Of a DNA stretch of 64,000 bases, positions 1 through 64,000 are shown piece by piece. A program made the position numbers and the translations under genes. Each line of letters begins with the position of its first letter. Positions within the stretch are counted from its first letter, which is position 1. The notes under the pieces were generated by a model. The model had not been told where the DNA came from, did no database searches, and worked only from the letters and a program-made list of their open reading frames with translations. This DNA comes from a virus (Duplodnaviria; Heunggongvirae; Uroviricota; Caudoviricetes), in IMG/VR virus record IMGVR_UViG_3300046692_000385. One strand, written 5' to 3'.

Positions 1-310
1 CCCTCGAGTTATCCTCGGACTTCCAGGTGACCTTGGGCATCTTGTTGATCCAGTCGCGGTCCATGGCGTACTTCAGAACCGAGTGGACGTTGGTCAACTT
101 GCGGTTGATCGTGCTGTCCTTCAGAACACCTTCCATGGAATCGACGAAGGCATCGATATGGACCGTCTTGACATCTTTGAGCGGAAGGTCACCGACACAG
201 GCGATGAAAGCCTCCACATTCGTGATGGCCGTGCTGCAGTAAGCCTTACCGAGCCACAGGGGCTTCTTGGCGATCTGCAGGAGTTCCTTGAGGGTCGTAG
301 GGGCTTTCAT
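1..310 (-). CDS. int: tyrosine integrase, N-terminal part only (continues beyond left edge)
   Basis: Minus-strand ATG at 310 preceded by GGGAGA; translation MKAPTTLKELLQIAKKPLWLG...KTVHIDAFVDSMEG...STINRKLTNVHSVLKYAMDRDWINKMP resembles the SAM-like core-binding domain of phage integrases; absent from ORF track because it runs off the window. Confidence 0.45.
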   Translation of the reverse strand, partial: MKAPTTLKELLQIAKKPLWLGKAYCSTAITNVEAFIACVGDLPLKDVKTVHIDAFVDSMEGVLKDSTINRKLTNVHSVLKYAMDRDWINKMPKVTWKSEDNSR

Positions 311-388
311 GCTGGTCTCCCGTTCGGTGGTGCGTTGGTATAGGTAGGATAATAATGCGTTATGTAGGTTTGTGCAAGTATTGTGACG

Positions 389-418
389 AAAAAACCCCCA
401 CCTTGTGAGGGTAGGGGT
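389..418 (-). terminator. rho-independent terminator after gene 424..1542
   Basis: On minus strand ACCCCUACCC-UCACAA-GGUGGGGG followed by UUUUUU (8 bp stem with one G.U). Confidence 0.5.
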
Positions 419-423
419 AATAC

Positions 424-1542
424 TTACTTCTTGTTAGTGGCTAGGATTGCGCGTTCCGCCCATCGCACCGCCTTGGTGAATGACTTCAGGTCGCACGGAC
501 AGTAGGGGTTGCTCGTGCTGAACGTGTTATGCCATCCGTCTGCGATTCGCCAGTCAGGCAGTGCCGCATCCTTTTCGGCGTCCGCACGCTCAGGCGTAGG
601 GGCTGCGCTTTTAAGACAAGCAAAGCATCCGTTTCCACCGCAATGAGCGCACGTGGTATCAAAAGTGCCGTCATAGTTGAGCGTTGTTCTCGGCCCCACC
701 GGCTGCGCCTCACGCGGTGCGCACTCAGGCGTAGGGGCTGCGAGAAGCTCTTCGAATTCGTCCATCAATATGCTGCGCAATGCGTGACGATTTCCGCCGT
801 CCGGCCGCTCGTGGTATGTGTCAACCGCCGCCATAACGCGCTTCGCTCGCTCGACTGCATCCTTCGTGATATAGCCGCGTCCTTTGCGCTCGGCGTGCGA
901 CGTGATCAGACGAGATTCGCCTAGAGTCAATCCACACGAAATGCACGCGATTTCTGAGTCGTCTTCCTTCTCGATATTCACCGGCTGCACCTCACGCGCG
1001 GCGGTGTAGAGCACGTTGCGATAATCGGCCTGCCAGTTGACCCAAACCGGTTCACTCACAATCTGCCAAAACCGACCTTCGCTGCTTACCAGATAGATCG
1101 GCTGCGCCTCACGCGGTGCAGGAACGGGCGCAAAGTCCTCCATAGCGTCGATCATGCCGGAGCCGCAAGGCGCACGCTCAGGCGTAGCGCACTCTCTATC
1201 AACGACAAGGCGCGGCGGCTCATTGCTGCCAAAATAACCTGTCTCAATCCACATACGCGGTGCGCACTCGGCTTGCGGGGCGGTGTAGAGCGGGACACTC
1301 CCCAATTTCTGCGGGAAGCTGTGCACCGTGAACATGCCCGCGCTTTTTCTGGACAGTGCGCTGATTGCTTCGGGCGTTGTATACGCCACCGCCTCACCCT
1401 TGCCGCCATCGGCTATGTCAAGCATGAAAGCGTCCCATTCTTCGCGGATCGCATCGGGCAGATAGCCCTTATCGTCTGCGCGCTCCATTGCCTCAACGAG
1501 TTTGCCTAGCCCCTTCACGCGAACTGTTTCCCAATCGTTCAT
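424..1542 (-). CDS. Cys-rich hypothetical protein with 4 internal APTPECAPREAQP-like repeats
   Basis: 372-aa ORF; repeated peptide (TAPQAECAPRMW / APVPAPREAQP / APTPECAPREAQP / AAPTPERADAEKD) mirrored by repeated DNA block gcgcactcaggcgtaggggctgcg; CxxC and CHC clusters. Confidence 0.6.
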   Translation of the reverse strand: MNDWETVRVKGLGKLVEAMERADDKGYLPDAIREEWDAFMLDIADGGKGEAVAYTTPEAISALSRKSAGMFTVHSFPQKLGSVPLYTAPQAECAPRMWIETGYFGSNEPPRLVVDRECATPERAPCGSGMIDAMEDFAPVPAPREAQPIYLVSSEGRFWQIVSEPVWVNWQADYRNVLYTAAREVQPVNIEKEDDSEIACISCGLTLGESRLITSHAERKGRGYITKDAVERAKRVMAAVDTYHERPDGGNRHALRSILMDEFEELLAAPTPECAPREAQPVGPRTTLNYDGTFDTTCAHCGGNGCFACLKSAAPTPERADAEKDAALPDWRIADGWHNTFSTSNPYCPCDLKSFTKAVRWAERAILATNKK

Positions 1543-2030
1543 TTCTTCTCTCCTGCAATGGCGGCGTCGATCTTGGAGCTATTGACTTGGCCGCGAACAA
1601 CGAGCCACCTATACCGCTCCGCATCCCGCGCATCGCTCGAATCCTTGCCGCCGGCGGTGCGAAGGATCTCGTCAAAGTAGCCAAGCCGTAGTGCTTCTGC
1701 GAACGCACCCTCGATCGCGAGCCGCGTCGTCTTCGGCATCCCGCCACTGCTGCACACGCGCAGGTAAGCGCCCATCGCATCGGTCATGCGCGACGCAGGC
1801 TGCGAATCGGCCGCCTCGATACGCGACTTGTGGAAGGCCTCCGCGTAGTCGCGCATCTGGTCCATCGTGTAGAGGGCCGTGCCTTCGACAGACGTGTCGT
1901 TGGCGAGAACCGCCTGAATGGCTTCAGCCGCGTCACCGGCGCGCACATTACCCAACACGCACACCTGCGGCTCCCATGAAAGGCAGCAGATCATGAGGTC
2001 GGTCAGGACTTTCTTCTGTTCTTTGGTCAT
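1539..2030 (-). CDS. hypothetical protein
   Basis: 163-aa ORF, 4-nt overlap with upstream gene, same-strand operon. Confidence 0.5.
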   Translation of the reverse strand: MTKEQKKVLTDLMICCLSWEPQVCVLGNVRAGDAAEAIQAVLANDTSVEGTALYTMDQMRDYAEAFHKSRIEAADSQPASRMTDAMGAYLRVCSSGGMPKTTRLAIEGAFAEALRLGYFDEILRTAGGKDSSDARDAERYRWLVVRGQVNSSKIDAAIAGEKK

Positions 2031-2245
2031 ATCGACTCCTTCGTCGGCACGAGGCCGTAAAACGCCGAAGCCTGCTCGTCGGTCCAGCGGTCCTTATTCT
2101 CGCGGCCTTCGAGCTTCTTCTGCGCGTCGTCGCACTCGTGGTAAATCTTCAGGGCGAGCTTCTTGTTGCCGTCCGTGAGCGCTGCGTGAAGCTGGCTGCC
2201 GGGCGCGGCCCACGTGTCCTTGAATTGGATCGAGCGGCGGTTCAT
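2027..2245 (-). CDS. hypothetical small protein (72 aa, start MNRRSIQFKD)
   Basis: Internal ATG at 2245 overlaps the stop of the upstream peptide gene (ATGA); 4-nt overlap with downstream gene. Confidence 0.35.
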   Translation of the reverse strand: MNRRSIQFKDTWAAPGSQLHAALTDGNKKLALKIYHECDDAQKKLEGRENKDRWTDEQASAFYGLVPTKESI

Positions 2246-2355
2246 GCCTTTCTCCACATGAGATAGAGGCCGAAGCCCACGATGACAGTCAGGCCAACAC
2301 CAGTGGTGATGCCCCAACCGAAGGTAGCGGCGACGCCGCCCAATGTGCAGATCAT
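2242..2355 (-). CDS. small hydrophobic peptide (37 aa, MICTLGGVAATFGWGITTGVGLTVIVGFGLYLMWRKA)
   Basis: ATG at 2355 overlaps stop of 2357..2689 gene; single predicted TM helix; below ORF-track size cutoff. Confidence 0.25.
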   Translation of the reverse strand: MICTLGGVAATFGWGITTGVGLTVIVGFGLYLMWRKA

Positions 2356-2356
2356 T

Positions 2357-2689
2357 TCAGTCCTCAAATCGTTGCCATGAGGTAATCGCCACCGCCTTGT
2401 AGCCGTGCTTGTCGATCACCAAGTTCTTGATGTGTTCCAGATCGGCCGTGTCGCGGATCGGCTTCTCCAGCGTGAGCTCCAACCATCCGCTGCCAAACGA
2501 GTTGTCGTAGCCCGAGTGGTTGTAGGCGATGAAGTAGCGGTGCTTCTCGGGCTCCGGCTCATTGCTGAAAAGCTCAAACAGGCGGCGCGCGTTCTCCTTG
2601 CACTCGTCGTCGAGCTTGTTGTGGTGCGCAAAGGCGATCTCGATGCCGAGATCCTCCAGATGGCGCGCCTTCAGGTGGATCGTTTTCAT
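2357..2689 (-). CDS. hypothetical protein
   Basis: 110-aa ORF translationally coupled to exonuclease gene. Confidence 0.5.
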   Translation of the reverse strand: MKTIHLKARHLEDLGIEIAFAHHNKLDDECKENARRLFELFSNEPEPEKHRYFIAYNHSGYDNSFGSGWLELTLEKPIRDTADLEHIKNLVIDKHGYKAVAITSWQRFED

Positions 2690-3261
2690 GCCGCCACCTT
2701 CAGCTTTTCGATGAAGTCAGCCGGCAACGTCCACGTGCCGCCGCGCTTCACGCATTCGAAAAACGCATTCATCATGCGTTCCACGTCATACTCAGCAGCA
2801 TGGGCAGCGCTCGCATCAAATGGCACGTTCAGCGCGAAGCACAGTTCTTCCAGGCGCGGTAATTTCCCGTCCGCACACGCCCACCGCGACTCGCTGCACG
2901 TGTCAAAGCCATCGACGTCGGGCAACGTCATGCCGCACGCCTTGAACTCCTCGTAGAGAAAGCCCAGGTCGAAGGCGATGTTGTGCGCGATCACGAGGTC
3001 GCTCTTGGCGAAGCGCTCGCGCACCTCCTCAGCAATGTCGGCGAACTTCGGCATGCCCGTGAGATCGCTGTAGGCGATGCCGTGAACCTCCTGGGCCTTC
3101 GCCGAGATGGGCCGCTCCGGGTCGCAGCGCTGGACGTATTTGTCGACCAGCTTGCGCGTGTGGAAGTCGTAGGTCAGGAGAGCGACTTCGATGATCTTGT
3201 CGCCCTTCTCCGCCTCGAGCCCGGTGGTTTCTGTGTCGAAACCGGTCACGAGGATCGTCAT
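2686..3261 (-). CDS. DnaQ-like 3'-5' exonuclease (DEDDh, Pol III epsilon-like)
   Basis: From internal ATG at 3261 (ATGA overlap with upstream stop): MTILVTGFDTETTGL...HNIAFDLGFL...AAEYDV exo I/II/III motifs; long ORF N-terminus is Arg-rich out-of-context extension. Confidence 0.75.
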   Translation of the reverse strand: MTILVTGFDTETTGLEAEKGDKIIEVALLTYDFHTRKLVDKYVQRCDPERPISAKAQEVHGIAYSDLTGMPKFADIAEEVRERFAKSDLVIAHNIAFDLGFLYEEFKACGMTLPDVDGFDTCSESRWACADGKLPRLEELCFALNVPFDASAAHAAEYDVERMMNAFFECVKRGGTWTLPADFIEKLKVAA

Positions 3262-3641
3262 GCCGTCACCGCGCCCTTCAACTCGGCCTGCAGATCCAGC
3301 ACGCTTTGCTTGACCGTGCCACCGTCGTGCTCGATCTTGCGTCCGAGATTGAGCAGGTAGTGGGCTTCCGGCAGCTCGTTCCTGTTCACCAAGTCCTGCA
3401 CCCACACTTCGGGCGGCAGCAGCGGCGTGATCGCGCCCACTTCCAGGTTGAACTGCTCTTGCCACTCCGGGTGCATCTCCTTCTTCTCGATGCGCCCCAA
3501 GTCCATCAGCACCTCGCCGCGCATGACGCGTCGCACGATGAAGCCATCGGTCTTGTAGACCGCCTTCACGAGCTTGTGCAAGTCATCGACTTGGATCATC
3601 AGGGCGCGCACTTCTTTGGTTTCGATCAGCAACGTTGCCAT
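3258..3641 (-). CDS. hypothetical protein
   Basis: 127-aa ORF with GAGGAGAAA RBS; first gene downstream of motif copy at 3686. Confidence 0.5.
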   Translation of the reverse strand: MATLLIETKEVRALMIQVDDLHKLVKAVYKTDGFIVRRVMRGEVLMDLGRIEKKEMHPEWQEQFNLEVGAITPLLPPEVWVQDLVNRNELPEAHYLLNLGRKIEHDGGTVKQSVLDLQAELKGAVTA

Positions 3642-3685
3642 CGTGTTTTCTCCTCGAACGGGTTAAACGCTTAGTCTTGCGTCAA

Positions 3686-3701
3686 TAGTCAGTAATGACT
3701 A
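3686..3701. promoter_or_regulatory. palindromic motif TAGTCAGTAATGACTA
   Basis: Intergenic; ~50 nt upstream of ATG 3641; flanked by GTTAAACGC direct repeats. Confidence 0.5.
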
Positions 3702-3741
3702 ATGACGCAATGTTAAACGCTCAAGCTTGGGCTTGCAATGC

Positions 3742-4569
3742 TCACTTCGCTTGGATCAGCGTATTGCCGGTCTGCCCGATAATCATCGTGCAGTGCTGAT
3801 TCCCGGCGCAGGCTTGCAGCGCTTGGTTGTATTCGTGCTGCAGGAAGGCTGGCGTGAGGGTTTTCTGGAGCTCGTCATTGGCATGCGCCTGACCTTCGGC
3901 CTTGATGCGGCTGATGTTGGCGTCGCGCAACGCAACGGTCGCTTCCTTGTCCTTTTGCGCGATCTGTTGGTCAGCAAGGACTGTTGCTCGAATGGACGCA
4001 TCGATCGAGGGGTCGGTCATGATCTTGCGCACCACGACGCGCGTCACCACGAATGTGCCCTTTACGGCCGGATCGGCATCGAGGAGCTTTTGCGTCTGGT
4101 CCTTGATCGCCAATTCGAGCTCCGTGCGGTTCTGGTTCAGCGTCAGGCTGTCGAAGTCCTTCACGGAGTCGTAGATGGCACCCCGACTCAGGTTCGACAC
4201 CAGGTTGTAGCCGGGTCGAGCGAAGCCCTCGTGCTCGAATCTGGCGGACTGACCGGCATGTGAGGAGACGAACTTGGCGATCGTGCCCGGGACGCCGCGG
4301 TAGTAGACCGTGACTTCCAGATCCTTGACTGTGAGCTTGTCTTTGGCGCGCGGGGTGAGGTCGTTCAGGTCGATCGACGTCTCCTTGACCGTGTATTCGT
4401 CCACGTGCGAGAAGACAGCCAGATAGACGCCCTGGCCCTCTTCCTGTTGGGAGACGTCGCCCATCGTGGTGCGCACGCCGACCGAGCCAGTTTCAATGAT
4501 GCCGCCACAGCCCGAGAGGCCAAAGCACAGTGCGAGCGCAGCCAGTGCGCCGGAAATGATGCGTTTCAT
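3742..4569 (-). CDS. putative lipoprotein
   Basis: Signal peptide plus lipobox LSGC (MKRIISGALAALALCFGLSGCGG). Confidence 0.55.
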   Translation of the reverse strand: MKRIISGALAALALCFGLSGCGGIIETGSVGVRTTMGDVSQQEEGQGVYLAVFSHVDEYTVKETSIDLNDLTPRAKDKLTVKDLEVTVYYRGVPGTIAKFVSSHAGQSARFEHEGFARPGYNLVSNLSRGAIYDSVKDFDSLTLNQNRTELELAIKDQTQKLLDADPAVKGTFVVTRVVVRKIMTDPSIDASIRATVLADQQIAQKDKEATVALRDANISRIKAEGQAHANDELQKTLTPAFLQHEYNQALQACAGNQHCTMIIGQTGNTLIQAK

Positions 4570-4586
4570 GCTGGTGTTGTTCCTTG

Positions 4587-4784
4587 TTAGTGGCGTTCGA
4601 CCGCGATGATGAAAGCCAGAGTCGCCACGGTCAGGGCGATTGAGGCGAAAATCAGAATGCTTCGAAGCAGGATGCGACGCTGCCGCTGGCGGTCCGCGAA
4701 ATACGGGGTGGTCGTGGCGACCACACCGAGCACGTAAAGGCCGCAGGCGAGCAGCACCGCGACCATGAAGGCGCGGGCAAGCAT
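4587..4784 (-). CDS. small membrane protein
   Basis: 65 aa, two hydrophobic segments. Confidence 0.35.
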   Translation of the reverse strand: MLARAFMVAVLLACGLYVLGVVATTTPYFADRQRQRRILLRSILIFASIALTVATLAFIIAVERH

Positions 4785-4787
4785 GGC

Positions 4788-5147
4788 TTAGGATTCAGCG
4801 AGTTCTTCGACCTGGATGCCGGCCGCTTGCTCGGGCACCTCGCCCGAACCCGGCAGCGTCGGCTCGTCGGCGATCGTCTTGGCTGCGCGCTGCGGCAACA
4901 GGGCGCGGATCGCATCGGCGTTGTGGGTGACGAATTGAGCGAGTTCGCCGAACGTGATTTCGATCAGGTGCTCGCGCGCCGTCTCGCCGGTGTCGGTGAG
5001 TGCGCCATAGGGGCGGACCTTCTCGTCGACCAATACAACCAGCGCATCGATGCGATCCAATTCCTTCTGGTGCGCCTGCGCATCCTTCTTGTCGGTGAAG
5101 ATTTGGCCGTCGGTGGTTTCGTAGCTCGCTACGCGCTTGATTTTCAT
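4788..5147 (-). CDS. hypothetical protein (start MKIKRVASYE)
   Basis: ATG at 5147 with GAAGGAG RBS; ORF-track N-terminus comes from a GTG that reads through the upstream palindrome motif. Confidence 0.5.
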   Translation of the reverse strand: MKIKRVASYETTDGQIFTDKKDAQAHQKELDRIDALVVLVDEKVRPYGALTDTGETAREHLIEITFGELAQFVTHNADAIRALLPQRAAKTIADEPTLPGSGEVPEQAAGIQVEELAES

Positions 5148-5173
5148 GTGTTGCTCCTTCGTCTTGTGAGTGT

Positions 5174-5189
5174 TAATCAGTTTTGACTG
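5174..5189. promoter_or_regulatory. motif TAATCAGTTTTGACTG
   Basis: Intergenic, 27 nt upstream of ATG 5147. Confidence 0.5.
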
Positions 5190-5249
5190 TGCTATTTTCA
5201 CAGCAAAATCATGGGGTTACAGCGGGAGAACGTGTGCCCTCCACTCTCC

Positions 5250-5669
5250 TTAAAACGGAATCAGATCGTCCTCGTCTTTCACGAACCGACTGTTGGCCGT
5301 GTAGACCGCTTTGTATGCCCTCTTGGCCGCCCCGCACGCCCGGAAGAACCTGTCCGTGCGCGTGAAAGCTGCCGTGCGCAGGGCATACCACCGCTGGCGG
5401 AACCAACGCGTGCTGCCAAAGCGCAGCAACTCGTTGTCGATCCACTCCATCGCCTCTGTGTAGTCGTAGCGGTTGATGTGCGCGGGAAGCCTTCCTTGCC
5501 ACACGATTTCTACCGGACGCGTCTCCTTCGTGTAGTGGACGGTCAGATCACGGCCGCGAAGCGTGAAGTCCCAGGCGCCGTTGATGACCGTGCCCTCGAT
5601 GGCGCCGTCCGTCTCCTTGCACTCGCAAAGCAGGCTGACGGTGCGGTTCGAACCGATGGCGATCAGCAT
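5250..5669 (-). CDS. hypothetical protein with SSB-like C-terminal tip (..DEDDLIPF)
   Basis: 139-aa ORF; last 8 residues mimic the bacterial SSB C-terminal acidic tip DDDIPF. Confidence 0.5.
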   Translation of the reverse strand: MLIAIGSNRTVSLLCECKETDGAIEGTVINGAWDFTLRGRDLTVHYTKETRPVEIVWQGRLPAHINRYDYTEAMEWIDNELLRFGSTRWFRQRWYALRTAAFTRTDRFFRACGAAKRAYKAVYTANSRFVKDEDDLIPF

Positions 5670-5884
5670 GGGTCAACCATGTCCGCGTGCAGCATGAACA
5701 TATCGATCAGGGGTTGGTCGACGTCGATCGCCCAGATCGGCGCTCTGGGATGGCCCATGTTTTCGACGCCGGTGATGCGCATGTCTTGCGACTGGCGAAT
5801 TGCTTCGGCGCTCGTGAGGTGCAGATCGGCGTAACCGCGGTCATTAAGGCGCACGCGCTGCCCGACTGTAGGCTTGGTGTTCAT
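5663..5884 (-). CDS. hypothetical protein (start MNTKPTVGQR)
   Basis: Internal ATG at 5884 with GAGG RBS. Confidence 0.4.
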   Translation of the reverse strand: MNTKPTVGQRVRLNDRGYADLHLTSAEAIRQSQDMRITGVENMGHPRAPIWAIDVDQPLIDMFMLHADMVDPC

Positions 5885-5891
5885 GTCGGCC

Positions 5892-6368
5892 TCAATACAA
5901 GAGGTTGCTGCGATGATGACGCGCGTCCAGCAGCAGCCCGCGACCAACCTTCGGGTCGAACGGCTCGTCGTATTCCTGGAACAGTCGCAGCACGCGGCGC
6001 TTGAAAAGCTTCTTGCCGGACATGCCCTTGATCTGCTCGCCGCTCAACTCGCTGTCCTTGTAGCCACAGCCATGCCCCTCGAACAGATCGCCCTCCAGGT
6101 GATTCAACTGGAAGAATTGGCGCAGTGCGGTAAAGCCGTATTGTCGGTAGGTTGCCGATTCACACATCGGCTGACCATTCCACTCCGCCGGCTTCAGGCC
6201 GCGCTCGTTCATCGCCGGGTGCATCGCGAGCCAGCCGCCCGCACAGGCGATCGTGCCGCAGCTCGGGCCCGCGCCCTTCGTGCGCCACATGTCGAGATCG
6301 AAGGCACGCTTGGGAATGCCGTCGATGATGGCGAACGCGTCGCGCAGCAGTTCAAAATTCGGTCGCAT
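5892..6368 (-). CDS. hypothetical protein
   Basis: 158-aa ORF in operon. Confidence 0.5.
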   Translation of the reverse strand: MRPNFELLRDAFAIIDGIPKRAFDLDMWRTKGAGPSCGTIACAGGWLAMHPAMNERGLKPAEWNGQPMCESATYRQYGFTALRQFFQLNHLEGDLFEGHGCGYKDSELSGEQIKGMSGKKLFKRRVLRLFQEYDEPFDPKVGRGLLLDARHHRSNLLY

Positions 6369-7156
6369 TATGCACCCTCCTTCACTCGACGCACGGCGGC
6401 CCAGAGGACGTTCTTCACCATGTCGTAGGACACGTCCGGGTCTTTCACCTGCACGCGCGTCGTCTCACGGCTGTCGGGGTTGAAGACCAGAAAGCCGCGC
6501 GCCAGCTTCATTTTGGTGTCGCCGCTGTCGATCATGTTGCGGCCGACCTGCTTGATGATCGAGTGGCCGATCGGAGGCAGAACGTCCAGGTTGTAATGCA
6601 CCAGGTCGTAGTAGAGCTGGAACACATATTCGCGGTCTGCACCGCCCAGCACGCGCGCCACAGCAGCGAGCTTCATGGGCGCAGCCGAGAAGAACTTGTT
6701 GCAGGCGCCACACCGGGCGATCAGTTCAGCCGCCGTGTCACCGATTGCCGCATTCATGCGCTCCAGCTCCTTCGGCGTCACACGGCTGCTACCGCTCAGC
6801 ACGCGGGCTGCGAGGCGCACCACTTCCGCCTGGCGCGGTTGAATGCGAAGGATGTCGCTCGCGGTGCGGCGCGTTCCCTGGTCGAGCACGGCAAAGCTCT
6901 CTGATGGCGCATCGAAGGTCACGTTCATCGCGACCGGCATGTTTGCCGCGACGATTGCCTCGAGGCGGTGCTGGCCGTCCAGAACATTGCCGCCGGTGTC
7001 GAACGCGATCCCCTGATGCGTCTTCAGGAACTCGCCCCGAGTGATAGCATCCGCCAGATCCTTCACGTGACCGCGGCGAAGCGGGCGATTGCCGATGTTT
7101 GCCTTGAGATATTCCTTCGCCATGACGGGCGTAATTACCATTTCACGCGTGTTCAA
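6368..7156 (-). CDS. ParB/Srx-like nuclease-domain protein
   Basis: N-terminal GNRPLRRGHVKDL...IAFDTGGNVLDGQHRLEAI matches ParB N-terminal / sulfiredoxin fold (DGQHR motif). Confidence 0.6.
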   Translation of the reverse strand: MNTREMVITPVMAKEYLKANIGNRPLRRGHVKDLADAITRGEFLKTHQGIAFDTGGNVLDGQHRLEAIVAANMPVAMNVTFDAPSESFAVLDQGTRRTASDILRIQPRQAEVVRLAARVLSGSSRVTPKELERMNAAIGDTAAELIARCGACNKFFSAAPMKLAAVARVLGGADREYVFQLYYDLVHYNLDVLPPIGHSIIKQVGRNMIDSGDTKMKLARGFLVFNPDSRETTRVQVKDPDVSYDMVKNVLWAAVRRVKEGA

Positions 7157-7173
7157 GTCACTCTCCAGTGTGG

Positions 7174-7596
7174 TCAGATTTCACGAAAACTTTTGGCTTC
7201 GAGCGCCTTGCCCACGCTCGCAAACCAGTCCTGCGCCTCTTTCGCGGTGTCGAACTCTCGCACCGCCCTCTTGCCGCCAAAGCGGCCCATCCAAACCTGC
7301 TCCGCTCCCACCGTCCACGTGACTGTGGTGAGCGCCGACCCATCGGAAAACGAGCGCTTCATCTCCAGCGGCTCTGTCGGACAGAGCGCCTGCGCCTCGC
7401 TGATCAGGTCGATAAAATCCTTCTTCAAGAGCCCCGAAACCGTCATGAAAAGCACGTCGATTCCGGTGCTGAATTGGTGCGGGGTCAGGCGCCCCTGCGA
7501 CACCGCATACGTGAGCCATTCGAGCGTCTCAAACGCCTTGCGGTCGATCTCTTCCTGGAGAGTGGGTAACTCAGTTCTGACTAATTTAGCCGACAT
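7174..7596 (-). CDS. hypothetical protein (start MSAKLVRTEL)
   Basis: ATG at 7596 with GAGGGAAAA RBS; codons 4-9 contain a second motif copy. Confidence 0.45.
   Translation of the reverse strand: MSAKLVRTELPTLQEEIDRKAFETLEWLTYAVSQGRLTPHQFSTGIDVLFMTVSGLLKKDFIDLISEAQALCPTEPLEMKRSFSDGSALTTVTWTVGAEQVWMGRFGGKRAVREFDTAKEAQDWFASVGKALEAKSFREI
7569..7583. promoter_or_regulatory. motif ACTCAGTTCTGACTA (within codons 4-9 of 7174..7596)
   Basis: Second copy of pair with 7670 site. Confidence 0.4.
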
Positions 7597-7669
7597 GCTG
7601 CTTTTCCCTCTTCTCGTCTCGCGCAACGCTGCGCACAAACTGAATATTACAGATCGAAGCTAGGGAAGA

Positions 7670-7685
7670 CAATCAGTTTTGACTG
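7670..7685. promoter_or_regulatory. motif CAATCAGTTTTGACTG inside 34-bp extended palindrome CTAGGGAA...TTCCCTAG
   Basis: Followed on coding strand by TTGTCT-N17-TAATAT. Confidence 0.5.
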
Positions 7686-7710
7686 TTCCCTAGCTTTTTC
7701 CCAACAGACT

Positions 7711-8346
7711 TCAGTGCAACAACAGCCCTTCCGTGCGCTCGGCCTGGATGATTTGCATGGTGCGAGCCTGAGCCCGACCCACCGCAAACTCGATCGCCTC
7801 GACCCGTTCGTTGACCGAGAGGGTCTTGCGCGGGATGTAGAAGTGGATCGGCTTTACCCGCTCATCAGCCGTCAGCCCCAGGCAGATCGAGTTGAGTTGC
7901 TCCATGTAGGCCGCATTCGCCACCGCCTTGCCCTCCTCCGCGACGATCGGAATACCGGGCTGAACCAGCACCAGCACGCCAAACCGCCTGTTGGTCACTT
8001 CGATGCACCGTTGCACGTAGTGCGCGAACCGCTCCTGATCCTCCGGCGCGACTCGATCGCCATACGCTTCAGCCATCGTGTAGGCCAGCATGTCGATGGG
8101 GCTTCTATCGGTAACAAAATCCTCGCCGGCACACTCCGCGTAGATGGCATCGATCCGCGTCAGGATGCGCTCCTGATGGTCGAGCCGCTCCGCGAAGCTG
8201 TGCTCCTTCGACAAGTCAAAGCCAAACTCCTTGTTGATGGCGCTGACCGACGTTTCGAGGAATCTCGCGCCCGACTTCAGCGCATACGCCTTCGCGAGCG
8301 TTGTCTTGCCCGTTCTATGAGCGCCGACGAGAGAAAGCGCTGTCAT
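7711..8346 (-). CDS. P-loop kinase, probable (deoxy)nucleoside/nucleotide kinase
   Basis: Walker A GAHRTGKTTLAK and later DRSPID segment reminiscent of dNK/dNMP kinases. Confidence 0.5.
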   Translation of the reverse strand: MTALSLVGAHRTGKTTLAKAYALKSGARFLETSVSAINKEFGFDLSKEHSFAERLDHQERILTRIDAIYAECAGEDFVTDRSPIDMLAYTMAEAYGDRVAPEDQERFAHYVQRCIEVTNRRFGVLVLVQPGIPIVAEEGKAVANAAYMEQLNSICLGLTADERVKPIHFYIPRKTLSVNERVEAIEFAVGRAQARTMQIIQAERTEGLLLH

Positions 8347-9014
8347 GCTGCCTTCGTTTCGTCGTTGGCAGCCGGCGCCACGTCGATCACGTCGCCTTCG
8401 AGGACCGCGCGCTCCTTCGCCAGATCACGGTTTTCGTGCTGTGCGTCGTAGGCGCTGAACTTCTCCGGGAAGCGGGCGCGGAGCTTCGCGATGTTCTTCG
8501 CGCGAATGTCGTCCAGGTCAGCGCCGGCCGCATCGACGCCCACCGCCGTATACCACTGCATGTCGCCCAGTTCTTCGGCAAAGTTCACCGGATCGAACTT
8601 GCCCGTCTCCAGCGCGATCAAGAGCGCTTCGAGCGCCTCGCCCGACTCCGTGAAGAGGCCCACACCGGCGTGCAGCAGACGCGGGTTGAGGTTGCTCAGC
8701 TTCGCACGCAGGATGCCCACCGGCACTTGCGCGTCGCTTGGCAGCGAATCCGCGTCGAGCGGGTTGTCGAGCTGGCCCGCCTGGTTGTGGCTGAAGAGGA
8801 AGTTTGCGGTGCCGGCGATCTGCTGCAGCATGGCTGCGACTTCTTCCTGGTTCAGCGGCGTGCCGTAGTAAATCTTGCGCTTCGCACGGTCGAGCAGCTT
8901 GGACGTGACGACTGCGAGCGACAGGACCGCGTGCAGGCCGACGGTTCCAAAAGCGATGTGTGCCGGACGCGATTCGGTCGAGATGGCTTGGTCGACGTAT
9001 TCTTTCGAGTTCAT
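8343..9014 (-). CDS. mazG: MazG-like nucleotide pyrophosphohydrolase
   Basis: Start MNSKEYVDQ at 9014 with AAGGAGAAA RBS; ESGEALEALLIA...DMQWY...DAAGADLDDIRAKNIAKLRARFPE typical of MazG/NTP-PPase fold. Confidence 0.65.
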   Translation of the reverse strand: MNSKEYVDQAISTESRPAHIAFGTVGLHAVLSLAVVTSKLLDRAKRKIYYGTPLNQEEVAAMLQQIAGTANFLFSHNQAGQLDNPLDADSLPSDAQVPVGILRAKLSNLNPRLLHAGVGLFTESGEALEALLIALETGKFDPVNFAEELGDMQWYTAVGVDAAGADLDDIRAKNIAKLRARFPEKFSAYDAQHENRDLAKERAVLEGDVIDVAPAANDETKAA

Positions 9015-9055
9015 GGGGTGTTTCTCCTTACGGTTGAGGTAAAAGGGTTGAGTAA

Positions 9056-9232
9056 TCAGCCGAACGTCGCCTGGGTGACGACGCCCTTCTTGATGGAAAG
9101 GTTGCAGCGGTTGTGGTTGACGTCGGCGGTCATCATGTATTTCACGCCGTTCTTCTCCACGATCCGCCACGTGTGCAGCTTTTCGGTCAGAAGCTTGGTG
9201 GCTTCCTCCAGCGTCAGTCCGATGAGCTTCAT
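9056..9232 (-). CDS. hypothetical small protein (start MKLIGLTLEE)
   Basis: ATGA overlap with thyX stop. Confidence 0.35.
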   Translation of the reverse strand: MKLIGLTLEEATKLLTEKLHTWRIVEKNGVKYMMTADVNHNRCNLSIKKGVVTQATFG

Positions 9233-10077
9233 GCGGCCGCTCCAAAGACTTCGTGCTCGACGCGCTCGCGCCACTGACGCCAACCGCGGAAGTTCTTGCT
9301 TTGGGCCGTCGCCAGCCGCATCGGATAGCCCTGGTGCTCGGTCGGTGAGGCATGCAGCGGCCGCGAGCCCACGAGGCGCTCGTAGAGCCCCAGATCCTTC
9401 TCGATCACCGGGTTCGCGCCGTCATGCGTCAGATAGGATGTGCGTGCGCAGCGTGCGCCGGACGCCTTAGCCAACAGCTCGGGCTGCTCGCGGTGGAAGT
9501 AGCGCTCCTCCATTGCCACGTAGGGCAGATGCCAGTTCATCGCGTCGGTGCGATCGAGGATGCGCAGCGTCGGTTCGGAATGATCCATCGCCACGCGTAT
9601 CTGCTTTGCCAACTGCTCGATCTCCGGCTGTGCGTCCGGGTGGTCGCGCAGTTCAAAGAAGTTCGCCCACTCGGTGGCGGTGACGACGAGGCTGATGTGA
9701 CCGAACCATTCGGTCGGGCGGTTCGCCCACTGCTTGTGCAGGCCGAGCTCCGACAGTTCGATTGCACCGGCCGCGCACACTTCGGCCATGTTTCGCCAGA
9801 TCGCCTGAGCGCGCGCCAGCTTCTCGCCTTCGAGGTTCTGCTCCGACGCCTGCATGCCCGGCTGATTCAGACCCCACCGCAGCGGCTCGACCATCTCCCG
9901 CAGCGAGGCGCTGACGAGCTTTGCCACCGGCATTGCGCGGCTGCTCGATCCGTTGCGACTCTTGTCCCGATGGGTCATAAAGTCGGCATGCACCATGCGC
10001 GGATACTTCAGTTGCAGCGTCGTGAGGCGTGCGCCTGCTTCGCTGATGGAGTCTTCGATGACTTTCGCTTCGATCAT
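9229..10077 (-). CDS. thyX: flavin-dependent thymidylate synthase ThyX
   Basis: ThyX-like motifs incl. HRDKSRNGSSSRA (RHR-x7-S signature region). Confidence 0.7.
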   Translation of the reverse strand: MIEAKVIEDSISEAGARLTTLQLKYPRMVHADFMTHRDKSRNGSSSRAMPVAKLVSASLREMVEPLRWGLNQPGMQASEQNLEGEKLARAQAIWRNMAEVCAAGAIELSELGLHKQWANRPTEWFGHISLVVTATEWANFFELRDHPDAQPEIEQLAKQIRVAMDHSEPTLRILDRTDAMNWHLPYVAMEERYFHREQPELLAKASGARCARTSYLTHDGANPVIEKDLGLYERLVGSRPLHASPTEHQGYPMRLATAQSKNFRGWRQWRERVEHEVFGAAA

Positions 10078-10079
10078 GC

Positions 10080-10601
10080 TTAGCGACCCCGACCGTAGCT
10101 GCCGTAACCGCGGCTGCTGGTTGCGATGGAGCTCGTCTTGCCGTAGCCGCCGTAGCCGCTCGTCGTGGCTGTGGGCTTCGGTGCCGCTGCGACGCCAAGC
10201 GGGCGCGACTGGAACGCCGGCGCGGGCTTGGCGACGACTGCCGGCGCCGGTGTCGGTTGCACGTAGGTCTTGTTGATCGTCACGTTCTTGGTGACGTTCG
10301 TCGTGGCGGGCGCGGGGCTGTTCACGTAGTGGTGCTCGACGCGCGAACCGCCACCGCCCATGCCGCTCAGCATGTGCCCCGCCAGCAAGCCAGTGAGGAA
10401 GCCGTCATGTGCCGGTGCCTGGTTCACGATCACGGGCGCTGCTGCGACCGGTGCCGGTGCGTAAGCGGGCGCGGCTGCGACGACTTGCTGCTGCGGTGCG
10501 TAGGCGTAATCCGGGGTGCGACGCGAGCACGAGGCGATGATGCACAGCACGGCGATTCCACCGCCGACGGCGAGCGCGATCTTTTTCTGGTTGGGTGTCA
10601 T
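10080..10601 (-). CDS. putative lipoprotein, Ala/Pro-rich with glycine-zipper C-terminus
   Basis: Start MTPNQKKIALAVGGGIAVLCIIASC (lipobox) at 10601 with GAGGAAC RBS; alternative upstream ATG at 10655 would place a GC hairpin inside the CDS. Confidence 0.5.
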   Translation of the reverse strand: MTPNQKKIALAVGGGIAVLCIIASCSRRTPDYAYAPQQQVVAAAPAYAPAPVAAAPVIVNQAPAHDGFLTGLLAGHMLSGMGGGGSRVEHHYVNSPAPATTNVTKNVTINKTYVQPTPAPAVVAKPAPAFQSRPLGVAAAPKPTATTSGYGGYGKTSSIATSSRGYGSYGRGR

Positions 10602-10625
10602 GGGTTCCTCAAGTGGGATCAAAAC

Positions 10626-10646
10626 GCCCCGATCACCGACCGGGGC
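10626..10646 (-). other. GC-rich hairpin + U-tract in 5' leader (attenuator or terminator-like)
   Basis: GCCCCGG-ucggugau-CGGGGC followed by GUUUUGAU on minus strand, 25 nt downstream of motif+TATAAT. Confidence 0.4.
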
Positions 10647-10672
10647 AAACTGCATTTCAGATACTTATATTA

Positions 10673-10688
10673 TAGTCAGTTTTGACTA
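10673..10688. promoter_or_regulatory. motif TAGTCAGTTTTGACTA fused to TATAAT
   Basis: Minus strand reads AGTCAAAACTGACTATAAT. Confidence 0.55.
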
Positions 10689-10913
10689 ATACTGACCGGC
10701 TGTTTTAGACCGGGTATTGCTGATCCAGTCCGACCACGTTGCTCCACCAGTTCGCCTGCACCTTGACGAGCGCGAGTGCGGCCGGCGTGCCAAGACCCAG
10801 AAGCTTCAGGTAGGCGAACTGCAGCTCGGCGCCGGCACGAATCATCTTGAGGGCCTGCCGGTGGTGAACCGTGTCGGTCCGATCGGGGCTGTCGAGTCGA
10901 TTGGCGGTCATCG

Positions 10914-11906
10914 TCACTCCCAGTCGTCGAGCGTGCCGACGGCGTAGTCGCCGACCTTCGCCTCGAAGAAGTTGGACTCCTCGCCTTCTGAGAACTTCTT
11001 GAACCACGGCACCGGGTTCTTCACGCCCGGATAGAGCGGCGCCAATCCAATGTCTGCCGCGTGCTCGTTGGCCGTTGCCTGCAGGAAGCCCGTGATGATC
11101 GGCGCGGTCACGCCAAGCACGCCCTTGCTCACGATGTAGCCGCCCCACTTGCCTTCCAGATCCACCGCGTCGCGCAACAAGAAGTCGGCGTCCTGCCAGA
11201 ACTTGGCGTCGTAAAGCTCGGGCCGCTCCTGCATCATCGTCTTGTGCATCTGCTTGAACAGGCCCAAGTGCGTGCGCTCGTCGCGGTGAATCAATTTCAC
11301 GCTGTCAGCGCTGCCAGTCATCTTTCCGTTGCGTGCGAGCGCATAGAAGACAAGGAACGCGCTGTAGAAGTAGATCCCTTCGAGCGCAATGTTTGCCACG
11401 ATGGAGCGAGCAAACTGGGCCGGAGTCTTGTCGCCCGCCAGGATTCGGCTCTGCGCGAGGATGTGCTCGTTCTTGGCCGCCAGCATGCCGTCTTTTTCGA
11501 AGCGCATGTAGACCGACATCGGGTCGGCCGAAACCGTCTCGACCATTTCGCTGTAGGCATCGACGTGCAGCGCCTCTTCATACATCTGGCGTTTGATGCA
11601 CATCTCCACTTCCGGCGACGTGATGCACGCCTCGATGTTCGAGAGGCTGTGAAGCTGGATGCCGTCGAGGTTCGAGGCGAACGAGAGCGCGCTGTCGTAG
11701 GCGAAGCGTTCGCCCTCGGTGAGCCGCGTGCGGTAGCAGGGACCGTCCTCGGTCAGATCGGTTTCGTGGAGATCCCAGTTGTTGCTTTTCATCTGCTTCC
11801 AGATGTCGCGCGCCCACTTGTGCTTTGCAGGCGAGATCGCCATCAGGTCCGACTTCGGGCCGAACGCCAGGCGCCGGTCGTTGATGATTTGGGCGTAGTT
11901 GCTCAT
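10914..11906 (-). CDS. nrdB: ribonucleotide reductase class I beta subunit
   Basis: Start MSNYAQIIND at 11906; ferritin-like EExxH segments (EMVETV...HRDERTH), adjacent to nrdA. Confidence 0.75.
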   Translation of the reverse strand: MSNYAQIINDRRLAFGPKSDLMAISPAKHKWARDIWKQMKSNNWDLHETDLTEDGPCYRTRLTEGERFAYDSALSFASNLDGIQLHSLSNIEACITSPEVEMCIKRQMYEEALHVDAYSEMVETVSADPMSVYMRFEKDGMLAAKNEHILAQSRILAGDKTPAQFARSIVANIALEGIYFYSAFLVFYALARNGKMTGSADSVKLIHRDERTHLGLFKQMHKTMMQERPELYDAKFWQDADFLLRDAVDLEGKWGGYIVSKGVLGVTAPIITGFLQATANEHAADIGLAPLYPGVKNPVPWFKKFSEGEESNFFEAKVGDYAVGTLDDWE

Positions 11907-12178
11907 GCCACGTCTCCGGCGGTCGGCTGCATACGGAACACGCTCATTGCGTTCTGCGCCTTGATGCCGTGATCGAACCCGGCGCGGCCGTAGAAAATCA
12001 GTGCATCGCACATTTCATCGAGCCAGGAGGCGGGCATCGTCACCATCTGGTCGGGGTCGCGCACGACCGGGGCCGGCGCCTTCGGAACAGGCATGATCGG
12101 CATCGCCGGAATCGGCACGGGTGCGGCGGGTGCGCTCGCAGCTTGGCGCGGGCGGAATTGCAGAACTTCAGCGGACAT
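11903..12178 (-). CDS. hypothetical Pro/Ala-rich small protein between nrdA and nrdB
   Basis: 91 aa, AGGAGAAA RBS, ATGA overlap with nrdB. Confidence 0.4.
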   Translation of the reverse strand: MSAEVLQFRPRQAASAPAAPVPIPAMPIMPVPKAPAPVVRDPDQMVTMPASWLDEMCDALIFYGRAGFDHGIKAQNAMSVFRMQPTAGDVA

Positions 12179-12189
12179 GGTTTCTCCTG

Positions 12190-12216
12190 GGAAAACTCCC
12201 CGCACGTGGCGGGGAG
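12190..12216 (-). terminator. rho-independent terminator / 5' leader hairpin after nrdA
   Basis: Perfect 8-bp stem CUCCCCGC-CACGU-GCGGGGAG followed by UUUU on minus strand. Confidence 0.55.
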
Positions 12217-12217
12217 A

Positions 12218-12233
12218 TAGTCAGTTTTGACTG
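12218..12233. promoter_or_regulatory. motif TAGTCAGTTTTGACTG between nrdA stop and hairpin
   Basis: Immediately 5' of 8-bp GC hairpin. Confidence 0.5.
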
Positions 12234-12238
12234 TTTTG

Positions 12239-14509
12239 TTACTGGCAGCTTTCGCAGTTCGGGTTGTCGATGGAGCACAACGACACGCCGATGTCCTGCT
12301 CCATCACATCGACAGCAGCCGGCGCGGCCTGAGCGACCGGTGCTTCTTCCTTCGCCTTCACCGACTCGGTGCGCAGGTAGTAGGTCGTTTTCAGACCGAG
12401 CTTCCACGCCGTCAGATAGATTTCGGAGAGCACCTTGCCCTTCGTGCCAGCCTTGATCCAGATGTTGGTCGACTGCGCCTGGTCGATCCACTTCTGGCGA
12501 CGGGCGGCCGCCTTCACGATCCACATCGGGTCGATTTCGAAGGCGGTCTTGACCTTCTGACCCGGCGTGGCGTAGCGCAGGCTCGGCGCGATCACGAGGA
12601 ACTTGCCGCCCATGTTCTTCTTGCTGTGGAACAGTTCGAAGTTCGGCTCGATGCAGGGCGACACGCCGATGATGTTGCTGATCGTGGCCGTCGGCGCGAT
12701 CGCCATCGTGTTGCTGTTGCGCATGCCGTAGGTCATCACGTGGTGCGTCAACTCGTCCCAGTCATAGAGGCCCGTGCGCGACTGGTCGCGAGCGGTATCG
12801 ATCGGCAAAATCCCCTGACTCCACTTCGAGCCCGCGAACGTGCTGTAGGCACCGCGCTCGATTGCAAGCTCCACCGACGCGCTGATCGCCTCGAACGACA
12901 GGGCTTCGAGCACCAGATCGTTCATCACGAGGCACTCTTCCGACTCCCAGTCGATGTTGGACTGCGCGAGCAGGTCCGACAGGCCCATCAAGCCGAGACC
13001 CACCGGGCGGTGACGCAGGTTGGCCGTCCTGGCGCGATCGGACGGGTAGAAGTTGATGTCGATCACGTTGTCCAGCATGCGCATCGCCGTCTTCACCACG
13101 CGGCTAAAGCGCGCCGGATCGGCGATCGGGTTGACCTTCGCCACGTTCACGCTGCCCAGATTGCACACGAACGTCTCGTCCGGGCCATTGTTCAGGGCGA
13201 TTTCCGTGCAGAGGTTCGAGTTGTGGATGATGCCGACGTGCGACTGCGGGTTGCGCCGGTTCATCTCGTCCTTGAACGTGATCCAGGGGTTGCCCGTCTC
13301 GAACAAGGCGGTCAGCATCTTGCGCCAGAGCTCCACCGCCGGAATCTCACCGACGTAGGCGCCAGCCGCTTCGAGCTCCTCGTAGCGCGCTTTGAAGGCG
13401 TCGCCGTAGAGTTCGTGCAGGTCCGGGTGGCTGTGCGGATCGAAGAAGTGCCACACGCCCTTCTCTTCCACGCGCTGCATGAAGAGGTCGGGAATCCAGT
13501 TGGCCGGGAAAATGTCGTGCGTGCGCTCGTGGTCATCGCCCGTGTTCTTCTTCAGGTCCAGGAACGCCGGCAGGTCCGGGTGCCAGGTCTCCAGATACGG
13601 CGCGAAGCTGCCTTTGCGCTTGCCGCCCTGGTTCACGGCGACGGCCGTGTCGTTGTAGACCTTCAGATACGGCACGACACCGCTCGACTTGCCGTTGGTG
13701 CCCTTGATGTGGCTGTTCTTGCCGCGCACCTTCGTCCAGTCCGTGCCGATGCCGCCGGCGTATTTCGAGAGCAGCGCGCACTCGGTGATGGAGCCGTAGA
13801 TCGAGTCGTAGGGGTGGTCGCCCGGCTCCGCCACGATCTGGTCGCCCACCTGGTTGCCGTAGCAGGACGACATTTGCTGGTGCAGCGTGCCGGAGTTGAA
13901 GAGGGTCGGCGTCGAGGACATGAATTCGAAGCTCGACAGGACGTTGTAGAACTCGATGGCGCGCGCCGTCGGGTTGGCTTCGCGTAGTGCGAGACCCATC
14001 GCCACGCGCATGAAGAAGTGCTGCGGCATCTCCATGATCCGGCCGTCCGGCGTCTCGCGGATGAAGTAGCGATCGGCGAGCGTTTGCAGGCCCAGGTAGT
14101 CGAACTGGTAGTCGCGATCCGGGACGATGGCGGCATCGAGCGCGTCCAGGTCGAAGCGGCCGTCAGCCATGACTGCCGTGAGCTTGAGCGCCCCGATTGC
14201 CTCGCCGATGTAATCGCCCAGACGCGGATAGTCGATCGAGCCGACCGATTCCTTGAAAATCTGCTGCTTCAGGAGGCGCGCGGCGACGAACGTGTAGTCC
14301 GGCGCTTCGAGGCTGATCAGCCCGCCCGCGGCGAGAATGGTCGCGCGGTGGATCTGCTCGGTGCTCATGCCGTCAAACAGCATGTCGCCCACGCTCGTTT
14401 CAAGCTCGGACTGGGACACGTCAAGCCCTTCGCAGGCCCAGGCGACGCACTTCTGGATTTTCTCGATGTTCAGGGCTTCGCGCGATCCGTCGCGCTTGAT
14501 GACTTCCAT
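12239..14509 (-). CDS. nrdA: ribonucleotide reductase class I alpha subunit
   Basis: 756 aa; N-terminal ATP-cone (VIKRDGSREALNIEKI), RNR catalytic core, C-terminal CESCQ cysteine pair. Confidence 0.85.
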   Translation of the reverse strand: MEVIKRDGSREALNIEKIQKCVAWACEGLDVSQSELETSVGDMLFDGMSTEQIHRATILAAGGLISLEAPDYTFVAARLLKQQIFKESVGSIDYPRLGDYIGEAIGALKLTAVMADGRFDLDALDAAIVPDRDYQFDYLGLQTLADRYFIRETPDGRIMEMPQHFFMRVAMGLALREANPTARAIEFYNVLSSFEFMSSTPTLFNSGTLHQQMSSCYGNQVGDQIVAEPGDHPYDSIYGSITECALLSKYAGGIGTDWTKVRGKNSHIKGTNGKSSGVVPYLKVYNDTAVAVNQGGKRKGSFAPYLETWHPDLPAFLDLKKNTGDDHERTHDIFPANWIPDLFMQRVEEKGVWHFFDPHSHPDLHELYGDAFKARYEELEAAGAYVGEIPAVELWRKMLTALFETGNPWITFKDEMNRRNPQSHVGIIHNSNLCTEIALNNGPDETFVCNLGSVNVAKVNPIADPARFSRVVKTAMRMLDNVIDINFYPSDRARTANLRHRPVGLGLMGLSDLLAQSNIDWESEECLVMNDLVLEALSFEAISASVELAIERGAYSTFAGSKWSQGILPIDTARDQSRTGLYDWDELTHHVMTYGMRNSNTMAIAPTATISNIIGVSPCIEPNFELFHSKKNMGGKFLVIAPSLRYATPGQKVKTAFEIDPMWIVKAAARRQKWIDQAQSTNIWIKAGTKGKVLSEIYLTAWKLGLKTTYYLRTESVKAKEEAPVAQAAPAAVDVMEQDIGVSLCSIDNPNCESCQ

Positions 14510-14548
14510 ATTGACCTTCTCGTTTCGGTTGGCGGGTTGAGGATGATA

Positions 14549-14563
14549 AATCAGTTCTGACTG
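14549..14563. promoter_or_regulatory. motif AATCAGTTCTGACTG upstream of nrdA
   Basis: ~40 nt upstream of ATG 14509; TATCAT 3 nt after motif on coding strand. Confidence 0.5.
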
Positions 14564-14584
14564 TCGTTCTATATGAGCCGGCGA

Positions 14585-15079
14585 TTACCAGGCGTCGTCG
14601 GTGGTGAGCGGCTTGTCGCGGGAGGTGCCAAGACGCACTGGCTCGCGGAGCAGAGGGCTCCGTTTCCTTTCGGCCGGCATGTAGCGCGCGGCGTCAATTT
14701 CGTGGTCGTGGGTGCCGGGGTGAATCATGTATTCCTTTTCGAATTCCTTCGCTATCACGCCATACCCCTCATCCAGCTTGATCCTGTCCCATTTGACCTT
14801 GCCGGTGCGCTGCTCCCACGCTTCGGCGTCCAGATCCTTCTTGCAGCGGTTGCCGCGATGGTGTGCGTCTTTGCAGCGCAGGCCGCAGTGAACCGTCATT
14901 GATTTTGGCTCTACCTGGTCGTGCATCTCGATGTTCCCGCACCCGCTGCACTTATCAGCCGCCATCAGCATCAAGCGGGCAAAGCCTTCAACCTTGCGCA
15001 CGTTGGGGTCGCGCCAATCGTTGGCGATCTTGATCTGAAGGGGTGCTTCTGCGAGGGTTTTCTTGGCGACGGCGCCCAT
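14585..15079 (-). CDS. zinc-ribbon protein, possibly HNH-like
   Basis: CSGCGN ... HCGLRCKDAHHRGNRCKK Cys/His cluster; ATG at 15079 with GGAGAG RBS. Confidence 0.4.
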   Translation of the reverse strand: MGAVAKKTLAEAPLQIKIANDWRDPNVRKVEGFARLMLMAADKCSGCGNIEMHDQVEPKSMTVHCGLRCKDAHHRGNRCKKDLDAEAWEQRTGKVKWDRIKLDEGYGVIAKEFEKEYMIHPGTHDHEIDAARYMPAERKRSPLLREPVRLGTSRDKPLTTDDAW

Positions 15080-15091
15080 GTTGCTCTCCGG

Positions 15092-15106
15092 GGTCAAAAC
15101 TGACTA
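15092..15106. promoter_or_regulatory. motif copy A (GGTCAAAACTGACTA) of inverted pair
   Basis: Overlaps RBS region of 14585..15079. Confidence 0.5.
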
Positions 15107-15117
15107 TGTGCATATTA

Positions 15118-15133
15118 TAGTCAGTTTTGACTG
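15118..15133. promoter_or_regulatory. motif copy B TAGTCAGTTTTGACTG fused to TATAAT
   Basis: Minus strand CAGTCAAAACTGACTATAATATGCAC then second inverted copy. Confidence 0.55.
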
Positions 15134-15150
15134 TTACACATCAGGCACTT

Positions 15151-15735
15151 TTAGGCAGCGACCCGCAGCCCGCGCATCAGCGACAAAATGCCCTTCAGTT
15201 GGTCGGTCTTGATGCCTGCCTCGATCGCCCCCACCGCGTCCGCCAGGTGTTCGTTGGCGGCGACCGGCACCATCTGACCGGCGCGCTTGGTGAGCAGCCA
15301 GTTGGCAGCGGGAAACTTGCTCATCGCCCACTCGATCATTTCGTCCTTCGTGCCCGACTTGTAGCCTGTGCCGGCGAGCTTCACTTCTGAAGGCGTCACC
15401 TGAATGAGCGGGATCGGACATGCCGCCAGGACGCCCACACAGACCCCATACGACGCCATCGCGCGCGCGGACTGCGATCCCACGGGAACTTCAGCGATCG
15501 CCAGGGAGGCGCCCTGGCAGGCCTCCACCATGCCTTCGTAGAGCTTCCTTGCGCGCTCCAGATCCTCCGAGTTCTTGCGCACGGTCTTTTTGAGCTTCTT
15601 GTCCTTCTCGTTCTCGGTTTTGACCAGCACGAGGTCGTCCACCGTGTAGTGCAGGGTGTTGATGTCGAGCGTCGCCTTGACGATGCCGAAGTTGCTCAAA
15701 CTTGGGTCGAGCCCCACGATCTTGATGCCGTTCAT
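15151..15735 (-). CDS. RuvC-like Holliday-junction resolvase
   Basis: Start MNGIKIVGLDPSLSNFG at 15735 (GAGGA RBS), RuvC fold motif. Confidence 0.6.
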   Translation of the reverse strand: MNGIKIVGLDPSLSNFGIVKATLDINTLHYTVDDLVLVKTENEKDKKLKKTVRKNSEDLERARKLYEGMVEACQGASLAIAEVPVGSQSARAMASYGVCVGVLAACPIPLIQVTPSEVKLAGTGYKSGTKDEMIEWAMSKFPAANWLLTKRAGQMVPVAANEHLADAVGAIEAGIKTDQLKGILSLMRGLRVAA

Positions 15736-15974
15736 ACGATCCTCTGGTTGTGAATGGTTGCTGGCGGCCGCTGATACGGCTTGCCGGTTTTCATGGCGGT
15801 GCTCACCGCGTTCCACCAATCGCGCTTCGTTGGCAAGTCATCGACGGTATGGGTTCGAGCGCACGTGTCACACACGGCGACGTCGCGCACCGGCTCCCAC
15901 ATCGGCGTGGTCGCGCCGCAGATTGCGCAGTTTTCGTGAGGCGGCCCCCACGGATTGGGATTCGTTTCAATCAC
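15732..15974 (-). CDS. zinc-ribbon protein
   Basis: CAICG...CDTC pairs; ATGA-coupled to resolvase. Confidence 0.4.
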   Translation of the reverse strand: MIETNPNPWGPPHENCAICGATTPMWEPVRDVAVCDTCARTHTVDDLPTKRDWWNAVSTAMKTGKPYQRPPATIHNQRIV

Positions 15975-15996
15975 CGCCGCTTCCTTTCTTTTGCGT

Positions 15997-16713
15997 TCAC
16001 CATGATCCGAACTCCTGGTAGCTCTCGGCGGCCGCTGCGTTGCGCTCGATCTCCTCTGCCTTGCGGGCCTGCGCTGCGATCTCCTCTTTCGCCGCCATCA
16101 CGTCCTTGAGCACTTCGTGCATATAGATTGGGAAGGCCGCGCCGAATGCGCTCTTGCACTGCTTCTCGGGAATTTCGAGGAATTCGAAGTCGCACGGGTA
16201 TGTCGGCTTGAAGACGATGATCGTGCCTTTCTTCTTGCCGACATACGCGCGCACCGGGGTGAACTCCTCCCCGCCGATGAACGGCCTGATCTTGAATTCC
16301 TTGCCGTTCTTGGTCGTGTGCTTGCCGGGCGCGGTGAGCATGAAGCTGCCTGGGGTCTCGGAGAAGGCGCTCTCGTATTGACCGACGAGCTTGGCGAGCT
16401 CCTCTTCTTCCGGTGTGACGGGTGTTGCTTCCATGTTGTCGACCTCCTCGTCGATCGGTTTCTGGTTCAGTTTGTATTGCGGGCGTGGTTTGGTTCCGTT
16501 GCGGCGATGCAGCTCCTCCCGATAGGCGTCCGGGCCGCCCGGGAAGCTGGCGGCGTCGTCGCTGTTAAAGCCTGGGATCGTCAGGTCAGACACGAGCGTC
16601 GTGCCGACCGATCGACCCTTGAGAATGGCGAACCGCGGCTCGTCTTTCGTGCGCGGCTCGGGTTTTATCCCGAGCGCCTTGTCGAAGAATTTGTCGGTAT
16701 TAAACGGAGCCAC
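15997..16713 (-). CDS. hypothetical protein, C-terminus ..QEFGSW
   Basis: GTG at 16713 with CAGGAGC RBS; longer ORF-track N-terminus is an Arg-rich overlap with sbcC. Confidence 0.45.
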   Translation of the reverse strand: MAPFNTDKFFDKALGIKPEPRTKDEPRFAILKGRSVGTTLVSDLTIPGFNSDDAASFPGGPDAYREELHRRNGTKPRPQYKLNQKPIDEEVDNMEATPVTPEEEELAKLVGQYESAFSETPGSFMLTAPGKHTTKNGKEFKIRPFIGGEEFTPVRAYVGKKKGTIIVFKPTYPCDFEFLEIPEKQCKSAFGAAFPIYMHEVLKDVMAAKEEIAAQARKAEEIERNAAAAESYQEFGSW

Positions 16714-18649
16714 GTTCGGTCGCTCCTGACACCTTCGAGACGCCACCTTCCTTCTCGACCGTGATGATGTTGTCCACCCAGTCCGCCAGCGAGTTGTGGC
16801 TGATGACGAGGACCGTGCCGCGCTCGCGAGCCTTGCGTTCAAGGACGCTCATGAGGCGCTCGAGCCCTGCTTCGTCGAGCGCGTGGTCGATTTCGTCGCC
16901 GATCCAGAGGTTGATCGGCTTGGTCGCGCGCGTCGCTACCATGTCCTGCAGCGCCATTGAGGCGGCCAGGCGTGCTTTGCGCTTTTCACCGCCCGAGAGG
17001 CCCGCGAACGACTTGGCGCCCTTGTCGTTGGTGACGTCGATGTTGAACTTCTCCTTCAACTCTCCCTTCGCCGTCTTCGCGAGCGTGTTCCAGGTCGCGT
17101 GAATGTTGCCGTCGGCCAAGATGCCGAGATAGTCGGAAGTCTGCTCGTTGAGAATCGGCGTCACCGTGTCGAGGATGTGGGCGCGCACACCGGCGGGTCC
17201 GTAGACCTTGACGACGGCTGCCGCCAGCTCGACCGCTTCGACTGCCTTGTCGAGCGCAGCCTGTGCGTCACCCAGACGGTTCTCGGCCTTTTGGCGCTTC
17301 TCGCGCGCAGCAGCCTCCACCTTCGCCCAGGGGTTCTCCGCCTTCAGATGCGCGGTGGCGGCCGCCTTCAGTGCGTCAATCTGAGCGCCGAGCGTCGATT
17401 GCTGCCGCTTGAGCGTGCGAATCTCGTTCAGGGCATTGTTCAAAAGCGTGCTCTTGCGTGCCACTTCGCTAACGTCAGTCATCGACGCTTTGAACTTCGT
17501 GGCGGCTTCTTGCAGCGCTTTGAGTTCTTCCTGTCGCTCGCGAAGCGACTTCGCCACCGGCACGAGTTCGCCCTTCGTCTCGGCGATGTTTTTCACACGC
17601 GCTGCCTTCGCCGCTTCGAGGTCGTGCTCGCAATACGACTTGCCGCACTCGCCGCATGGCTTGCCAATGAGCGATTCGACTTCAGTCAGCCCCTTCTGTT
17701 GGAGTTCGAGCCGCTTCTTTCCAGCAACCAGCGTTACCGTCGTGGTGGCAATCTCGCGCTCCTTCGCCGACACCGCGCGGTTATGGTCGTCCATGAGCCG
17801 CTGCTCGGCCTTCTGGTCGTCGAGCTTCGTCTGCAGGGCGTCGATTTCGTTGGCGAGATCCACTTCGCTCGCGTGCGCGGCGATCTTTGTCTCGACTTCC
17901 TTGACCTGTGCCTGGATCGGCGGCACCTTCGCGAGCTCCAGCTTCGCGCGGTCCTTGCGCTGCGATTCGAACAGGGCCTTCTGCTCCTCTGCCGACTTCA
18001 CTTCGTCACCCGCAGCACTGACCGCGGCGATGGCGTTGTCGCGCTCGCTGCGTGCGATCTTCTCGGTGGATTCAGCGGCGAGCGCGCGCTTGCGAGCCTC
18101 CGCGTAGGCTTCGGTCAGAATCTCGACGCCGGCCGACTCCTCGATCAGCGCCTTGAGGTTCTTGTCGGTCATGCCCGGCAGGTCGGGCATTTTTTCTTGC
18201 CCAGCATATACGGCAGCCGCGAAGACCTCTTTGGACGAGCCGACGATCTTGTCGACCACCTTCTGCGTCTCCTTGTCGGTGCCCTTCGAGAGATCGTTCC
18301 AGCCAAGCGGCGTTTGTTGCTTGGCGATCAGCGCGTTCTTGATCTCCTTGCTCTTGCGACCGCGAGCAATTTCGTAGACGTGCGGACCGTCCTCGATGAT
18401 CACCGACACGTGGCAATCCTTGCCGGCGGTGTCGTTGATCACGTCATCACCCGAGACGCCACGCGCGGTTTCGCCATAGAGCACCCAGAACAGCGCGTCG
18501 ACGATGGAGCTTTTGCCCGCACCGTTGGACTTCGCTGACGGGTCGTCGAGGTTCTCGCCCTGGATGAGCAGCAGCCCGCGGTTGTCCAGCTCGAGCTTGG
18601 CTTCCCCGATCGTGAGGAAGTTTTTGATTGAAAGCGATTTGATGTCCAT
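16700..18649 (-). CDS. sbcC: SbcC/Rad50-like ATPase
   Basis: N-terminal Walker A GENLDDPSAKSNGAGKSS, long coiled coil, CGECG zinc hook-like, C-terminal signature and D-loop. Confidence 0.75.
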   Translation of the reverse strand: MDIKSLSIKNFLTIGEAKLELDNRGLLLIQGENLDDPSAKSNGAGKSSIVDALFWVLYGETARGVSGDDVINDTAGKDCHVSVIIEDGPHVYEIARGRKSKEIKNALIAKQQTPLGWNDLSKGTDKETQKVVDKIVGSSKEVFAAAVYAGQEKMPDLPGMTDKNLKALIEESAGVEILTEAYAEARKRALAAESTEKIARSERDNAIAAVSAAGDEVKSAEEQKALFESQRKDRAKLELAKVPPIQAQVKEVETKIAAHASEVDLANEIDALQTKLDDQKAEQRLMDDHNRAVSAKEREIATTTVTLVAGKKRLELQQKGLTEVESLIGKPCGECGKSYCEHDLEAAKAARVKNIAETKGELVPVAKSLRERQEELKALQEAATKFKASMTDVSEVARKSTLLNNALNEIRTLKRQQSTLGAQIDALKAAATAHLKAENPWAKVEAAAREKRQKAENRLGDAQAALDKAVEAVELAAAVVKVYGPAGVRAHILDTVTPILNEQTSDYLGILADGNIHATWNTLAKTAKGELKEKFNIDVTNDKGAKSFAGLSGGEKRKARLAASMALQDMVATRATKPINLWIGDEIDHALDEAGLERLMSVLERKARERGTVLVISHNSLADWVDNIITVEKEGGVSKVSGATERGSV

Positions 18650-18924
18650 TATTCTTGCCCCTCGATGTATTCCTTGATGACGTCGCCATGACAGGCGAGC
18701 GGTTTGCAGAAGCAGCCCAGGCGCTTGCCTTTGAGCGCCATCACCCGGTCGTGAAAGCCCGGATCGGCGCGCAGCTTCTCCCTGAAGTGCGAGCGGTAGC
18801 CCTCGATCACTTCGTCACGCGTGCCATTGGGTCCGATCTGATACGGATTTCCAAACTCGGACCCTCGCCCGATGTAGACGTCGAACGAATCGCGCCGCTT
18901 GTTGACGACGAGGGTTTGGCTCAT
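18649..18924 (-). CDS. DUF4326-family protein
   Basis: FDVYIGRGSEFGNPY motif; start MSQTLVV at 18924. Confidence 0.5.
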   Translation of the reverse strand: MSQTLVVNKRRDSFDVYIGRGSEFGNPYQIGPNGTRDEVIEGYRSHFREKLRADPGFHDRVMALKGKRLGCFCKPLACHGDVIKEYIEGQE

Positions 18925-19091
18925 ACTTTCACCCGATCGCACAGTTGTTCGTAGGTCAGCGCGCCCGGCAGGTCGCGCAGGTAGCGGAACCCCAGGCGCT
19001 CATTGCCCCAGTGGGCGAACAGCTTCCCGAACCACGCCTCGAACTGCCCCATCGGCTGCGAGAGCTTTTCGGCATCGGTCAGCGTGCTCAT
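18921..19091 (-). CDS. hypothetical small protein (56 aa, MSTLTDAEKL..)
   Basis: ATGA overlaps at both ends (sbcD stop, DUF4326 start); below ORF-track size cutoff. Confidence 0.3.
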   Translation of the reverse strand: MSTLTDAEKLSQPMGQFEAWFGKLFAHWGNERLGFRYLRDLPGALTYEQLCDRVKV

Positions 19092-20149
19092 GCTTCCACC
19101 GCGCGCACGGAATCAAGCACGTCCTGACACAGCTTCGCGACGTCTGCCTCGCGCGCGAGCCCCATCCCCTTCACGAAGTCGTGGACCGATGCGTCGAGCG
19201 TCGTGCCCGCTTTGATGCCGCCACCCGTGCGCACGATGGCGGTCGGGCTTTTCTGCACGTTGAGCACGACCCCCTTCGCGCCGTGCGTGAAGAGGAACTC
19301 GCGCAGGCCCTCGATCTCCTCGACCTTCGCCGAGTGAATGGAGGCGCGCACGTAGTTGCCATCGACGATCAGCGGCACGTCATCCGGGTCCGTGCTCGCA
19401 TCGAGCTCCACGAATTCCGGTGCGTGCGACTTCATCCACTTGACGCTCGTCTCGTCCACGATCAGAAAGCCCGCCTTCGCGCCGATGTCCGACCAGGTTT
19501 GAGGCGTGAGTGAGCCGATGCTGTAGACGCCACCGCCCAGATCACGATGCGCATGGTAGTGGCCTGCAAAGATGCGACGAAAGCCGAGCGACTGCAGGTA
19601 GGCGGGGTCGAGACCGTGATCGGGGATGCCGGGGATCACGCCATCGATCGGCGCGTGGATCATCAGGTCGCATGCCGGGCGATCCGCCGGGTCGATCGAC
19701 TCGATCTGAGCCTTCAGACCTGCGATTGACGGATTCCAGGGGATCATCGCCACGTGGTCGCTTGCGGCCAACCCCCTGAAGCTGAATTCGTTGACGATGG
19801 TGCAGCCGATGCCTTCGAGCGCGGTGATGGCGCTGCTGATGCGCGACGCCTCTTTATGCTCAAGGTCGTGATTCCCTGCGAGGATCACGATCTGCACGCC
19901 CATGTTCAAAATCGACTTGTAGGTGTCGATGGTCGGGTTGAGCACGGAGGGCGCGATCGATCCGCGCACATGGAACAGGTCGCCCGCGTGATACATGACC
20001 GAGCCGCCCGCCTTCTTCACCTCCCACGCGCAGCGGACCGTCTCATCCAGAATCATCTGGAGGCGGGAATTCACACCATTCGGCAGCGTCGTTGCGAACG
20101 CATTCCACGAATGATTGTGTGTGTCTGAAATTACGCCATACGGTCGCAT
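19088..20149 (-). CDS. sbcD: SbcD/Mre11-like nuclease
   Basis: Calcineurin-like phosphoesterase motifs (GVISDTHNH, GDLFH, GNHD). Confidence 0.8.
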   Translation of the reverse strand: MRPYGVISDTHNHSWNAFATTLPNGVNSRLQMILDETVRCAWEVKKAGGSVMYHAGDLFHVRGSIAPSVLNPTIDTYKSILNMGVQIVILAGNHDLEHKEASRISSAITALEGIGCTIVNEFSFRGLAASDHVAMIPWNPSIAGLKAQIESIDPADRPACDLMIHAPIDGVIPGIPDHGLDPAYLQSLGFRRIFAGHYHAHRDLGGGVYSIGSLTPQTWSDIGAKAGFLIVDETSVKWMKSHAPEFVELDASTDPDDVPLIVDGNYVRASIHSAKVEEIEGLREFLFTHGAKGVVLNVQKSPTAIVRTGGGIKAGTTLDASVHDFVKGMGLAREADVAKLCQDVLDSVRAVEA

Positions 20150-20159
20150 TCTTTCTCCT

Positions 20160-20175
20160 TAGTCACTTTTGACTC
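20160..20175. promoter_or_regulatory. motif TAGTCACTTTTGACTC abutting sbcD RBS
   Basis: GAGTCAAAAGTGACTAAGGAGAAAGAATG on minus strand. Confidence 0.45.
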
Positions 20176-20181
20176 ATCCTG

Positions 20182-20583
20182 CTATCTGAAAAACACATGG
20201 TTTCCGGCGGCATAGACACGCTCCATGTCCCGGTCCCAAACTGGGTGGACTTCGCGCACGTGGTAATACATCGCGCCGCGCGTGAAATCGTGGGCTTTCT
20301 TCTTCAACGTCACATACGCCACCGCACGCGCGAGCCTCCAGGCTTTCTCGTCACGCGGTAACGCCCGGTTGGTGATCTTCCAGCGCCCTTTCTGGCGAAT
20401 CACGAGCTTGTTCGTCCAGGAGAACTGCTTGGGCGCCATCACCACCTTGCAGACATTCGCGGGGTCTCCCTCTGCCCGGTTCATCGTCGTCATTGCGACT
20501 GCGAGTTGGCCCGCTATGGGTTCTCCTCTAGCCTCATGAAACACGTTAAGAGCCATACACAGGAAAGCACTCGCTAATATCAT
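20182..20583 (-). CDS. SleB-like cell-wall hydrolase
   Basis: ALNVFHEARGEP...GQLAVAMTTMNRA...CKVVMAPKQFSW matches SleB (Hydrolase_2) core; ORF-track start is TTG inside the promoter, ATG at 20583 assumed. Confidence 0.5.
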   Translation of the reverse strand: MILASAFLCMALNVFHEARGEPIAGQLAVAMTTMNRAEGDPANVCKVVMAPKQFSWTNKLVIRQKGRWKITNRALPRDEKAWRLARAVAYVTLKKKAHDFTRGAMYYHVREVHPVWDRDMERVYAAGNHVFFR

Positions 20584-20626
20584 CAATTCCTCATCAAATT
20601 GCTCACAAAAGACATTATACAACGCA

Positions 20627-20642
20627 CAGTCAGGGATGACTG
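20627..20642. promoter_or_regulatory. motif CAGTCAGGGATGACTG + extended -10 TGTATAAT
   Basis: 7 nt spacing to TGTATAAT upstream of SleB-like gene. Confidence 0.55.
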
Positions 20643-21008
20643 TTATCGTAACGACATCGCCTTCGCAATTCCCTTCGCAGTTTTACCCGGATGATGGCGA
20701 AAACGGATCAGCGGGAGCCCTCTTTGCCGCGTCGTGCCCCAGTGCGCGAACGAGTGCGGGTCATCGAAGAAGTCTTCCACGAAGGTGAGGTAGAGCTTGC
20801 CGGTCTTGCCGGTAGTCTTCACGCCCACTACCTTGATGCCGCGCGCCCTGCACTCTTCGAGCGTAGCCACGTCCAGACACCAGGCGTTTCGCTTCTGGTA
20901 GACCTCGCGGCTCTTGCGCGAGGCGACGTAGCAGGCCCGACCGGAATCGAGGTAGTGCCACCAGCCATACATGCGGCCGTGAACGGTGTGGATGTAGCGG
21001 TTTGCCAT
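20643..21008 (-). CDS. hypothetical protein
   Basis: 121-aa ORF. Confidence 0.45.
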   Translation of the reverse strand: MANRYIHTVHGRMYGWWHYLDSGRACYVASRKSREVYQKRNAWCLDVATLEECRARGIKVVGVKTTGKTGKLYLTFVEDFFDDPHSFAHWGTTRQRGLPLIRFRHHPGKTAKGIAKAMSLR

Positions 21009-21289
21009 CAGAAGCCGCCCCAGTCGTCGCCCTCGTAGTGCTCGACCATCTCCAGCGCTTCAATCTCGCGCGCCGCTTCTGCCATCCGACGCTGAACCTT
21101 CAGCGCGCGACGATGCGCCTTACCCGTCTTGCCGAGTGCGGGTGTTTTGGGCGATGCGTTCTCCAGCACTTTGCTCATCGGCACGACCTTGCCTTTCGGC
21201 ACATATTGGCCGCCTTCGGGCCACATACCGCTCGGCTGTTGACTGTAGCCCGCTTCCTGCTTTTGCCACCGCTCTTGCTCGCGATACAT
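21008..21289 (-). CDS. hypothetical protein, C-terminus ..DDWGGF
   Basis: 93-aa ORF. Confidence 0.4.
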   Translation of the reverse strand: MYREQERWQKQEAGYSQQPSGMWPEGGQYVPKGKVVPMSKVLENASPKTPALGKTGKAHRRALKVQRRMAEAAREIEALEMVEHYEGDDWGGF

Positions 21290-21687
21290 CAGAAACCTCC
21301 CCAGTCCATCGATTCGTAAACCGCGGCCTTCTCAGCCGCTTCCCGCTCTGCTGCGCGCTTCGCCTCGCGCTTCTCTGCCGTGTATTCCTCCGGCAGCAGG
21401 TAGCTGTATTGGGCGCGGCAGCGTTCGTCATCGATGATCTTGTCGAGGATCGCCGTGAGCAGCTCGGGATCGAACTGGACGTGCATCTCCGACTTCGGGT
21501 GCGGATCGAGGTGCTTGTCGAGCAGCCAGCAGAGGTAGGTCGGATGCTTTTCGAGGATGTGGCTGACCTGCATCTCCCTGTATTTGCCGAAGCCAAAGAA
21601 GCCGTCGAGCTTCAGGGTCGGCCGATACTGAGCGTTGCGCAGCTTGACGGGCGTGACTTCCAGTTCCGTGCTCACCATGCACCCCAC
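21289..21687 (-). CDS. DUF3820-like protein, C-terminus ..DWGGF
   Basis: FGFGKYREMQVSHILEKHPTYLCWLLD matches FGKYKG...YLxWL signature. Confidence 0.45.
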   Translation of the reverse strand: MGCMVSTELEVTPVKLRNAQYRPTLKLDGFFGFGKYREMQVSHILEKHPTYLCWLLDKHLDPHPKSEMHVQFDPELLTAILDKIIDDERCRAQYSYLLPEEYTAEKREAKRAAEREAAEKAAVYESMDWGGF

Positions 21688-22058
21688 TCGTCACCGTAGG
21701 TGGTGACAAAGGCGACCGGAGCGGATTGCTCGCGGGTAGCCGGCGTGGGCGTCGGCAGGTCATACATGCGGGGGTCGTCGACCTCACAAGCGTTCTCGGC
21801 CGCAGCCATCGTTACCATGAAGTCGGGCGGGTTCGTCGTCCAGTTGGCGAAATCTCTCCGCTGTTTGGCCGACGCGCGCGAGACGAGCCAGCCATCCAGT
21901 TTTCTATTCACCACGTCGTCGAAGAACGCCTGGCGTTTGGTTTTGGCGATGTTGTCGCGCAGCCACAGCAGGTAGGTGGCTTCTTCCGAGAGTATGTCTT
22001 TGATCATGCGGCCCTTGTGCTTGCCAAAGGCCATCACATCACTCAATCCGTTGCTCAT
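21672..22058 (-). CDS. DUF3820-like paralog, C-terminus ..EWGAW
   Basis: AFGKHKGRMIKDILSEEATYLLWLRD; paralog of previous gene. Confidence 0.45.
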   Translation of the reverse strand: MSNGLSDVMAFGKHKGRMIKDILSEEATYLLWLRDNIAKTKRQAFFDDVVNRKLDGWLVSRASAKQRRDFANWTTNPPDFMVTMAAAENACEVDDPRMYDLPTPTPATREQSAPVAFVTTYGDEWGAW

Positions 22059-22405
22059 TCAATCCTCCGCAGGAATATCACTGTGGTTTTCTTCGTGGGT
22101 GTGGCTATGTGCGGCCCGTTGATCTTCTGTAACAGGCTCATCAGCCGCTCCGCGTTGTTCCCATCCGGCGTATCCAGCTCCGTGTGGTTGGTCGCGGCGT
22201 GCTGCGCGCACATTTCAGCCAGGCGCCCCACCTCTACTTTCTCGACAACTGCTTTGCCAAAGACCTCGCGGGCTTTCGAGTCCATGAGGAACACTTCCTC
22301 GCCCTCAGTCAGATGCTTGGCGTAGAAGCCGCCAATTCGAAACGTATTGAACTGCCCTTCGACGCCGACGACCGGCGGAATAAAATCGACTACGCGCGTT
22401 TTCAT
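22055..22405 (-). CDS. hypothetical protein (possible ASCH/PUA-like)
   Basis: 116-aa ORF, weak resemblance only. Confidence 0.35.
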   Translation of the reverse strand: MKTRVVDFIPPVVGVEGQFNTFRIGGFYAKHLTEGEEVFLMDSKAREVFGKAVVEKVEVGRLAEMCAQHAATNHTELDTPDGNNAERLMSLLQKINGPHIATPTKKTTVIFLRRIE

Positions 22406-22438
22406 GGGACGACCCCGACTAAGTTGTGATGCTTTAAT

Positions 22439-22458
22439 CTTAGTCAGGGCCGACTAAG
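22439..22458. promoter_or_regulatory. variant palindrome CTTAGTC-AGGGCC-GACTAAG plus extra half-site GACTAAG at 22417
   Basis: Same TAGTC-N6-GACTA spacing as main motif. Confidence 0.45.
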
Positions 22459-22463
22459 CGCCG

Positions 22464-23552
22464 TTAGGCAGCTTTTTCCAGCTTCGCTACGGGCGTTTCA
22501 AACTCCGTCTCGATCGCCGTCGAGGGCAGGAACTTCAGCAACTCGGCACGCGTGCCTTCTGCGTTGATCTTCGCGGCCAACGCCTTCAGGTAATACTTCT
22601 TGCCATCCGTCCACGTGATGTAGCCCGCGTTGAACGGAATCAGCTTGTTCTCCGTCAGGAACTCCAGCGTGCTGTGGACCGGATCGAAGCGCGCCACGTC
22701 GTTCTCGTCAAACATCATGCGCAGTTGCGCCTTCTTGAACGGCTTGGTGAGCTTCGACTTAACCACGTGGATCTTGATGTTCTGACCGACGAACTCCTTG
22801 CCGGAGCCCTTGACCTCAACCATGATCTTTTCCCGTGCGAGCGAGAGCCGAGCCGTCGAGTAAAACTCCATCGCCGATCCGCCCGGCGTGGTCGTCGGGT
22901 CGCCAAACATCACGCCGATCTTCTGGCGAATCTGGTTCAGATAGACCAACGTCGCGTCCGTGTCCTCTGCGTGCTGCGCCATCACCTTGAGAGTGGTGGA
23001 GGTCACGCGCGAGAGCGCCGACGTGTCATTCATCGTCAGTTCGTCGATGCCGCGCTCCTTACCCTTGCCGTCGACCAACATCGACTTCGGGATGGCGGAA
23101 GCGATCGAGTCCTGGATCACGAGAATCGGCGCGTCGGCAGGGATTGCGCCCGAACCGCGGATCGCATGAATCGCCTTCGCCGCGATCGTGTTGCCCTCTT
23201 CCCATGTGCGCGGCTTCACGTAAATCCAGTGCGGACGCTCCACCTTGAGCCCGAACTCTTGTGCCAGGCCCACATCGAACGAACGCTCGTAGTCGACGAA
23301 GATGGCGCAGCCGCCCATGCGCTGTGCCTGCACCATGAATTCGGTCGCCATCGCGGTCTTGCCCGATGACGAGCCGCCAAAGATTTCAATCAAGCGACCG
23401 AACGGCAGGCCGCCGTCGTAGCGGCCCGAGATCGCGTAGTTCAGCGGCGGGTAGCCGGTGTCGATAAATCGCGTCACGGCCTGACCAGCGTGGTTCTCAC
23501 CGATCGCGGCGTCGAGTGCATCGCAGAGGTCATCAAGTTTGCTCATTTTCAT
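22464..23552 (-). CDS. RecA-family recombinase
   Basis: Walker A FGGSSSGKT, Walker B LVIQDSIAS, RecA-like core. Confidence 0.75.
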   Translation of the reverse strand: MKMSKLDDLCDALDAAIGENHAGQAVTRFIDTGYPPLNYAISGRYDGGLPFGRLIEIFGGSSSGKTAMATEFMVQAQRMGGCAIFVDYERSFDVGLAQEFGLKVERPHWIYVKPRTWEEGNTIAAKAIHAIRGSGAIPADAPILVIQDSIASAIPKSMLVDGKGKERGIDELTMNDTSALSRVTSTTLKVMAQHAEDTDATLVYLNQIRQKIGVMFGDPTTTPGGSAMEFYSTARLSLAREKIMVEVKGSGKEFVGQNIKIHVVKSKLTKPFKKAQLRMMFDENDVARFDPVHSTLEFLTENKLIPFNAGYITWTDGKKYYLKALAAKINAEGTRAELLKFLPSTAIETEFETPVAKLEKAA

Positions 23553-23568
23553 TACTCAATTTTGACTG
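23553..23568. promoter_or_regulatory. motif TACTCAATTTTGACTG forming the whole FEN/recA spacer
   Basis: TAA-CAGTCAAAATTGAGTA-ATG on minus strand. Confidence 0.45.
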
Positions 23569-24477
23569 TTAATGTGTGGGCTTGAAAGCGTGGACCCAGG
23601 CGGAAACGTCTTTCGTGATGCTTCGAAACGCCAGCTCCTCGCAGACTTCGGTGAACTTGTCCACGTCGAGCTTTCCTGTCACCACGCGCATGTCGTTCGG
23701 GCTTGGCTTCTCGACCTTGAGGAGCTGCATGAGCCGGAGGTTACGGGCGAAGATCGCGCGTCCCTCTTTCGATGCGAGATTCGCGTGATGCTTATACTTG
23801 GGAACGAAGTCACCGCTGTCACAGCGCTGCCAAAACTTGCGCACAGAACCGAACTCAGCGATGAATAATGGCGCGCGTGTATCACCGAGCCCGCCGGTCC
23901 CATTGATCACGTCAGACGTGTCGCCCACCAGACACTTCCCTTCGAGGAAGGTGTAAGGGGTCGGGAAGCCCGTCTTGTCCATGAAATTCGCGAGCGTGAT
24001 GCGCTTGTCCTCGTCCCGGTGATCCTGCCACGTGACGTTCGGGCGAACCAGTTGGGCCCAGTCCTCGTCGCCCGTAATCAGTTCGATCACGTTCTCGGGC
24101 TTCTTGGTGAGTTCGGCCACGAAGTAGCCCGCCATGTCGTCGGCTTCGTGCTTCATTGCCGTGACCTGACGCACGCCCAGGTGTTCGAGGGCGGTCGCGA
24201 TATACGGGCGCTGCTTCTTGTAGGACTCGCGCTCGGCTTTCTTCTTCGGGTCCGACTCTCGATTGCTTTTGTAGGGAGGATGAAGATCGAAACGCCACTG
24301 CGCCCTTCCATCCCAGAGCCACAAGATGGTGGCATCCGGGCTGCGCTGGCGAAGCGCCCGAGCGGTGCGGATCGAGCCAAAGACGGCTTGAGTTTCGAGG
24401 TCGCCCGAGCGAAGCTTCGTGCCTCGATGAGCGGCATGCCCAACGGAGTTACCGTCAACGATGATGGTTTTAGACAT
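23569..24477 (-). CDS. 5'-3' exonuclease / flap endonuclease
   Basis: N-terminal PIN-like IIVDGNSVGHAAH...WDG...YKSNRE. Confidence 0.75.
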   Translation of the reverse strand: MSKTIIVDGNSVGHAAHRGTKLRSGDLETQAVFGSIRTARALRQRSPDATILWLWDGRAQWRFDLHPPYKSNRESDPKKKAERESYKKQRPYIATALEHLGVRQVTAMKHEADDMAGYFVAELTKKPENVIELITGDEDWAQLVRPNVTWQDHRDEDKRITLANFMDKTGFPTPYTFLEGKCLVGDTSDVINGTGGLGDTRAPLFIAEFGSVRKFWQRCDSGDFVPKYKHHANLASKEGRAIFARNLRLMQLLKVEKPSPNDMRVVTGKLDVDKFTEVCEELAFRSITKDVSAWVHAFKPTH

Positions 24478-24997
24478 TGATGTGACTCCAAGTCTTGCCG
24501 GTGCGGATTTGACTCACCACGGTAGTTGAAACGCCGTGCCTGGCAGCCAAGTCAATACCGCGCTCGCCTTTTGCAAGACCTTTCTTTATTTCAATCACGA
24601 TCGCCTCAGACGTCGTTGCCATCGGGTGCTGCGTGCCGATGGTGGCGGTGCCATGCTTGCGGCGATCTTCCCAATTGCCCTTCGGCGTATCCCACCGCAG
24701 GTTTTCTACTGCGCAGTTAGACTTGTTGCCGTCCTCGTGGCAGCCCTCCATTCCTTCCGGTCGCGAGCCAACAAACGTCGACAAAACGAGCTTGTGGACG
24801 TTGTGCTTGACCGTCTTGCCGTCGCGGTCCGTCAGCGACACGCGCAGGTATCCTTTGTGGTTCGGCGTCTGGACCATGACACGCGACGAGATCGTATTCC
24901 GACCGGCCTTGTCCTTTCGCTCGACACTGCGGATCACGCCAAGCGTAGAGGCTTGATACAGCCCTTCGTAGCCGGGAATGTCTTTGAAAACTTCCAT
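24470..24997 (-). CDS. HNH homing endonuclease (NUMOD4 + HNH_3)
   Basis: IPGYEGLYQAS (NUMOD4) and HNVHKLV...CHEDGNKSNCAVENLRWDT (HNH). Confidence 0.7.
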   Translation of the reverse strand: MEVFKDIPGYEGLYQASTLGVIRSVERKDKAGRNTISSRVMVQTPNHKGYLRVSLTDRDGKTVKHNVHKLVLSTFVGSRPEGMEGCHEDGNKSNCAVENLRWDTPKGNWEDRRKHGTATIGTQHPMATTSEAIVIEIKKGLAKGERGIDLAARHGVSTTVVSQIRTGKTWSHINV

Positions 24998-25014
24998 TAA
25001 TCCTCCACGTGGAC

Positions 25015-25048
25015 GAGAAAAAGGACTGGCACCCGAAAGTGCCAGTCC
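25015..25048 (-). terminator. rho-independent terminator
   Basis: Perfect 10-bp stem GGACUGGCAC-uuucgg-GUGCCAGUCC followed by UUUUUCU on minus strand, after SSB-like gene. Confidence 0.6.
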
Positions 25049-25064
25049 TCAAGGCGTGCGTTGC

Positions 25065-25898
25065 TTACGTGCCGGTGGCTTCCAGGTCGCCCAGGAGGTC
25101 GTCCAGCTCGTCGCTGAGTGCGACGCTTGCGGCCGACGGACCTGCTTCGACCTTCGCATGCGCCATCTCGACTTCACGCAGTTCGTCGTCACCGTCCAGC
25201 TCCGGCGTGCTCGGCTTGTCACGGCTGGCTACGGACGGAGCCGGCAGCAGACCCGCGACATTCGAGATCGCCGACAGCGCGCGACGCGTTTGCTCCTCGT
25301 TCTCCTGGGCGACATACTCGTCCAGGTTGTGGAGCTTGGCTTGCGTGCCCGCTGCCAGTGCGTGCTTCTTCGGCGAAATCTGAACCGAATACTTGGTGTT
25401 CAGACCCTTGCCGTCGCGCTGGATCACGACGATTTGCGGCGTCTCCGCATCGAACATCTGCGGACCCCACTCCTCGATCGTGTCGACCAACTGCGTGAAC
25501 GCCGACTTGCCCAGTTCGTAGATCACCGGGTCTTCCTTCGTCGGACCGTCGAGGTCCAGCACGTTGAGCACAAAGCCTTGCTTCGACTTCGCCTGCTTGA
25601 GCAGCTCCACCGTCTCGTCGTCGGTGGTGACGCGCATCGCCGAATTCAGGCCCGCGCACGCTTGGCAGGGCTTGCCGAACGTTGCTTCGTTGCAGGGGAT
25701 GACTGCCTGGATTTCACCTGCTGCGTTCTTGATGAAGTGCTGACCCCACTCGTGGAAGAACGTTTCCGGGTCTTCCTTGCGCCAGCCGCCGAGAATCACA
25801 AGGCGGTTCGCGCCAGGACGCGGCTTGACCGTTTTTTCCTTCGGCTTGAGTGCGGCCTTCTTTTGCTTCATCAGGGCCATCAGCTTGCTCGTATCCAT
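25065..25898 (-). CDS. putative ssDNA-binding protein (zinc motif, acidic tail)
   Basis: IPCNEATFGKPCQAC zinc-site-like; acidic C-tail DELDDLLGDLEATGT. Confidence 0.4.
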   Translation of the reverse strand: MDTSKLMALMKQKKAALKPKEKTVKPRPGANRLVILGGWRKEDPETFFHEWGQHFIKNAAGEIQAVIPCNEATFGKPCQACAGLNSAMRVTTDDETVELLKQAKSKQGFVLNVLDLDGPTKEDPVIYELGKSAFTQLVDTIEEWGPQMFDAETPQIVVIQRDGKGLNTKYSVQISPKKHALAAGTQAKLHNLDEYVAQENEEQTRRALSAISNVAGLLPAPSVASRDKPSTPELDGDDELREVEMAHAKVEAGPSAASVALSDELDDLLGDLEATGT

Positions 25899-25944
25899 CT
25901 TGTTTCCTTTTTCGTTTGGTAGTTAAAAGATGCCTTTTAGAGTT

Positions 25945-25963
25945 CGCGGTGAGGATCACCGCG
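25945..25963 (-). other. 5'-leader hairpin
   Basis: Perfect CGCGGUGA-ucc-UCACCGCG about 12 nt downstream of motif+TATAAT. Confidence 0.4.
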
Positions 25964-25986
25964 TCATCGTTTCAGCAAATAAATTA

Positions 25987-26002
25987 TAGTCAGGATTGAC
26001 TA
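25987..26002. promoter_or_regulatory. motif TAGTCAGGATTGACTA fused to TATAAT
   Basis: Minus strand TTAGTCAATCCTGACTATAAT. Confidence 0.55.
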
Positions 26003-26019
26003 AGATTCGATGGCAATTT

Positions 26020-27204
26020 TCAGCCGTTTGCGACCCGCGCTGCATTCACAGCCCGGTTGGTCAAATGGTCGCGCTCGGCTTGCGCCGCCAGCACGCGTGC
26101 CTGACCCTTGCTCTCGTCGCGACGATCCGCACCCAACTGGATGACCATATCGCGGCGATCGTTGAGCGCTTCCTTGCACGACTTCGCAACAGCCGCGATC
26201 GACTCAGCCTCGATCACCATCATCTTCATGGCGATCCACTTCGGATCGGTCTTGACCGCGTTCTCGACGGCCTTCTCGGTCGCCTTCTCGCCTGCTTCGA
26301 CGAACGCCTTGCGGTGGTGGTTGTAAAGCTGCGCCTCCTTGACCTCGAAGCGCGCCTTGATGGACGACGCCTGGGCTTCTGCGCGAGCCGCGACCGCACC
26401 GTGATAGGCACGCAGCGACGCCTGACTCATCATGCAGTTGTCCAGGTTCGTTTCCGTCACCTGCATTTCCGCCTTGAACTCGTCCACGTCGATGTAGTAG
26501 TCGAGTGCGGCGCGCGCCTTCTTCTTCGTGGCGGCCGCAATCGCTTCCTCGTCTTCCGCCGAGAGCGTCGGGGCGGGCGTGGGCGTGGGTGCGGGCTTCG
26601 GGGCCGGTGCGGGCTTCGCCGGTTCAGGTTCCGGCTTCGCTTTACCCATCTGGAAGGTTTTCATAGCCTCCTCCAGTTCGCTCACGTCCTGGCCGGCAGC
26701 TTTCGCCGCCGCGATCGACCTTTCGACGTGGGCTCGCTGCGCAGCGCCGATCTTAGCCATCTCGTTCCCGATGACTGCTGCCAGGTCCGGTTCGGCCGCT
26801 ACGGGCGTCGGAGCAGCTTCTTCCTGCCAGGGCGGCGTCTCGGGCGCAGCGACCGTTCCTGACGCGATTTCAGCCTCCAGAGCGGCCAGTTCGTCATCGA
26901 CGCTCGGCTCGGGTGCGGCGCTCAGCGACGCGGGCAGCACCATCGTCGTGCCATCCTCGCTCTCCATCACGACCGAGCCGCTCGGGTCTTCTTCGAGCAC
27001 GGGTTCCGGTGCGGGCTTGGTCGCTTCGACTTCATCTTCGAGGCCGTCGAGATCCTCGTCGCTCAGTTCCGGCTCAGCGGCCGGGGTGGGTGCAGGCGCG
27101 GGCTTCGCGGGCGGGGTCGCCGCGGTCGAAACACCGGTCGCCTCCTCCAGCTCTGCCATCAGGGATTCGAGTTCGTCGTCCGACACCGGAATTTCGTTTG
27201 CCAT
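26020..27204 (-). CDS. acidic hypothetical protein with Pro/Ala/Glu linker
   Basis: Start MANEIPVSDDELE at 27204 (GAGGAG RBS). Confidence 0.5.
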   Translation of the reverse strand: MANEIPVSDDELESLMAELEEATGVSTAATPPAKPAPAPTPAAEPELSDEDLDGLEDEVEATKPAPEPVLEEDPSGSVVMESEDGTTMVLPASLSAAPEPSVDDELAALEAEIASGTVAAPETPPWQEEAAPTPVAAEPDLAAVIGNEMAKIGAAQRAHVERSIAAAKAAGQDVSELEEAMKTFQMGKAKPEPEPAKPAPAPKPAPTPTPAPTLSAEDEEAIAAATKKKARAALDYYIDVDEFKAEMQVTETNLDNCMMSQASLRAYHGAVAARAEAQASSIKARFEVKEAQLYNHHRKAFVEAGEKATEKAVENAVKTDPKWIAMKMMVIEAESIAAVAKSCKEALNDRRDMVIQLGADRRDESKGQARVLAAQAERDHLTNRAVNAARVANG

Positions 27205-27272
27205 GTTTGCTCCTCGTGTTGTGTGAATTTCACTGACTGACCGCAATGATAGCGATCAGTCTTAGGGTTTGC

Positions 27273-27288
27273 TAGTCAGTTTTGACTG
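27273..27288. promoter_or_regulatory. motif TAGTCAGTTTTGACTG 9 nt after dnaE stop
   Basis: Upstream of 26020..27204. Confidence 0.5.
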
Positions 27289-27296
27289 TTGCCACT

Positions 27297-30665
<3,369 letters not shown>

Positions 30666-30703
30666 CTTGGCTCCTGTGTGTTGTTGCGCATGCGTCTATT
30701 GTT

Positions 30704-31438
30704 TCAAGCGCGCGCAGGGGATAGTTCGAGGCGACCGTCGTTTTCGACGGCAATTTGAAACCGCGTCATGATCGGCCAGGCCTGGGAGACATGCGATCCG
30801 GCCGAGCCATCGCCCCAACCGAGCTCCTGCATCAAGCGCTGCTTTAGAGCGCTTCTCGTCGTGCCACCGCTGATCAGTGCGTCGCAGACAACGCGCATAA
30901 ACTCTGGCTTGCTCTGAGCGAACGTATTCACGCCGGCCTGCAAGTCTTTGCGCATTGCGTCGATCAAACCGGCTTTGATGAATCGCGCCGCGTGCTCGGC
31001 GGCTTTCTTGGGCAAGAGCGCCAGGATCTCGGCGTCGTCGTGCGTCACCGGCATCTCCACCTTCTCGACCTTCGTCGTGCGCGCGACCGGCGTCTTCGGC
31101 AGCTCGGTGCGCTTTTCAGGAGCGGCCGCGACCACCTCGTCATCATCCTGCTCGGCCATCGCCTGGGCGACCGATGTCGCCTGCATGGCGGCAGCCTGCG
31201 CGCGCAGTGCGGGTCCAGGCATCACGCCCTGCCCCTTCCGAGCCGCAGCGTGACGGCGCAGCAAGTCCTGCACGTTGACGGTGGACTGGATCGCTTCGAG
31301 GGTCTTGAGCGAGGCGCCGGCGCAGTCATCGAACACGCCACACTGACGACAGACTTCCGAGTCGTGGCTGAAGACGCTGGCGGCGGCGTAGCACCCGGGC
31401 GCCTGGATCGGTGCGACTACTTCGGCGAAAAGCTCCAT
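30704..31438 (-). CDS. hypothetical protein
   Basis: 244-aa ORF. Confidence 0.5.
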   Translation of the reverse strand: MELFAEVVAPIQAPGCYAAASVFSHDSEVCRQCGVFDDCAGASLKTLEAIQSTVNVQDLLRRHAAARKGQGVMPGPALRAQAAAMQATSVAQAMAEQDDDEVVAAAPEKRTELPKTPVARTTKVEKVEMPVTHDDAEILALLPKKAAEHAARFIKAGLIDAMRKDLQAGVNTFAQSKPEFMRVVCDALISGGTTRSALKQRLMQELGWGDGSAGSHVSQAWPIMTRFQIAVENDGRLELSPARA

Positions 31439-31448
31439 GCTGAATTCC

Positions 31449-32102
31449 TTACAGTGTGTCGATGATGTGCCGCACTTCCCGGCCGGCAGCGGCGATGTCT
31501 TTGTGGCTGAGTTCCGGCGACACGAGCCGCAGGAACTTGCAGATGAAGGAGATGTTCACGCCCGCGCCGTTGCGACAGGCGACGCCGAGACTGCGGCTGT
31601 GATTCGCGTAGGCTTCGTGCTTGGCGATCTCAGCGAGCAGCGCCGGCGGCGGGCTCACGACCCACTCGACGATCAGGCGAGCGATCGGGCTCAAGCCATC
31701 GGTCAGCTTCCCAATCGCGGCGGCCGCTTCCTGGCGCTGCTCGAGGAACTGCTCCGGGGTCTTGGCGTCGCTTGCGATCCGCTCGACTGCGGCCATGTCC
31801 TCGTCGGTCGTCAGCTCCTCGAAGCTGCGCACGCCGTTCTCGATGCGCTCCTCCTGGACGATTGCGGCGACGCGGCCGATCTTGTTGAAGGCGGCGCGGC
31901 CAAAATACGTGCAAAACTCAAAACCCTGTTCCGGGTCGAACTTGGCGTGTGCTGCGAGAAACGCCTCACGGACGTCGCCAAACACGTCGTCGTAGTCCAG
32001 CGAGGCGCCCATCCCCTGGAGTCGTCCGTAGCACTTGCGTGCTACCTGATGGACGAACCCCAGGTTGCCCGCATAGCACTCTGCTGCGTCAGTGCTATAC
32101 AT
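31449..32102 (-). CDS. sigma-70 family (ECF-like) sigma factor
   Basis: Region-2-like ECYAGNLGFVHQVARKCYG ... YFGRAAFNKIGR and C-terminal HTH LSPIARLIVEWV. Confidence 0.5.
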   Translation of the reverse strand: MYSTDAAECYAGNLGFVHQVARKCYGRLQGMGASLDYDDVFGDVREAFLAAHAKFDPEQGFEFCTYFGRAAFNKIGRVAAIVQEERIENGVRSFEELTTDEDMAAVERIASDAKTPEQFLEQRQEAAAAIGKLTDGLSPIARLIVEWVVSPPPALLAEIAKHEAYANHSRSLGVACRNGAGVNISFICKFLRLVSPELSHKDIAAAGREVRHIIDTL

Positions 32103-32108
32103 GGCGAC

Positions 32109-33302
32109 TTACCCGAAAATTCTTTGGGCAAGGCCATCGACGACCTCACGGTCGATCTTGGACAGCTTGTTGATGAAGGAGAGTTGAATCCCCTGGCGCC
32201 ACGAGCCACGCTTCACGCCGATCTTCGCTGCGTAGATCAGGGTGCGCGGCGAAATCACGTCGCTGATCTTGGCACCGTCATACGACTCGCGAACCAGAGC
32301 GGCGAAGTCCACGAGCTTGTCGGCGTCGTCAGCACGCAGCCCGCAGCGCTTTTGCAGGATCAGGCTCTCGAACTTCTTCTGCATGTATTGCTTGTGGATG
32401 ACCATGCCGAAGCGGTCGTAGTTGGCGCTGTTTTGCAGCGACGTGCCCTGATAGAGCCCCGTCTCGTCGCCCGAGCCGTTGGTGTTGCCGGTCGCGGCGA
32501 ACCGGAAGTTCGGGTGCGGCTTGATGATGCGGTTCGCGGCGTCCGCTTCCTTGATGACGAGCGGCTTGCCTTCGAGCACGGCCTGATAGACCGAGAGGAC
32601 CGACGGCAGCGTGAAGTCGTATTCGTCGGCAGCGTAGACCCAACCGTGCAGCATCGCGAGCGGCAGCGGCCCGAGTTCGAATTCGGTCGATCCGCCCTTC
32701 ACCGTCCACTGACCGACGATGTGGCTTTCTTCCGTGTTGACCGTGTGCTGGACGCGGATCATCGCGCGCCCGGTGCGTGCGCAGATTTGCTCGTAGAGCT
32801 CCGACTTGCCCGAGCCCTTGTGACCCCAGACGTAGGTCGGGATGTTGAGCTCCAGCGCGAGGATGACGTTCTTCAGTTCATCCACGTCGTAGACGTAATC
32901 GTCGGAGATGGTCGGCACCATATCCGGGTGCGTCGGCTCGGTGATCACGCTGATCGGGATCGCCTCTTTCTTCGTGGAGAGCGCGGCCGGGATCTTGCCC
33001 AGACCGAACACTTCGTGAAACGCAGCGCGCGTCGGCGTGCCCTTCGGCATGAGTGCCGTCACGCTTGCGAGTGCTGCACCACCGGTGCCTGCCATCTCGA
33101 CCGGGAGCGGTGCGCCCGCTGCCTTCTTTTCTTCGGCCTTCTTCTTCAGTTGGGCGATGGCGAGGTCCGAGAGGGTCGGCGCGTCGGGGAACTGCGCCTG
33201 GTATTCCTCGATGCTCGTTTCCGGGTGGTCGGCCTTCAGGTGGGCCTTCATCACGTGGACGTGCGCACCGCAGATTTTGCATTCGATTTTGGCGTCGCTC
33301 AT
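32109..33302 (-). CDS. CobS-like AAA+ ATPase with N-terminal C2H2-like zinc finger
   Basis: CKICGAHVHVMKAHLKADH; Walker A GHKGSGKS; MoxR/CobS topology; paired with downstream vWA protein. Confidence 0.6.
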   Translation of the reverse strand: MSDAKIECKICGAHVHVMKAHLKADHPETSIEEYQAQFPDAPTLSDLAIAQLKKKAEEKKAAGAPLPVEMAGTGGAALASVTALMPKGTPTRAAFHEVFGLGKIPAALSTKKEAIPISVITEPTHPDMVPTISDDYVYDVDELKNVILALELNIPTYVWGHKGSGKSELYEQICARTGRAMIRVQHTVNTEESHIVGQWTVKGGSTEFELGPLPLAMLHGWVYAADEYDFTLPSVLSVYQAVLEGKPLVIKEADAANRIIKPHPNFRFAATGNTNGSGDETGLYQGTSLQNSANYDRFGMVIHKQYMQKKFESLILQKRCGLRADDADKLVDFAALVRESYDGAKISDVISPRTLIYAAKIGVKRGSWRQGIQLSFINKLSKIDREVVDGLAQRIFG

Positions 33303-33391
33303 GGATTCTTCTCCGTTTAGTGGTGAGTTCTTACTGAGTGCAGCAACGTTGCTGCGATATGAGAATGATAATGTCGCTTGTTCGGGAACGC

Positions 33392-33407
33392 TAGTCAGTA
33401 ATGACTG
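33392..33407. promoter_or_regulatory. motif TAGTCAGTAATGACTG inside 38-bp extended palindrome TTCGGGAAC...GTTCCCGAA
   Basis: Upstream of CobS-like gene. Confidence 0.5.
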
Positions 33408-33427
33408 TTCCCGAACAAAAACAACAA

Positions 33428-35410
33428 TTACCCGATCAAGAGCTGGCGCAGCTCCTTCATGACCCGGGCAGGCAGCTCAGTCACGTCGTTCAGGACCATG
33501 TGGCGGTTGTAGAACTTGGTCACTTCCATCGACTCGATGCCGATGCCGACGACGCGCACACCCGCCTTCTCGATGCCCTCGATCTGCTCCTTCAGGTGAT
33601 GGCGCAGCTCCGAACCGCCCTTGTAGCAGGCCGGTGCTCCGTCGGAGAGGACGATCATGATCTTGCCCGCTTCGCGCCGAGCCATCAGGCGTCGTGCGGC
33701 GATGGCGATCGACTCCCCGTCGACGTTGTTCGCCAGGTGCCCGGAGTGCGGCAACCAGCCGAAGCGGCTCTTGACTTCAGTGGACGTCATGCGCTCGTTG
33801 AACTGTTTCAAGATCGGCATGTAGAGGCTCTCAACCCGCGAGAAGTGACCCTTGCCCTTGAGCAGCGCCTCTTCCTTCTCGATGCGCTCCCAGATACCGG
33901 ACGGCAGCCCGCCAGTGGTGAAGCAGATCACCTCGCACTTGATATTGATCCGGTCCAGCACCGATGCGAGGGCATACGCGGCCTTCGCGGCGGTGTGGAT
34001 CTTCGAGCCGCCCATCGAGCCCGACATGTCGACGACCAGCTCCACCGCGACGTCTTTGGAGGTCGACTCGTGTTTCTTGCGGAATACGCGCGTGTCACCG
34101 ACCGCCAAGCGCGAGAGATTGCCCGAGTGCATGCGCCCCGAGCGCCGGCCGTTCTCCCACACCGAGAGCGAGCGGGCGGAAATCGCGCGCTCCAGGTCTT
34201 TCTGCAGCGGCGCGACCATGTGGTCGACCGCATCGGCCATGTTCTTGACCATGCTCGCGTTGAAGCCCGCACCGATCTTGAGCGGCTCCACGAGGTCGTC
34301 GTCCTTCGAGAAGACCAGGTAGTTCGACTTGCGAGCCGCCTCGACCGCTTCGTTGGTGATCAGGTTGCTCATGGCTTCGTCGAAGCCGTTGGCGATTTCC
34401 TTGTTGAGCGCTTCGAAGAAGCCCGACGAGCTGCCGTCGGTCGAGGATTCGTTGTCCTCGTCCTCGTCGCTCTCGTCCTCGTCGCCTTCGCCGGCAGCAG
34501 CGCCCTCCTCGCCCTCGTCCTTCTCGTCGTCGCTTTCGTCGCCCTCTTCGCCTTCGCCCTCGTCCTTCTCGTCGTCTTCGTCCTTCTCGCCCTTGCCCTT
34601 GCCCGAGCCGCCCTTCTCTTCCTCCTCGTCCTTCTCTTCTTCCTCGTCGCCTTCTTCGCTCGACGAGCCACCGCTCTTGCCGCCCTTCGGTTTCGCACCG
34701 TGCTTGGCAGGAGCGGGCTTCGCCTTCTTCGGCTTCGGGGCACCGGGACCAGCGCCACCGCTACCGCCCGGTGTGCCGAGTGCGTCGAGCACTTCCTTCG
34801 CGATGGCGATTGCGTCGGTGGTGCTCGCGCAGTGTTCGATTTGCTTTTGCAGGTGCGCGATCTTGGCAACCTCGTCGGCGACCGCGGCTTCCATGTCGGG
34901 GTGATTCGACATGAACTCCTTGAAAATCTGCTGTCCAGCGAGCGCGCGGATCGCCGGGACCATCACCGACGCCTTCACGCCGTTGACGTCGCCCTTCTTG
35001 GCGGCGGCCGCGACCGTCGGCTTCGTGTATTTGTCGAGGAAGAACTTGCCCGTCACCGAAATGTTGTGGCCCGAGCCGGTGAAGCGCTGCGCCATCGCCT
35101 TTTCGATCCGGGCGTCTTCGATCAGGTTGACCATGCTGTGGAGCGTCGGGTCGGTGATCTTGCCCATCGCCTTGAAGTCGGTGAACAGGATGTGCGCGAC
35201 TTCGTGGTCGAGAAAGCCCTGGATCGCGTCGCACAGTTCGTGGCTGGCGCTATCCGGGATGAACGGCAGGTTCACGCGCTTCGGCTCACCGTCGGCGCCC
35301 GATTCCACATAGGCTTGCACGCCTTGCTGCGTGACCAAGATGCCCTTACCGGCGAGCATTTGCGTGAGCTTCACGACCGCCTCACGCATTACTGCTACAC
35401 GTTCATTCAT
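33428..35410 (-). CDS. CobT-like vWA-domain protein with long acidic low-complexity insert
   Basis: MIDAS VVDMSGSMGGS; ~100-aa Gly/Glu/Asp/Lys-rich insert. Confidence 0.6.
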   Translation of the reverse strand: MNERVAVMREAVVKLTQMLAGKGILVTQQGVQAYVESGADGEPKRVNLPFIPDSASHELCDAIQGFLDHEVAHILFTDFKAMGKITDPTLHSMVNLIEDARIEKAMAQRFTGSGHNISVTGKFFLDKYTKPTVAAAAKKGDVNGVKASVMVPAIRALAGQQIFKEFMSNHPDMEAAVADEVAKIAHLQKQIEHCASTTDAIAIAKEVLDALGTPGGSGGAGPGAPKPKKAKPAPAKHGAKPKGGKSGGSSSEEGDEEEEKDEEEEKGGSGKGKGEKDEDDEKDEGEGEEGDESDDEKDEGEEGAAAGEGDEDESDEDEDNESSTDGSSSGFFEALNKEIANGFDEAMSNLITNEAVEAARKSNYLVFSKDDDLVEPLKIGAGFNASMVKNMADAVDHMVAPLQKDLERAISARSLSVWENGRRSGRMHSGNLSRLAVGDTRVFRKKHESTSKDVAVELVVDMSGSMGGSKIHTAAKAAYALASVLDRINIKCEVICFTTGGLPSGIWERIEKEEALLKGKGHFSRVESLYMPILKQFNERMTSTEVKSRFGWLPHSGHLANNVDGESIAIAARRLMARREAGKIMIVLSDGAPACYKGGSELRHHLKEQIEGIEKAGVRVVGIGIESMEVTKFYNRHMVLNDVTELPARVMKELRQLLIG

Positions 35411-35432
35411 TCGAATTCCCCTCTTGTGTGTG

Positions 35433-35447
35433 TGTCAATAGTGACTG
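35433..35447. promoter_or_regulatory. variant motif TGTCAATAGTGACTG (operator-position copy)
   Basis: Lies after candidate -10 TAGAAT upstream of CobT-like gene. Confidence 0.4.
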
Positions 35448-35486
35448 AACAAACGTAATTCTAGAGAACGATCTCAGGGTGTGCAA

Positions 35487-35502
35487 CAGTCATTATTGAC
35501 TA
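35487..35502. promoter_or_regulatory. motif CAGTCATTATTGACTA abutting TTGCAC-N17-TAGAAT
   Basis: Candidate sigma-70-like promoter for CobT-like gene. Confidence 0.5.
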
Positions 35503-35559
35503 CCTGCACAGGCAAACAAAAAGCGGCCGAAGCCGCTTTCCGATGCTACGGGCGAGGGA

Positions 35560-35787
35560 CTAGCAGAGGCTGATGAGCGCGGTGGCCCCTGAGTCAGTGC
35601 TGATCAACAACATCAGGCCGAGCGTGGGGTGCAGGACCTTGTTGATCATTGCCGAGCCGAGGTCCATGCGACTGACCTGCGCGCCTTGCTCCATATAGTC
35701 CACGTATTGATCCTGCTCGATCATGCTGCCCAGTTGTGCCATCGAAATTCCCTCTTGCTGCGCGACCGCGCTTTGACCCGTCAACAT
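35560..35787 (-). CDS. hypothetical small protein
   Basis: 75-aa ORF, lower-GC island. Confidence 0.3.
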   Translation of the reverse strand: MLTGQSAVAQQEGISMAQLGSMIEQDQYVDYMEQGAQVSRMDLGSAMINKVLHPTLGLMLLISTDSGATALISLC

Positions 35788-35839
35788 CGTATTGAACTCC
35801 CGAAAGTTTTATTCAGTTTGATTCGCTGCTGAAACATTA

Positions 35840-35855
35840 TAGTCAGTGCTGACTA
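35840..35855. promoter_or_regulatory. perfect-arm motif TAGTCAGTGCTGACTA in divergent regulatory region
   Basis: First of a cluster of AGTCAG / CTGACT half-sites (35840-36065) ending with TGACTAGCTATAAT before HTH gene 36073. Confidence 0.5.
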
Positions 35856-36072
35856 TTTTTCACACAATTTATCGTCTTTTCTTAGCCACGCGGGATTGCG
35901 CGGTCGGTAAAAATGTATAGAATCCAAGACATAGGGAGTGTTCGTCAGTGCTGACACACGGGTATAGACGAGCGCCGTCCCACCAAGTCAGTCAATGATT
36001 ACTATCTGACTAGCTATAATCGATTCGAACAGAGTTACCGGGGCCGTCCCGCAGTCAGATAAGGAGAAAAAC

Positions 36073-36495
36073 ATGACCACGAAGAAGCAGCACAAAGAAG
36101 CCATGAGCGTCGCCGAATACTTCGACGCCCAGGTCAACCTACGCCAGATGACGCTCGCTCAGTTGAGCAAGGACATTGGGGGCGTGCTCAAGCCAAACAT
36201 GTTGTCGATGATTCGAGCGGGCCACACAAAGGTGCCGCTGATTCACGTAGGCCGCATTGCCCGAGCGCTCGGCATCGACCCGATGTTTCTGATGAAGATG
36301 GCGCTGCAGGAATACCAACCGGACAACTGGAAGGCGATTCAGGAAGTGTTCGGCGACCAGCCGGTGCTGACCCGCAATGAGATTGCCCTCATCAACGCGA
36401 TCCGCGAAGCCAACCCGAACAATCCGCGACTCAACGACGCGGACGCCGAAAAGTTCGCGAAGGTGGTGGCAACGTTGCATGGCGATAACGAGTGA
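36073..36495 (+). CDS. XRE-family HTH transcriptional regulator
   Basis: MTLAQLSKDIGGVLKPNMLSMIRAGHTKVP HTH; upstream 230 bp packed with motif half-sites; AAGGAGAAAAAC RBS. Confidence 0.6.
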   Translation: MTTKKQHKEAMSVAEYFDAQVNLRQMTLAQLSKDIGGVLKPNMLSMIRAGHTKVPLIHVGRIARALGIDPMFLMKMALQEYQPDNWKAIQEVFGDQPVLTRNEIALINAIREANPNNPRLNDADAEKFAKVVATLHGDNE

Positions 36496-36529
36496 AGTCG
36501 ATTTCATAGCGGCACGAGCAGCAAACTGG

Positions 36530-36554
36530 AAGCACCCTTCGGGGTGCTTTTTTT
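36530..36554 (+). terminator. rho-independent terminator
   Basis: GCACCC-uucg-GGGUGC followed by UUUUUUU. Confidence 0.6.
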
Positions 36555-36722
36555 ACGCCTGAACATTCAGGGGTTGGGCTCGGGACTGTATATCCATACA
36601 GTGTCGAGCCAGTGAGGAGATTGTAGGATCAAAGACAACGAAAGACAACCACTAGTTGCCATTTTGTTAGTGAATGTTTCAGAGCCTGTGACGAAAATCA
36701 CACAGCCCCAATCTGGCAGAAT

Positions 36723-37400
36723 TTACCTGATCGCCGCCGAATCCTTTAAGCTACGGCGGTCCGACCGTGTAATAACGCCCACAACACGGATCGGTTGGCC
36801 GAACGTGTCCTTGAAAACCTCGAATACTCCCTCTAGGTTTACCCCTATGTCACGCTTGTGTTCACCCTCGAAAAATACACGTGTCAATCCTTCTTGAAGC
36901 ATGCGATTGTAAAGTGCATCAACCACGGGTTTATTCTTTTCTGACAATAGGGCGCGGAAGTTTTCATGCGTTGCTTCCATACCAGGGGGTGCACAGAGGT
37001 GCTCACGTGCTAACGGACTCCAGTGGCAAACACCCGTTAGCAGGTTTTCCTCGATCACCCCGGCGTCTAATAGATTGATGGCAATGTGGAGGCGTCGTTC
37101 GCTGGCGATACAAGCTTCTAAGTAGGCTCGCCTCTTCTGAGCAAAGGCGTCATCAGGCTCTGGCTGCACTGAACGTAGTGCCTCATCCCCGTAACCTAAC
37201 CAGACCCAATTGACGTCCAAGTATTTGGAGACATCTCTCAAGCTCTTGTAATTTATTGCCCCACCCTTCAACCACTTTCCGACAGCTTGCGGAGATACTC
37301 CAATCGCTCTGGACAAAGATGCGGCAGTCTCTTGCTTGGCTTCTAGAAGCGAGCGTAGTCGTTCTGGGAAAGTGGCCTCTTTCTCAGTGGCGTTGGTCAC
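36723..37400 (-). CDS. HTH (XRE/cI-like) regulator with uncharacterised C-terminal domain
   Basis: N-terminal LRSLLEAKQETAASLSRAIGVSPQAVGKWLKGG. Confidence 0.5.
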   Translation of the reverse strand: MTNATEKEATFPERLRSLLEAKQETAASLSRAIGVSPQAVGKWLKGGAINYKSLRDVSKYLDVNWVWLGYGDEALRSVQPEPDDAFAQKRRAYLEACIASERRLHIAINLLDAGVIEENLLTGVCHWSPLAREHLCAPPGMEATHENFRALLSEKNKPVVDALYNRMLQEGLTRVFFEGEHKRDIGVNLEGVFEVFKDTFGQPIRVVGVITRSDRRSLKDSAAIR

Positions 37401-37658
37401 AGCTTCATCCTTTATTGTTCTCTCAACACGTTTGGCTTCACTACTATAGGGATAGTGATATTACTGTAACTAAATACACTTAAAAGCACTTTGGTATAAC
37501 GTGCTTTTTGTTTTTTGTCTGATAGATTCTACCCTCAGTTGGTGCACTGGAAGATCGCACGCTCCCGAGGTTGCCCTCTATATAACAATTCCCATATCTC
37601 GTTAAATCCCGAGCATTATAGAAAGCCAACTATTAGCGCACCCACCTTGCTTGCTACG

Positions 37659-37698
37659 TTGGTATTTTGGTATCTAGATACCTTGGTATCTTGGTATG
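37659..37698. repeat. candidate partition (centromere-like) site: TTGGTAT heptads around 14-bp palindrome GGTATCTAGATACC
   Basis: Four TTGGTAT copies within 40 bp plus a fifth near 37487, ~100 bp upstream of parA in AT-rich spacer. Confidence 0.4.
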
Positions 37699-37787
37699 AA
37701 GCAAGATGGCACACTTGAGAAGTTACTTGAAGACGAGCCATGTATGAATTAGGCTATGGACAAAACTTGTGATGGAGAGGGCAATCT

Positions 37788-38441
37788 ATGTCCGTTGTTA
37801 TGGTGGGAACTGAGAAGGGAGGTGTGGGCAAATCTACCTTTACACAGAACTTGGCTTCTATCCGCGCATCGCTCAAACGGCGAGTCGCCGTGTTCGACCT
37901 GGACGGGCAGAACAGCACGGCGAAGTGGGCTTCGCGTCGGGCCGATAATCCCGCCCTGGCGCCGGTCCACGTCGAGCGGTGGGAGCCGCGAACGCCGATC
38001 ACGAAGGAAGAGTTTGGCGCCGTCATCGCGCGCCTGATTGACACCTACGACGACGTTTTTATCGATGTCGGTGGGCGTGATTCGGACGGCTTTCAATGGG
38101 GCTTAGGCGTCGCTGACCGGGTGATTGCACCGCTCGTGCCGTCGCAGATGGACCTAGACACTGTGCCCGATCTTCACGCTCTCGTTGGCACCTATGCGAA
38201 GAAAATTAACCTGAGTGTGGTGCTCAATATGGCCGACAAACGCAAGCGATTCACGAAGGCGATGGTGCAGAAAATGGAGCCCTACGCCGATCGTCTCCCG
38301 CTCATGAGTCACATGGTCGCGCCGCGAGAAAGCTACAAATTCGCCAACGCTCAGGGCAGGGGAGTGGGCGAGCTTTCGGGTTCCGAGTGGGATGCCAGTG
38401 CGGCCAACGAAATGAAAGACCTATATTTGGGAACGTTCTAA
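37788..38441 (+). CDS. parA: ParA-family partition ATPase
   Basis: Deviant Walker A KGGVGKST; GGAGAGGG RBS. Confidence 0.8.
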   Translation: MSVVMVGTEKGGVGKSTFTQNLASIRASLKRRVAVFDLDGQNSTAKWASRRADNPALAPVHVERWEPRTPITKEEFGAVIARLIDTYDDVFIDVGGRDSDGFQWGLGVADRVIAPLVPSQMDLDTVPDLHALVGTYAKKINLSVVLNMADKRKRFTKAMVQKMEPYADRLPLMSHMVAPRESYKFANAQGRGVGELSGSEWDASAANEMKDLYLGTF

Positions 38442-38443
38442 TC

Positions 38444-38821
38444 ATGAGCAAAGCCAACGTGATGTCGGAGCCAAAGAGTAAGCAGTATTTGGCGGACCTG
38501 GAGGCGGTCGACACCTCGCGCTCGGCGCCTGCACCTGCTAACCCGCCCGAGAGGATTGAGGACGAGGAGGTGGTAGCACCGGCGGTAGTGACAGAGGGGA
38601 GGGCGCTTGCTCGCCCGGGGAGGGGCGTGGACTTACAAGCCCTGCGCGCCGCGCTGCCGAAGAAGGAAGCTCCGGTGCAGCAGCCGGTTCGTATTCCGCC
38701 GTCGTTGAAGGAGGACCTGACGCTGATCTGTTTCGCGCTTGGTAAGACCAAGAACGACTTCATCGTGGACATACTGCGAAAGGAAGTCGCGCGTGAGAAG
38801 AAGCGCATGGGCCTGGACTGA
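38444..38821 (+). CDS. ParG-like ribbon-helix-helix partner protein
   Basis: Start MSKANVM right after parA stop; C-terminal RHH RIPPSLKEDLTLICFALGKTKNDFIVDILRKE. Confidence 0.5.
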   Translation: MSKANVMSEPKSKQYLADLEAVDTSRSAPAPANPPERIEDEEVVAPAVVTEGRALARPGRGVDLQALRAALPKKEAPVQQPVRIPPSLKEDLTLICFALGKTKNDFIVDILRKEVAREKKRMGLD

Positions 38822-38844
38822 CCACCCTCCTGCAGACTGCTTTT

Positions 38845-39125
38845 CGGGTTTTGAGATAGGGGTCTATTGGGAGGTTTTCCGGGTTGGATCGGGTTTTGAG
38901 ATAGGGGTCAGGGTAGTTAGAAGATAGTTATAAAGGATTAGGGCCTGTGGAAAGGACTTGTAAGTCACTGAAAACATAAGCCTTTTTTTGCATGCCTTCT
39001 ATCTCAAACCCCGACAATTCCTATCTCAAACCCCGTTAGCGGCTATCTCAAAACCCGAGTTTCTATCCCAAACCCCGAACGAAAAATATCTCAAAACCCG
39101 ATAGTTATGCACATCTCAATCCGAG
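38845..39125. repeat. iteron-type replication origin: 2 inverted + 6 direct copies of TATCTCAAA(A/C)CCCG at ~22-bp spacing
   Basis: Direct copies at 39000, 39022, 39044, 39064, 39087, 39112 (last degenerate); inverted copies at 38845 and 38890; flanked by 16-bp inverted repeat GCCTTTTTTTGCATGCC (38980) / GGCATGCAAAAAAA (39145). Confidence 0.75.
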
Positions 39126-39147
39126 CCCTGCGTGCTACTTTCTCGGC

Positions 39148-39969
39148 ATGCAAAAAAACACCGCCATCGACATCCTGAAACGCCGAGAAGCCACGCAGCG
39201 AAAGGCATCGACGGCGCCCGTCCAACTGGAGTTCTGGTCCGAGAAGGTTCGTGGTCTGCCTAACACGCTCGCGCGCTGCGCGCTATTTACCGCGGCCGGC
39301 AAGAAAGAGGATCGGGCCAAATTCAGCGAGCATGTCGTTTTCTCGACCAAGGGTTTCACACTGACCTACACCGGCGAGGAACTACGTCAGGATGACCAGG
39401 ACGTTTTCCTGCAGCTCGTCCACATGACGCGCGGCATTCCCATCGGCCACAAGCTGAACGTCACGGGCTACACCATTCTGGGGGCGCTCAGTTGGGGCAA
39501 GGGCGGCAAAGACTACGCGCGCCTTCGCGAGAGCATTGAGCGGCTCTCCGACACCAGGATAAAGCTCGAAGGCGAGAACATACGCTTCAAGGGCGGATTG
39601 CTGCCCTCGATGACCCAAGTCGGTGACTCGGCTGCGAGTCGGTTTCGACTGTGGCTGGACCCGAGCGTGATCGAACTCTTTGGCGAGAACGAGTATTCAC
39701 TGGTCGACTGGGAGGATCGGCTCTCGCTGTCGGCCCTGGCGAAGTGGCTCCACAGCTTCTACTTCACGCACCGAGAGCCGCACCCATATCGAATCAAAAC
39801 CATTCACGAGCTTTGTGGCAGCCGGCAGAAGGAGCTCTGGGCCTTTAAGCAGAAGCTCAAGTTGGCGCTCGATGAACTGGTGCTGATTGGCTTTCTCGCC
39901 AAATACGAAATCCTGGGCGATCTGCTGGCCGTGCGCCGGCAGTATGCGGTTGCGGCACTTCGCAACTAA
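39148..39969 (+). CDS. TrfA-like plasmid replication initiator
   Basis: LPNTLARCALFTAAG segment typical of TrfA family; immediately downstream of iterons. Confidence 0.55.
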   Translation: MQKNTAIDILKRREATQRKASTAPVQLEFWSEKVRGLPNTLARCALFTAAGKKEDRAKFSEHVVFSTKGFTLTYTGEELRQDDQDVFLQLVHMTRGIPIGHKLNVTGYTILGALSWGKGGKDYARLRESIERLSDTRIKLEGENIRFKGGLLPSMTQVGDSAASRFRLWLDPSVIELFGENEYSLVDWEDRLSLSALAKWLHSFYFTHREPHPYRIKTIHELCGSRQKELWAFKQKLKLALDELVLIGFLAKYEILGDLLAVRRQYAVAALRN

Positions 39970-40348
39970 CCGTCCAGCGCCCGACCCTACTTATGCACAG
40001 AAACGGTGGACAACCCTGTGGAGCAATGATCGATGCTGGTCGACGTCTCCCCGATGCGTGAGCGCGGCAAGGCACTGCCTCAACACGCCGTGCAGAGCGG
40101 CCCGGCGGTCCACGGCGATCTTGTGATCGGCCAGGAGAAATCCTCCGCACTCAACCGCTACACCAACATCGCACGCTTCCAGACGGCAGGCGCCACCGAT
40201 CCGCAGCCACTTCCGTCGCTTCACGACGCCGCGCTTTCCTGGATGGGTCCGCTTGGGTTCGTCCTGACGGGCGTGGAATTCGTCGACGGCACTGCTTACT
40301 CACAGTCTTGGTGGTGCCGTCCGAGCTAGACGGAGGCCCGACGGGATC

Positions 40349-40813
40349 TTGCGCGGACCACCGGAGATTGCAATGGATCTACTGAACCTACTCGAAGGCG
40401 TCGCGGCAGTCTTAGCCATTTACATCTCAGTTGGGAAACTCCAAAGAGGGCTCTTAAAAAACTGGCTCACTGCCTGGCGCATCATGGCTAGCGTTGGGGT
40501 CGTCGCCGTCTGTGGGTGGATGCTGGTTTTCCAGGTGACCGGCAATATCGACGAAATAATTCACTATCCGCGCGCGGGCCTGTTTCGCAGCCTATCCGTC
40601 GCCGCGCTAGTGATCTGGGCAGCGGTCGTGACGGTCTGGGGCACCTGGAAGCCCTACCACGTCAAGACGATGAACATTCAGGAGAGGCGCTGGCACTTCG
40701 GAATCATGTTCTTGGTGTGCGTTCTCATCGTAGTGGCCGCGAAGATTCCACGCTGCTCAGGCAGTGCCTTATACGATTCTGCATGGGGAGTCTGGTGGTG
40801 CCAGCAGGGCTAG
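40349..40813 (+). CDS. membrane protein
   Basis: 154 aa, 4 predicted TM helices. Confidence 0.4.
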   Translation: MRGPPEIAMDLLNLLEGVAAVLAIYISVGKLQRGLLKNWLTAWRIMASVGVVAVCGWMLVFQVTGNIDEIIHYPRAGLFRSLSVAALVIWAAVVTVWGTWKPYHVKTMNIQERRWHFGIMFLVCVLIVVAAKIPRCSGSALYDSAWGVWWCQQG

Positions 40814-41463
40814 GCCTTGCCGCTGCGGCCCCAGCCGAGCGCTGCTGGGCGGCTGTAGTTGGCGAACTTCACCTTGAGCCAGTCTCTTGAGCGCCCGCGC
40901 TGATACGGCGAGTCGAGTCGCTTGCCGACCATACCCTCGAAATCGTGCTCCTTGACCTGCTCGAAGACCCATGCGCCGGCCGCCACGATGCCGGTTACGT
41001 AGACCAACACGGCCGTATTGTCGAAGGAGTCGCGCAGCGCCTGCTTGCGCTCGACAAGCGGCAGGTGCCGAATGTCGCGATCGCCATCGGCGAGCATGTC
41101 AAACACGTAGAGGCGGGCCGGGTGCAGCCTCATCGCGGCCCGCACGTTCGCTGCGACCGAGGTCCGCGCCCGAATTTGCAGGCGCTCGAATGAGGACTGC
41201 CCAGTCGGCTCATCCACAGTGAGCTCCGCGTCCCAGATGAAATCGCCGGGCACCTGCGCGACCGCCGCGAGCACGTCAGGAAACGAGCGGTTCATGAGGT
41301 TGCCCTGCCGCGAAATTAGCTCGACGCGCGCGCCAACCTTCCGAACCAGACAGCGATGGCCGTCGTATTTAAGTTCGAACAACCAGTCTTCGCGGGAAAA
41401 CGGTGCGCGGTTGAGCGTGGCGAGCATCAGGTCGCTGGCGTCGATGAGCGGAATGCCACTCAC
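40810..41463 (-). CDS. ATP-dependent DNA ligase nucleotidyltransferase domain only (no OB domain)
   Basis: Motif I KYDGHR, III FIWDAEL, IV LYVFDML, V EGMVGK; 217 aa. Confidence 0.6.
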   Translation of the reverse strand: MSGIPLIDASDLMLATLNRAPFSREDWLFELKYDGHRCLVRKVGARVELISRQGNLMNRSFPDVLAAVAQVPGDFIWDAELTVDEPTGQSSFERLQIRARTSVAANVRAAMRLHPARLYVFDMLADGDRDIRHLPLVERKQALRDSFDNTAVLVYVTGIVAAGAWVFEQVKEHDFEGMVGKRLDSPYQRGRSRDWLKVKFANYSRPAALGWGRSGKA

Positions 41464-41642
41464 GGCTTTGGCAATCGGGCGCTGACATAGGCGAGCTTCG
41501 CCCAGGCGTTGTCAGGATCGCACCCGGAATAGGCGCAGAAATGCTCGAAGTCGTCGAACACGGTATGGCCCGCGTCGTTGGTTTGCAACGTGCGGCCATC
41601 AATGACTTTCTTCAGCAATTCGACTGGATCGCCATAGCACAT
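41460..41642 (-). CDS. hypothetical small protein
   Basis: 60 aa, coupled to ligase-domain gene. Confidence 0.3.
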   Translation of the reverse strand: MCYGDPVELLKKVIDGRTLQTNDAGHTVFDDFEHFCAYSGCDPDNAWAKLAYVSARLPKP

Positions 41643-41744
41643 AATGACCCCTCCGGTTGACGCGAACGGCCAAGCAAACCCGGTGCCCGCGCATCAAAAT
41701 GATCCGCCCCAAAACGTTGCTAATGAAACGCCCGAGGATGAACT

Positions 41745-41969
41745 ATGAAAACTTGGACCTACGAGGAAGTCACGGCGGAAGCCGAGCGCCAAATTAAACG
41801 CGGGGTGGAGGATGCGGAAACGGCCGACCTTCAGTCAACAAAGAACATGAATGCAGATTTCGCTTTCGGCGCATATTTATTCTGGCTGGGACTGACAGCC
41901 GAGGTCGCGACGATTGAAGATCAACGGCGCTTAGAGGCGTTAGCTAAGAGTTCCGAGAAAAGACGATAA
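41745..41969 (+). CDS. hypothetical small protein
   Basis: 74 aa. Confidence 0.3.
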   Translation: MKTWTYEEVTAEAERQIKRGVEDAETADLQSTKNMNADFAFGAYLFWLGLTAEVATIEDQRRLEALAKSSEKRR

Positions 41970-42050
41970 TCAGTATTATGTCAACCACGGTGCGCGGTGA
42001 CGCGCCCTGGCTGCTCGCGCTATGATGAAAGCCTCACAGTGAGGTGTCTC

Positions 42051-42245
42051 ATGGGAAATATGTGGACTGAGCCTGCCGTCAGCGGGCACGACACGAAGGA
42101 AGAAGCCGAAGCCTACGACAAGTGGTTCCGCGAAGAGGTGCGGCTCGCTCTCGAAGAGGATGCGCCGAGCATTCCGCACGACGAGGCTGTTGCAATGTTG
42201 CGCGCCCGGGCCGCGGAGCGAAGGAAGGCGCAGAATGATCGTTGA
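42051..42245 (+). CDS. type II antitoxin (ParD/RelB-like)
   Basis: Start MGNMWTEP with GTGAGG RBS; 11-nt overlap with toxin gene. Confidence 0.5.
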   Translation: MGNMWTEPAVSGHDTKEEAEAYDKWFREEVRLALEEDAPSIPHDEAVAMLRARAAERRKAQNDR

Positions 42246-42507
42246 CTGGCGCCCGCGCGCCTTGCGCCGCCTTTACCAGATCCACGAACACATCAGCCAA
42301 GACAGCATCGACGCCGCAGATTTCGTGCAGGAGACGATTATTTCGGCGGCGGCCGATCTGCCCGCCCATCTCTACGTCTACCGCGAAGGTCGTGTGCCAA
42401 ACACGCGGGAGATGGTCGTGCTGCCGAACTACATCATCGTCTATCGGATCAAGAAGGATCGAATCGACATCGTGAACGTCCTGCACTCGCGGCGACGCTA
42501 CCCATGA
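42235..42507 (+). CDS. RelE/ParE-family toxin
   Basis: MIVDWRPRAL...IIVYRIKKDRIDIVNVLHSRRRYP ParE/RelE fold signature. Confidence 0.65.
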   Translation: MIVDWRPRALRRLYQIHEHISQDSIDAADFVQETIISAAADLPAHLYVYREGRVPNTREMVVLPNYIIVYRIKKDRIDIVNVLHSRRRYP

Positions 42508-42698
42508 CCGACGAAGAATGGCAACAGGCTTTGGCGAAGCTTGATCAGATCGATGGCAAGCTTGAAGAGATCGCTGGCGAATTTGAGGCGATGCAGCGCG
42601 ACTGGCGTCAGAGACTTACCAAGATCGACGCCACTCTGACACGCATCGAAGTTAGTTCGAGAGCCACATCAGGCGCTCGACCTCGACGTCCAGCTTGA
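42504..42698 (+). CDS. hypothetical coiled-coil small protein
   Basis: 64 aa. Confidence 0.3.
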   Translation: MTDEEWQQALAKLDQIDGKLEEIAGEFEAMQRDWRQRLTKIDATLTRIEVSSRATSGARPRRPA

Positions 42699-43284
42699 TC
42701 ACTGTGCGGTAGGCGCGGCGCAGCTCGGGCCACTCCATATCGAACACGTCCGCGAGCTCCAGCGATAGACCGAAAAGCGGTGCGACCGTGCCGTTGAGCT
42801 CCTGCCAGAAGACATACGGGGTTCGCAGGTGGCGCGGGGTGAGCCGCAGCACGTCGAGCGCCAGTTTCGAGAGCGTGCCATTTGTGCGAAGCGTCTGGGC
42901 CCGGTCCCACTTGAGGGTGATCAGGTCGTCGATCTCCAGGTTCGCCTCGAGGCCGAACAGCACCGCTGCCGGCCGGGGCCGGGCAAGCTGCTCTAAACCG
43001 GTTCGAATGTCGCCAAGCGTGATGCGCTCTTGCGGAATCGCGAAGCGCATGAGCGGCACTTCTGGCACCTCGCCCCGTGCGTGTGCTGCGCGCACCTGTG
43101 CAAGCACCGTCTCAACGATCAGCTTCCCCTCTTCACCGCGGTTGTCCATATTCAGACGCGTGAGAAAGGCGTGAAGCTGCATCGGGTGCGCTCGTTCGAG
43201 CGCCGTTTCCCAGATGGGGGAATCTGTAAGGGCTGATTTGCCCAGGAGAGGCGTGATCTCTCCGACGTCTTTGAGCGCCTGCAT
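42652..43284 (-). CDS. hypothetical protein
   Basis: 210-aa ORF. Confidence 0.45.
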   Translation of the reverse strand: MQALKDVGEITPLLGKSALTDSPIWETALERAHPMQLHAFLTRLNMDNRGEEGKLIVETVLAQVRAAHARGEVPEVPLMRFAIPQERITLGDIRTGLEQLARPRPAAVLFGLEANLEIDDLITLKWDRAQTLRTNGTLSKLALDVLRLTPRHLRTPYVFWQELNGTVAPLFGLSLELADVFDMEWPELRRAYRTVIKLDVEVERLMWLSN

Positions 43285-43320
43285 GAATGTTCTCCAGAGG
43301 CGCTCAAAGATACCACAGGG

Positions 43321-43635
43321 TCAATCCTGAAAGGTATGGCGCGCGATGACCGTGCGCAGGTGACTCTGGAGCTCGAGGGTCTCCTTGTGAAGCTCGACAA
43401 GTCGGTCCTGGCGCACCTGCCCTTCCGCGACCAGCCGGTTCAAGAGATCGGCATGCTCTCGCGTGCGCCTGCTCATGAGCCGCTGGTAGAGCCTGCCGGT
43501 CAAGAAAAACGCGGCAAGCTGAGTGAGCCAGATGAGGCTGAAGATCATCACCATCTCAGTGCCGCTCTGCGCGCGCTGAGCGATGGCGTAGCTGAGCGCG
43601 ATGTTGGCGGCCACCCAAATCAGTGTAAAGCTCAT
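43321..43635 (-). CDS. membrane protein
   Basis: 104 aa, 3 TM segments. Confidence 0.4.
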   Translation of the reverse strand: MSFTLIWVAANIALSYAIAQRAQSGTEMVMIFSLIWLTQLAAFFLTGRLYQRLMSRRTREHADLLNRLVAEGQVRQDRLVELHKETLELQSHLRTVIARHTFQD

Positions 43636-44300
43636 GCCGCCACCTGCTGGATCGGGTGTGCACCGTCGAGCCCGAGCACGCGCGCCTTGATGACGCGCAC
43701 GACCGAATCCTCGTTGTCGCGGTTGAAGACCGGCACGTAGACGTCAATGTCCTCGCCGCCGGCGACCTTTGCCCAGTGCTGCTCGGTCGTGAGCATCTCC
43801 TTCATGCGACCGGCATAGTTCTTCACCACCGCGGCCGCTGCTGCCGGGTCTTTGTGGATCATCGCTTCGGCGATGTCGATGCCCGCACGCTTGAGAAATC
43901 GCTCGGCGATGACTTCAGGCGGATTGTCCACGTAGACCGAGACGTGCGGCACGTCGTTCTTCTTGGCCCACTCCCTGATCTGGCGCATACCGATCGGCTC
44001 GCAGACGAGCACGACGTCACTGCCGTCCACGAACGCCTGGCGCGCTTCCTTCTCGGTCAGGCCGTAGTGGTTGCTGCCGAACTTCACGTGCTCGATGAAG
44101 GCGCCCTGCGCTTCGAGACGCTTGAACTGGCTGCCATCCACGAAGTGATAGTTCTTGCCGTCGACCTCGCCCGTGCGCGGAGTGCGGGTCGTGGTGCTGA
44201 TGAGAGCCGCAAATCCCTCGCCGCGCAGCAAGCCTTCGAGGGTCGTTTTGCCCGAGCATGTCGGGCCAGTGAGGGTGACAATCGTGCGCTTAGTCAGCAT
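43632..44300 (-). CDS. guanylate-kinase-like nucleotide kinase
   Basis: GPTCSGKTTL P-loop and TTRTPRTGEVDGKNYHFV; start codon embedded in motif copy. Confidence 0.6.
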   Translation of the reverse strand: MLTKRTIVTLTGPTCSGKTTLEGLLRGEGFAALISTTTRTPRTGEVDGKNYHFVDGSQFKRLEAQGAFIEHVKFGSNHYGLTEKEARQAFVDGSDVVLVCEPIGMRQIREWAKKNDVPHVSVYVDNPPEVIAERFLKRAGIDIAEAMIHKDPAAAAAVVKNYAGRMKEMLTTEQHWAKVAGGEDIDVYVPVFNRDNEDSVVRVIKARVLGLDGAHPIQQVAA

Positions 44301-44508
44301 TGACTTTCTCCTGCGGCGCCACTTTGAGCGCCAGTTTGTTCGTGATGACCTCCAGGAAGCGGCACATCGTGATCAGGTCCACCTCCTGGTTCTGGTTGTT
44401 GACGACGACGATGCGCCCGCCGATCATGCCGGGCCCGGCCGGCAGAATGTGGTGCCGCCAGGGCATCGTCGCTTGCAGCGCCTTGAATTCCTTCTCATCC
44501 ATTTCCAT
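44290..44508 (-). CDS. hypothetical small protein
   Basis: 72 aa. Confidence 0.3.
   Translation of the reverse strand: MEMDEKEFKALQATMPWRHHILPAGPGMIGGRIVVVNNQNQEVDLITMCRFLEVITNKLALKVAPQEKVNAD
44291..44305. promoter_or_regulatory. motif TAGTCAGCATTGACT overlapping gmk-like start codon
   Basis: GGAGAAAGTCAATGCTGACTAAG on minus strand. Confidence 0.4.
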
Positions 44509-44919
44509 TCACCAGGTTTTGATTTCTTCGAGCTTCAGTTCGATTTCGGGCGACGCCTCGATCGTGCGCAGCGCGAGCAGGCGCATGTCGTTCAAATGCG
44601 CGCGCACCGCTGCCAATTCCGCTTTGTGCGATTCGGTCGCTTCACCGCTCGATGGACGGAATCCCTGCTTGTAGAGCGCGTCGAAAAGCGCTTGCGCGGC
44701 TTTATGCGTGAGCGTGAACATCGGCTCCGGCGGCATCGCCTGACCGGTCGGCACGTTCTCGACTTCAAACGAGCCGAACGGCTTGATGACGCCCACGCCG
44801 GTCGTGCCTCGATACGACAGGCCGTGAACGTCAAGACCGCCCACGCCCATGTTCTCGCGCATCATCACCTCCTCCAGCCACAGAGTCGGGACCGCCTTTG
44901 GGGTGGACGACGTGCTCAT
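44509..44919 (-). CDS. hypothetical protein
   Basis: 136 aa. Confidence 0.45.
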   Translation of the reverse strand: MSTSSTPKAVPTLWLEEVMMRENMGVGGLDVHGLSYRGTTGVGVIKPFGSFEVENVPTGQAMPPEPMFTLTHKAAQALFDALYKQGFRPSSGEATESHKAELAAVRAHLNDMRLLALRTIEASPEIELKLEEIKTW

Positions 44920-46313
44920 GCTGCGAGCGCCTCCACCTTCTTGCCGGTGACAGCATTCGCGCGAGCGGCGATCACTTCTTCCAGCGAGTCGGCCGTCTCC
45001 TTGTCCGTGCGATAGCTGGCTTCAGCCATGCGCGGCAGGAACAGGCTATGCAGCGGGTTGCTGTCGGAGGGCTTCATGATTTCGTTGAAGCGAATCGGCC
45101 ACACGTGACCGATGAAAGCTTCGCGGTCGGCGTCGATGGCGTCACGCAGCGCTTCGTTCTTCACCGCCACATTGACCTGCAGCAGACCGTCGCGGGTTTC
45201 CATCGTGACGCGCCCTGCCCGCCCTTCGTTCTTCGTGCCCGGTTCGCCGTCGAGGATGGCGGTCGAGACGAGATCCACATCGATTTCCAGCTTGAGCTTG
45301 ACCACATCGGCGTTGCCGCTCGACGTGTCTTTCCAGACGCCGGCGCCGTTCTTGAGCACCGTGCCTTCCTTGCCTTCGATCTGCAGGCTCGCGCAGTGTG
45401 CATAGGCTTCGTCGAGCGAGTGGACGATCTTCGTCGGGATCAGGCGCACCGAAGCGCCGCCCGAGCGCATGATTTGCGTGAGCAGGCCTCTGAAGCGCTC
45501 GCGATACGGCGTGTCGCAACTGCCCTTTGGCAGCGCCAGTTCGAGCGGGATCTGATCCCAGGCGAAGAAAACAGGCTTCTCGTTCGGAGCGAAGCTGCCG
45601 CCCGCCAGCACGCTGTTCAGAATGCCGTTGCCGAGTTCACGCGAGGCGACCACGCCGTCGACCAGCACCACGATCTCGCCGTGCGTCTGCGTGCCAGGTG
45701 AAAAGGTTTTGCGCGCTTCGTGTTCGATGGCGGGGAACGCCTCGATCGGCAGTTCGTTGCCCTGGCGCGTGGTCAGGCGCACGACGCCGGCCGTATCGTG
45801 GTCAACGTTCGTGAATGCGCCGTCTGCCTTGTGCTGGCTGAACGCGCCCGCCTTCCAGTCCCACTTGTCGAACTTCGCCTTCTCCGGCAGCACGCAGCGC
45901 ATGTAGGGGAAGCTGCGGATCGTGCCCTTCTTCGCCTTGTTGACGGTTTCGGCCGAGAAGCCCGCGCGCAGGTCTTTCTTGATGATGCGCCAGAAGAGTT
46001 CCGACGAGGCGGGCTCAAGGCGCTCCATCTCCGCGCGCACTGCGTCGATTGCCGCGTTGCCGGTGAGGTCACGCGCGGCGAGGCGCTTGATGATCGCGTA
46101 GGTGTCTGCGTCGAACATCGCACCACCAACCTTCGCCGCGTCATTTTCCGGGCGTTTGCTGATGCCGTAGCTGATCAGCGGGTCGAGCGCGAACAGCAGC
46201 ACGTCCCGAAAGTCGACATCCTCGATGTTCGCGGCGACGAGCGCCTGCTTTTCGTTCTTGCTGCTGGTCGAGGCGATCGTATCGATCAGCAGGAAAATCT
46301 CTTTCGAATTCAT
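44916..46313 (-). CDS. ATP-dependent DNA ligase (full length)
   Basis: Motif I region QHKADGAF, adenylation + OB domains, N-terminal DNA-binding domain. Confidence 0.7.
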   Translation of the reverse strand: MNSKEIFLLIDTIASTSSKNEKQALVAANIEDVDFRDVLLFALDPLISYGISKRPENDAAKVGGAMFDADTYAIIKRLAARDLTGNAAIDAVRAEMERLEPASSELFWRIIKKDLRAGFSAETVNKAKKGTIRSFPYMRCVLPEKAKFDKWDWKAGAFSQHKADGAFTNVDHDTAGVVRLTTRQGNELPIEAFPAIEHEARKTFSPGTQTHGEIVVLVDGVVASRELGNGILNSVLAGGSFAPNEKPVFFAWDQIPLELALPKGSCDTPYRERFRGLLTQIMRSGGASVRLIPTKIVHSLDEAYAHCASLQIEGKEGTVLKNGAGVWKDTSSGNADVVKLKLEIDVDLVSTAILDGEPGTKNEGRAGRVTMETRDGLLQVNVAVKNEALRDAIDADREAFIGHVWPIRFNEIMKPSDSNPLHSLFLPRMAEASYRTDKETADSLEEVIAARANAVTGKKVEALAA

Positions 46314-46334
46314 GGTTCCCCTTTGTGCGTGTGG

Positions 46335-47012
46335 TTATGCCGATGCGCGGGCTTCGCGCATGCGTTTTGCGAACTCCAGCATCGATTCGCCCGGTGCTGG
46401 CTTGAGATTGACGGTCTTGATCGGCTCGGCGGGCTTCACCGGCTCGACAGGTTTCGGCGCAGGCTTCGGTGCGACCGGGGCCGGCGTGGGTGCACTTGCT
46501 TCCTGCATTGCTGCGTTGATGGCGGCCGCATAGCCGTTGTCTGCGCCGATGATCGGGGCCGGTGTGGGCTTCGGTGCGGGTGCAGGCGGCGGATTGTTCT
46601 TGCGCTCCTCGCGAGCCTGGCGCGCGTCCTTGCCCGCAGCCTTGAGCTCGTCGAGGAAAGCGGACGTGACCGGCGCCTTCATCTGCGCGGTGAACCACTC
46701 GCGTTGCTTCTCGCGGTCCACGTAGTAGAGCGCCCGCCCTTCGAGCGCTTCCTTGTCACGCATGCCAAGCGCCGGGCAGGTCTTCCACTGAATGGCGCCC
46801 GCGCACCCGCCCAGTTGGGCCTCGTTCATGCGCCCTTCCTCGATCGCCCTGATCTTGTTCAGGCAGACCGCGTAACCGGGGCGCTGGCCGCCGGTCGTGC
46901 AGTATTCGAGGTAGAAGGCGTTCTTGCCGGCCGCTGACTGCGACGGCGGATAGAAGGTGTCATCCGTGAAGACGGCTCGTTCGGCGACTGCCATGTGTTC
47001 TCTCCTTACCAT
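46335..47012 (-). CDS. hypothetical protein with Pro/Ala-rich C-terminal half
   Basis: 225 aa. Confidence 0.45.
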   Translation of the reverse strand: MVRREHMAVAERAVFTDDTFYPPSQSAAGKNAFYLEYCTTGGQRPGYAVCLNKIRAIEEGRMNEAQLGGCAGAIQWKTCPALGMRDKEALEGRALYYVDREKQREWFTAQMKAPVTSAFLDELKAAGKDARQAREERKNNPPPAPAPKPTPAPIIGADNGYAAAINAAMQEASAPTPAPVAPKPAPKPVEPVKPAEPIKTVNLKPAPGESMLEFAKRMREARASA

Positions 47013-47281
47013 TCGCCCCAGTCGGGGCAGGACGTTTCAAATTCAGCTTGGTTGCCCGCGTGAGCGAGCAGCATGTTGGCGAAGGTGTTGATGACCGCCT
47101 TCTTTTCGGCTGCCTGGCGCATCACGCTTCCCAGGCGGAACTTCGCGTCGAACTCGACCAGGCGGCGAACGTCCGGCGACATGGCTTCGAGCAGCATGTC
47201 CGCGCCCTCGATGCGGCCGTCGTCGCGCCCCTCGAAGTAGGCGAGGTTCTCTGCCGCGTCGTATTCGTATGTCGTCACCAC
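47006..47281 (-). CDS. hypothetical protein, C-terminus ..DWGEW
   Basis: 91 aa. Confidence 0.4.
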   Translation of the reverse strand: MVTTYEYDAAENLAYFEGRDDGRIEGADMLLEAMSPDVRRLVEFDAKFRLGSVMRQAAEKKAVINTFANMLLAHAGNQAEFETSCPDWGEW

Positions 47282-47736
47282 GACCCCCAGTTCTCGCCGC
47301 GATCAACCGGCACTTCCTCGCGCTTGGGCGCAAGCTCCTCATCGATCGCCGTGTGGATGCTCTCGAGCCCGAGCAGCGCAATCACGCGCGCCCGAAGGGC
47401 TGAATCGTTGTAGTGCTGGCCCAGCTTGACGCGAAAGGCTGTCGGCACGAGCGCACCGACATTCGAATGAAACGCGTGCGCCGATTTTTCGACCTTGTAG
47501 CCGCCCTTCTCTTTGGCAGCGACCTGCTTGTCGACCGAGCGGTCCAAGTCCCACTTGGACGTATGCGGAATGACGTTTACCTGCCCTCCACCCGAGTGAA
47601 GCGCCTCGACCTTGCCCCATCGACGCACCTCGACATGCTTGTGGGAGAGCGGGTCGAAAAACTTCACAATCTCGTAGAACTTGGTGCCGCCCGCGTGCAG
47701 CAAGGCGACCGGATCAACAGCGATCTCTTTATCCAT
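47275..47736 (-). CDS. possible WGR-domain protein, C-terminus ..NWGSW
   Basis: RRWGKVE...GGGQV reminiscent of WGR. Confidence 0.35.
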   Translation of the reverse strand: MDKEIAVDPVALLHAGGTKFYEIVKFFDPLSHKHVEVRRWGKVEALHSGGGQVNVIPHTSKWDLDRSVDKQVAAKEKGGYKVEKSAHAFHSNVGALVPTAFRVKLGQHYNDSALRARVIALLGLESIHTAIDEELAPKREEVPVDRGENWGSW

Positions 47737-47807
47737 CGATTCCTCTCTCGCGCTTTACTGTCGCGCTTTCAATAGAAAACATTGTAGCGTTCGATGCTCG
47801 GGAATTG

Positions 47808-47823
47808 TAGTCAGTTTTGACTA
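47808..47823. promoter_or_regulatory. motif TAGTCAGTTTTGACTA fused to TACAAT
   Basis: Minus strand TGACTACAAT. Confidence 0.55.
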
Positions 47824-47840
47824 TTGCCTGTGGCAAATTT

Positions 47841-48923
47841 TCAACGTCCCTTCATGAGCTTCATGCGGGTGGCGGCCATCGGGTTGATGGTCGTTGCCTT
47901 CCAGAAGGCGTCGCGCACCACTGCCGCCGGCACCTCGTTCGGGTCGCGCCCTTCCGGGAGCACCGCCACGCGCGCGGTGAGCCCGATCTTCTTGACCATC
48001 AGCGCCGCTTCGATGGCCGCGTCGATCGCCTTATCTTCGCCGTCCCACATGAACGTGACCATCTCTAGGCCGCCGTCGCGCAGCTTCGCGAGCTTTGCCA
48101 TCTGGGAGTGGTCATCGCCGTGCGAGAGGTGCTTGCCGAAGCTTCCGATCGGCACCACGTCGCGCAGCTCCATCTGCTCATCGAGCGCGATCTTGGTGGC
48201 AGCCACGTCGAACACGCCCTCCCCGATCACCACGTGCTTTGCCGCGTGCGCGTTCTGGCCGTTGTAGAGCACCGAGCCCGTCGAGGCGAAGCCCGGCGGA
48301 AACAAATACTTCTTCGGCGCCTCGCCCGTGATGTCGCGGCCCTGGAACGTCACGAGGTCGCCCTCCAGGTCGAACACCGGGATGATGACGCGGTGGCTGT
48401 AGTCCTGCGCGAGCGTCTTGCCGTTATCGTCCTGGTAGACGAACTCGCCGTCGTGCGAGTAGCGCAGGCTGAAATATTGGGAGATCGCGCCGGTGATGTT
48501 GCGGTTGTCCAGATACTTCAGGTTGCGCTGGTTGTGCGGCAGCGCGATCGACTTCGGCAGCTTGAGCGCCGTGTCCAGGTTCACCGCGACCGCGACCTTG
48601 CGCTTCGGGCGCCAGCCCTGGCTCTTGGCGAAGCTCGTGATGTGCTCCACCACGTCCCGGTTGCTGTCCGAGCCGAGCTGTGCCTTGATGAAGGACCACT
48701 TGTTGAACTTGGTTTCGCAGTCACCGGCGAAGCAGTTCCCCAGACCCGTCTCCAGACCGATGTAGACCTTCCAGTTCGAGTTGCCGCAGCACGGACACTC
48801 CTTGACGTTGGCCTGCCGGCCGCGCGCACCACGTGCTTGCTTATACGTCACGCCCTGATCGTCGAGCCACGCTTCGATGTCCAGCGTCTCAATTGCTTCC
48901 TGAAGCTCCGCGTTATCGCTCAT
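47841..48923 (-). CDS. DNA primase (zinc ribbon + TOPRIM)
   Basis: CPCCGNSNW zinc finger; TOPRIM-like region. Confidence 0.7.
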   Translation of the reverse strand: MSDNAELQEAIETLDIEAWLDDQGVTYKQARGARGRQANVKECPCCGNSNWKVYIGLETGLGNCFAGDCETKFNKWSFIKAQLGSDSNRDVVEHITSFAKSQGWRPKRKVAVAVNLDTALKLPKSIALPHNQRNLKYLDNRNITGAISQYFSLRYSHDGEFVYQDDNGKTLAQDYSHRVIIPVFDLEGDLVTFQGRDITGEAPKKYLFPPGFASTGSVLYNGQNAHAAKHVVIGEGVFDVAATKIALDEQMELRDVVPIGSFGKHLSHGDDHSQMAKLAKLRDGGLEMVTFMWDGEDKAIDAAIEAALMVKKIGLTARVAVLPEGRDPNEVPAAVVRDAFWKATTINPMAATRMKLMKGR

Positions 48924-48963
48924 ACGTCACACCGTTATTGATCACATGCGCGCACGATACGCG

Positions 48964-48991
48964 CGAAAATCAGGGGTTTGTGAGACCCCTG
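48964..48991 (-). terminator. hairpin + U-tract between helicase and primase genes
   Basis: CAGGGGU-cucacaa-ACCCCUG followed by AUUUUCG on minus strand. Confidence 0.4.
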
Positions 48992-49101
48992 TGAAACTGC
49001 CTATCCGCACGCCACGGCAAGTAGCGTGATGGGGACGGGCAGCGTGAACCGCCCGCCACTGAAGAGGATCAGGAGAAGCAGGAAGACCCAGGGGTGCGCC
49101 A

Positions 49102-50523
49102 TCACTCGACTCTCAAAATGCCCTTGATGAACGTCATCGTCGCCATGTCCTGTTGAATGAACACGGTGAAACCCGACTCCTGATTTCGTGATGCGGCAAA
49201 GTAGAGCCGCGCCTCGTTCTTCGAGCGCTCCTCGTCGGTGATGTTGATGGAGATCACCAAGTCGGCAATTCGGATGCGGTTAAAGTCTTCCGCCACGTGC
49301 TCGGCTTTCGCCACCGTGGACTTGAAGCCCTCCCGGTTCGTCTGCGTCGCCGACAGCATCGCGAAGCCCTCGACCAGCGCAATTGCGCGCATGTCGGTGT
49401 AGATGGACTTCGAGTTCTCCACCGAGTCGGGCGTGCGGTAGTTCGGCGCCATGATGTCGAGGTAGTCGCACACCACCAGGTCGAAGATGACGCCCTTCGC
49501 CTTGTAGCGATCGATCAATGCCTGCATCGAGTTCGGCGTGAACTTCGAGGACGGGAACTCATGCACCTTCAGCAGACCCGAGCGCGCACGCAGCGCCTTG
49601 ATCTTGCTGTCGGTGTCGTGGATGTTCTTCGTCAGCTCCTTGATCAAATTCTCGGAGATGGACGCATCCAGACGTTTCGCGATAATGTCCGCGCCGAGCT
49701 CCAGCGTCACATACAGGACGTTCTTGCCGACGAGCGAGGCGTTCTTCGCGAAGTTGATCAAGGCCGTCGACTTGCCCGCCTTAGCCCCGCCCATGAACAG
49801 CGTCAGTTCTTTGCGGCCGAAGCCTTTGTGCATCAGCAGTTCATCGAGCTTGGACAAACCGGTAGAAATTCCCTTCGGCGCCGTCTTGCCGCTCGCTTCG
49901 TCGAGGCGTTCTTCCGTGCGCGATTCGATCTGCGCCCAGTAGTCGTAGCCGTCGTCGGCCTCGTTCAGCCCGACGTCATACGCTTCCTTGATCGCCTTCA
50001 GGATCGGATCGAATTTCTTTTTCTCCAGCAGGCTCACCGACGACAGAATCGCCTGGCTCACCGCCTGGTGTCGTGCGAACTCCGCGACCTTCTCGGCCAC
50101 GTAGTCACGGTCGCCCACCGGGTGATCCTTGAGCACCTTGAACGCACGCACCACTTCGGCAGCCGCGTCCTTACGCATGCGTGCGCTCGTTACTGCGTCG
50201 CGAATCAGTGTCGGGAACACCGCGGCTTCAGGCGTGCGCTTGAAGCGCTCGAAATAGCGCAACGTCAGGTCCACTACGCCCGCTTCACCGTCGTTCTCGA
50301 AATACTCGGGCTTGAGCAGGTGCGACGAACGGCGCATGAATTCCGTGTCCCGCAGCGCGAGCGTCGCGATGATGGTCTGGAACTCGTCGTCGAATTCGAA
50401 CTTGTTGGCGATGAACTCTTCCACGCTCTCGGATTCGGCAGCAGGTGCGGCAGCGCCGCTATACGCAGCGCCCACCATCTTTGCGACCGATTCCTCGACG
50501 CTTGCGATGGCGGCTTCGCTCAT
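49102..50523 (-). CDS. dnaB: DnaB-family replicative helicase
   Basis: RecA-like C-terminal domain with Walker A GGAKAGKST; N-terminal DnaB-like domain. Confidence 0.8.
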   Translation of the reverse strand: MSEAAIASVEESVAKMVGAAYSGAAAPAAESESVEEFIANKFEFDDEFQTIIATLALRDTEFMRRSSHLLKPEYFENDGEAGVVDLTLRYFERFKRTPEAAVFPTLIRDAVTSARMRKDAAAEVVRAFKVLKDHPVGDRDYVAEKVAEFARHQAVSQAILSSVSLLEKKKFDPILKAIKEAYDVGLNEADDGYDYWAQIESRTEERLDEASGKTAPKGISTGLSKLDELLMHKGFGRKELTLFMGGAKAGKSTALINFAKNASLVGKNVLYVTLELGADIIAKRLDASISENLIKELTKNIHDTDSKIKALRARSGLLKVHEFPSSKFTPNSMQALIDRYKAKGVIFDLVVCDYLDIMAPNYRTPDSVENSKSIYTDMRAIALVEGFAMLSATQTNREGFKSTVAKAEHVAEDFNRIRIADLVISINITDEERSKNEARLYFAASRNQESGFTVFIQQDMATMTFIKGILRVE

Positions 50524-50954
50524 TGGAAGTGACCTGCTTCCGGGAGGGCGCCGGGTTCTACGATGCGAACCGTCTCCCCTGTGATGAGAGTGGTGGCGCG
50601 CGGCAGCGGTTTGAACTGCTGGATCGCGTGCTTGAACACCACGTGCGTCCAGCCTTTCACTTCGAGCGAAATCGTAAAGGCGTCGGCCGCGCGGATCTTG
50701 CCAACGAGGACCGTTTCGTCGTCACGCATATAGACTTCGATCTCAGCACCGGAATCCTGCAGCGCCTTCAGAAAGGCCTGGTGCCCGGTCGGTGCGTTCT
50801 TCGGCTTCACGCGCGGTGCGGGGCGCTGCGTGGGGCGCTCGTAGCCAGGGCGCGCACCGAGACGCGGGCGGGCGCTCTGAGGTGTGCCCTCGTCGCAGCG
50901 GGCCAGGCGCTGTCCTTCACGAAGTTGTTCGATGCGCAGTTGTTCGGGGGTCAT
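50520..50954 (-). CDS. Hfq-like (Sm fold) protein
   Basis: QAFLKALQDSGAEIEVYMRDDETVLVGKIRAADAFTISLEVKGWTHVVFKHAIQQFKP aligns with Hfq Sm1/Sm2 (..YKHAIST..); start MTPEQL at 50954 with GGAGAG RBS. Confidence 0.5.
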   Translation of the reverse strand: MTPEQLRIEQLREGQRLARCDEGTPQSARPRLGARPGYERPTQRPAPRVKPKNAPTGHQAFLKALQDSGAEIEVYMRDDETVLVGKIRAADAFTISLEVKGWTHVVFKHAIQQFKPLPRATTLITGETVRIVEPGALPEAGHFQ

Positions 50955-51011
50955 GAAGCTCTCCAACACGGGTATGGGTAGAAAATGAATGTCACTCTGA
51001 CGCAAACATTA

Positions 51012-51027
51012 TAGTCAGTTTTGACTA
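51012..51027. promoter_or_regulatory. motif TAGTCAGTTTTGACTA fused to TATAAT (contains stop codon of 51025..51783)
   Basis: Minus strand CATTAGTCAAAACTGACTATAATG; upstream of Hfq-like gene. Confidence 0.55.
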
Positions 51028-51783
51028 ATGCTCACCGGCTATTTGAAGCGCTGCGTCCACGACTCCCGCAGGAAAGTGGGCGAGCGCGGCTTCGATGCGC
51101 AGGATGCCGTGGGTGTAGAGGGCCGCCGACAGGGAAAACTTCGGGTGCGCCCGCTGCTTGATCTGCTTGATGAGGAACGCCTCGTAGGCGATCTGGTCGG
51201 CGTGTCCGAACCAGTTGGCGGCCAGGTAGCGCTCGTCGGCGCAGATTTGGAGGCTGTTGCGGCACTCCTCTTCCCAGGCGAGCACCATGTCGGCCAACAT
51301 CTCGTCGTTGGCGTTCATGTGCGAGGGGCGCGGCGCGTGGTGCCAGCTCCGGGCCATCATCCAGTTCATTGCGAAACGCAGGAAAAAATTGTAACGAATG
51401 CCGAGCTGATCTCCCGTTTGCCGGAGCTGCCAGAGCGCTTTCTTTTCCTTTGCGACCATGAAGTCATCGCCGCCCTTGAACGGCCGCATGAACTTGCCGC
51501 GTTCGAAGTCGAGCGTCGTCACCATGAAGTCCTGATAAGCCTTCCGGTAGCACTGCGCGAAGAGGTAGGTCGCCTTCGTCGGGTGCATCCGCCGGTAGTC
51601 GAACCACTTGGTCGTGAGGAGCTCGGGTTCGCGCTTGAGAATCTTGCCGTCGATGTTGGCAATTGCCGCGACCTCGCAGCGCAGGAACGACAGGTCGTGT
51701 CCGTAGAATTCCCCGAACCATTCCGTGAGCTTGGGTTCCGCGATTGTGACTTGGGTCATCCTCTCCGCCTCGTATATAAACAA
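51025..51783 (-). CDS. hypothetical protein
   Basis: 252 aa; start ambiguous (MFIYEAER vs MTQVTIAE); stop codon TAG lies inside a motif copy. Confidence 0.5.
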   Translation of the reverse strand: MFIYEAERMTQVTIAEPKLTEWFGEFYGHDLSFLRCEVAAIANIDGKILKREPELLTTKWFDYRRMHPTKATYLFAQCYRKAYQDFMVTTLDFERGKFMRPFKGGDDFMVAKEKKALWQLRQTGDQLGIRYNFFLRFAMNWMMARSWHHAPRPSHMNANDEMLADMVLAWEEECRNSLQICADERYLAANWFGHADQIAYEAFLIKQIKQRAHPKFSLSAALYTHGILRIEAALAHFPAGVVDAALQIAGEH

Positions 51784-51918
51784 TAAACAATGAATAGTTT
51801 TAGTCTTAAAGACTTCTTTCTTTTACGGGAACGCATTGGGAACCCAAGTCGCGGACCCAAGAACCCAAGTCTAGGGAGCGGACCCAACGCGGGCCCGCAT
51901 CTCCACATCACAGAAGGA

Positions 51919-52197
51919 TCAGAACTTGGTCGGTGCCGCCACCGCCCGCGTGAGAGCCATCAGACCCGTCTGCAGGTCGGTCATGCCGATGGACGCCCAC
52001 CGCAGCGGCGCCGTGACGGTCGACCCAACCGGGAAGCTCTCGGGCAGCGGCCCCTTCTCGCGCTCGATGCAGTAGTGCTGGACCTTCGTGACAAGATCGC
52101 GCAGGGTGCTGCCGGCCGCGGCGATTTCGTTCATCAGGTCGATCTCGGCCTGGGGCAAGTCGCGATACCCCGTAATGCGTTGATGTTGGTCTTTCAC
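51919..52197 (-). CDS. hypothetical protein (92 aa, GTG start)
   Basis: GTGA overlap with phoH stop, AAGGAAG RBS; C-terminal part of a longer out-of-frame ORF-track entry. Confidence 0.35.
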   Translation of the reverse strand: MKDQHQRITGYRDLPQAEIDLMNEIAAAGSTLRDLVTKVQHYCIEREKGPLPESFPVGSTVTAPLRWASIGMTDLQTGLMALTRAVAAPTKF

Positions 52198-52952
52198 GCT
52201 GCTTCCTTTTCGTAGCTGGACAATATTTCCTGGATGACGCCGTGCCGCACGACATCCTCTTTGGAGAAGCGCACGTGGCCGACAGTCGGAATCCACGTCA
52301 CGCGCTCGATTGCGTCCTGCAGACCGGACTTGCCGCGGATGTCGCACTGGCCGATGTCGCCGTTGACGATCATTCGGGAGCCTTCCCCGATCCGGGTCAG
52401 GAACATCTTCATCTGCTCGGGCGTGGTGTTCTGCGCCTCGTCCAAGATGACGATTGCATGTTTGAAAGTGCGGCCGCGCATGTAGGCGAGCGGCGCGCCT
52501 TCGATGTTGCCCATGCGCTTGTGATACTCGTAGGCGCCGGTGCCGAGGCGCTCGATCATCACTTCCTCGAACGGCACGAGGTAGTGGCTGAACTTCTCTT
52601 CCATCTCGCCCGGCAGAAAGCCCAGACTCTCGCCCGCCTCCACCGCCGGTCGGGTCACGATGATTCGCTCGATGCGTTTCTCGCGCAGGGCATCCGCTGC
52701 GAGGGACGCGCATACCCACGTTTTGCCGGTCCCGGCGGGGCCCGTCGCGAAAGTGATCGTCTTGCCCTTGATGGACGCGATGTAGCGCCCCTGGGCTGCT
52801 GTGCGGGCTTCGATCGGGTCATACGACGGACGCACCACCTTGCGCCGCGCTTGCTCGGCAGCGGGGTCGAAGTGTGCGGTCTGGTCCTCATTGCGCCGAC
52901 GGTCGGTGCGGGTCTTCTGACGGGATTGTTGCGGTTGCTTCTGGCGGGGCAT
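52194..52952 (-). CDS. phoH: PhoH-like ATPase
   Basis: Walker A ATGPAGTGKT and PhoH core. Confidence 0.8.
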   Translation of the reverse strand: MPRQKQPQQSRQKTRTDRRRNEDQTAHFDPAAEQARRKVVRPSYDPIEARTAAQGRYIASIKGKTITFATGPAGTGKTWVCASLAADALREKRIERIIVTRPAVEAGESLGFLPGEMEEKFSHYLVPFEEVMIERLGTGAYEYHKRMGNIEGAPLAYMRGRTFKHAIVILDEAQNTTPEQMKMFLTRIGEGSRMIVNGDIGQCDIRGKSGLQDAIERVTWIPTVGHVRFSKEDVVRHGVIQEILSSYEKEAA

Positions 52953-52990
52953 GAGGGCGTCCTAGGTTGGTTCTAAGAGCCCCCATTATT

Positions 52991-53005
52991 ACTCAGTTTT
53001 GACTG
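52991..53005. promoter_or_regulatory. motif ACTCAGTTTTGACTG followed by TAATAAT
   Basis: Upstream of phoH. Confidence 0.5.
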
Positions 53006-53017
53006 TTCATCTATAAG

Positions 53018-53335
53018 TTAGTCACGCACGAGCAACGAACCAATCACCATAAGGTGCTGGCCGTCGCTCCCGTCCACCTGAAAGCGCACGCCGTAGGTGG
53101 TGCTGCTCTGACCGCCGCCAACGAGTGCCGAGACGACCATGCCGTCGATCGTGGCCGCGCCCTGCACCATCGACTGGGTGTTCGGTGCGGCGACGTTCAG
53201 GCCCACCACGTCGACCGTGGCAGCGGAGATGATCACGCCCGCCGGCAGGAGCTTGGCGAAGTTGACGGAGAAGCGCTCGACATCCTCCGGGCGCTTGGGG
53301 CTGAAACTCAGATCGGGCGTAATTTTCATGGTCAT
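53018..53335 (-). CDS. hypothetical protein (possible virion component)
   Basis: 105 aa, precedes fibre genes. Confidence 0.4.
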   Translation of the reverse strand: MTMKITPDLSFSPKRPEDVERFSVNFAKLLPAGVIISAATVDVVGLNVAAPNTQSMVQGAATIDGMVVSALVGGGQSSTTYGVRFQVDGSDGQHLMVIGSLLVRD

Positions 53336-53337
53336 TC

Positions 53338-55101
53338 TCAGTTGGAGCGGGTTCGAGCGGGTGCGAAAAGGTGACGGCTGCGGCTTCCCGGCTGCGCGCT
53401 CTGCTCGCGGGCTTGTGCGGTGAGGCTGCGCGTGCGGGTCGGAGTGAGGCTGCGCACGCGCGACGGCACGAACTTGGCCGGCACCACCTGCGTCTGAGCC
53501 GTGAGGGTGAGCGCCGCGTCGAGCCGGGTTTCGATGGCGAGCTCCGCCGACAGATCCAGGGGCTCGATGTCGCCCATCCAGGCCGCGAGGGTCGAGTTAG
53601 TCTGAAGGTCAGCGGCGAGCGGCACATCCATGCGCAGCGCCGCGGCAAGTGTTGCGGCCGGCAGCAGCTCCGCGGCGAGATCGATCGGCGTCAGCACCTG
53701 GCCGAGCGTCGCGTCGGCGTCGAGGGTCGTGCCCGCGTGCAGGTCGGCTGCGATTGCCTTGTGGATCGTCAGGTCGGCCGTGAGCGAACTGGAGGCCTCG
53801 AGATCCACGCTGATCGCGCGTGCACTGCCCACCGCCGCAATCAGGCTCGACTGCGTGTGGAGGCTCGCTTCGAGGGAGGTCGAAAGGCCCGCGGCCGCGG
53901 TGAGCTGAGATCCACCCGTGAGTGCGGCCTCGAGCTGCACGCCACGCGTGGCGCCGGAGATGAGGCTCGATCCGGCGATAAGCGTCGCGGCAAGCGGCCG
54001 GTCGATCGTGACCGCGCCGGCGAGGCTTGCGCCGGCCGTGAGGCTGGTTGCGAGTGAGGTTGAGAGTGCGGCGGTCGCCGCGAGGCCCGAACCGCTGGCA
54101 AGACTTGCCGCGAGCGGGACGGCTTTGCTTGCGTTCGCTGCGAGCGACGATGTGCCCTGCAAGCTCGCATTGAGCCCGGTAGCGAGTCCAGCCGTGCCCG
54201 TGAGTGTCGATGCGCTCGCAAGCGCTGCGGCAAGCCCTGTCGCGAGACTGACGGTGCCCGAGAGGGTCGATGCCGTCGTGAGTGCGGCAGATACGGCGAT
54301 ACCGGTCGACACCGGCGTGTAGGTGATGCGGATCTGGCCGCCCGCAGCCGTGCCGCCCGTGCTCGAACCCCAACCACCGCCGCCCGAACCACCGCCCGGA
54401 AAGCCGCCGTTGCCGCCGTTGTTGCCGTTCGACGTCGAGCCGGTGTTACCACCGCCACCACCGCCACCGCCGCCACCGCCGTTTGCGTTCGAGCCGCCGG
54501 CGCCGCCGTTACCGGTGCCGGTCGCAGCGCCTGCTGTGCCCTTTGCTCCGCCCAGGCTGTTGTCACCTGCGCCACCTGCACCGCCCGCGCTGGTTGTGGG
54601 TGCGACGCCTACCGCGCCGACGCCATCCGGGCCTGGCGCGCCACCACCGCCACCACCACCGCCGTTCGTCGCGTTGCGCCCGTTGCCGCCGGCAGTGCCC
54701 GCGCGCTTGACCTGGCCGTTAGCGCCGGTCGTGGTTGCGCCGAGACCGCCCGTCGACGAGCCGCTGATCGGTGCCTTACCGCCGTTTGCTGACACGACGC
54801 CCGATGCGACGGAGGTGCCATCGAACCAGGTGCCGGTGCCGTCGAAACCAAAGCCGTTGCCGGTCGACGATGCCGGCCCACCCACGCCCAAGCCAATCGG
54901 GACTTGGCGACCAGGCGTATAGCCGGTGAGATTGGCGCTGCTCGAATAGCCACCCGAGCCACCGCCTGGTGAGCCGTTGGGTGCGTCGGCGTTACCGCTC
55001 GCGCCTGCGCCATGTGTTTCGACGGAATCAAGGGTGCCGGAGCAGTTCGCCGGCACTTCCCATACATCACCTGCTGTGAGGATGACGACTACTTGCGCCA
55101 T
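53338..55101 (-). CDS. Gly-rich fibre-like structural protein
   Basis: 587 aa; long GGxGG tracts then repetitive Ala/Leu/Thr beta-like repeats. Confidence 0.55.
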   Translation of the reverse strand: MAQVVVILTAGDVWEVPANCSGTLDSVETHGAGASGNADAPNGSPGGGSGGYSSSANLTGYTPGRQVPIGLGVGGPASSTGNGFGFDGTGTWFDGTSVASGVVSANGGKAPISGSSTGGLGATTTGANGQVKRAGTAGGNGRNATNGGGGGGGGAPGPDGVGAVGVAPTTSAGGAGGAGDNSLGGAKGTAGAATGTGNGGAGGSNANGGGGGGGGGGGNTGSTSNGNNGGNGGFPGGGSGGGGWGSSTGGTAAGGQIRITYTPVSTGIAVSAALTTASTLSGTVSLATGLAAALASASTLTGTAGLATGLNASLQGTSSLAANASKAVPLAASLASGSGLAATAALSTSLATSLTAGASLAGAVTIDRPLAATLIAGSSLISGATRGVQLEAALTGGSQLTAAAGLSTSLEASLHTQSSLIAAVGSARAISVDLEASSSLTADLTIHKAIAADLHAGTTLDADATLGQVLTPIDLAAELLPAATLAAALRMDVPLAADLQTNSTLAAWMGDIEPLDLSAELAIETRLDAALTLTAQTQVVPAKFVPSRVRSLTPTRTRSLTAQAREQSAQPGSRSRHLFAPARTRSN

Positions 55102-55160
55102 GACTACCCCTGCCCTTGCGGCATCGGTTCAATGGGGGAAGTCAGGCGCACGTAGCCCAC

Positions 55161-55175
55161 AGTCAGGTTTGACTA
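55161..55175. promoter_or_regulatory. motif AGTCAGGTTTGACTA
   Basis: Upstream of Gly-rich fibre gene. Confidence 0.45.
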
Positions 55176-55184
55176 TGGCTTGCG

Positions 55185-55619
55185 TTACGACAGCGTGAGA
55201 GCCATCTGCGCGGGCGAGAACGACACCGTGTTGCCGATGCCGACCGTCTGCGCGGAGGTGAGCGCGCCGTAGAACAGCAGATTGCCGCCCGTGAGTGCGT
55301 CGTAGATCGCCACACCGACCACCGAGCCCCAGGCAGCGGTGGGCGTCGCAAAGCCGATCGCTGCGTTGTTGGAGGTCTTGCCGGTGGCGCCCGAGCTTGC
55401 GACCGTCGAGCCGTCGGCTTGCGTGCCCGCCCAGTTGGCGAGGCTCGATGCCACGCCCACGCGCGCGTAACTGCCGCCCGAGACTTCGGTGCCGCCACCG
55501 GAGGGGCCGGCCGTTGCCGTCATCAGCGCGACGTAGACCGTGGCCGGCGGGGTGAACGCCTGACCGCGCAGCAGCCAGTCGATGATCTTGTTTTCGAGAT
55601 ATGCCGAGAAAGCTGCCAT
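55185..55619 (-). CDS. tail-fibre-associated protein
   Basis: MAAFSAYLENKIIDWLLRG...YVALMT family often found beside phage tail fibres. Confidence 0.4.
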   Translation of the reverse strand: MAAFSAYLENKIIDWLLRGQAFTPPATVYVALMTATAGPSGGGTEVSGGSYARVGVASSLANWAGTQADGSTVASSGATGKTSNNAAIGFATPTAAWGSVVGVAIYDALTGGNLLFYGALTSAQTVGIGNTVSFSPAQMALTLS

Positions 55620-55660
55620 CTAGAGGCTCCTGTTTGAGTGTCTGAAATATACCACGAAAC

Positions 55661-55674
55661 AGTCAGTTTTGACT
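55661..55674. promoter_or_regulatory. motif inside perfect 10-bp-arm palindrome GAAACAGTCA-GTTT-TGACTGTTTC
   Basis: Stop codon of upstream gene lies in first arm; TATATT follows 4 nt after on coding strand. Confidence 0.5.
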
Positions 55675-55677
55675 GTT

Positions 55678-56979
55678 TCAGTGGATCAGGGATTTCACGA
55701 TCGAGTGGTCGATTTCGTGCCCTTCGCGGTGATACCACTTGCCGCCTGAGACCGCAAAATCCGTCACCGCCACGTAGTCGAAGTTGGTCGAGCGCGTCTG
55801 GGTGTCGACGTTCACCAGGACAAAGCCGTTGTGCCAGCGCTCCCCTTCGCAGTAGGAGGCGGAACGCTTGTGGCCGCTACCGAGCTGGTGCCATTCGTAG
55901 GCGCCGTAGATCGGCGAGAACTGGCTCCAGACCTGGTGCCGGTGATGGTGGCCGTTCACGCCCGGCAGGCCCATGTTGCGCGCGTGCGGGAAGTGGTGGC
56001 AGAGGACCGTATCGAAGTAGACCTTGTAGTTGTTCGCCAGCTCGCGCTCGAAGTCGCGCTTGGTGAAGGCCGCGAGGTCCGCCTTGGCGATGTAGTTGAT
56101 CTGGAACTGGTCGAGACCCAGGAGCTTGCTGACCGTCATCCCGTGCAGGTCGGACAGAACCGAGCGCAGCGCGGGCGTGGCGTCGCTCATGTGACGCAGG
56201 AGGCGCGCTTCGTGGTTGCCTTCGATGAAGTCGATCTGGGCGTCGGGACAAGCGCGGCGCAGCGGCCCGAGGATGTTCTCGTGGGTGAACTTGATGCGAC
56301 CGGTCACGTCCCACTCGCGCGGGTCGACCCCGTATTTGCCGAATTCGGGCAGGTCGAAGATGTCGCCGTTGAGCACAATCACGTCCGGCTGCACGCGCTT
56401 GGCGGTGTCGACCAGCACGCGCAGATAGAACAGGTCAATCTCCTTGTCGTGCAGGTCCGAGCACACCAGCATCGTCTTGAAGCGGCCCGGGTTCGTGCGC
56501 ACGTAGCGCTCGGCCCAGTCACGACGCTCCTCGTTCGCGCGCCGGTAGTGGTCGACCGAGACGTGCTTGGCGATCTGCCGCTCGAGCTGGTGTTGCTGGC
56601 GGTTGAGCTCCAGTTGGGCCTGGCGCTTGAATTCGAGGAAGGAGCCGAAGTGACAGTTCCAGGCCGACTCAGCGAGCGGCCCGTATTTGCGGAACGAATC
56701 GCGCGTGACGGGCTTCTCCGGGTTCAGCAGAGCGAACGTGCGCAGCGCCTCGACGCACTCTTCGGCCGTCGCTTCGGTGATCCGGTTGACGTTCTCCGAC
56801 TCCGGCAGTTCCACGCCGTTGCGGTTGATGATCTTGCCCGCGTAAAGCTTCGTGCGACGCAGCGCGACCGCCTTGTTCTTGACCGTCTGCACCGAGAGGC
56901 CAAGCTCGCGCGCGACGTCCTGCATGGTCGGAAACTGCTTGGTGTTGTTGAAGGTCTTGACGAATTGGTCGTGCAACAT
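55678..56979 (-). CDS. HTH-containing calcineurin-like metallophosphoesterase
   Basis: N-terminal HTH MQDVARELGLSVQTVKNKAVALR; GDIFD and GNHE phosphoesterase motifs. Confidence 0.6.
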   Translation of the reverse strand: MLHDQFVKTFNNTKQFPTMQDVARELGLSVQTVKNKAVALRRTKLYAGKIINRNGVELPESENVNRITEATAEECVEALRTFALLNPEKPVTRDSFRKYGPLAESAWNCHFGSFLEFKRQAQLELNRQQHQLERQIAKHVSVDHYRRANEERRDWAERYVRTNPGRFKTMLVCSDLHDKEIDLFYLRVLVDTAKRVQPDVIVLNGDIFDLPEFGKYGVDPREWDVTGRIKFTHENILGPLRRACPDAQIDFIEGNHEARLLRHMSDATPALRSVLSDLHGMTVSKLLGLDQFQINYIAKADLAAFTKRDFERELANNYKVYFDTVLCHHFPHARNMGLPGVNGHHHRHQVWSQFSPIYGAYEWHQLGSGHKRSASYCEGERWHNGFVLVNVDTQTRSTNFDYVAVTDFAVSGGKWYHREGHEIDHSIVKSLIH

Positions 56980-57001
56980 TCGATCTTCCTGGCGTGGATG
57001 T

Positions 57002-57026
57002 GGAAACGGCCCGTTTGTAGCGGGCC
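57002..57026 (-). terminator. hairpin + short U-tract after spanin genes
   Basis: GGCCCG-cuacaaa-CGGGCC followed by GUUUCC on minus strand. Confidence 0.35.
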
Positions 57027-57032
57027 GGCGGG

Positions 57033-57338
57033 TTACTTCGAATTGGCTTGTTGGTCGAGGATCTGATTCACCCAGGCGACGAGCGCGTCGTGGTAGGTGG
57101 CGAGGTCGTGATACATCGCCACCACTTCGAGGTCGTTGTCGACGAACTCTTTAAGGGTGACGGGCCGCTCCGGCAGCAGCGGGAGCGCTCGCGACGTCTG
57201 CATCGCCGCTTGGGGCGGCACTAACAGCGATTCCTTGGCGGGCAGCGTTGAGCAGCCGGACAGTATCGACGTCGAAAGGCAGAAGCTGATCACCAGCGGT
57301 CGCAGGTTCTTCACAGCCAGGCGCTTGAGAGGTGTCAT
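57033..57338 (-). CDS. o-spanin (outer-membrane lipoprotein, Rz1-like)
   Basis: Signal peptide + lipobox LSGC; overlaps i-spanin gene in a different frame. Confidence 0.55.
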   Translation of the reverse strand: MTPLKRLAVKNLRPLVISFCLSTSILSGCSTLPAKESLLVPPQAAMQTSRALPLLPERPVTLKEFVDNDLEVVAMYHDLATYHDALVAWVNQILDQQANSK

Positions 57339-57606
57339 GTTGGGTTGCGGTTTTTCGGGGTTGGTCGAGCCGCGCGTTGACGGCCTTCACTACGCTTTGC
57401 ACCGCCGCTTCTTTGGTTGCCGCGACGGTCTCGATCTTCTGGCTCGCTGCGGTCGATTGCTGGATCGCGGCTGCCGTGTTCTTCACTTCCTTCTGGACTG
57501 CGACGACCTGCGATGCCTGGTTGAACTTGTGCTCGGTGTAGAACCCCGCACCGAACGCGAGTGCCACGACGATCGCGAGGATGCCGAGCTTGGAGAGGAT
57601 GCTCAT
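57151..57606 (-). CDS. i-spanin (Rz-like)
   Basis: N-terminal TM helix, periplasmic coiled coil, overlapping o-spanin. Confidence 0.55.
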   Translation of the reverse strand: MSILSKLGILAIVVALAFGAGFYTEHKFNQASQVVAVQKEVKNTAAAIQQSTAASQKIETVAATKEAAVQSVVKAVNARLDQPRKTATQHDTSQAPGCEEPATAGDQLLPFDVDTVRLLNAARQGIAVSAAPSGDADVASAPAAAGAARHP

Positions 57607-57609
57607 GAA

Positions 57610-57858
57610 TTACTCCGGTTTGGGCGGGATGCCCGGGCTCTCCTTCTTCATCGACATCCACACTCCGATGCCGGCAAACAGAGCCGCGGCGCCGGTGCCG
57701 AACGAGGTCGCAGAGAACGCGACCTTGTTGACCACCGTGTCCCACGTCTGGTTGAAAAGGAAGTCGAGCGAGGTGATAGCGGCCGCATACTTCGCCAGAT
57801 CAGGCGTCGCGTTATCCACCTCGGCGAACATCTTGTGGAGGAAGTCCTTGACGCTCAT
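57610..57858 (-). CDS. holin-like small membrane protein (start MSVKDFLH)
   Basis: ATGA overlap with endolysin stop; single TM FGTGAAALFAGIGVWMSM. Confidence 0.4.
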   Translation of the reverse strand: MSVKDFLHKMFAEVDNATPDLAKYAAAITSLDFLFNQTWDTVVNKVAFSATSFGTGAAALFAGIGVWMSMKKESPGIPPKPE

Positions 57859-58406
57859 GCCGCGCGCCCTCCGAGAAAGAGCTTTGCTTCGGCCTGGCGG
57901 CGACGCAGCAGACCCGCGATGTGCTGGCCGCCTGCCATGTCCCACTTCTCGAACTCGTGCGCCGCACCCATGTCGTCGCCCGAATTGAGGCGCTTGAGGA
58001 GCGTCGAGCCCGCGAAGTTTCCCGCGCCGATGTTGAACACCAGGTCCACCAGCGCGTCGAACTCGTCCTGCGTCAAGCCGTCTTGCTGCTTGGCGATGAT
58101 CACGAGGCGGTTGACGGCCGCGACCGCCCCTGCCACGTCAGCGATCAGTTGCGCGTCAATCTGGTCGTCGGTCCAGACGAGCCCGTATTTGACTTCGGGG
58201 CCGGTGTGACCGACGCCGATGGTCCAGGGTGCGCCCGAGAGCTTGAGCAGAGCCGAGGCGATCACGCCCGTCTTGAGCGCGTTCTGCCACATGCCAAGGC
58301 GTTGCAGCTCTTTGCCAAGCGGGGATGCGGGATCGGGATAGGCGAATTTGTAGCGCCCCTCGAACTGCGAGGTGAGCGCGATGCCGGATTTGGAATATTG
58401 CATCAT
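57855..58406 (-). CDS. endolysin, GH24 lysozyme
   Basis: SQFEGRYKFAYPD ... WTIGVGHTG catalytic-Glu region of T4/lambda-R-type lysozymes. Confidence 0.75.
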   Translation of the reverse strand: MMQYSKSGIALTSQFEGRYKFAYPDPASPLGKELQRLGMWQNALKTGVIASALLKLSGAPWTIGVGHTGPEVKYGLVWTDDQIDAQLIADVAGAVAAVNRLVIIAKQQDGLTQDEFDALVDLVFNIGAGNFAGSTLLKRLNSGDDMGAAHEFEKWDMAGGQHIAGLLRRRQAEAKLFLGGRAA

Positions 58407-58408
58407 GG

Positions 58409-58807
58409 TCAGTGCGCCACGAACTTGACGATGCCGACCAGAGCGCCGCTGCCGATGAGACCGCCGAGGATCGTGTAGACCACCTTCAGCGTGCCCGCCA
58501 TGCCCTTCACGGTCGCGACGTGCTCGATGTTGGTTTCGTTGAGCTTCGTGACGGCTTTGTTCGTTTCGACCAGGCGATCTTCGAGTTTCTCAACCCGCAT
58601 CTGAGTCGCCTGATGACGCTCCTCGAGAATGGCGAGTTTGGTGATGGCTGTCGCGATTTGCGAGAGCGCCCCTTTGATTTCGCCGACGTCGCGCTGGACG
58701 TCGTTGACTTGTTGCTCCAATGCGCCAAGATCAACAGGCATGTCATCGTTCCCAATCGTCACTACGAAATTCCCCTTGTCTGTCTCTTGCAAAGGCCAAG
58801 CCGGCAT
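58409..58807 (-). CDS. coiled-coil protein with C-terminal TM anchor (holin/antiholin candidate)
   Basis: C-terminal VVYTILGGLIGSGALVGIV; first gene of lysis cassette after paired motif copies. Confidence 0.4.
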   Translation of the reverse strand: MPAWPLQETDKGNFVVTIGNDDMPVDLGALEQQVNDVQRDVGEIKGALSQIATAITKLAILEERHQATQMRVEKLEDRLVETNKAVTKLNETNIEHVATVKGMAGTLKVVYTILGGLIGSGALVGIVKFVAH

Positions 58808-58811
58808 GATA

Positions 58812-58825
58812 AGTCAAAACTGACT
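58812..58825. promoter_or_regulatory. motif copy A (AGTCAAAACTGACT) of inverted pair
   Basis: Abuts start of lysis-cassette first gene. Confidence 0.5.
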
Positions 58826-58833
58826 GTGGGTAA

Positions 58834-58848
58834 AGTCAGTTTTGACTA
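58834..58848. promoter_or_regulatory. motif copy B AGTCAGTTTTGACTA
   Basis: 8 nt from copy A, opposite orientation. Confidence 0.5.
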
Positions 58849-58872
58849 TCGGTTCAACGACTTGGGACCGCC

Positions 58873-59205
58873 TTACTCGACGATCTCGCCGCCCGCCAGC
58901 ATGTAGCGGCTCGCCTGATACGGCATCGTCACCACCGCGCTCGAATCCCCTTCCGGTTCCGGCTTGATGAGCTCCTGCTCGACGAACGCAAAGCCGTCCT
59001 GGCCGTCTGCCGGGAAGCCTTGAATCGAGACCGGCTGCGGGAACGAGACCGGCTGCTTGCCTGCCTTGAAGGTCTCTGCCGAGACGTAGCTCACGACCGT
59101 GGCTGTGACGAACTTGTTCATGCGATCGAGGCTCACGCTCGACACGTAGTGGTAGGCGGCGACGCCGCCGGTGGTGTCGAGGGTGATCTCTTTTGCGATT
59201 GCCAT
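58873..59205 (-). CDS. hypothetical protein
   Basis: 110 aa, CAGGAG RBS. Confidence 0.4.
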   Translation of the reverse strand: MAIAKEITLDTTGGVAAYHYVSSVSLDRMNKFVTATVVSYVSAETFKAGKQPVSFPQPVSIQGFPADGQDGFAFVEQELIKPEPEGDSSAVVTMPYQASRYMLAGGEIVE

Positions 59206-59228
59206 GTCAAAACTCCTGATGGAATGAA

Positions 59229-59244
59229 TAGTCAGTTCTGAGTG
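59229..59244. promoter_or_regulatory. variant motif TAGTCAGTTCTGAGTG
   Basis: 22 nt upstream of ATG 59205. Confidence 0.45.
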
Positions 59245-59256
59245 TAACTCAGGGCA

Positions 59257-59802
59257 TTATATAAGGCCAGCGATGGTCTTGAAAATCTTGCCCGGCGTGA
59301 AGCAGATCGGCGCGCGCCATTGCGGACCCCAGGGCGAGCTTTTCCATTTCGGATTGCCCCGCTCGTCCAGACCCTCGAAGTAGTTCCACGCCTTCCAGCC
59401 GAGTTTGGTGCCGGTCGCGGTCATGATATTGAAGTAGCGCCCGTCTTTCGTGCGCGCATGAAAGTCGCATGTGCCGTCCGCGTGTCGTATGAAATTGACG
59501 ATCACCCAGTCTGCCGGCACGAAGTCGATTCCAAGCGGCCAGTAGCAGAAGCCATAAGCAGGATTGCGCCAGAGCCATTTCGTGCGTAGCCACCAGAGTG
59601 CAAAGCCGGTCGGTGGGCTCGCGAATAGACCGAAGTAGCCGTCACGCCAGCCCGCGTCGAGCGGTGCGTCGAAGGTCTGGAACCAGGCGAGCCAGTTCGG
59701 CAGCCAGCCATCACGCCGGCAGAAGGCTGCGACCACGGGCGCGGCGATGACCGCGAACACCGTGAACAGCAGGTTGATGAGAGTCAGGATTGCGTAGACC
59801 AC
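59257..59802 (-). CDS. Trp-rich membrane protein
   Basis: N-terminal TM helix; 181 aa. Confidence 0.45.
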   Translation of the reverse strand: MVYAILTLINLLFTVFAVIAAPVVAAFCRRDGWLPNWLAWFQTFDAPLDAGWRDGYFGLFASPPTGFALWWLRTKWLWRNPAYGFCYWPLGIDFVPADWVIVNFIRHADGTCDFHARTKDGRYFNIMTATGTKLGWKAWNYFEGLDERGNPKWKSSPWGPQWRAPICFTPGKIFKTIAGLI

Positions 59803-60254
59803 AGAGGCTCCAGGTGGGTTGCGGGTTGAAGGATTGCAGCGAAGGTGTTCGGGTCGTAGCGCCAGGCTTCGCGATAGCCGAGTGCTGCCGCGACCGCTTC
59901 GCTACAGAACCACTTGTCTTTCTCGCCCTCGTAGTGACGCCAGGCAAAGCCAAGCAGGCCGAGCGTGTCGTAGGGCTCGCCCTTGTGCTGGCTGAACCAG
60001 GCGAGCGCGGCCGCTTCTTGCGCGGGCGTCGTGCGAATCTCGATCACGTCCCAGTCGGCGAGGTCAAGCACCAGCTCCGCGCGGCGCACGCCCTTATCCA
60101 GATAGGTCGAGCTCCAGCAGATGCTCTTGCCGTCGGCAGTCTCACCCACCACCAGCTCCGCGTGGCTATAGGGGCCGTCCGTCCACCACTTCGTCATCAC
60201 GCCGAGCCAGCCTCTCACGCCCGGGTGACGCCCCTTAAAAAATGCGACCTTCAT
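59784..60254 (-). CDS. possible papain-fold (Cys/His) peptidase-like protein
   Basis: Start MKVAFFKG at 60254 with AAGGAG RBS; conserved-looking Cys (WFCSEAV) and His residues. Confidence 0.35.
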   Translation of the reverse strand: MKVAFFKGRHPGVRGWLGVMTKWWTDGPYSHAELVVGETADGKSICWSSTYLDKGVRRAELVLDLADWDVIEIRTTPAQEAAALAWFSQHKGEPYDTLGLLGFAWRHYEGEKDKWFCSEAVAAALGYREAWRYDPNTFAAILQPATHLEPLWSTQS

Positions 60255-60262
60255 GTGGCTCC

Positions 60263-60751
60263 TTATTGGATCGCTGCTGCGGTTTCGTTGATCTTCGCCA
60301 CGATGTCGTCGTAGGCGCTTCGGGCTGCTGCTGAAGAGGTGGCGGCGAGGATCTCGTATTTGCGCATGCGCAACACGCCGAGTGCGGAGAGCGCCCCGTT
60401 CAGACCGACCGCTTGCGCGAGGATCAGATCCGCGGCCTGCTGGTTGGTCTTGCCGGCAGGCGTTGCGAAGCCTGTCACCCACGGGCCGGGGTCGCCCGTG
60501 TAGCCAGCATCCTTAAAGGCCTGAGCCGCCGCCTCGCGCGACAGGTATTCCTGCTGAAAGCGGGTCCAGTTCGCGTAGACCGATGCCACCAACGAGTCGA
60601 TCTGCGCGGGCAGATCATCCTTCAGGTAGTCGAGCCAGCCCGCGTCGGTGTCGGCGATGAGCGCGTTCAGGGTGCCGTCATCGGCGGCGGCCCACACCTT
60701 GTTCGTGCTGACCATCCCCGTCACGGGATCGATCGCCTTCAGATACTTCAT
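60263..60751 (-). CDS. hypothetical protein
   Basis: 162 aa, coupled to tail-fibre gene. Confidence 0.45.
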   Translation of the reverse strand: MKYLKAIDPVTGMVSTNKVWAAADDGTLNALIADTDAGWLDYLKDDLPAQIDSLVASVYANWTRFQQEYLSREAAAQAFKDAGYTGDPGPWVTGFATPAGKTNQQAADLILAQAVGLNGALSALGVLRMRKYEILAATSSAAARSAYDDIVAKINETAAAIQ

Positions 60752-63700
60752 GCTGCCGCTCCTTCAAGTGCTGCAATGCGCGCGAGTGCGCTGTCGAGTT
60801 TGGCGGTGAGCGCCTGCACCGTTTTCATCAGCGGATCGATCAGGTCGGTCTTGTCAGCGACTTCCTTGACCGCTTCGATGAGCGGAGCCACGAGGTCGGT
60901 GTAGGCGACGCCGAGGTAGTCTTCCTTGCCCGGGCCAGCGCCATGAGCCGTGACCGCATCGGGGAAGTGCTTCTGAATCTCCTGCGCGATCACGCCGTAG
61001 TGCTTTTCGCCGCTTGCCTTGTAGACGTAGCTGACGCCACGAATCGCGCGGATTTTGGCGAGCGATCCCTTGAGCGTCTTGATCTTCTTCTTCAGGCGCT
61101 TGTCTGAACCGTTGCTGCCAACGCCGCTGCCCGAGATAACGAAGCGACCCACTTCGGACGTGTTGTTGTAGTTCACCGTGCGCAGCACGATGCCGCCCGC
61201 CGCTCCGCCGTTGTTACACGCAAGCCAGAGCGCGCCGTCGCCGTTGTTGTCGTTCCAGCTCATCGTGCCGCCGCCTTGGGTCAAGCCATAGCCGCCGCCA
61301 TAGCCGCTACCCGAGCAGCGCAGGTGATGTCCGCTGATTTCGGAAATGCCAAAAACCGAGCCGTTGAAGGTGCCGCCCGATTGCGACATTGGGTTCGACA
61401 CACCATTGACGCTACCCGCCGAGTTCGCGTAGTTGACGTTGAAATTGGACGGGTTCCAGACATACATATTGGTGCCGTCGCTGCCACCCCAGACCCAACT
61501 CGGCTGACCGCCCTGACCCGACCAGTTCCAGGTGCTGTCCGTCGTCGTCCCGTTGATGCGCACATGCGACGCGGTATAGATCAGGCCGTTCGTTTGCGCG
61601 GGGCTTGCCAGATTGCCGCTATGCCAAATCGTGTTGGGTGCGCCATAGTTGCCGCCGTTAGTCGCGAGCTGGAGCGTGCCGTTGTAAAGAAGACGGCACG
61701 ACGCGTTGCCGGATGCTTCGCTGCCGGCAATGACATAGCCACCGACCGCATGGAGGTTGCCGTTCGCATAGAGGTCAGCCCGCGCCGTGACATACCCCGT
61801 ATCACTGACTGTCAGATTGACGGCGGTGTTGGCGCTGTTGACGAACTCGATCGTGCTGTTGGCGAGGTTCGAGCGAAGCACCGGCACATAGCTGCCCGAG
61901 GAGAGCTTCAACTGCGCCATCGTGCCGTGATAGATATTGACCTGCGCGGTCTGAAGCTGAAGCGTGCCTGCGCCCGGCGTGCCCGAGATGCCGCCCGAGG
62001 CAATGATCCGCGAGTCGAAGTCGTTGGCCGTTCCCGAGCTGTGGAAGTCGATGAACGGCGTCATCGTGGCGGTGGTCGAGCCAAACTCGAAACTGCCGCC
62101 GAGCACGTTGAAGCCGCCGCCCACATTGAGCGCGCCCGTCACGTTCGCACCGCCCGTCACCTGGAGCTTGTTGGTGCCATCATCGGTCGCCGACCCAATC
62201 AGCACGCGACCGCCATACGTCATGCGCATGACGAGCGACTGGTTAATGTCGCTTGCTGCGTCGTTGGTGGTGTTGTTCAGGAAGAAGTCGAGATATTCCG
62301 TCCCATATGCGCCCGTGAAGCCCGAGTGCATCGAGGCAACCAGGCGCTGGCCCGTATCGGTGCCGGTGCCGAAGGTGCTGTAAAAGCGCAGCTTGCTCTC
62401 GCGCCCAATCGCGCCGCTCGATGCCTTGAGGTTCAGGTGCGCGTTGGTTGCGCTCGACACCATATCGATCGTGGTGGCGGCCGCAATCGTGCCGCCGGCC
62501 GACTTGTCGAACGGCGTGACGTTGGCGCTATCCCACGGGGTGGCCGTGCCAAAGACCGGACGCTGAGTGAACGTGGCGACGCCCGTTGCGGAGGCGATCG
62601 AAAGCGGGTTGTCGGCGAACGTGCCGCTCGTGTAGCGCTGAACGTTGAAGTTGTCCGCGGTCGAGGACTGAAGCCCCCAGGCTGTGGCGCCTGCGCTCTT
62701 GAACAGGACGTTCTTAGCCTGCCCCGCTGCCGTCGAGTCGAGCGTGAGCGTGGTCGAGGCATCCTTCAGGTAGATGTCGCCCCCGACCTGCAACGCGTTC
62801 GCGCCGTCGTCGGTGGTGGTGCCGACCAGCACGCGCGCGCCTGCGCTGACCCGGAACGCTTCTGCCGAGCCGTTCGAGAACGCGAGCGTGTTTGCGGCAG
62901 GCGAGTTGATGTAGGCGCCACCAGCGTTGAAGAGGATCTTCGGACCGGCGCCGGTAAGCGCGACGTTTCCGTTCACCTGGAACTTGTTCGTGCCGTCGTC
63001 GGTGGTCGAGCCCACGATCACGTTGCCGCCCGCCTCGCCGATCTTGATTGCGCCGGTCGAGCCGATGATGCGCAGGCGCGTCGCGGTGCCGTTCGCGTCC
63101 GACACGTAGAAGCCGAAGCTGCCGTCCGAGTCGCGCCCGAACATGCGCATGAGCGTGGTGCCCGAGTAGAGGTCGTAGCGCGCTTCCGAGCCGGTTGCAA
63201 CGGCGCTGCGGATCGTGCCGGCTGCCTGAATCAGCGCCGCGCCGTCATCGGTGACGTTACCCACCAGCACGCGACCCGCCGACGGCATCAGCTTCATCAC
63301 GCCCAGACCGATGCCGCCGCCCGCCGGGCGCGACACGCTGATCGCATCTTGCGACGAGCTGTAGGCGTCGTTCATCGAGCGAATCGCGAACGTGCCCGAC
63401 GAGTTGACGATGGTTTCCCAGGTCTTCTCGTCAGCGGCCGCGCCCTCGCGCGTAAGGAACATCGAGGTCTGCCCGGTGCCGCTGCCATTCGATGCGCGCA
63501 GTGCGCCCGAAGCCTTCGTGCCCTCGATCGAGCCGTTCACCTGCAGCGCATTGACGCCATCATCGGCCGTCGTGCCGACGAGAATGCGACCCGAGTTGGT
63601 GACGCGCATGCGCTCGACCTTGGCAACCGCGCCGCTCGGGGTCGTGTAAAGACGCAAGCCTGCCGGCGCGCTTGCGCTCGTCACATCGCCTTCAGCCCAC

Positions 63701-63939
63701 GCGTCGATCGAGGCCATGTCCTGATAGGCGGCACCATCGTAGCCGCGGAAGGTCAGCGTGCCTGACTGCCCGCCCGAGGCGAGAGCGCTCGGTGCGGAGA
63801 CGGTTCCAGCCGCGCCGCGCATGACAAGCGAGCCGCCCGTGCCGTAGCGTGTCGACTGAAACTTGGCGTTGTCGACCAACAGGTCGCCCGTCATCGTGTC
63901 GCCCGACTTCGAGACCGGGTTGCCGATCGAATTTGCCAC
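60748..63939 (-). CDS. tail fibre / tailspike with C-terminal S74 intramolecular chaperone
   Basis: C-terminal SDKRLKKKIKTLKGSLAKIRAIRGVSYVYKASGEKHYGVIAQEIQKHFPDAV is the autoproteolytic chaperone domain. Confidence 0.7.
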   Translation of the reverse strand: MANSIGNPVSKSGDTMTGDLLVDNAKFQSTRYGTGGSLVMRGAAGTVSAPSALASGGQSGTLTFRGYDGAAYQDMASIDAWAEGDVTSASAPAGLRLYTTPSGAVAKVERMRVTNSGRILVGTTADDGVNALQVNGSIEGTKASGALRASNGSGTGQTSMFLTREGAAADEKTWETIVNSSGTFAIRSMNDAYSSSQDAISVSRPAGGGIGLGVMKLMPSAGRVLVGNVTDDGAALIQAAGTIRSAVATGSEARYDLYSGTTLMRMFGRDSDGSFGFYVSDANGTATRLRIIGSTGAIKIGEAGGNVIVGSTTDDGTNKFQVNGNVALTGAGPKILFNAGGAYINSPAANTLAFSNGSAEAFRVSAGARVLVGTTTDDGANALQVGGDIYLKDASTTLTLDSTAAGQAKNVLFKSAGATAWGLQSSTADNFNVQRYTSGTFADNPLSIASATGVATFTQRPVFGTATPWDSANVTPFDKSAGGTIAAATTIDMVSSATNAHLNLKASSGAIGRESKLRFYSTFGTGTDTGQRLVASMHSGFTGAYGTEYLDFFLNNTTNDAASDINQSLVMRMTYGGRVLIGSATDDGTNKLQVTGGANVTGALNVGGGFNVLGGSFEFGSTTATMTPFIDFHSSGTANDFDSRIIASGGISGTPGAGTLQLQTAQVNIYHGTMAQLKLSSGSYVPVLRSNLANSTIEFVNSANTAVNLTVSDTGYVTARADLYANGNLHAVGGYVIAGSEASGNASCRLLYNGTLQLATNGGNYGAPNTIWHSGNLASPAQTNGLIYTASHVRINGTTTDSTWNWSGQGGQPSWVWGGSDGTNMYVWNPSNFNVNYANSAGSVNGVSNPMSQSGGTFNGSVFGISEISGHHLRCSGSGYGGGYGLTQGGGTMSWNDNNGDGALWLACNNGGAAGGIVLRTVNYNNTSEVGRFVISGSGVGSNGSDKRLKKKIKTLKGSLAKIRAIRGVSYVYKASGEKHYGVIAQEIQKHFPDAVTAHGAGPGKEDYLGVAYTDLVAPLIEAVKEVADKTDLIDPLMKTVQALTAKLDSALARIAALEGAAA

Positions 63940-64000
63940 CTGGTCCGCATGGGCAGCGGAGGCGGCCGCATTGGTCTCGGACGTCTTGGCGTTGGTTTCG

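Follow-up and report, generated by a model that had tools for sequence, protein, structure and literature searches.

A probable plasmid-state origin of the TrfA iteron family beside a partition operon on a phage-plasmid-like element

The oriR/repA region of P1, a phage that lives as a plasmid, is an iteron origin in which rep is directly preceded by DnaA boxes, an AT-rich region, and five iterons. The promoter of rep is located inside the rep-proximal end of the array, so that initiator binding feeds back on expression, and a par operon lies next to the origin. RepA of P1 falls outside the TrfA family, and a second control array (incA) is found downstream of repA. The oriV of plasmid RK2 is composed of four DnaA boxes, iterons, and a DNA-unwinding element (DUE) with 13-mers (PMC4980987). 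Origins of the RK2/IncP-1 type share with the locus described here a TrfA-family initiator and iterons of approximately 16 to 17 bp that are phased at about 22 bp. The IncP-type comparator used in this study is pA2483imp-1 (NZ_LC532225.1; L036), whose oriV reads TGTGGATAA, then TTGACAYTTGAGGTAG iterons at 22 bp, and then T-rich plus TAACC repeats. Phage-plasmids of the AB community include Acinetobacter baumannii plasmids of approximately 107 to 113 kb and the Rhizobium phage RHEph10 (Pfeifer et al. 2021, PMC7969092).

In the window, which is the whole 64-kb stretch of viral DNA that was analyzed, an array of iteron-like repeats was found in an intergenic region between a parA/small-ORF operon on one side and a TrfA-family rep gene on the other. 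It is very likely that this locus is the plasmid-state oriV of a TrfA-family iteron replicon, carried within a parA/small-ORF/ori/trfA cassette on a phage-plasmid-like element of approximately 115 kb. An earlier note on this DNA had proposed an iteron origin next to rep, and that proposal is strongly supported by the TrfA-family gene, its predicted fold, the conservation of the repeats beside rep, and an oriV-like order of elements.

The putative initiator gene, trfA (39148 to 39969, plus strand), encodes 273 amino acids, of which residues 19 to 261 match Pfam family PF07042 above the curated cut-off (E value, 1.6e-28). The protein has 27 to 29% amino acid identity to IncP-type TrfA (BLASTP E value, 1e-36) and 45% to the TrfA of Burkholderia glumae, and its homologues are annotated as trfA in 652 plasmid records. 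A phmmer search of the Rep against PDB sequences returned no match, and a fold search was used instead. With the AF2 model (pLDDT, 69; pTM, 0.62), all Foldseek matches in the PDB at an E value of <1e-3 were to RctB domains 2-3, the TrfA-dsDNA model 9a0w, or RepE54, and the predicted fold matches only iteron-binding initiators (RctB, 9a0w, RepE54, and pPS10 RepA). The TM-scores are modest (0.3 to 0.47), and the model suggests the tandem winged-helix fold of iteron-binding Reps. No relative of TrfA was found to be encoded in the GenBank phage collection by tblastn, and a scan of 185,579 species-representative genomes with the Rep gave nothing above 45% identity; the nearest cultured carrier of a related Rep is Burkholderia gladioli, at 49% identity. 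By megablast, the par-ori-rep region matched nothing in PLSDB, that is, no close described plasmid.

The array consists of five 16-bp direct copies of CTATCTCAAAMCCCGA on the plus strand, with zero to two mismatches each to the 16-mer consensus: iteron 1, CTATCTCAAACCCCGA (38999 to 39014, one mismatch); iteron 2, CTATCTCAAACCCCGT (39021 to 39036, two mismatches); iteron 3, CTATCTCAAAACCCGA (39043 to 39058, no mismatches); iteron 4, CTATCCCAAACCCCGA (39063 to 39078, two mismatches); and iteron 5, ATATCTCAAAACCCGA (39086 to 39101, one mismatch). The measured spacing is 22, 22, 20, and 23 bp, which bears out the 20 to 23 bp, or about two helical turns, given in the earlier note and is the phasing of direct repeats in a TrfA/oriV-type replicon. 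All of the coordinates reported before are accurate, the 14-mers then described starting one base after our 16-mers. Two further copies on the minus strand, distal iterons a (38844 to 38859) and b (38889 to 38904), are inverted relative to the array and show no mismatches. They belong to two perfect 21-nt repeats of TCGGGTTTTGAGATAGGGGTC, which start at 38844 and 38889 and run to 38864 and 38909, respectively; both the existence of this upstream pair and its 45-bp separation were thus described correctly. The two inverted iterons are in tandem with each other, sit just past the stop codon of the small ORF, and lie about 261 to 306 bp upstream of the trfA ATG, beyond the AT-rich region. With up to one mismatch, the 12-mer TCTCAAAMCCCG occurs seven times in the 64-kb window, always at this locus, compared with 0.47 ± 0.66 occurrences in shuffled sequences (seven reached in 0 of 100 shuffles), and no further copies of the 16-mer with up to three mismatches were found in the window outside the locus. 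The repeats are real and non-random.

Four close relatives (L002, L004, L006, and L008), whose Reps are 57 to 72% identical to that of the window, all contain two inverted and five direct copies. The direct copies of these relatives are spaced 22, 22 to 23, 20 to 21, and 23 to 24 bp apart, and the two inverted copies, 45 bp apart here, are separated by 23, 34, 57, and 45 bp. Within the iteron the core, TCAAAACCCGA, is invariant among the close relatives, and the outer 4 to 5 bp vary by lineage, reading CTATC, GTTCC, or G(G/T)GAC. The same plan is found in more distant TrfA replicons, namely, B. gladioli L038, L039, and L040, B. glumae bglu_3p (L001), and the viral contig L013, which contain six to nine direct and one to four inverted copies with the core TCAAA(A/C)C(A/C)CGA. 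The array is kept in nine further elements at 45 to 72% Rep identity, with the outer half-site changing with the Rep lineage. Conservation beside rep in homologous elements was a test that the earlier note had set for its own reading, and it was passed, the repeats being present in every homologous element examined.

Six direct and two inverted copies had been counted originally, of which five direct and both inverted copies stand; the sixth direct copy is a DnaA box with its flank. The supposed degenerate iteron at 39112 was rejected, as it matches at only 9 of 14 positions and the block is the DnaA box plus CACATCTCAA, kept even where the outer half of the iteron differs. Because relatives with different iteron variants all have this block unchanged, it is not an iteron. 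The DnaA box itself, TTATGCACA (39105 to 39113, plus strand), has one mismatch to TTATCCACA, is perfect in L004, L008, and L039, and is located 3 nt past the last iteron in all eight elements in which the two were compared. This single box flanks the iterons in a fixed register on the side opposite the putative unwinding element, in the same orientation as in the IncP-type comparator.

The candidate DNA-unwinding element is an AT-rich segment at 38910 to 38945 with short tandem repeats (TAGTTAGAAGA/TAGTTATAAAGGA), and it contains the 30-mer of lowest duplex stability in the intergenic region. It is short and only moderately AT-rich (GC content, about 0.43 to 0.48). In each of the five close elements the duplex-stability minimum keeps its distance from iteron 1 (-78 to -95), and the block AGTTAAAAAG, present two to three times, is conserved in the close relatives. 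The AT-rich repeats resemble the T-rich plus TAAC(C) repeats of the IncP-type oriV and have the same orientation; as single-stranded DNA, the element is predicted to be without structure (z, +1.18). A scan of 38800 to 39160 for the IHF consensus found no site. The AT-rich element and iteron 1 are separated by a stretch with small palindromes (GACTTGTAAGTC here and GCCTT..AAGGC in relatives). A role for them as terminator or operator was rejected, as their sequence is not conserved and a T-run is missing.

Probably, trfA is transcribed from an extended -10 motif, TGCTACTTT (TGnTAnnnT; 39133 to 39141, plus strand), located 19 nt downstream of the DnaA box. This putative promoter was recognized by its conservation: TGnTAnnnT is found exactly 19 nt past the DnaA box in eight of eight elements, and the last iteron, 3 nt, the DnaA box, 19 nt, and TGnTAnnnT form a module that is fixed in these eight elements. 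On the plus strand of the 64-kb window there are only 11 occurrences of the motif. In the window, L002, and L004, the ATG follows the motif by 6 to 8 nt, with no Shine-Dalgarno sequence. Since the ATG of the window lineage begins 6 nt after the -10 hexamer and no Shine-Dalgarno sequence precedes it, a leaderless trfA mRNA is predicted; it is conservation that suggests both the promoter and the leaderless start. The more distant members have trfA leaders of 18 to 30 nt, with a motif resembling a Shine-Dalgarno sequence in four of five. A strict sigma-70 -35/-10 scan between par and trfA gave no promoter, and no -35 is evident. As no terminator is predicted between par and trfA, trfA could alternatively be co-transcribed with the par operon.

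The earlier note had also seen a classic autoregulatory layout, in which Rep bound at inverted sites would overlap its own promoter and start codon. The inverted iterons are located about 250 to 300 bp upstream of the ATG and therefore overlap neither. The flanking inverted repeat said to contain the rep start is real and does contain the ATG, but it is 14 bp long rather than 16: its left arm, TTTTTTTGCATGCC, is at 38983 to 38996 and its right arm, GGCATGCAAAAAAA, at 39145 to 39158 (both given on the plus strand), the latter including the trfA ATG at 39148. Its length exceeds chance in this window: in none of 5,000 shuffles was an inverted repeat of 14 bp reached (shuffle maximum, 11). According to PMC8034659, many iteron Reps autorepress via inverted repeats, with dimers binding operator sequences, and the prevalence of this arrangement, together with the statistical reality of a repeat whose right arm holds the ATG, would favor an operator over the rep promoter or start, formed by the 14-bp repeat, the inverted iterons, or both, with autorepression as in pSC101, F, R6K, and pPS10. 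We regard such an operator as very unlikely. The palindromic pair of iterons or half-iterons that overlaps the rep promoter in those four replicons was not found here; the inverted repeat at the ATG contains no iteron sequence and is lineage specific, being absent from all four close relatives (best match, 4 to 6 nt, which is chance level), and the inverted iterons are in tandem with a variable spacing of 23 to 57 bp, and lie 261 to 347 bp upstream of the start, with the AT-rich element in between. The conserved extended -10 is likelier than either the inverted iterons or the inverted repeat to mark the trfA promoter. The 14-bp repeat might instead act in RNA, as a long-range helix in par read-through transcripts that hides the trfA AUG, so that only leaderless transcripts from the proximal promoter, which lack the upstream arm, would be translated. 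The MFE and centroid structures predicted for RNA 38975 to 39170 both contain the helix (z, -2.58), the par-trfA interval has no predicted terminator, and the window lineage has neither leader nor Shine-Dalgarno sequence. However, the read-through RNA is itself postulated, the helix would span the entire iteron array, and L002 and L004 have the leaderless layout but no such repeat. We consider this RNA-level role unlikely, though less so than the operator.

The partition genes raise another alternative. The first gene of the par-rep cassette, parA (37788 to 38441, plus strand), encodes a small Walker-type partition ATPase with Pfam matches to MipZ, CbiA, and ParA and a match to PHROG 164 (ParA-like; E value, 2.6e-30), and it is in the same place in all relatives. 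It is followed by a small ORF (38444 to 38821, plus strand) of 125 amino acids from the ATG at 38444, which agrees with a 125-amino-acid gene call on an identical contig. The small ORF family has no Pfam or PHROG match; relatives contain an ORF of 122 to 145 amino acids at the same place, and from its position the product is presumed to be the centromere-binding partner of ParA. In some type Ib par systems the centromere is located downstream of the operon. The repeats begin 23 nt past the stop codon of the par operon, and this distance, the precedent of downstream type Ib centromeres, and the lack of a family assignment for the small ORF would suit a partition centromere (parS/parC) whose 22-bp-phased repeats are bound by the small upstream protein rather than by Rep. 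Against this, the same repeat family is found beside trfA in B. glumae bglu_3p, where the partition gene upstream encodes a protein of the ParB/Spo0J type, which is another kind of partner. In addition, the repeats are like the TrfA iterons of IncP plasmids in their sequence, in their phasing, and in the way they are oriented toward a DnaA box and an AT-rich element. Moreover, five 8-bp repeats (TTGGTAT) upstream of parA, at 37658 to 37697, are a better candidate for the centromere or operator. A centromere at the iteron array is accordingly highly improbable.

Taking the locus as a TrfA-dependent oriV, its order on the minus strand is DnaA box (39113 to 39105), five iterons (39101 to 38999), AT-rich element (approximately 38945 to 38910), and two iterons of opposite orientation (38904 to 38844). 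Binding of TrfA monomers to the five iterons would be cooperative, host DnaA would occupy the adjacent box, and the two proteins would jointly melt the AT-rich element 80 to 90 bp past iteron 1, at which site a DnaB-type helicase would be loaded. The phage-plasmid-like element has genes of its own for a DnaB-like helicase and a primase. For the distal inverted iterons the most likely role is copy-number control, by handcuffing or titration, or bracketing of the unwinding element; they are not a promoter operator. With transcription from the extended -10, the DnaA box would sit at about -43 to -35, and since the two are held 19 nt apart, occupancy of iteron 5 and the box is a plausible route by which trfA expression would be subject to feedback.

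The origin is part of a phage-like element of roughly 115 kb (source contig, 115.6 kb), and IMG/VR includes the relatives among its viral genomes. Genes of phage type in the window include those for DnaE, DnaB, primase, RNR, SbcCD, a UvsX-like recombinase, ligase, and a tail fibre, the last (60748 to 63939) being the only virion-module gene in the 64 kb; about 51 kb of the source contig lies outside the window. The element thus has phage-type replication genes of its own beside the TrfA origin. A phage backbone and partition and replication genes (parA and trfA) are combined on one replicon, as in phage-plasmids, and the element apparently persists as a plasmid. The backbone around the cassette is that of a phage-plasmid and is related to the Acinetobacter AB group: the DnaE-type polymerase is 58% identical to that of the A. 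baumannii plasmids and 43 to 45% identical to those of RHEph10-like phages, and the AB-group synteny extends over ligase, guanylate kinase, par, an HTH regulator, CobT/CobS-like proteins, DnaE, recombinase, SbcCD, and RNR. In the A. baumannii plasmid, trfA is missing and par is not accompanied by an iteron array, and no recognizable replicase was found at the trfA position in the Acinetobacter relatives. An argument that these relatives share the par module yet lack iterons was dropped, because their ParA is only 30% identical to the window ParA and the small partner is unrelated, so that the whole cassette differs.

A more comprehensive reading, possible but doubtful, is that an undescribed AB/RHEph10-like phage-plasmid lineage, probably of Burkholderiales, captured a TrfA/oriV-type replicon whose trfA promoter is hard-wired at 19 nt to a single DnaA box and whose trfA gene has become leaderless in the window sub-lineage, and that at least three iteron specificities have arisen by divergence among close relatives in one metagenome series. 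If so, initiator supply and prophage-plasmid copy number would be read from host DnaA and from TrfA occupancy of the origin, and the differing iteron specificities would let related elements coexist as compatible plasmids. The plasmid-maintenance replicon identified here belongs to a lineage of phage-plasmids for which metagenomes are almost the sole source. Among the relatives there is a natural series, the outer half-site varying with Rep around a fixed core, from which the determinants of TrfA specificity could be mapped and incompatibility predicted for phage-plasmids that occur together. A testable small regulatory variant is seen in the invariant combination of last iteron, DnaA box, and extended -10 with the apparent change to a leaderless trfA.

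Compared with the IncP-type oriV, the locus has the same order and orientation on its minus strand, with DnaA box (TGTGSATAA), iterons, and AT-rich element, and the iterons are identical at 11 of 16 positions (TCGGGTTTTGAGATAG versus TTGACATTTGAGGTAG). The origin is upstream of trfA here, its DnaA-box end abutting the trfA promoter, whereas it is downstream of trfA in the IncP-type plasmids (PMC2848598). There is one DnaA box, with one mismatch, rather than the four of RK2 (PMC4980987), and five iterons plus two inverted ones rather than the 1+2+6 of pA2483imp-1, all in one orientation. Unlike IncP-1 proper, with its ssb-trfA operon, downstream oriV, and kor/trb/tra backbone, the locus has no ssb-trfA operon and no kor or trb neighbors; it is a par-ori-trfA cassette, coupled to the parA/small-ORF operon, on a phage-like backbone.

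The closest named Reps, at 45 to 49% identity, are those of the Burkholderia replicons bglu_3p (NC_012720.2) and a 111-kb B. gladioli contig (GCA_048654765.1; L038). In these, too, iterons with the core CTCAAACC(A/C)CGA are directly upstream of trfA and inverted extra copies are further upstream; the DnaA box, the 19-nt gap, and TGCTACGCT are likewise present in B. gladioli, whose contig shares the synteny CobT/HTH repressor/ParA/small ORF/TrfA. The Burkholderia replicons differ in having more iterons (six to nine direct and three to four inverted), the outer half-site GGTCGC instead of CTATC, and, unlike the window, a trfA leader with a GGAG Shine-Dalgarno sequence. Plasmid bglu_3p is conjugative (MOBF/MPF_F), has a ParB/Spo0J partner, and is not phage-like. 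Relative to P1, the extra copies here are upstream and inverted, whereas incA is downstream, and the iteron sequences are unrelated. The locus is a well-formed, ordinary plasmid origin, of which the only unusual aspect is its place on a phage-like element; it follows the iteron/DnaA-box/DUE logic of RK2 and P1, and its main use is as an accurate annotation.

A trfA gene was found at 39148 (273 aa; Pfam PF07042, E = 1.6e-28, residues 19 to 261), downstream of and on the same strand as the genes for a small ParA ATPase (37788-38441) and a 125-aa protein without a family match (the small ORF, 38444-38821); a divergently transcribed gene (36723-37400) encodes a CI-like HTH repressor. None of the alternative start codons of trfA would retain the conserved N-terminal residues. 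At E < 1e-3, the AlphaFold model of this TrfA-family initiator (pLDDT 69, pTM 0.62) matched solely iteron-binding initiators in the PDB, namely RctB domains 2-3, the TrfA-dsDNA model 9a0w, and RepE54. The locus between the small ORF and trfA is well supported as a genuine iteron origin of a TrfA replicon, and the earlier note, which had recognized an iteron array next to rep, was largely right about its structure.

A repeat search identified five direct iteron copies (consensus CTATCTCAAAMCCCGA) starting at 38999, 39021, 39043, 39063, and 39086, with spacings of 22, 22, 20, and 23 bp, and also a 21-nt sequence, TCGGGTTTTGAGATAGGGGTC, that occurs without mismatch at 38844 and 38889 and is oriented oppositely to the direct array. 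The 12-mer iteron core has seven matches with at most one mismatch in the 64-kb window, every one at this locus, compared with 0.47 ± 0.66 matches in shuffled sequence (none of 100 shuffles reached seven). A search with the iteron 16-mer, allowing up to three mismatches, yielded no additional copy anywhere else in the 64-kb window.

A Rep identical to that of the window is encoded on a metagenome contig of 115,577 bp, the source contig of the window, and Rep relatives with 72 to 57% identity are found on contigs no longer than 111 kb. The gene order parA, small ORF, 310- to 370-bp gap, and trfA is kept in all four close relatives fetched (L002, L004, L006, and L008), as is the repeat plan, in which two inverted copies directly past the small-ORF stop codon are followed by five direct copies spaced 22, 22-23, 20-21, and 23-24 bp. 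The iteron core TCAAAACCCGA is invariant in these five elements, and the outer 4 to 5 bp are lineage specific: CTATC in the window, GTTCC in L002 and L004, and G(G/T)GAC in L006 and L008. Within each element, direct and inverted copies alike carry that element's own outer variant. More distant TrfA replicons, comprising Burkholderia gladioli contig L038 (TrfA 49% identical), L039, L040, B. glumae bglu_3p (L001; 45%), and viral contig L013 (46%), follow the same plan with six to nine direct and one to four inverted copies and the core TCAAA(A/C)C(A/C)CGA. The earlier note had held that repeats not conserved beside rep would speak against an origin; when this comparison was run, the repeats proved to be kept next to rep in relatives and to covary with it, the behaviour expected of iterons bound by an initiator. 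This series of iteron variants is one source of interest in the locus.

Alignment of the five close intergenic regions, together with pattern scans, revealed an invariant block, GATAGTTAT(C/G)CACATC, directly past the last iteron. It contains a DnaA box, which is TTATGCACA in the window (39105-39113) and perfect (TTATCCACA) in L004, L008, and L039, and which lies 3 nt from the last iteron in all eight elements having it. The features that the earlier note had placed at 38845-39160 are present there, except that its sixth, degenerate iteron (39112) overlaps this block and is not an iteron, because its sequence, CACATCTCAA, is unchanged where the iteron outer half differs and diverges in L006 and L008 independently of their iteron. 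Exactly 19 nt past the DnaA box, every element has an extended -10 motif (TGnTAnnnT; 11 occurrences on the + strand of the entire window), at which a strict consensus promoter scan found nothing. In the distant elements the motif is followed by an 18- to 30-nt leader, and four of these five elements have a Shine-Dalgarno-like motif. In the window, L002, and L004, the ATG lies 6 to 8 nt past the -10 hexamer without a Shine-Dalgarno sequence. From its conservation, we regard the motif as a putative trfA promoter, whose transcript is probably leaderless in the window/L002/L004 sublineage and relative to which the DnaA box would occupy roughly -43 to -35. This fixed module and the probable leaderless trfA are of modest interest.

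Within the locus, AT content is highest between the two inverted copies and iteron 1, a stretch that bears short tandem repeats (TAGTTAGAAGA / TAGTTATAAAGGA in the window; two to three copies of AGTTAAAAAG in relatives). The least stable 30-mer falls on these repeats, at -78 to -95 from iteron 1, in five of five close intergenic regions; folded as single-stranded DNA, the AT-rich segment gave no structure. A small palindrome (GACTTGTAAGTC, 38955-38966) was seen between these repeats and iteron 1, and GCCTT..AAGGC-type palindromes occur some 30 to 50 nt upstream of iteron 1 in the four close relatives; across the five elements they are not conserved in sequence and have no following T-run. The roughly 25 nt from the small-ORF stop codon to the first inverted iteron (TGACCACCCNCTTGCAGACTGCTTTT, 38819-38843) are more conserved in the five close elements than the preceding coding sequence.

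Sequence and comparison together establish a TrfA-family initiator, phased iterons that are conserved and covary, a DnaA box in fixed register, and a conserved AT-rich element of low stability. Following the RK2 paradigm (PMC4980987, PMC8034659), TrfA monomers would bind the five iterons cooperatively and DnaA its box, whereupon the AT-rich element would melt and a DnaB-type helicase would be loaded. The two distal inverted iterons, the best-conserved copies inside each element, may serve copy control by handcuffing or titration; with a spacing that varies from 23 to 57 bp across elements, they are unlikely to be a cooperative pair or a promoter operator. Feedback on trfA, if any, would plausibly run via iteron 5 and the DnaA box.

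It is unlikely that the array is instead a partition centromere, since its repeat family also accompanies trfA in bglu_3p, where the partition partner is of the ParB/Spo0J type, its repeats resemble IncP iterons, and a separate array of five 8-bp repeats (TTGGTAT; 37658-37697) lies upstream of parA. Operators and centromeres of small ParA systems are usually located upstream of parA, and these five repeats (GTTGGTAT, TTTGGTAT, CTAGATAC [inverted], CTTGGTAT, and CTTGGTAT) are a likely par centromere/operator. They occupy the AT-rich gap between the divergent repressor gene and parA; relatives have other repeats at this position, e.g., CCCATAT-type repeats in L006. The iteron array itself is flanked by an inverted repeat that the earlier note had described as 16 bp long, containing the rep ATG, and regulatory. 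The repeat exists and its right arm does contain the trfA ATG, but it is a perfect 14-bp repeat (38983-38996 and 39145-39158). As the longest inverted match in 5000 shuffles of both segments was 11 nt, it is not a chance feature of the window sequence; in L002, L004, L006, and L008 it is absent, the best inverted match of the equivalent segments being 4 to 6 nt (chance level), and the operator model of the earlier note fails on position and conservation. The repeat might act in RNA by burying the trfA AUG in a read-through transcript, for which folding predicts the helix in both the minimum free energy and centroid structures (z = -2.58). Since L002 and L004 lack the repeat, it cannot belong to the mechanism in general.

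The window corresponds to that half of a large phage-like (phage-plasmid-like) genome which carries replication and nucleotide metabolism, with genes for a DnaE-type polymerase, exonuclease subunit, DnaB-like helicase, primase, UvsX-like recombinase, DNA ligase, large and small ribonucleotide reductase subunits, SbcC, SbcD, CobT/CobS-like proteins, PhoH, and a 1063-aa tail fibre (example backbone loci: 27297-30665, 12239-14509, 16700-18649, 49102-50523, and 60748-63939). There are two ATP-dependent DNA-ligase-like genes, a full-length one (44916-46313; 465 aa; phrog_114, E = 8.5e-95) and a short one with the adenylation domain alone (40810-41463; 217 aa; PF01068, E = 7.7e-27), of which L004 has a 236-aa version near trfA. 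The polymerase has 58% identity to those of Acinetobacter baumannii plasmids of 107 to 113 kb and 43 to 45% to those of Rhizobium RHEph10-like, Stenotrophomonas, and Pseudomonas phages (108 to 122 kb); all of these belong to the AB phage-plasmid community or are outliers of it (PMC7969092). One AB plasmid shares synteny with the window but lacks trfA, and no iteron array adjoins its par genes, which are distant relatives of those of the window. A shared AB-type phage backbone with differing trfA and par fits the reported pattern of conserved phage genes and variable plasmid genes in phage-plasmids (PMC7969092), and this context of a TrfA iteron origin is likewise of modest interest. The relatives' contigs are listed in IMG/VR as viral genomes; no TrfA relative was found in the GenBank phage collection, and none more than 45% identical among species-representative genomes. 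The same synteny is found in the 111,078-bp contig L038 of a B. gladioli isolate (JBMDMM010000028.1; GCA_048654765.1), laid out as CobT, HTH repressor, ParA, small ORF, iterons, and TrfA, and this cultured isolate is a possible experimental system for the family. A Chromatiaceae MAG contig (CALZJI010000181.1; 42,052 bp) carries two trfA copies with identical match statistics in opposite orientations near both ends (3388-9152 and 32901-38665), an arrangement due either to an assembly artefact or to inverted duplication of a large segment.

TrfA of RK2 has a β-clamp-binding motif involving L137/F138 (PMC4980987). Residues 26 to 30 of the window TrfA, QLEFW (39223-39237), show no variation at Q26 or W30 and almost none at L27 across 11 relatives. 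They share the N-terminal region with the pentapeptide QLSLF of IncP-type TrfA, at a 5-residue offset in the BLASTP alignment, and are possibly a clamp-binding motif. For direct comparison of the origins, the IncP-type plasmid pA2483imp-1 (L036), picked from the tblastn list, served as archetype. Downstream of its trfA are, in order, 1 + 2 iterons, a DnaA box (TGTGGATAA), six iterons (TTGACAYTTGAGGTAG) spaced exactly 22 bp, T-rich repeats ending in TAACC, and a GC-rich stretch. This arrangement is the one published for RK2, in which DnaA boxes and iterons are combined with a DNA unwinding element that has 13-mers (PMC4980987). The minus strand of the window presents the same order and orientation: TGTGCATAA, five copies of TCGGGKTTTGAGATAG, an A-run, and CCTTTATAACTA / TCTTCTAACTA. 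The iterons are identical at 11 of 16 positions and have TTTGAGRTAG in common. In contrast to the IncP-type oriV, the window origin lies upstream of trfA, with its DnaA-box end abutting the putative trfA promoter, has a single DnaA box, and carries two additional inverted iterons past the putative unwinding element, whereas all nine iterons of pA2483imp-1 share one orientation. Judged from this comparison, the window and IncP origins appear to be homologous in design.

Follow-up and report, generated by a model that had tools for sequence, protein, structure and literature searches.

A LigD-type nucleotidyltransferase-domain family without an OB domain, carried on mobile elements of Burkholderiaceae

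The DNA analysed in this study, a stretch of 64,000 nucleotides (IMG/VR record IMGVR_UViG_3300046692_000385; hereafter the window), originates from a phage-plasmid. Its minus strand carries an ORF for a 217-aa protein with a ligase domain and, directly upstream, a gene for a 60-aa protein, which we designated P1. The features of this locus, together with a second ligase gene of the window, are as follows.

40810..41463, minus strand: ORF for the LigD-type NTase (adenylation) domain protein, 217 aa, GTG start at 41463, stop at 40810-40812, pI 9.3, without an OB domain
41353-41370, minus strand: motif I, KYDGHR (residues 32-37), from the translation; Lys32 is the predicted AMP-accepting lysine
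41299-41316, minus strand: motif Ia, ISRQGN, from the translation
41221-41241, minus strand: motif III, FIWDAEL, from the translation
41092-41112, minus strand: motif IV, LYVFDML, from the translation
40921-40938, minus strand: motif V, EGMVGK, from the translation; the motif V region through WLKVK occupies 40867..40938
40867-40881, minus strand: WLKVK, from the translation
40825..40857, minus strand: C-terminal tail YSRPAALGWGR, which stands in the place of the OB domain and is predicted to be disordered
41460..41642, minus strand: ORF for P1, an acidic 60-aa protein (pI 5.0), upstream of the ligase gene
41650-41654, minus strand: strong Shine-Dalgarno sequence GGAGG of the P1 gene, read from the sequence, 7 nt before the ATG
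40824..41659, minus strand: extent of the mobile two-gene cassette, given by the blastn limits of DNA similarity to otherwise unrelated loci
44916..46313, minus strand: T4-type ATP-dependent DNA ligase, 465 aa, with DNA-binding, NTase and OB domains (phrog_114, E 8.5e-95)

Translation of the 217-aa ORF bore out ligase motifs I, III, IV and V, which had been assigned to it in a first-pass annotation of the window. The same annotation had taken the ligase stop to overlap the start of the 60-aa gene. In fact P1 is the upstream gene, and its stop codon TGA (41462-41460) shares bases with the ligase start codon GTG (41463-41461), the junction reading GTGA. Since the P1 gene is preceded by a Shine-Dalgarno sequence and none was found, on reading the sequence, for the GTG start of the ligase gene, the two genes are probably translationally coupled. 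Around the cassette there was no Rfam match indicating a structured RNA (35.5-44 kb) and there were no meaningful iterons or repeats (39.9-40.4 kb), nor was a consensus promoter or terminator found on the cassette strand. The complete 465-aa ATP-dependent ligase already recognized elsewhere in the window proved to be of the T4 type, by its PHROG assignment and by the match of its residues 5-449 to T4 DNA ligase (PDB 6dt1, E 1.8e-30). It sits 3.5 kb away in the replication module, outside the two-gene cassette.

The only ligase domain detected in the 217-aa protein is Pfam PF01068 (residues 22-199, E 7.7e-27, 94.7 bits versus a cut-off of 26.2). The NCBIfam model TIGR02779 matched with E 2.6e-40, but only over profile positions 2-189 of 302 and with 138.5 bits, below the cut-off of 227.75, and TIGR02776 gave 126 bits against a cut-off of 373; by both curated thresholds the protein is not a full-length LigD. 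A weak match to Pfam RNA_ligase (E 0.0028) proves nothing either way as to a DNA or RNA substrate. Structure prediction and fold searching, which had been suggested at first pass, gave a confident ligase NTase fold: the AlphaFold model (pLDDT 91, dropping to 68 and then 41 in the tail) has the NTase alpha/beta architecture, and Foldseek retrieved the ligase NTase domains of LigD and archaeal ligases (E ~1e-16, TM 0.72-0.80). The protein has motif I (KxDGxR with its lysine), the NTase fold and motifs III, IIIa, IV and V, which place it in the covalent nucleotidyltransferase superfamily as an ATP-dependent DNA ligase adenylation domain (PF01068); it is a complete LigD-type NTase domain.

No OB-domain family appeared among the Pfam matches of this protein, which terminates 18 residues past WLKVK. 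LigD-type OB domains were searched for in every frame of the 64-kb window, with a profile built from 107 LigD OB segments (best E 0.34) and by tblastn with the segments themselves, and none was found, in agreement with the earlier statement that the OB-fold and DNA-binding domains are absent. We also collected 94 family loci, falling into 71 non-redundant groups, and every ORF ended at profile position 213-216, directly after the NTase domain. The OB domain, which with its motif VI belongs to a minimal NT + OB ligase, is missing in 94 of 94 loci. The first-pass annotation had named, as refuting its own proposal of a stand-alone adenylation domain, the case that homologues always have an OB domain downstream and that just a frameshift hides it in the window; this case was not borne out. 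A frameshifted or truncated ligase can therefore be ruled out on the shared end point, the lack of an OB domain in any frame and a dN/dS of 0.14.

Two other sources of the missing domain were considered and rejected: (i) an OB domain hidden in P1, since AlphaFold predicts P1 to be a three-helix bundle (pLDDT 90), and (ii) a conserved third gene as the supplier, since clustering of neighbouring genes returned only P1 (30 of 71 loci) and an unrelated protein of ~85 aa, P2 (14 of 71 loci), as recurrent close neighbours. The 98-aa gene at 40033-40329 recurs at only four other loci. In alignments, the tail of the 217-aa protein falls on 'EVVIGGWRAG' of Mycobacterium tuberculosis LigD and on 'DFVVVGY' in full-length LigDs, and it is a relic of OB strand beta-1. 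A beta-clamp-binding motif, or another known short motif, was also considered for the tail and dropped, the fit to the consensus QL[SD]LF being poor.

The family has over 120 cluster representatives, which are 172-267 aa long, show 62-100% identity and contain PF01068 as the sole ligase domain; the longer homologues (229-267 aa) have just a basic N-terminal extension or a mis-called start. Its nearest full-length relatives are LigDs of 800-1200 aa, with ~40% identity. NT-only proteins of 190-245 aa account for 41 of the 149 nearest 50%-identity representatives. An adenylation domain on its own, described at first pass as unusual, is thus unusual relative to characterised enzymes, but not in the databases. 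In a survey of minimal ligases published in 2021, 'NT-only' sequences were set aside as apparently partial and only proteins of 250-370 aa were taken (PMC8455567). A literature search covering DNA ligases without an OB domain, toxins with a ligase fold and ligases of leading regions yielded no account of an NT-only family of ~210 residues.

Residue conservation was counted over 120 family representatives at sites in motifs I, Ia, III, IIIa, IV and V; each catalytic or nick-contact residue examined was retained in at least 115 of them, and those of motifs III, IIIa, IV and V in 118-120. In detail, the counts were as follows: (i) motif I, K32 in 117 and D34, G35 and R37 in 118-119, so that three representatives lack K32; (ii) motif Ia, which we take from studies of the Chlorella virus ligase to be the NTase-domain element touching the DNA backbone, S51 in 115, R52 in 117 and G54 in 119; (iii) motif III, F75, D78 and E80 in all 120; (iv) motif IV, Y119 and D122 in 119 each and F121 in 120; (v) motif V to WLKVK, E176, G177, K181, W195 and K199 in 120 each and K197 in 118. 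The 11-residue tail (consensus YSRPAALG[WF]GR) is conserved about as well as the catalytic residues (R205 120/120, G210 117/120, Y203 116/120, A208 115/120). The median dN/dS of the ligase is ~0.14. This value and the near-invariance of the catalytic residues rule out a pseudogene, and the ligase gene is intact and under purifying selection. The most plausible descent of the family is from the bacterial LigD ligase module through a family-wide loss of the OB domain.

The genomic context of the homologues, whose examination had also been suggested at first pass, consists of accessory regions located in prophages, plasmids and phage-plasmids of Burkholderiaceae; 135 matches were confirmed in viral contigs. 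The neighbours of the family loci include ArdA (PF03230), Imm_superinfect, GmrSD_N, an N6-methylase, ImuA, an SOS-response-associated peptidase and an integrase. Some copies occupy prophage moron hot spots near the integrase, plasmid BTHE68_p2 has two ligase copies, and the cassette of the window adjoins a ParE/PaaA2 toxin-antitoxin (TA) pair within a plasmid-maintenance module. This context mixes defence and anti-defence genes and does not fix the direction of function. The roles of a repair or anti-restriction ligase, or of an end-adenylating enzyme, which had been suggested at first pass, would be compatible with it. A PADLOC search gave no match to a defence or anti-defence profile for the ligase, P1, P2 or their neighbours, by which a known defence system was ruled out. 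No Ku, POL or PE family was found among the neighbours scanned (part of the window ORFs and loci L004-L008); the single-domain protein has neither the POL/PE fusion nor the Ku operon typical of LigD and non-homologous end joining (NHEJ).

Phage and plasmid collections contained essentially no close DNA relatives of the window. The limits of the cassette were determined by blastn of the 35-48 kb part of the window against all fetched loci, and homology to unrelated loci was confined to the two genes: L004 and L089 match 40824-41642 at 80%, L010 matches 40823-41655, L011 40826-41642 and L009 40833-41659. Two related phages (L142 and L148) carry a family ligase in the same variable region, the copy of L148 stemming from an independent insertion. 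The two-gene cassette is thus mobilised as a unit.

P1 matched nothing in Pfam, PHROG or PADLOC, and its predicted three-helix structure found no fold match in PDB or BFVD. A profile search revealed 176 clusters of homologues, all small ORFans (52-116 aa), the named sources of which are all Burkholderiaceae, and no informative fusion. A natural P1-ligase fusion, sought as a proxy for a complex, was likewise not obtained, as the 93-aa P0123, encoded on a contig of 2.3 kb, seems to result from an artefactual frameshift and the longer homologues are not fusions. The P1 gene has a dN/dS of ~0.21. It adjoins the ligase gene in 42 of 69 non-redundant groups, in 41 of them directly upstream with a 4-8 nt overlap, and on plasmid PPGU16_p3 (L002) the two genes are adjacent in flipped order. 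No P1 homologue was found near the ligase in 26 of 69 groups, 17 loci of which, corresponding to about a quarter of the groups, have no conserved neighbour at all. Within clusters 5, 10 and 17, each a single ligase clade, P1 is swapped for the unrelated P2 beside closely related ligases, and other small partners are a DUF2188 protein in Cupriavidus pRK1-3 and a ribbon-helix-helix protein in L153. Divergent P1 homologues had no nearby ligase in the three cases looked up (3 of 3). The divergences of the two genes between the window and L004 are incongruent (dN 0.07 for the ligase and 0.32 for P1). Taken together, these gene arrangements indicate that P1 is a frequent, apparently translationally coupled and co-mobilised companion, which does not seem to be required; it may act as a modulator of the enzyme.

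We tentatively favour the view that this intact, selected, LigD-derived and OB-less family represents an accessory ('moron') enzyme which processes nicks or ends in the DNA of the element that carries it. Lys32 would react with ATP to form a Lys32-AMP adduct, and the AMP would then be passed to a 5'-phosphate at a polynucleotide nick or end, contacted through motif Ia and the NTase face. The enzyme would most likely seal or process breaks in the element DNA when this DNA enters the cell, circularises or becomes established, or once host nucleases have attacked it, a role separate from that of the T4-type replicative ligase. The functions of clamping the DNA and of handling the ATP leaving group could, speculatively, come from elsewhere, i.e. 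from the invariant basic tail, from a host factor such as Ku, or from the interchangeable small neighbours; the role of the tail, with its predicted disorder, is guesswork.

Against this view, the NT and OB domains together are considered in textbooks and reviews the minimal scaffold for effective ligation, and motif VI, which lies in the OB domain, is stated to be needed for step 1 in ATP-dependent ligases (PMC7470946). The isolated NTase domain of the kinetoplastid RNA ligase KREL1 loses auto-adenylylation (PMC9891256). A protein lacking the OB domain may accordingly ligate poorly or not be a ligase at all. The structure of M. tuberculosis LigD with ATP shows motif VI without direct contact to ATP (PMC7470946), hence step 1 may depend less on the OB domain in the LigD lineage. 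It is possible, if rather doubtful, that the protein is a self-sufficient single-domain polynucleotide ligase or 5'-adenylyltransferase, the tail of which replaces motif VI and the clamping function or brings in Ku or a similar clamp of the host. On this reading it would help phages and plasmids of soil Burkholderiaceae to counter nucleases or to become established, or else it would be a toxin with a ligase fold, capping 5' ends with AMP.

An unlikely alternative is a toxin-antitoxin or abortive-infection-like pair, in which the OB-less NTase is a toxin (adenylylating, for example, 5'-phosphate ends of DNA or RNA without sealing them) neutralised by the small upstream protein, the pair serving to stabilise the plasmid-prophage or to exclude other phages. 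The layout is that of a canonical type II TA locus on a mobile element, with a small acidic upstream gene overlapping that of a larger basic enzyme, and the free exchange of partners (P1, P2, the DUF2188 and the ribbon-helix-helix proteins) and the flipped gene order in L002 also recall TA families, as do the ParE/PaaA2 neighbour and the moron hot spots near the integrase; a ligase devoid of the OB domain could plausibly stall after step 2. Dependence on an antitoxin is, on the other hand, hard to reconcile with the 17 loci that have intact catalytic motifs and no conserved small neighbour, and the occurrence of P1 alone and the two copies on BTHE68_p2 also speak against it. Neither protein matches PADLOC or a TA family in Pfam, no ligase-fold toxin was found in the literature, and we know of none.

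The first-pass annotation had also proposed a two-component ligase with the 60-aa protein. In its obligate form, P1 would bind the NTase domain and supply in trans the OB and motif VI functions (clamping of the nick and activation of adenylylation), for which we take KREPA2 with KREL1 and Hen1 with Pnkp to be the comparable cases. The overlapping upstream position of P1 in 41 of 69 groups, the adjacency kept in L002 in spite of the flipped order, the joint movement of the cassette, the ligase start without its own Shine-Dalgarno sequence, the complementary charge of the proteins (pI 5.0 versus 9.3) and the purifying selection on P1 (dN/dS 0.21) are all consistent with such a complex. Helical C-terminal modules, and not OB folds, serve step 1 in KREL1 and Rnl2 (PMC9891256). 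We nevertheless regard the obligate form as unsupported and improbable: P1 has a three-helix structure instead of an OB fold and shows no known activating domain or fold match, P2 takes its place within clusters 5, 10 and 17, 17 loci have no conserved neighbour, all three divergent P1 homologues looked up stand without a ligase, and the divergences of the two genes relative to L004 do not agree. P1 is thus neither always co-encoded nor co-evolving with the ligase.

To a comparable degree we doubt an RNA-directed function, in which the protein would serve a phage or plasmid as an RNA repair ligase or 5'-adenylyltransferase and act, for instance, against anticodon nucleases or RNA-cleaving toxins. 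Work from the Shuman laboratory on Pseudomonas and Agrobacterium LigD reportedly found that the ligase modules favour a 3'-ribonucleotide at the nick; this preference, the weak RNA_ligase match and the frequent lack of OB folds in RNA ligases would fit. Against it, all sequence and structure neighbours of the protein are DNA ligases, and there is no adjacent end-healing kinase or phosphatase as in known RNA repair systems.

Still less probable is a non-catalytic decoy or regulator (which might bind host Ku or DNA ends and so block host NHEJ of linear DNA that enters the cell) or a truncated gene in decay. In its favour, a canonical ligase would be crippled by the loss of its OB domain (PMC7470946), Ku makes contact in M. 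tuberculosis LigD with the NTase portion of the ligase domain (D522, K579 and L580; preprint 10.64898/2025.12.12.693941), and K32 is lost in three of 120 representatives. Against it, near-invariant catalytic residues and a dN/dS of 0.14 are not expected of a decoy that needs just a binding surface, and the end point is the same at 94 loci.

Whichever reading holds, the ~210-residue NT-only proteins make up a large and intact mobile family under purifying selection, with conserved catalytic residues that include the nick-contact motif, and database entries earlier treated as partial (PMC8455567) belong here to a genuine and widespread family. This raises the question of whether a ligase NTase domain suffices by itself or works with the help of a short tail or host factor. 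A positive answer would make the family a smaller scaffold for DNA or RNA joining or for end adenylation, possibly useful as a tool, and full self-sufficiency would set a new lower limit for enzymes that join DNA. A negative answer would make it a new use of the ligase fold in the conflict between mobile elements and their hosts. It is worth mentioning that neither of the labels under which these genes are currently annotated, 'bifunctional non-homologous end joining protein LigD' and 'DNA ligase', is justified.

Among known systems, the LIG module of LigD (M. tuberculosis LigD, PDB 1VS0 and 6NHX) is the best sequence and profile match (1vs0, E 3.6e-14; TIGR02779, E 2.6e-40), with the same NTase fold (TM ~0.72) and all NTase motifs shared. 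In contrast to LigD, the family has no OB domain or motif VI, just the beta-1 relic being left, and no POL or PE domains; it resides on mobile elements rather than in a chromosomal NHEJ operon, no Ku gene is present among the neighbours examined, and the 217-aa protein reaches 138 bits against the LigD family cut-off of 228.

The stand-alone LigD-like ligases of temperate phages (Sinorhizobium phiLM21 gp36 and StopSmel gp51, Burkholderia BcepIL02 gp43, and SPbeta YoqV/LigB) have a homologous NTase domain (29-34% identity) and are also accessory. The genes of StopSmel gp51 and BcepIL02 gp43 adjoin methyltransferase or restriction genes, and those of phiLM21 gp36 and StopSmel gp51 lie near the genome end. 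Unlike the NT-only proteins, these ligases are 262-330 aa long, well past the ~200 residues of an NTase domain, presumably with an OB domain, and none is paired with P1.

A phage ligase of the ChV-like type, DruSM1 ORF55, figures among the anti-Avs proteins listed in a preprint (10.1101/2025.06.06.658234). Such reported counter-defence ligases, to which the PhiKMV ligase may be added, are accessory, distinct from or additional to the needs of replication, and proposed to mend nuclease damage. Unlike the NT-only family, both have the NT + OB architecture and belong to the Chlorella-virus or T7 type.

KREL1 with KREPA2, T4 Rnl2, and Pnkp with Hen1 also have an NTase core without a fused OB domain, and helical modules or partners tune their adenylylation (PMC9891256). 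They are RNA ligases with a covalent helical C-terminal domain bearing a motif-VI-like element, whereas the NT-only family has an 18-residue tail and a candidate partner that appears dispensable.

The minimal ATP-dependent ligases, i.e. the Chlorella virus ligase, Lig E and the Burkholderia pseudomallei prophage ligase (PMC8455567, PMC6144786), are likewise pared-down accessory enzymes, partly phage-derived and without extra DNA-binding domains. All of them retain the OB domain (PMC7470946), and the NT-only family goes one domain further in this reduction.

Translation of the minus strand confirmed that two genes overlap here, as claimed in the first-pass annotation, but in the reverse of the order given there: the gene of the 60-aa protein (P1) is the upstream member, and its TGA overlaps the GTG start codon of the NT-only ligase gene (GTGA at 41463-41460). 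The same annotation had also noted a separate, complete ligase, which is indeed a full-length T4-type enzyme. The three genes are as follows:

41642 to 41460, minus strand: P1, 60 aa
41463 (GTG) to 40810-40812 (stop), minus strand: NT-only ligase, 217 aa
44916-46313: T4-type ligase, 465 aa (6dt1, E 1.8e-30 over query residues 5-449; phrog_114)

A GGAGG Shine-Dalgarno sequence is located 7 nt 5' of the P1 ATG, while none is present in the sequence at the ligase GTG; translation of the ligase is thus probably coupled to that of P1. All the ligase motifs reported for the 217-aa protein were found at their residues, and motif Ia (ISRQGN) and WLKVK were also identified.

The 217-aa protein matched PF01068 (E 7.7e-27), and no OB-domain family was found among its Pfam matches. 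The LigD ligase module of NCBIfam (TIGR02779, E 2.6e-40) was matched only over profile positions 2-189 of 302, under the cut-off. Structure prediction, proposed earlier as a check, yielded an AlphaFold model (built from a 39-sequence alignment) with a complete nucleotidyltransferase (NTase) fold and a pLDDT of 91, in which the last 18 residues are of low confidence or disordered. Foldseek comparison with the PDB retrieved NTase domains of archaeal ligases and of Mycobacterium tuberculosis LigD (TM 0.72-0.80). The protein therefore belongs to the covalent nucleotidyltransferase (PF01068) family. It differs from canonical DNA ligases in the absence of the OB domain and motif VI, and from LigD in its sub-threshold score and in the absence of POL, PE or Ku among the neighbours examined (the window and L004-L008, five homologous loci). 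The database names "bifunctional non-homologous end joining protein LigD" (JGI) and "DNA ligase" (NCBI) are unjustified for NTase-only proteins of 210 aa.

A word-indexed protein search revealed 404 relatives, and conservation was counted in the best 120 cluster representatives (62-100% identity; 172-267 aa, median 215.5), for which PF01068 is the sole ligase domain recorded (the related PF01331 also occurs in 4). The catalytic lysine is retained in 117 of the 120, D78, E80, K181 and K199 in every one, and the motif Ia residues S51, R52 and G54 in 115-119. We also collected 160 genomic and viral-contig loci; 94 of them belong to the family (71 groups at 95% identity), and in all 94 the reading frame stops at profile position 213-216, directly after the NTase domain. 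Neither a profile of 107 LigD OB segments nor tblastn detected an OB domain anywhere in the 64-kb window, whatever the frame, and the median pairwise dN/dS of the ligase is 0.14. Given the uniform ORF ends, the selection, the conserved active site and the lack of an OB domain in the window, the refuting case named at first pass, a downstream OB domain that is simply frameshifted, does not hold, and a broken gene is excluded. In an exhaustive representative search, NT-only proteins were common among the nearest clusters: among the 149 newly listed in the top 150 representatives, 41 were of 190-245 aa, 33 of 246-400 aa and 47 of more than 400 aa, and 28 were fragment-like.

The nearest full-length relatives are LigD proteins of 800-1200 aa (approximately 40% identity) from Gemmatimonadota, Myxococcota and other phyla. 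The tail that follows WLKVK (..YSRPAALG[WF]GR..) aligns with LigD's first OB strand ("DFVVVGY" in full-length LigDs, "EVVIGGWRAG" in M. tuberculosis LigD), so the family resembles a LigD ligase module truncated immediately behind OB beta-1. The tail is about as conserved as the catalytic motifs (R205 in 120/120, G210 in 117/120, Y203 in 116/120), and several distant NT-only proteins carry the same "..NPxYSRxxAxGF.." ending. Such conservation of a segment predicted to be disordered suggests a functional peptide, which may be an interaction motif or a stand-in for the basic motif VI residues.

The window encodes a DnaE-type polymerase (27297-30665), a gp32-like SSB, a FEN-type exonuclease, a UvsX-like recombinase, SbcCD, ribonucleotide reductase, ThyX, CobS/CobT-like proteins, DnaB, primase, PhoH and a tail fibre. 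This large phage-type replicon is interrupted at ~36.7-43.3 kb (36723-43284) by a plasmid-type maintenance module, which makes the window a candidate phage-plasmid. The P1-ligase cassette lies within the module, whose other genes include:

36723-37400: cI-like HTH repressor
37788-38441: ParA
38387-38821: Arc-like protein
39148-39969: TrfA
41997-42245, plus strand: PaaA2/RelB-type antitoxin
42160-42507, plus strand: ParE/RelE-type toxin

The toxin-antitoxin (TA) pair is situated ~350 nt upstream of the cassette. No DNA near-identical to the window was found in phage or plasmid collections. A 98-aa gene (40033-40329, plus strand; phrog_5560, unknown function) is real as judged by codon periodicity (80/37/36 variable sites by codon position), and its homologues lie 0.6-4 kb from an NT-only ligase in L009, L093, L015 and L148. 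A 153-aa protein adjoining the primase (47275-47736, minus strand) gave a weak, below-cut-off match (E 1.5e-3) to WGR, a domain that occurs with PARP-type and some DNA-break-sensing proteins.

Analysis of homologue contexts, also recommended earlier, placed the family on plasmids of Burkholderia and Paraburkholderia, within prophage regions of chromosomes and in many IMG/VR contigs. Its neighbours include ArdA (PF03230), Imm_superinfect, GmrSD_N, an N6-methylase, ImuA, an SOS-response-associated peptidase, integrase, and lysis and tail genes. At the DNA level, the resemblance of the window to unrelated loci extends from ~40824 to ~41642-41659, exactly over the P1 and ligase genes. Two related phage contigs, L142 and L148, carry a ligase of the family in the same variable region, flanked by the same ParE TA. 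The L142 ligase occupies the same place as in the window, whereas that of L148 (IMGVR_UViG_3300011390_000002, 5938-7112) is of a different, N-terminally extended subtype, lacks P1 and lies on the opposite side of the TA (compared with 40810-42507 in the window); it is an independent insertion. This indicates repeated, independent acquisition of the family in one variable region.

The conjugative plasmid BTHE68_p2 of Burkholderia sp. THE68 (NZ_AP022320.1) bears two NT-only ligase copies (search representatives P0022 and P0026), the start of one being overlapped by a 63-aa P1 gene, with an imuA cassette nearby. Cupriavidus basilensis pRK1-3 (L172, 3727-4588) encodes a distant 210-aa homologue (~36% identity), annotated as hypothetical, with a 74-aa DUF2188 gene 4 nt upstream; this pair is bordered by genes for an AbiEii-family toxin and a PIN-domain protein.

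Sequence comparison has shown that the NTase active site is intact and under selection and that the nick-contact motif is conserved. The explanation that we prefer, tentatively and at somewhat less than even probability, is an NTase end or nick enzyme acting on the element's own DNA. Lys32 would be adenylylated in an ATP-dependent step and the AMP passed to the 5'-phosphate at a polynucleotide nick or end; the most likely role would be sealing or processing of breaks at entry, at establishment or after nuclease attack. The NTase domain of T7 ligase alone reportedly keeps weak adenylation and ligation activity (a finding ascribed to Doherty and Wigley, 1999). A role at breaks in own DNA is suggested by the accessory location next to genes for anti-restriction and repair and, by analogy, by the comparable sites at which cultured temperate phages carry LigD-like ligases with an OB domain and the listing of phage ligase ORF55 as an anti-Avs factor (10.1101/2025.06.06.658234). 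The weak point of the explanation is that reviews regard NT plus OB as the minimal ligase scaffold, step 1 needing motif VI (PMC7470946), and that the isolated KREL1 NTase domain loses auto-adenylylation (PMC9891256); however, motif VI makes no direct ATP contact in the M. tuberculosis LigD-ATP complex (PMC7470946). As the NTase part of the LigD ligase domain makes contacts with Ku (preprint 10.64898/2025.12.12.693941), assistance from host Ku is conceivable.

P1 is acidic (pI 5.0) and confidently modelled as three helices (pLDDT 90), with no match in Pfam, PHROG or PADLOC and none for its fold in the PDB or BFVD. Its profile retrieved 176 clusters; the 120 listed are all of 52-116 aa, and each source-named one is from Burkholderiaceae. 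Its dN/dS is ~0.21. Among ligases of the same clade, some have P1 and others, in its place, a protein of an unrelated family of ~85 aa (P2; 70-120 aa), also with a 4-nt overlap, conserved as "..ARYTLVIHNGM.VTSEGESW.LDF...APVRWADAD" and without a match in Pfam, PHROG or PADLOC:

P2 loci: L016, L017, L022, L095, L106-L109, L112, L116,
L135-L138, L140, L145 and L151 (P2 at ~5740-6004 in most of all these loci)

In two viral contigs (L105, 5450-5995; L155, 5434-5988) P1 is joined at its C-terminus to an additional domain of ~110 aa, which has no Pfam match and resembles in sequence the protein encoded ahead of the L113 ligase.

The gene architecture of the cassette and the promiscuity of the small partners would suit a TA-like ligase-fold toxin, an unlikely reading given the misfit of partnerless ligases (17 loci have no conserved neighbour) and of P1 without a ligase. 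An obligate two-component ligase with P1, suggested at first pass, accords with the finding that in 41 of 69 non-redundant groups the P1 gene immediately precedes the ligase gene and overlaps it by 4-8 nt, and that on plasmid PPGU16_p3 it immediately follows it. It is not supported and appears improbable, because of the P2 replacements, the neighbourless ligases, the DUF2188 gene upstream in a Cupriavidus relative, the ribbon-helix-helix gene at one locus, the absence of a nearby ligase for all three divergent P1 homologues looked up, and the incongruent divergences of P1 and ligase. P1 is thus a frequent, co-mobilised and translationally coupled companion, not an obligatory subunit. There is a similarly slim chance of an RNA-directed enzyme: LigD modules favour a 3'-ribonucleotide, but every sequence and structure neighbour is a DNA ligase. 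A non-catalytic decoy or decaying gene is very improbable, being contradicted by the active-site conservation.

No description of this family was found in the literature searched, and a survey of minimal ligases from 2021, restricted to proteins of 250-370 aa, termed its "NT-only" entries apparently partial (PMC8455567). As judged from sequences and models, the family described here would clearly challenge the minimal ligase scaffold as now accepted, in a way that is cheap to test.
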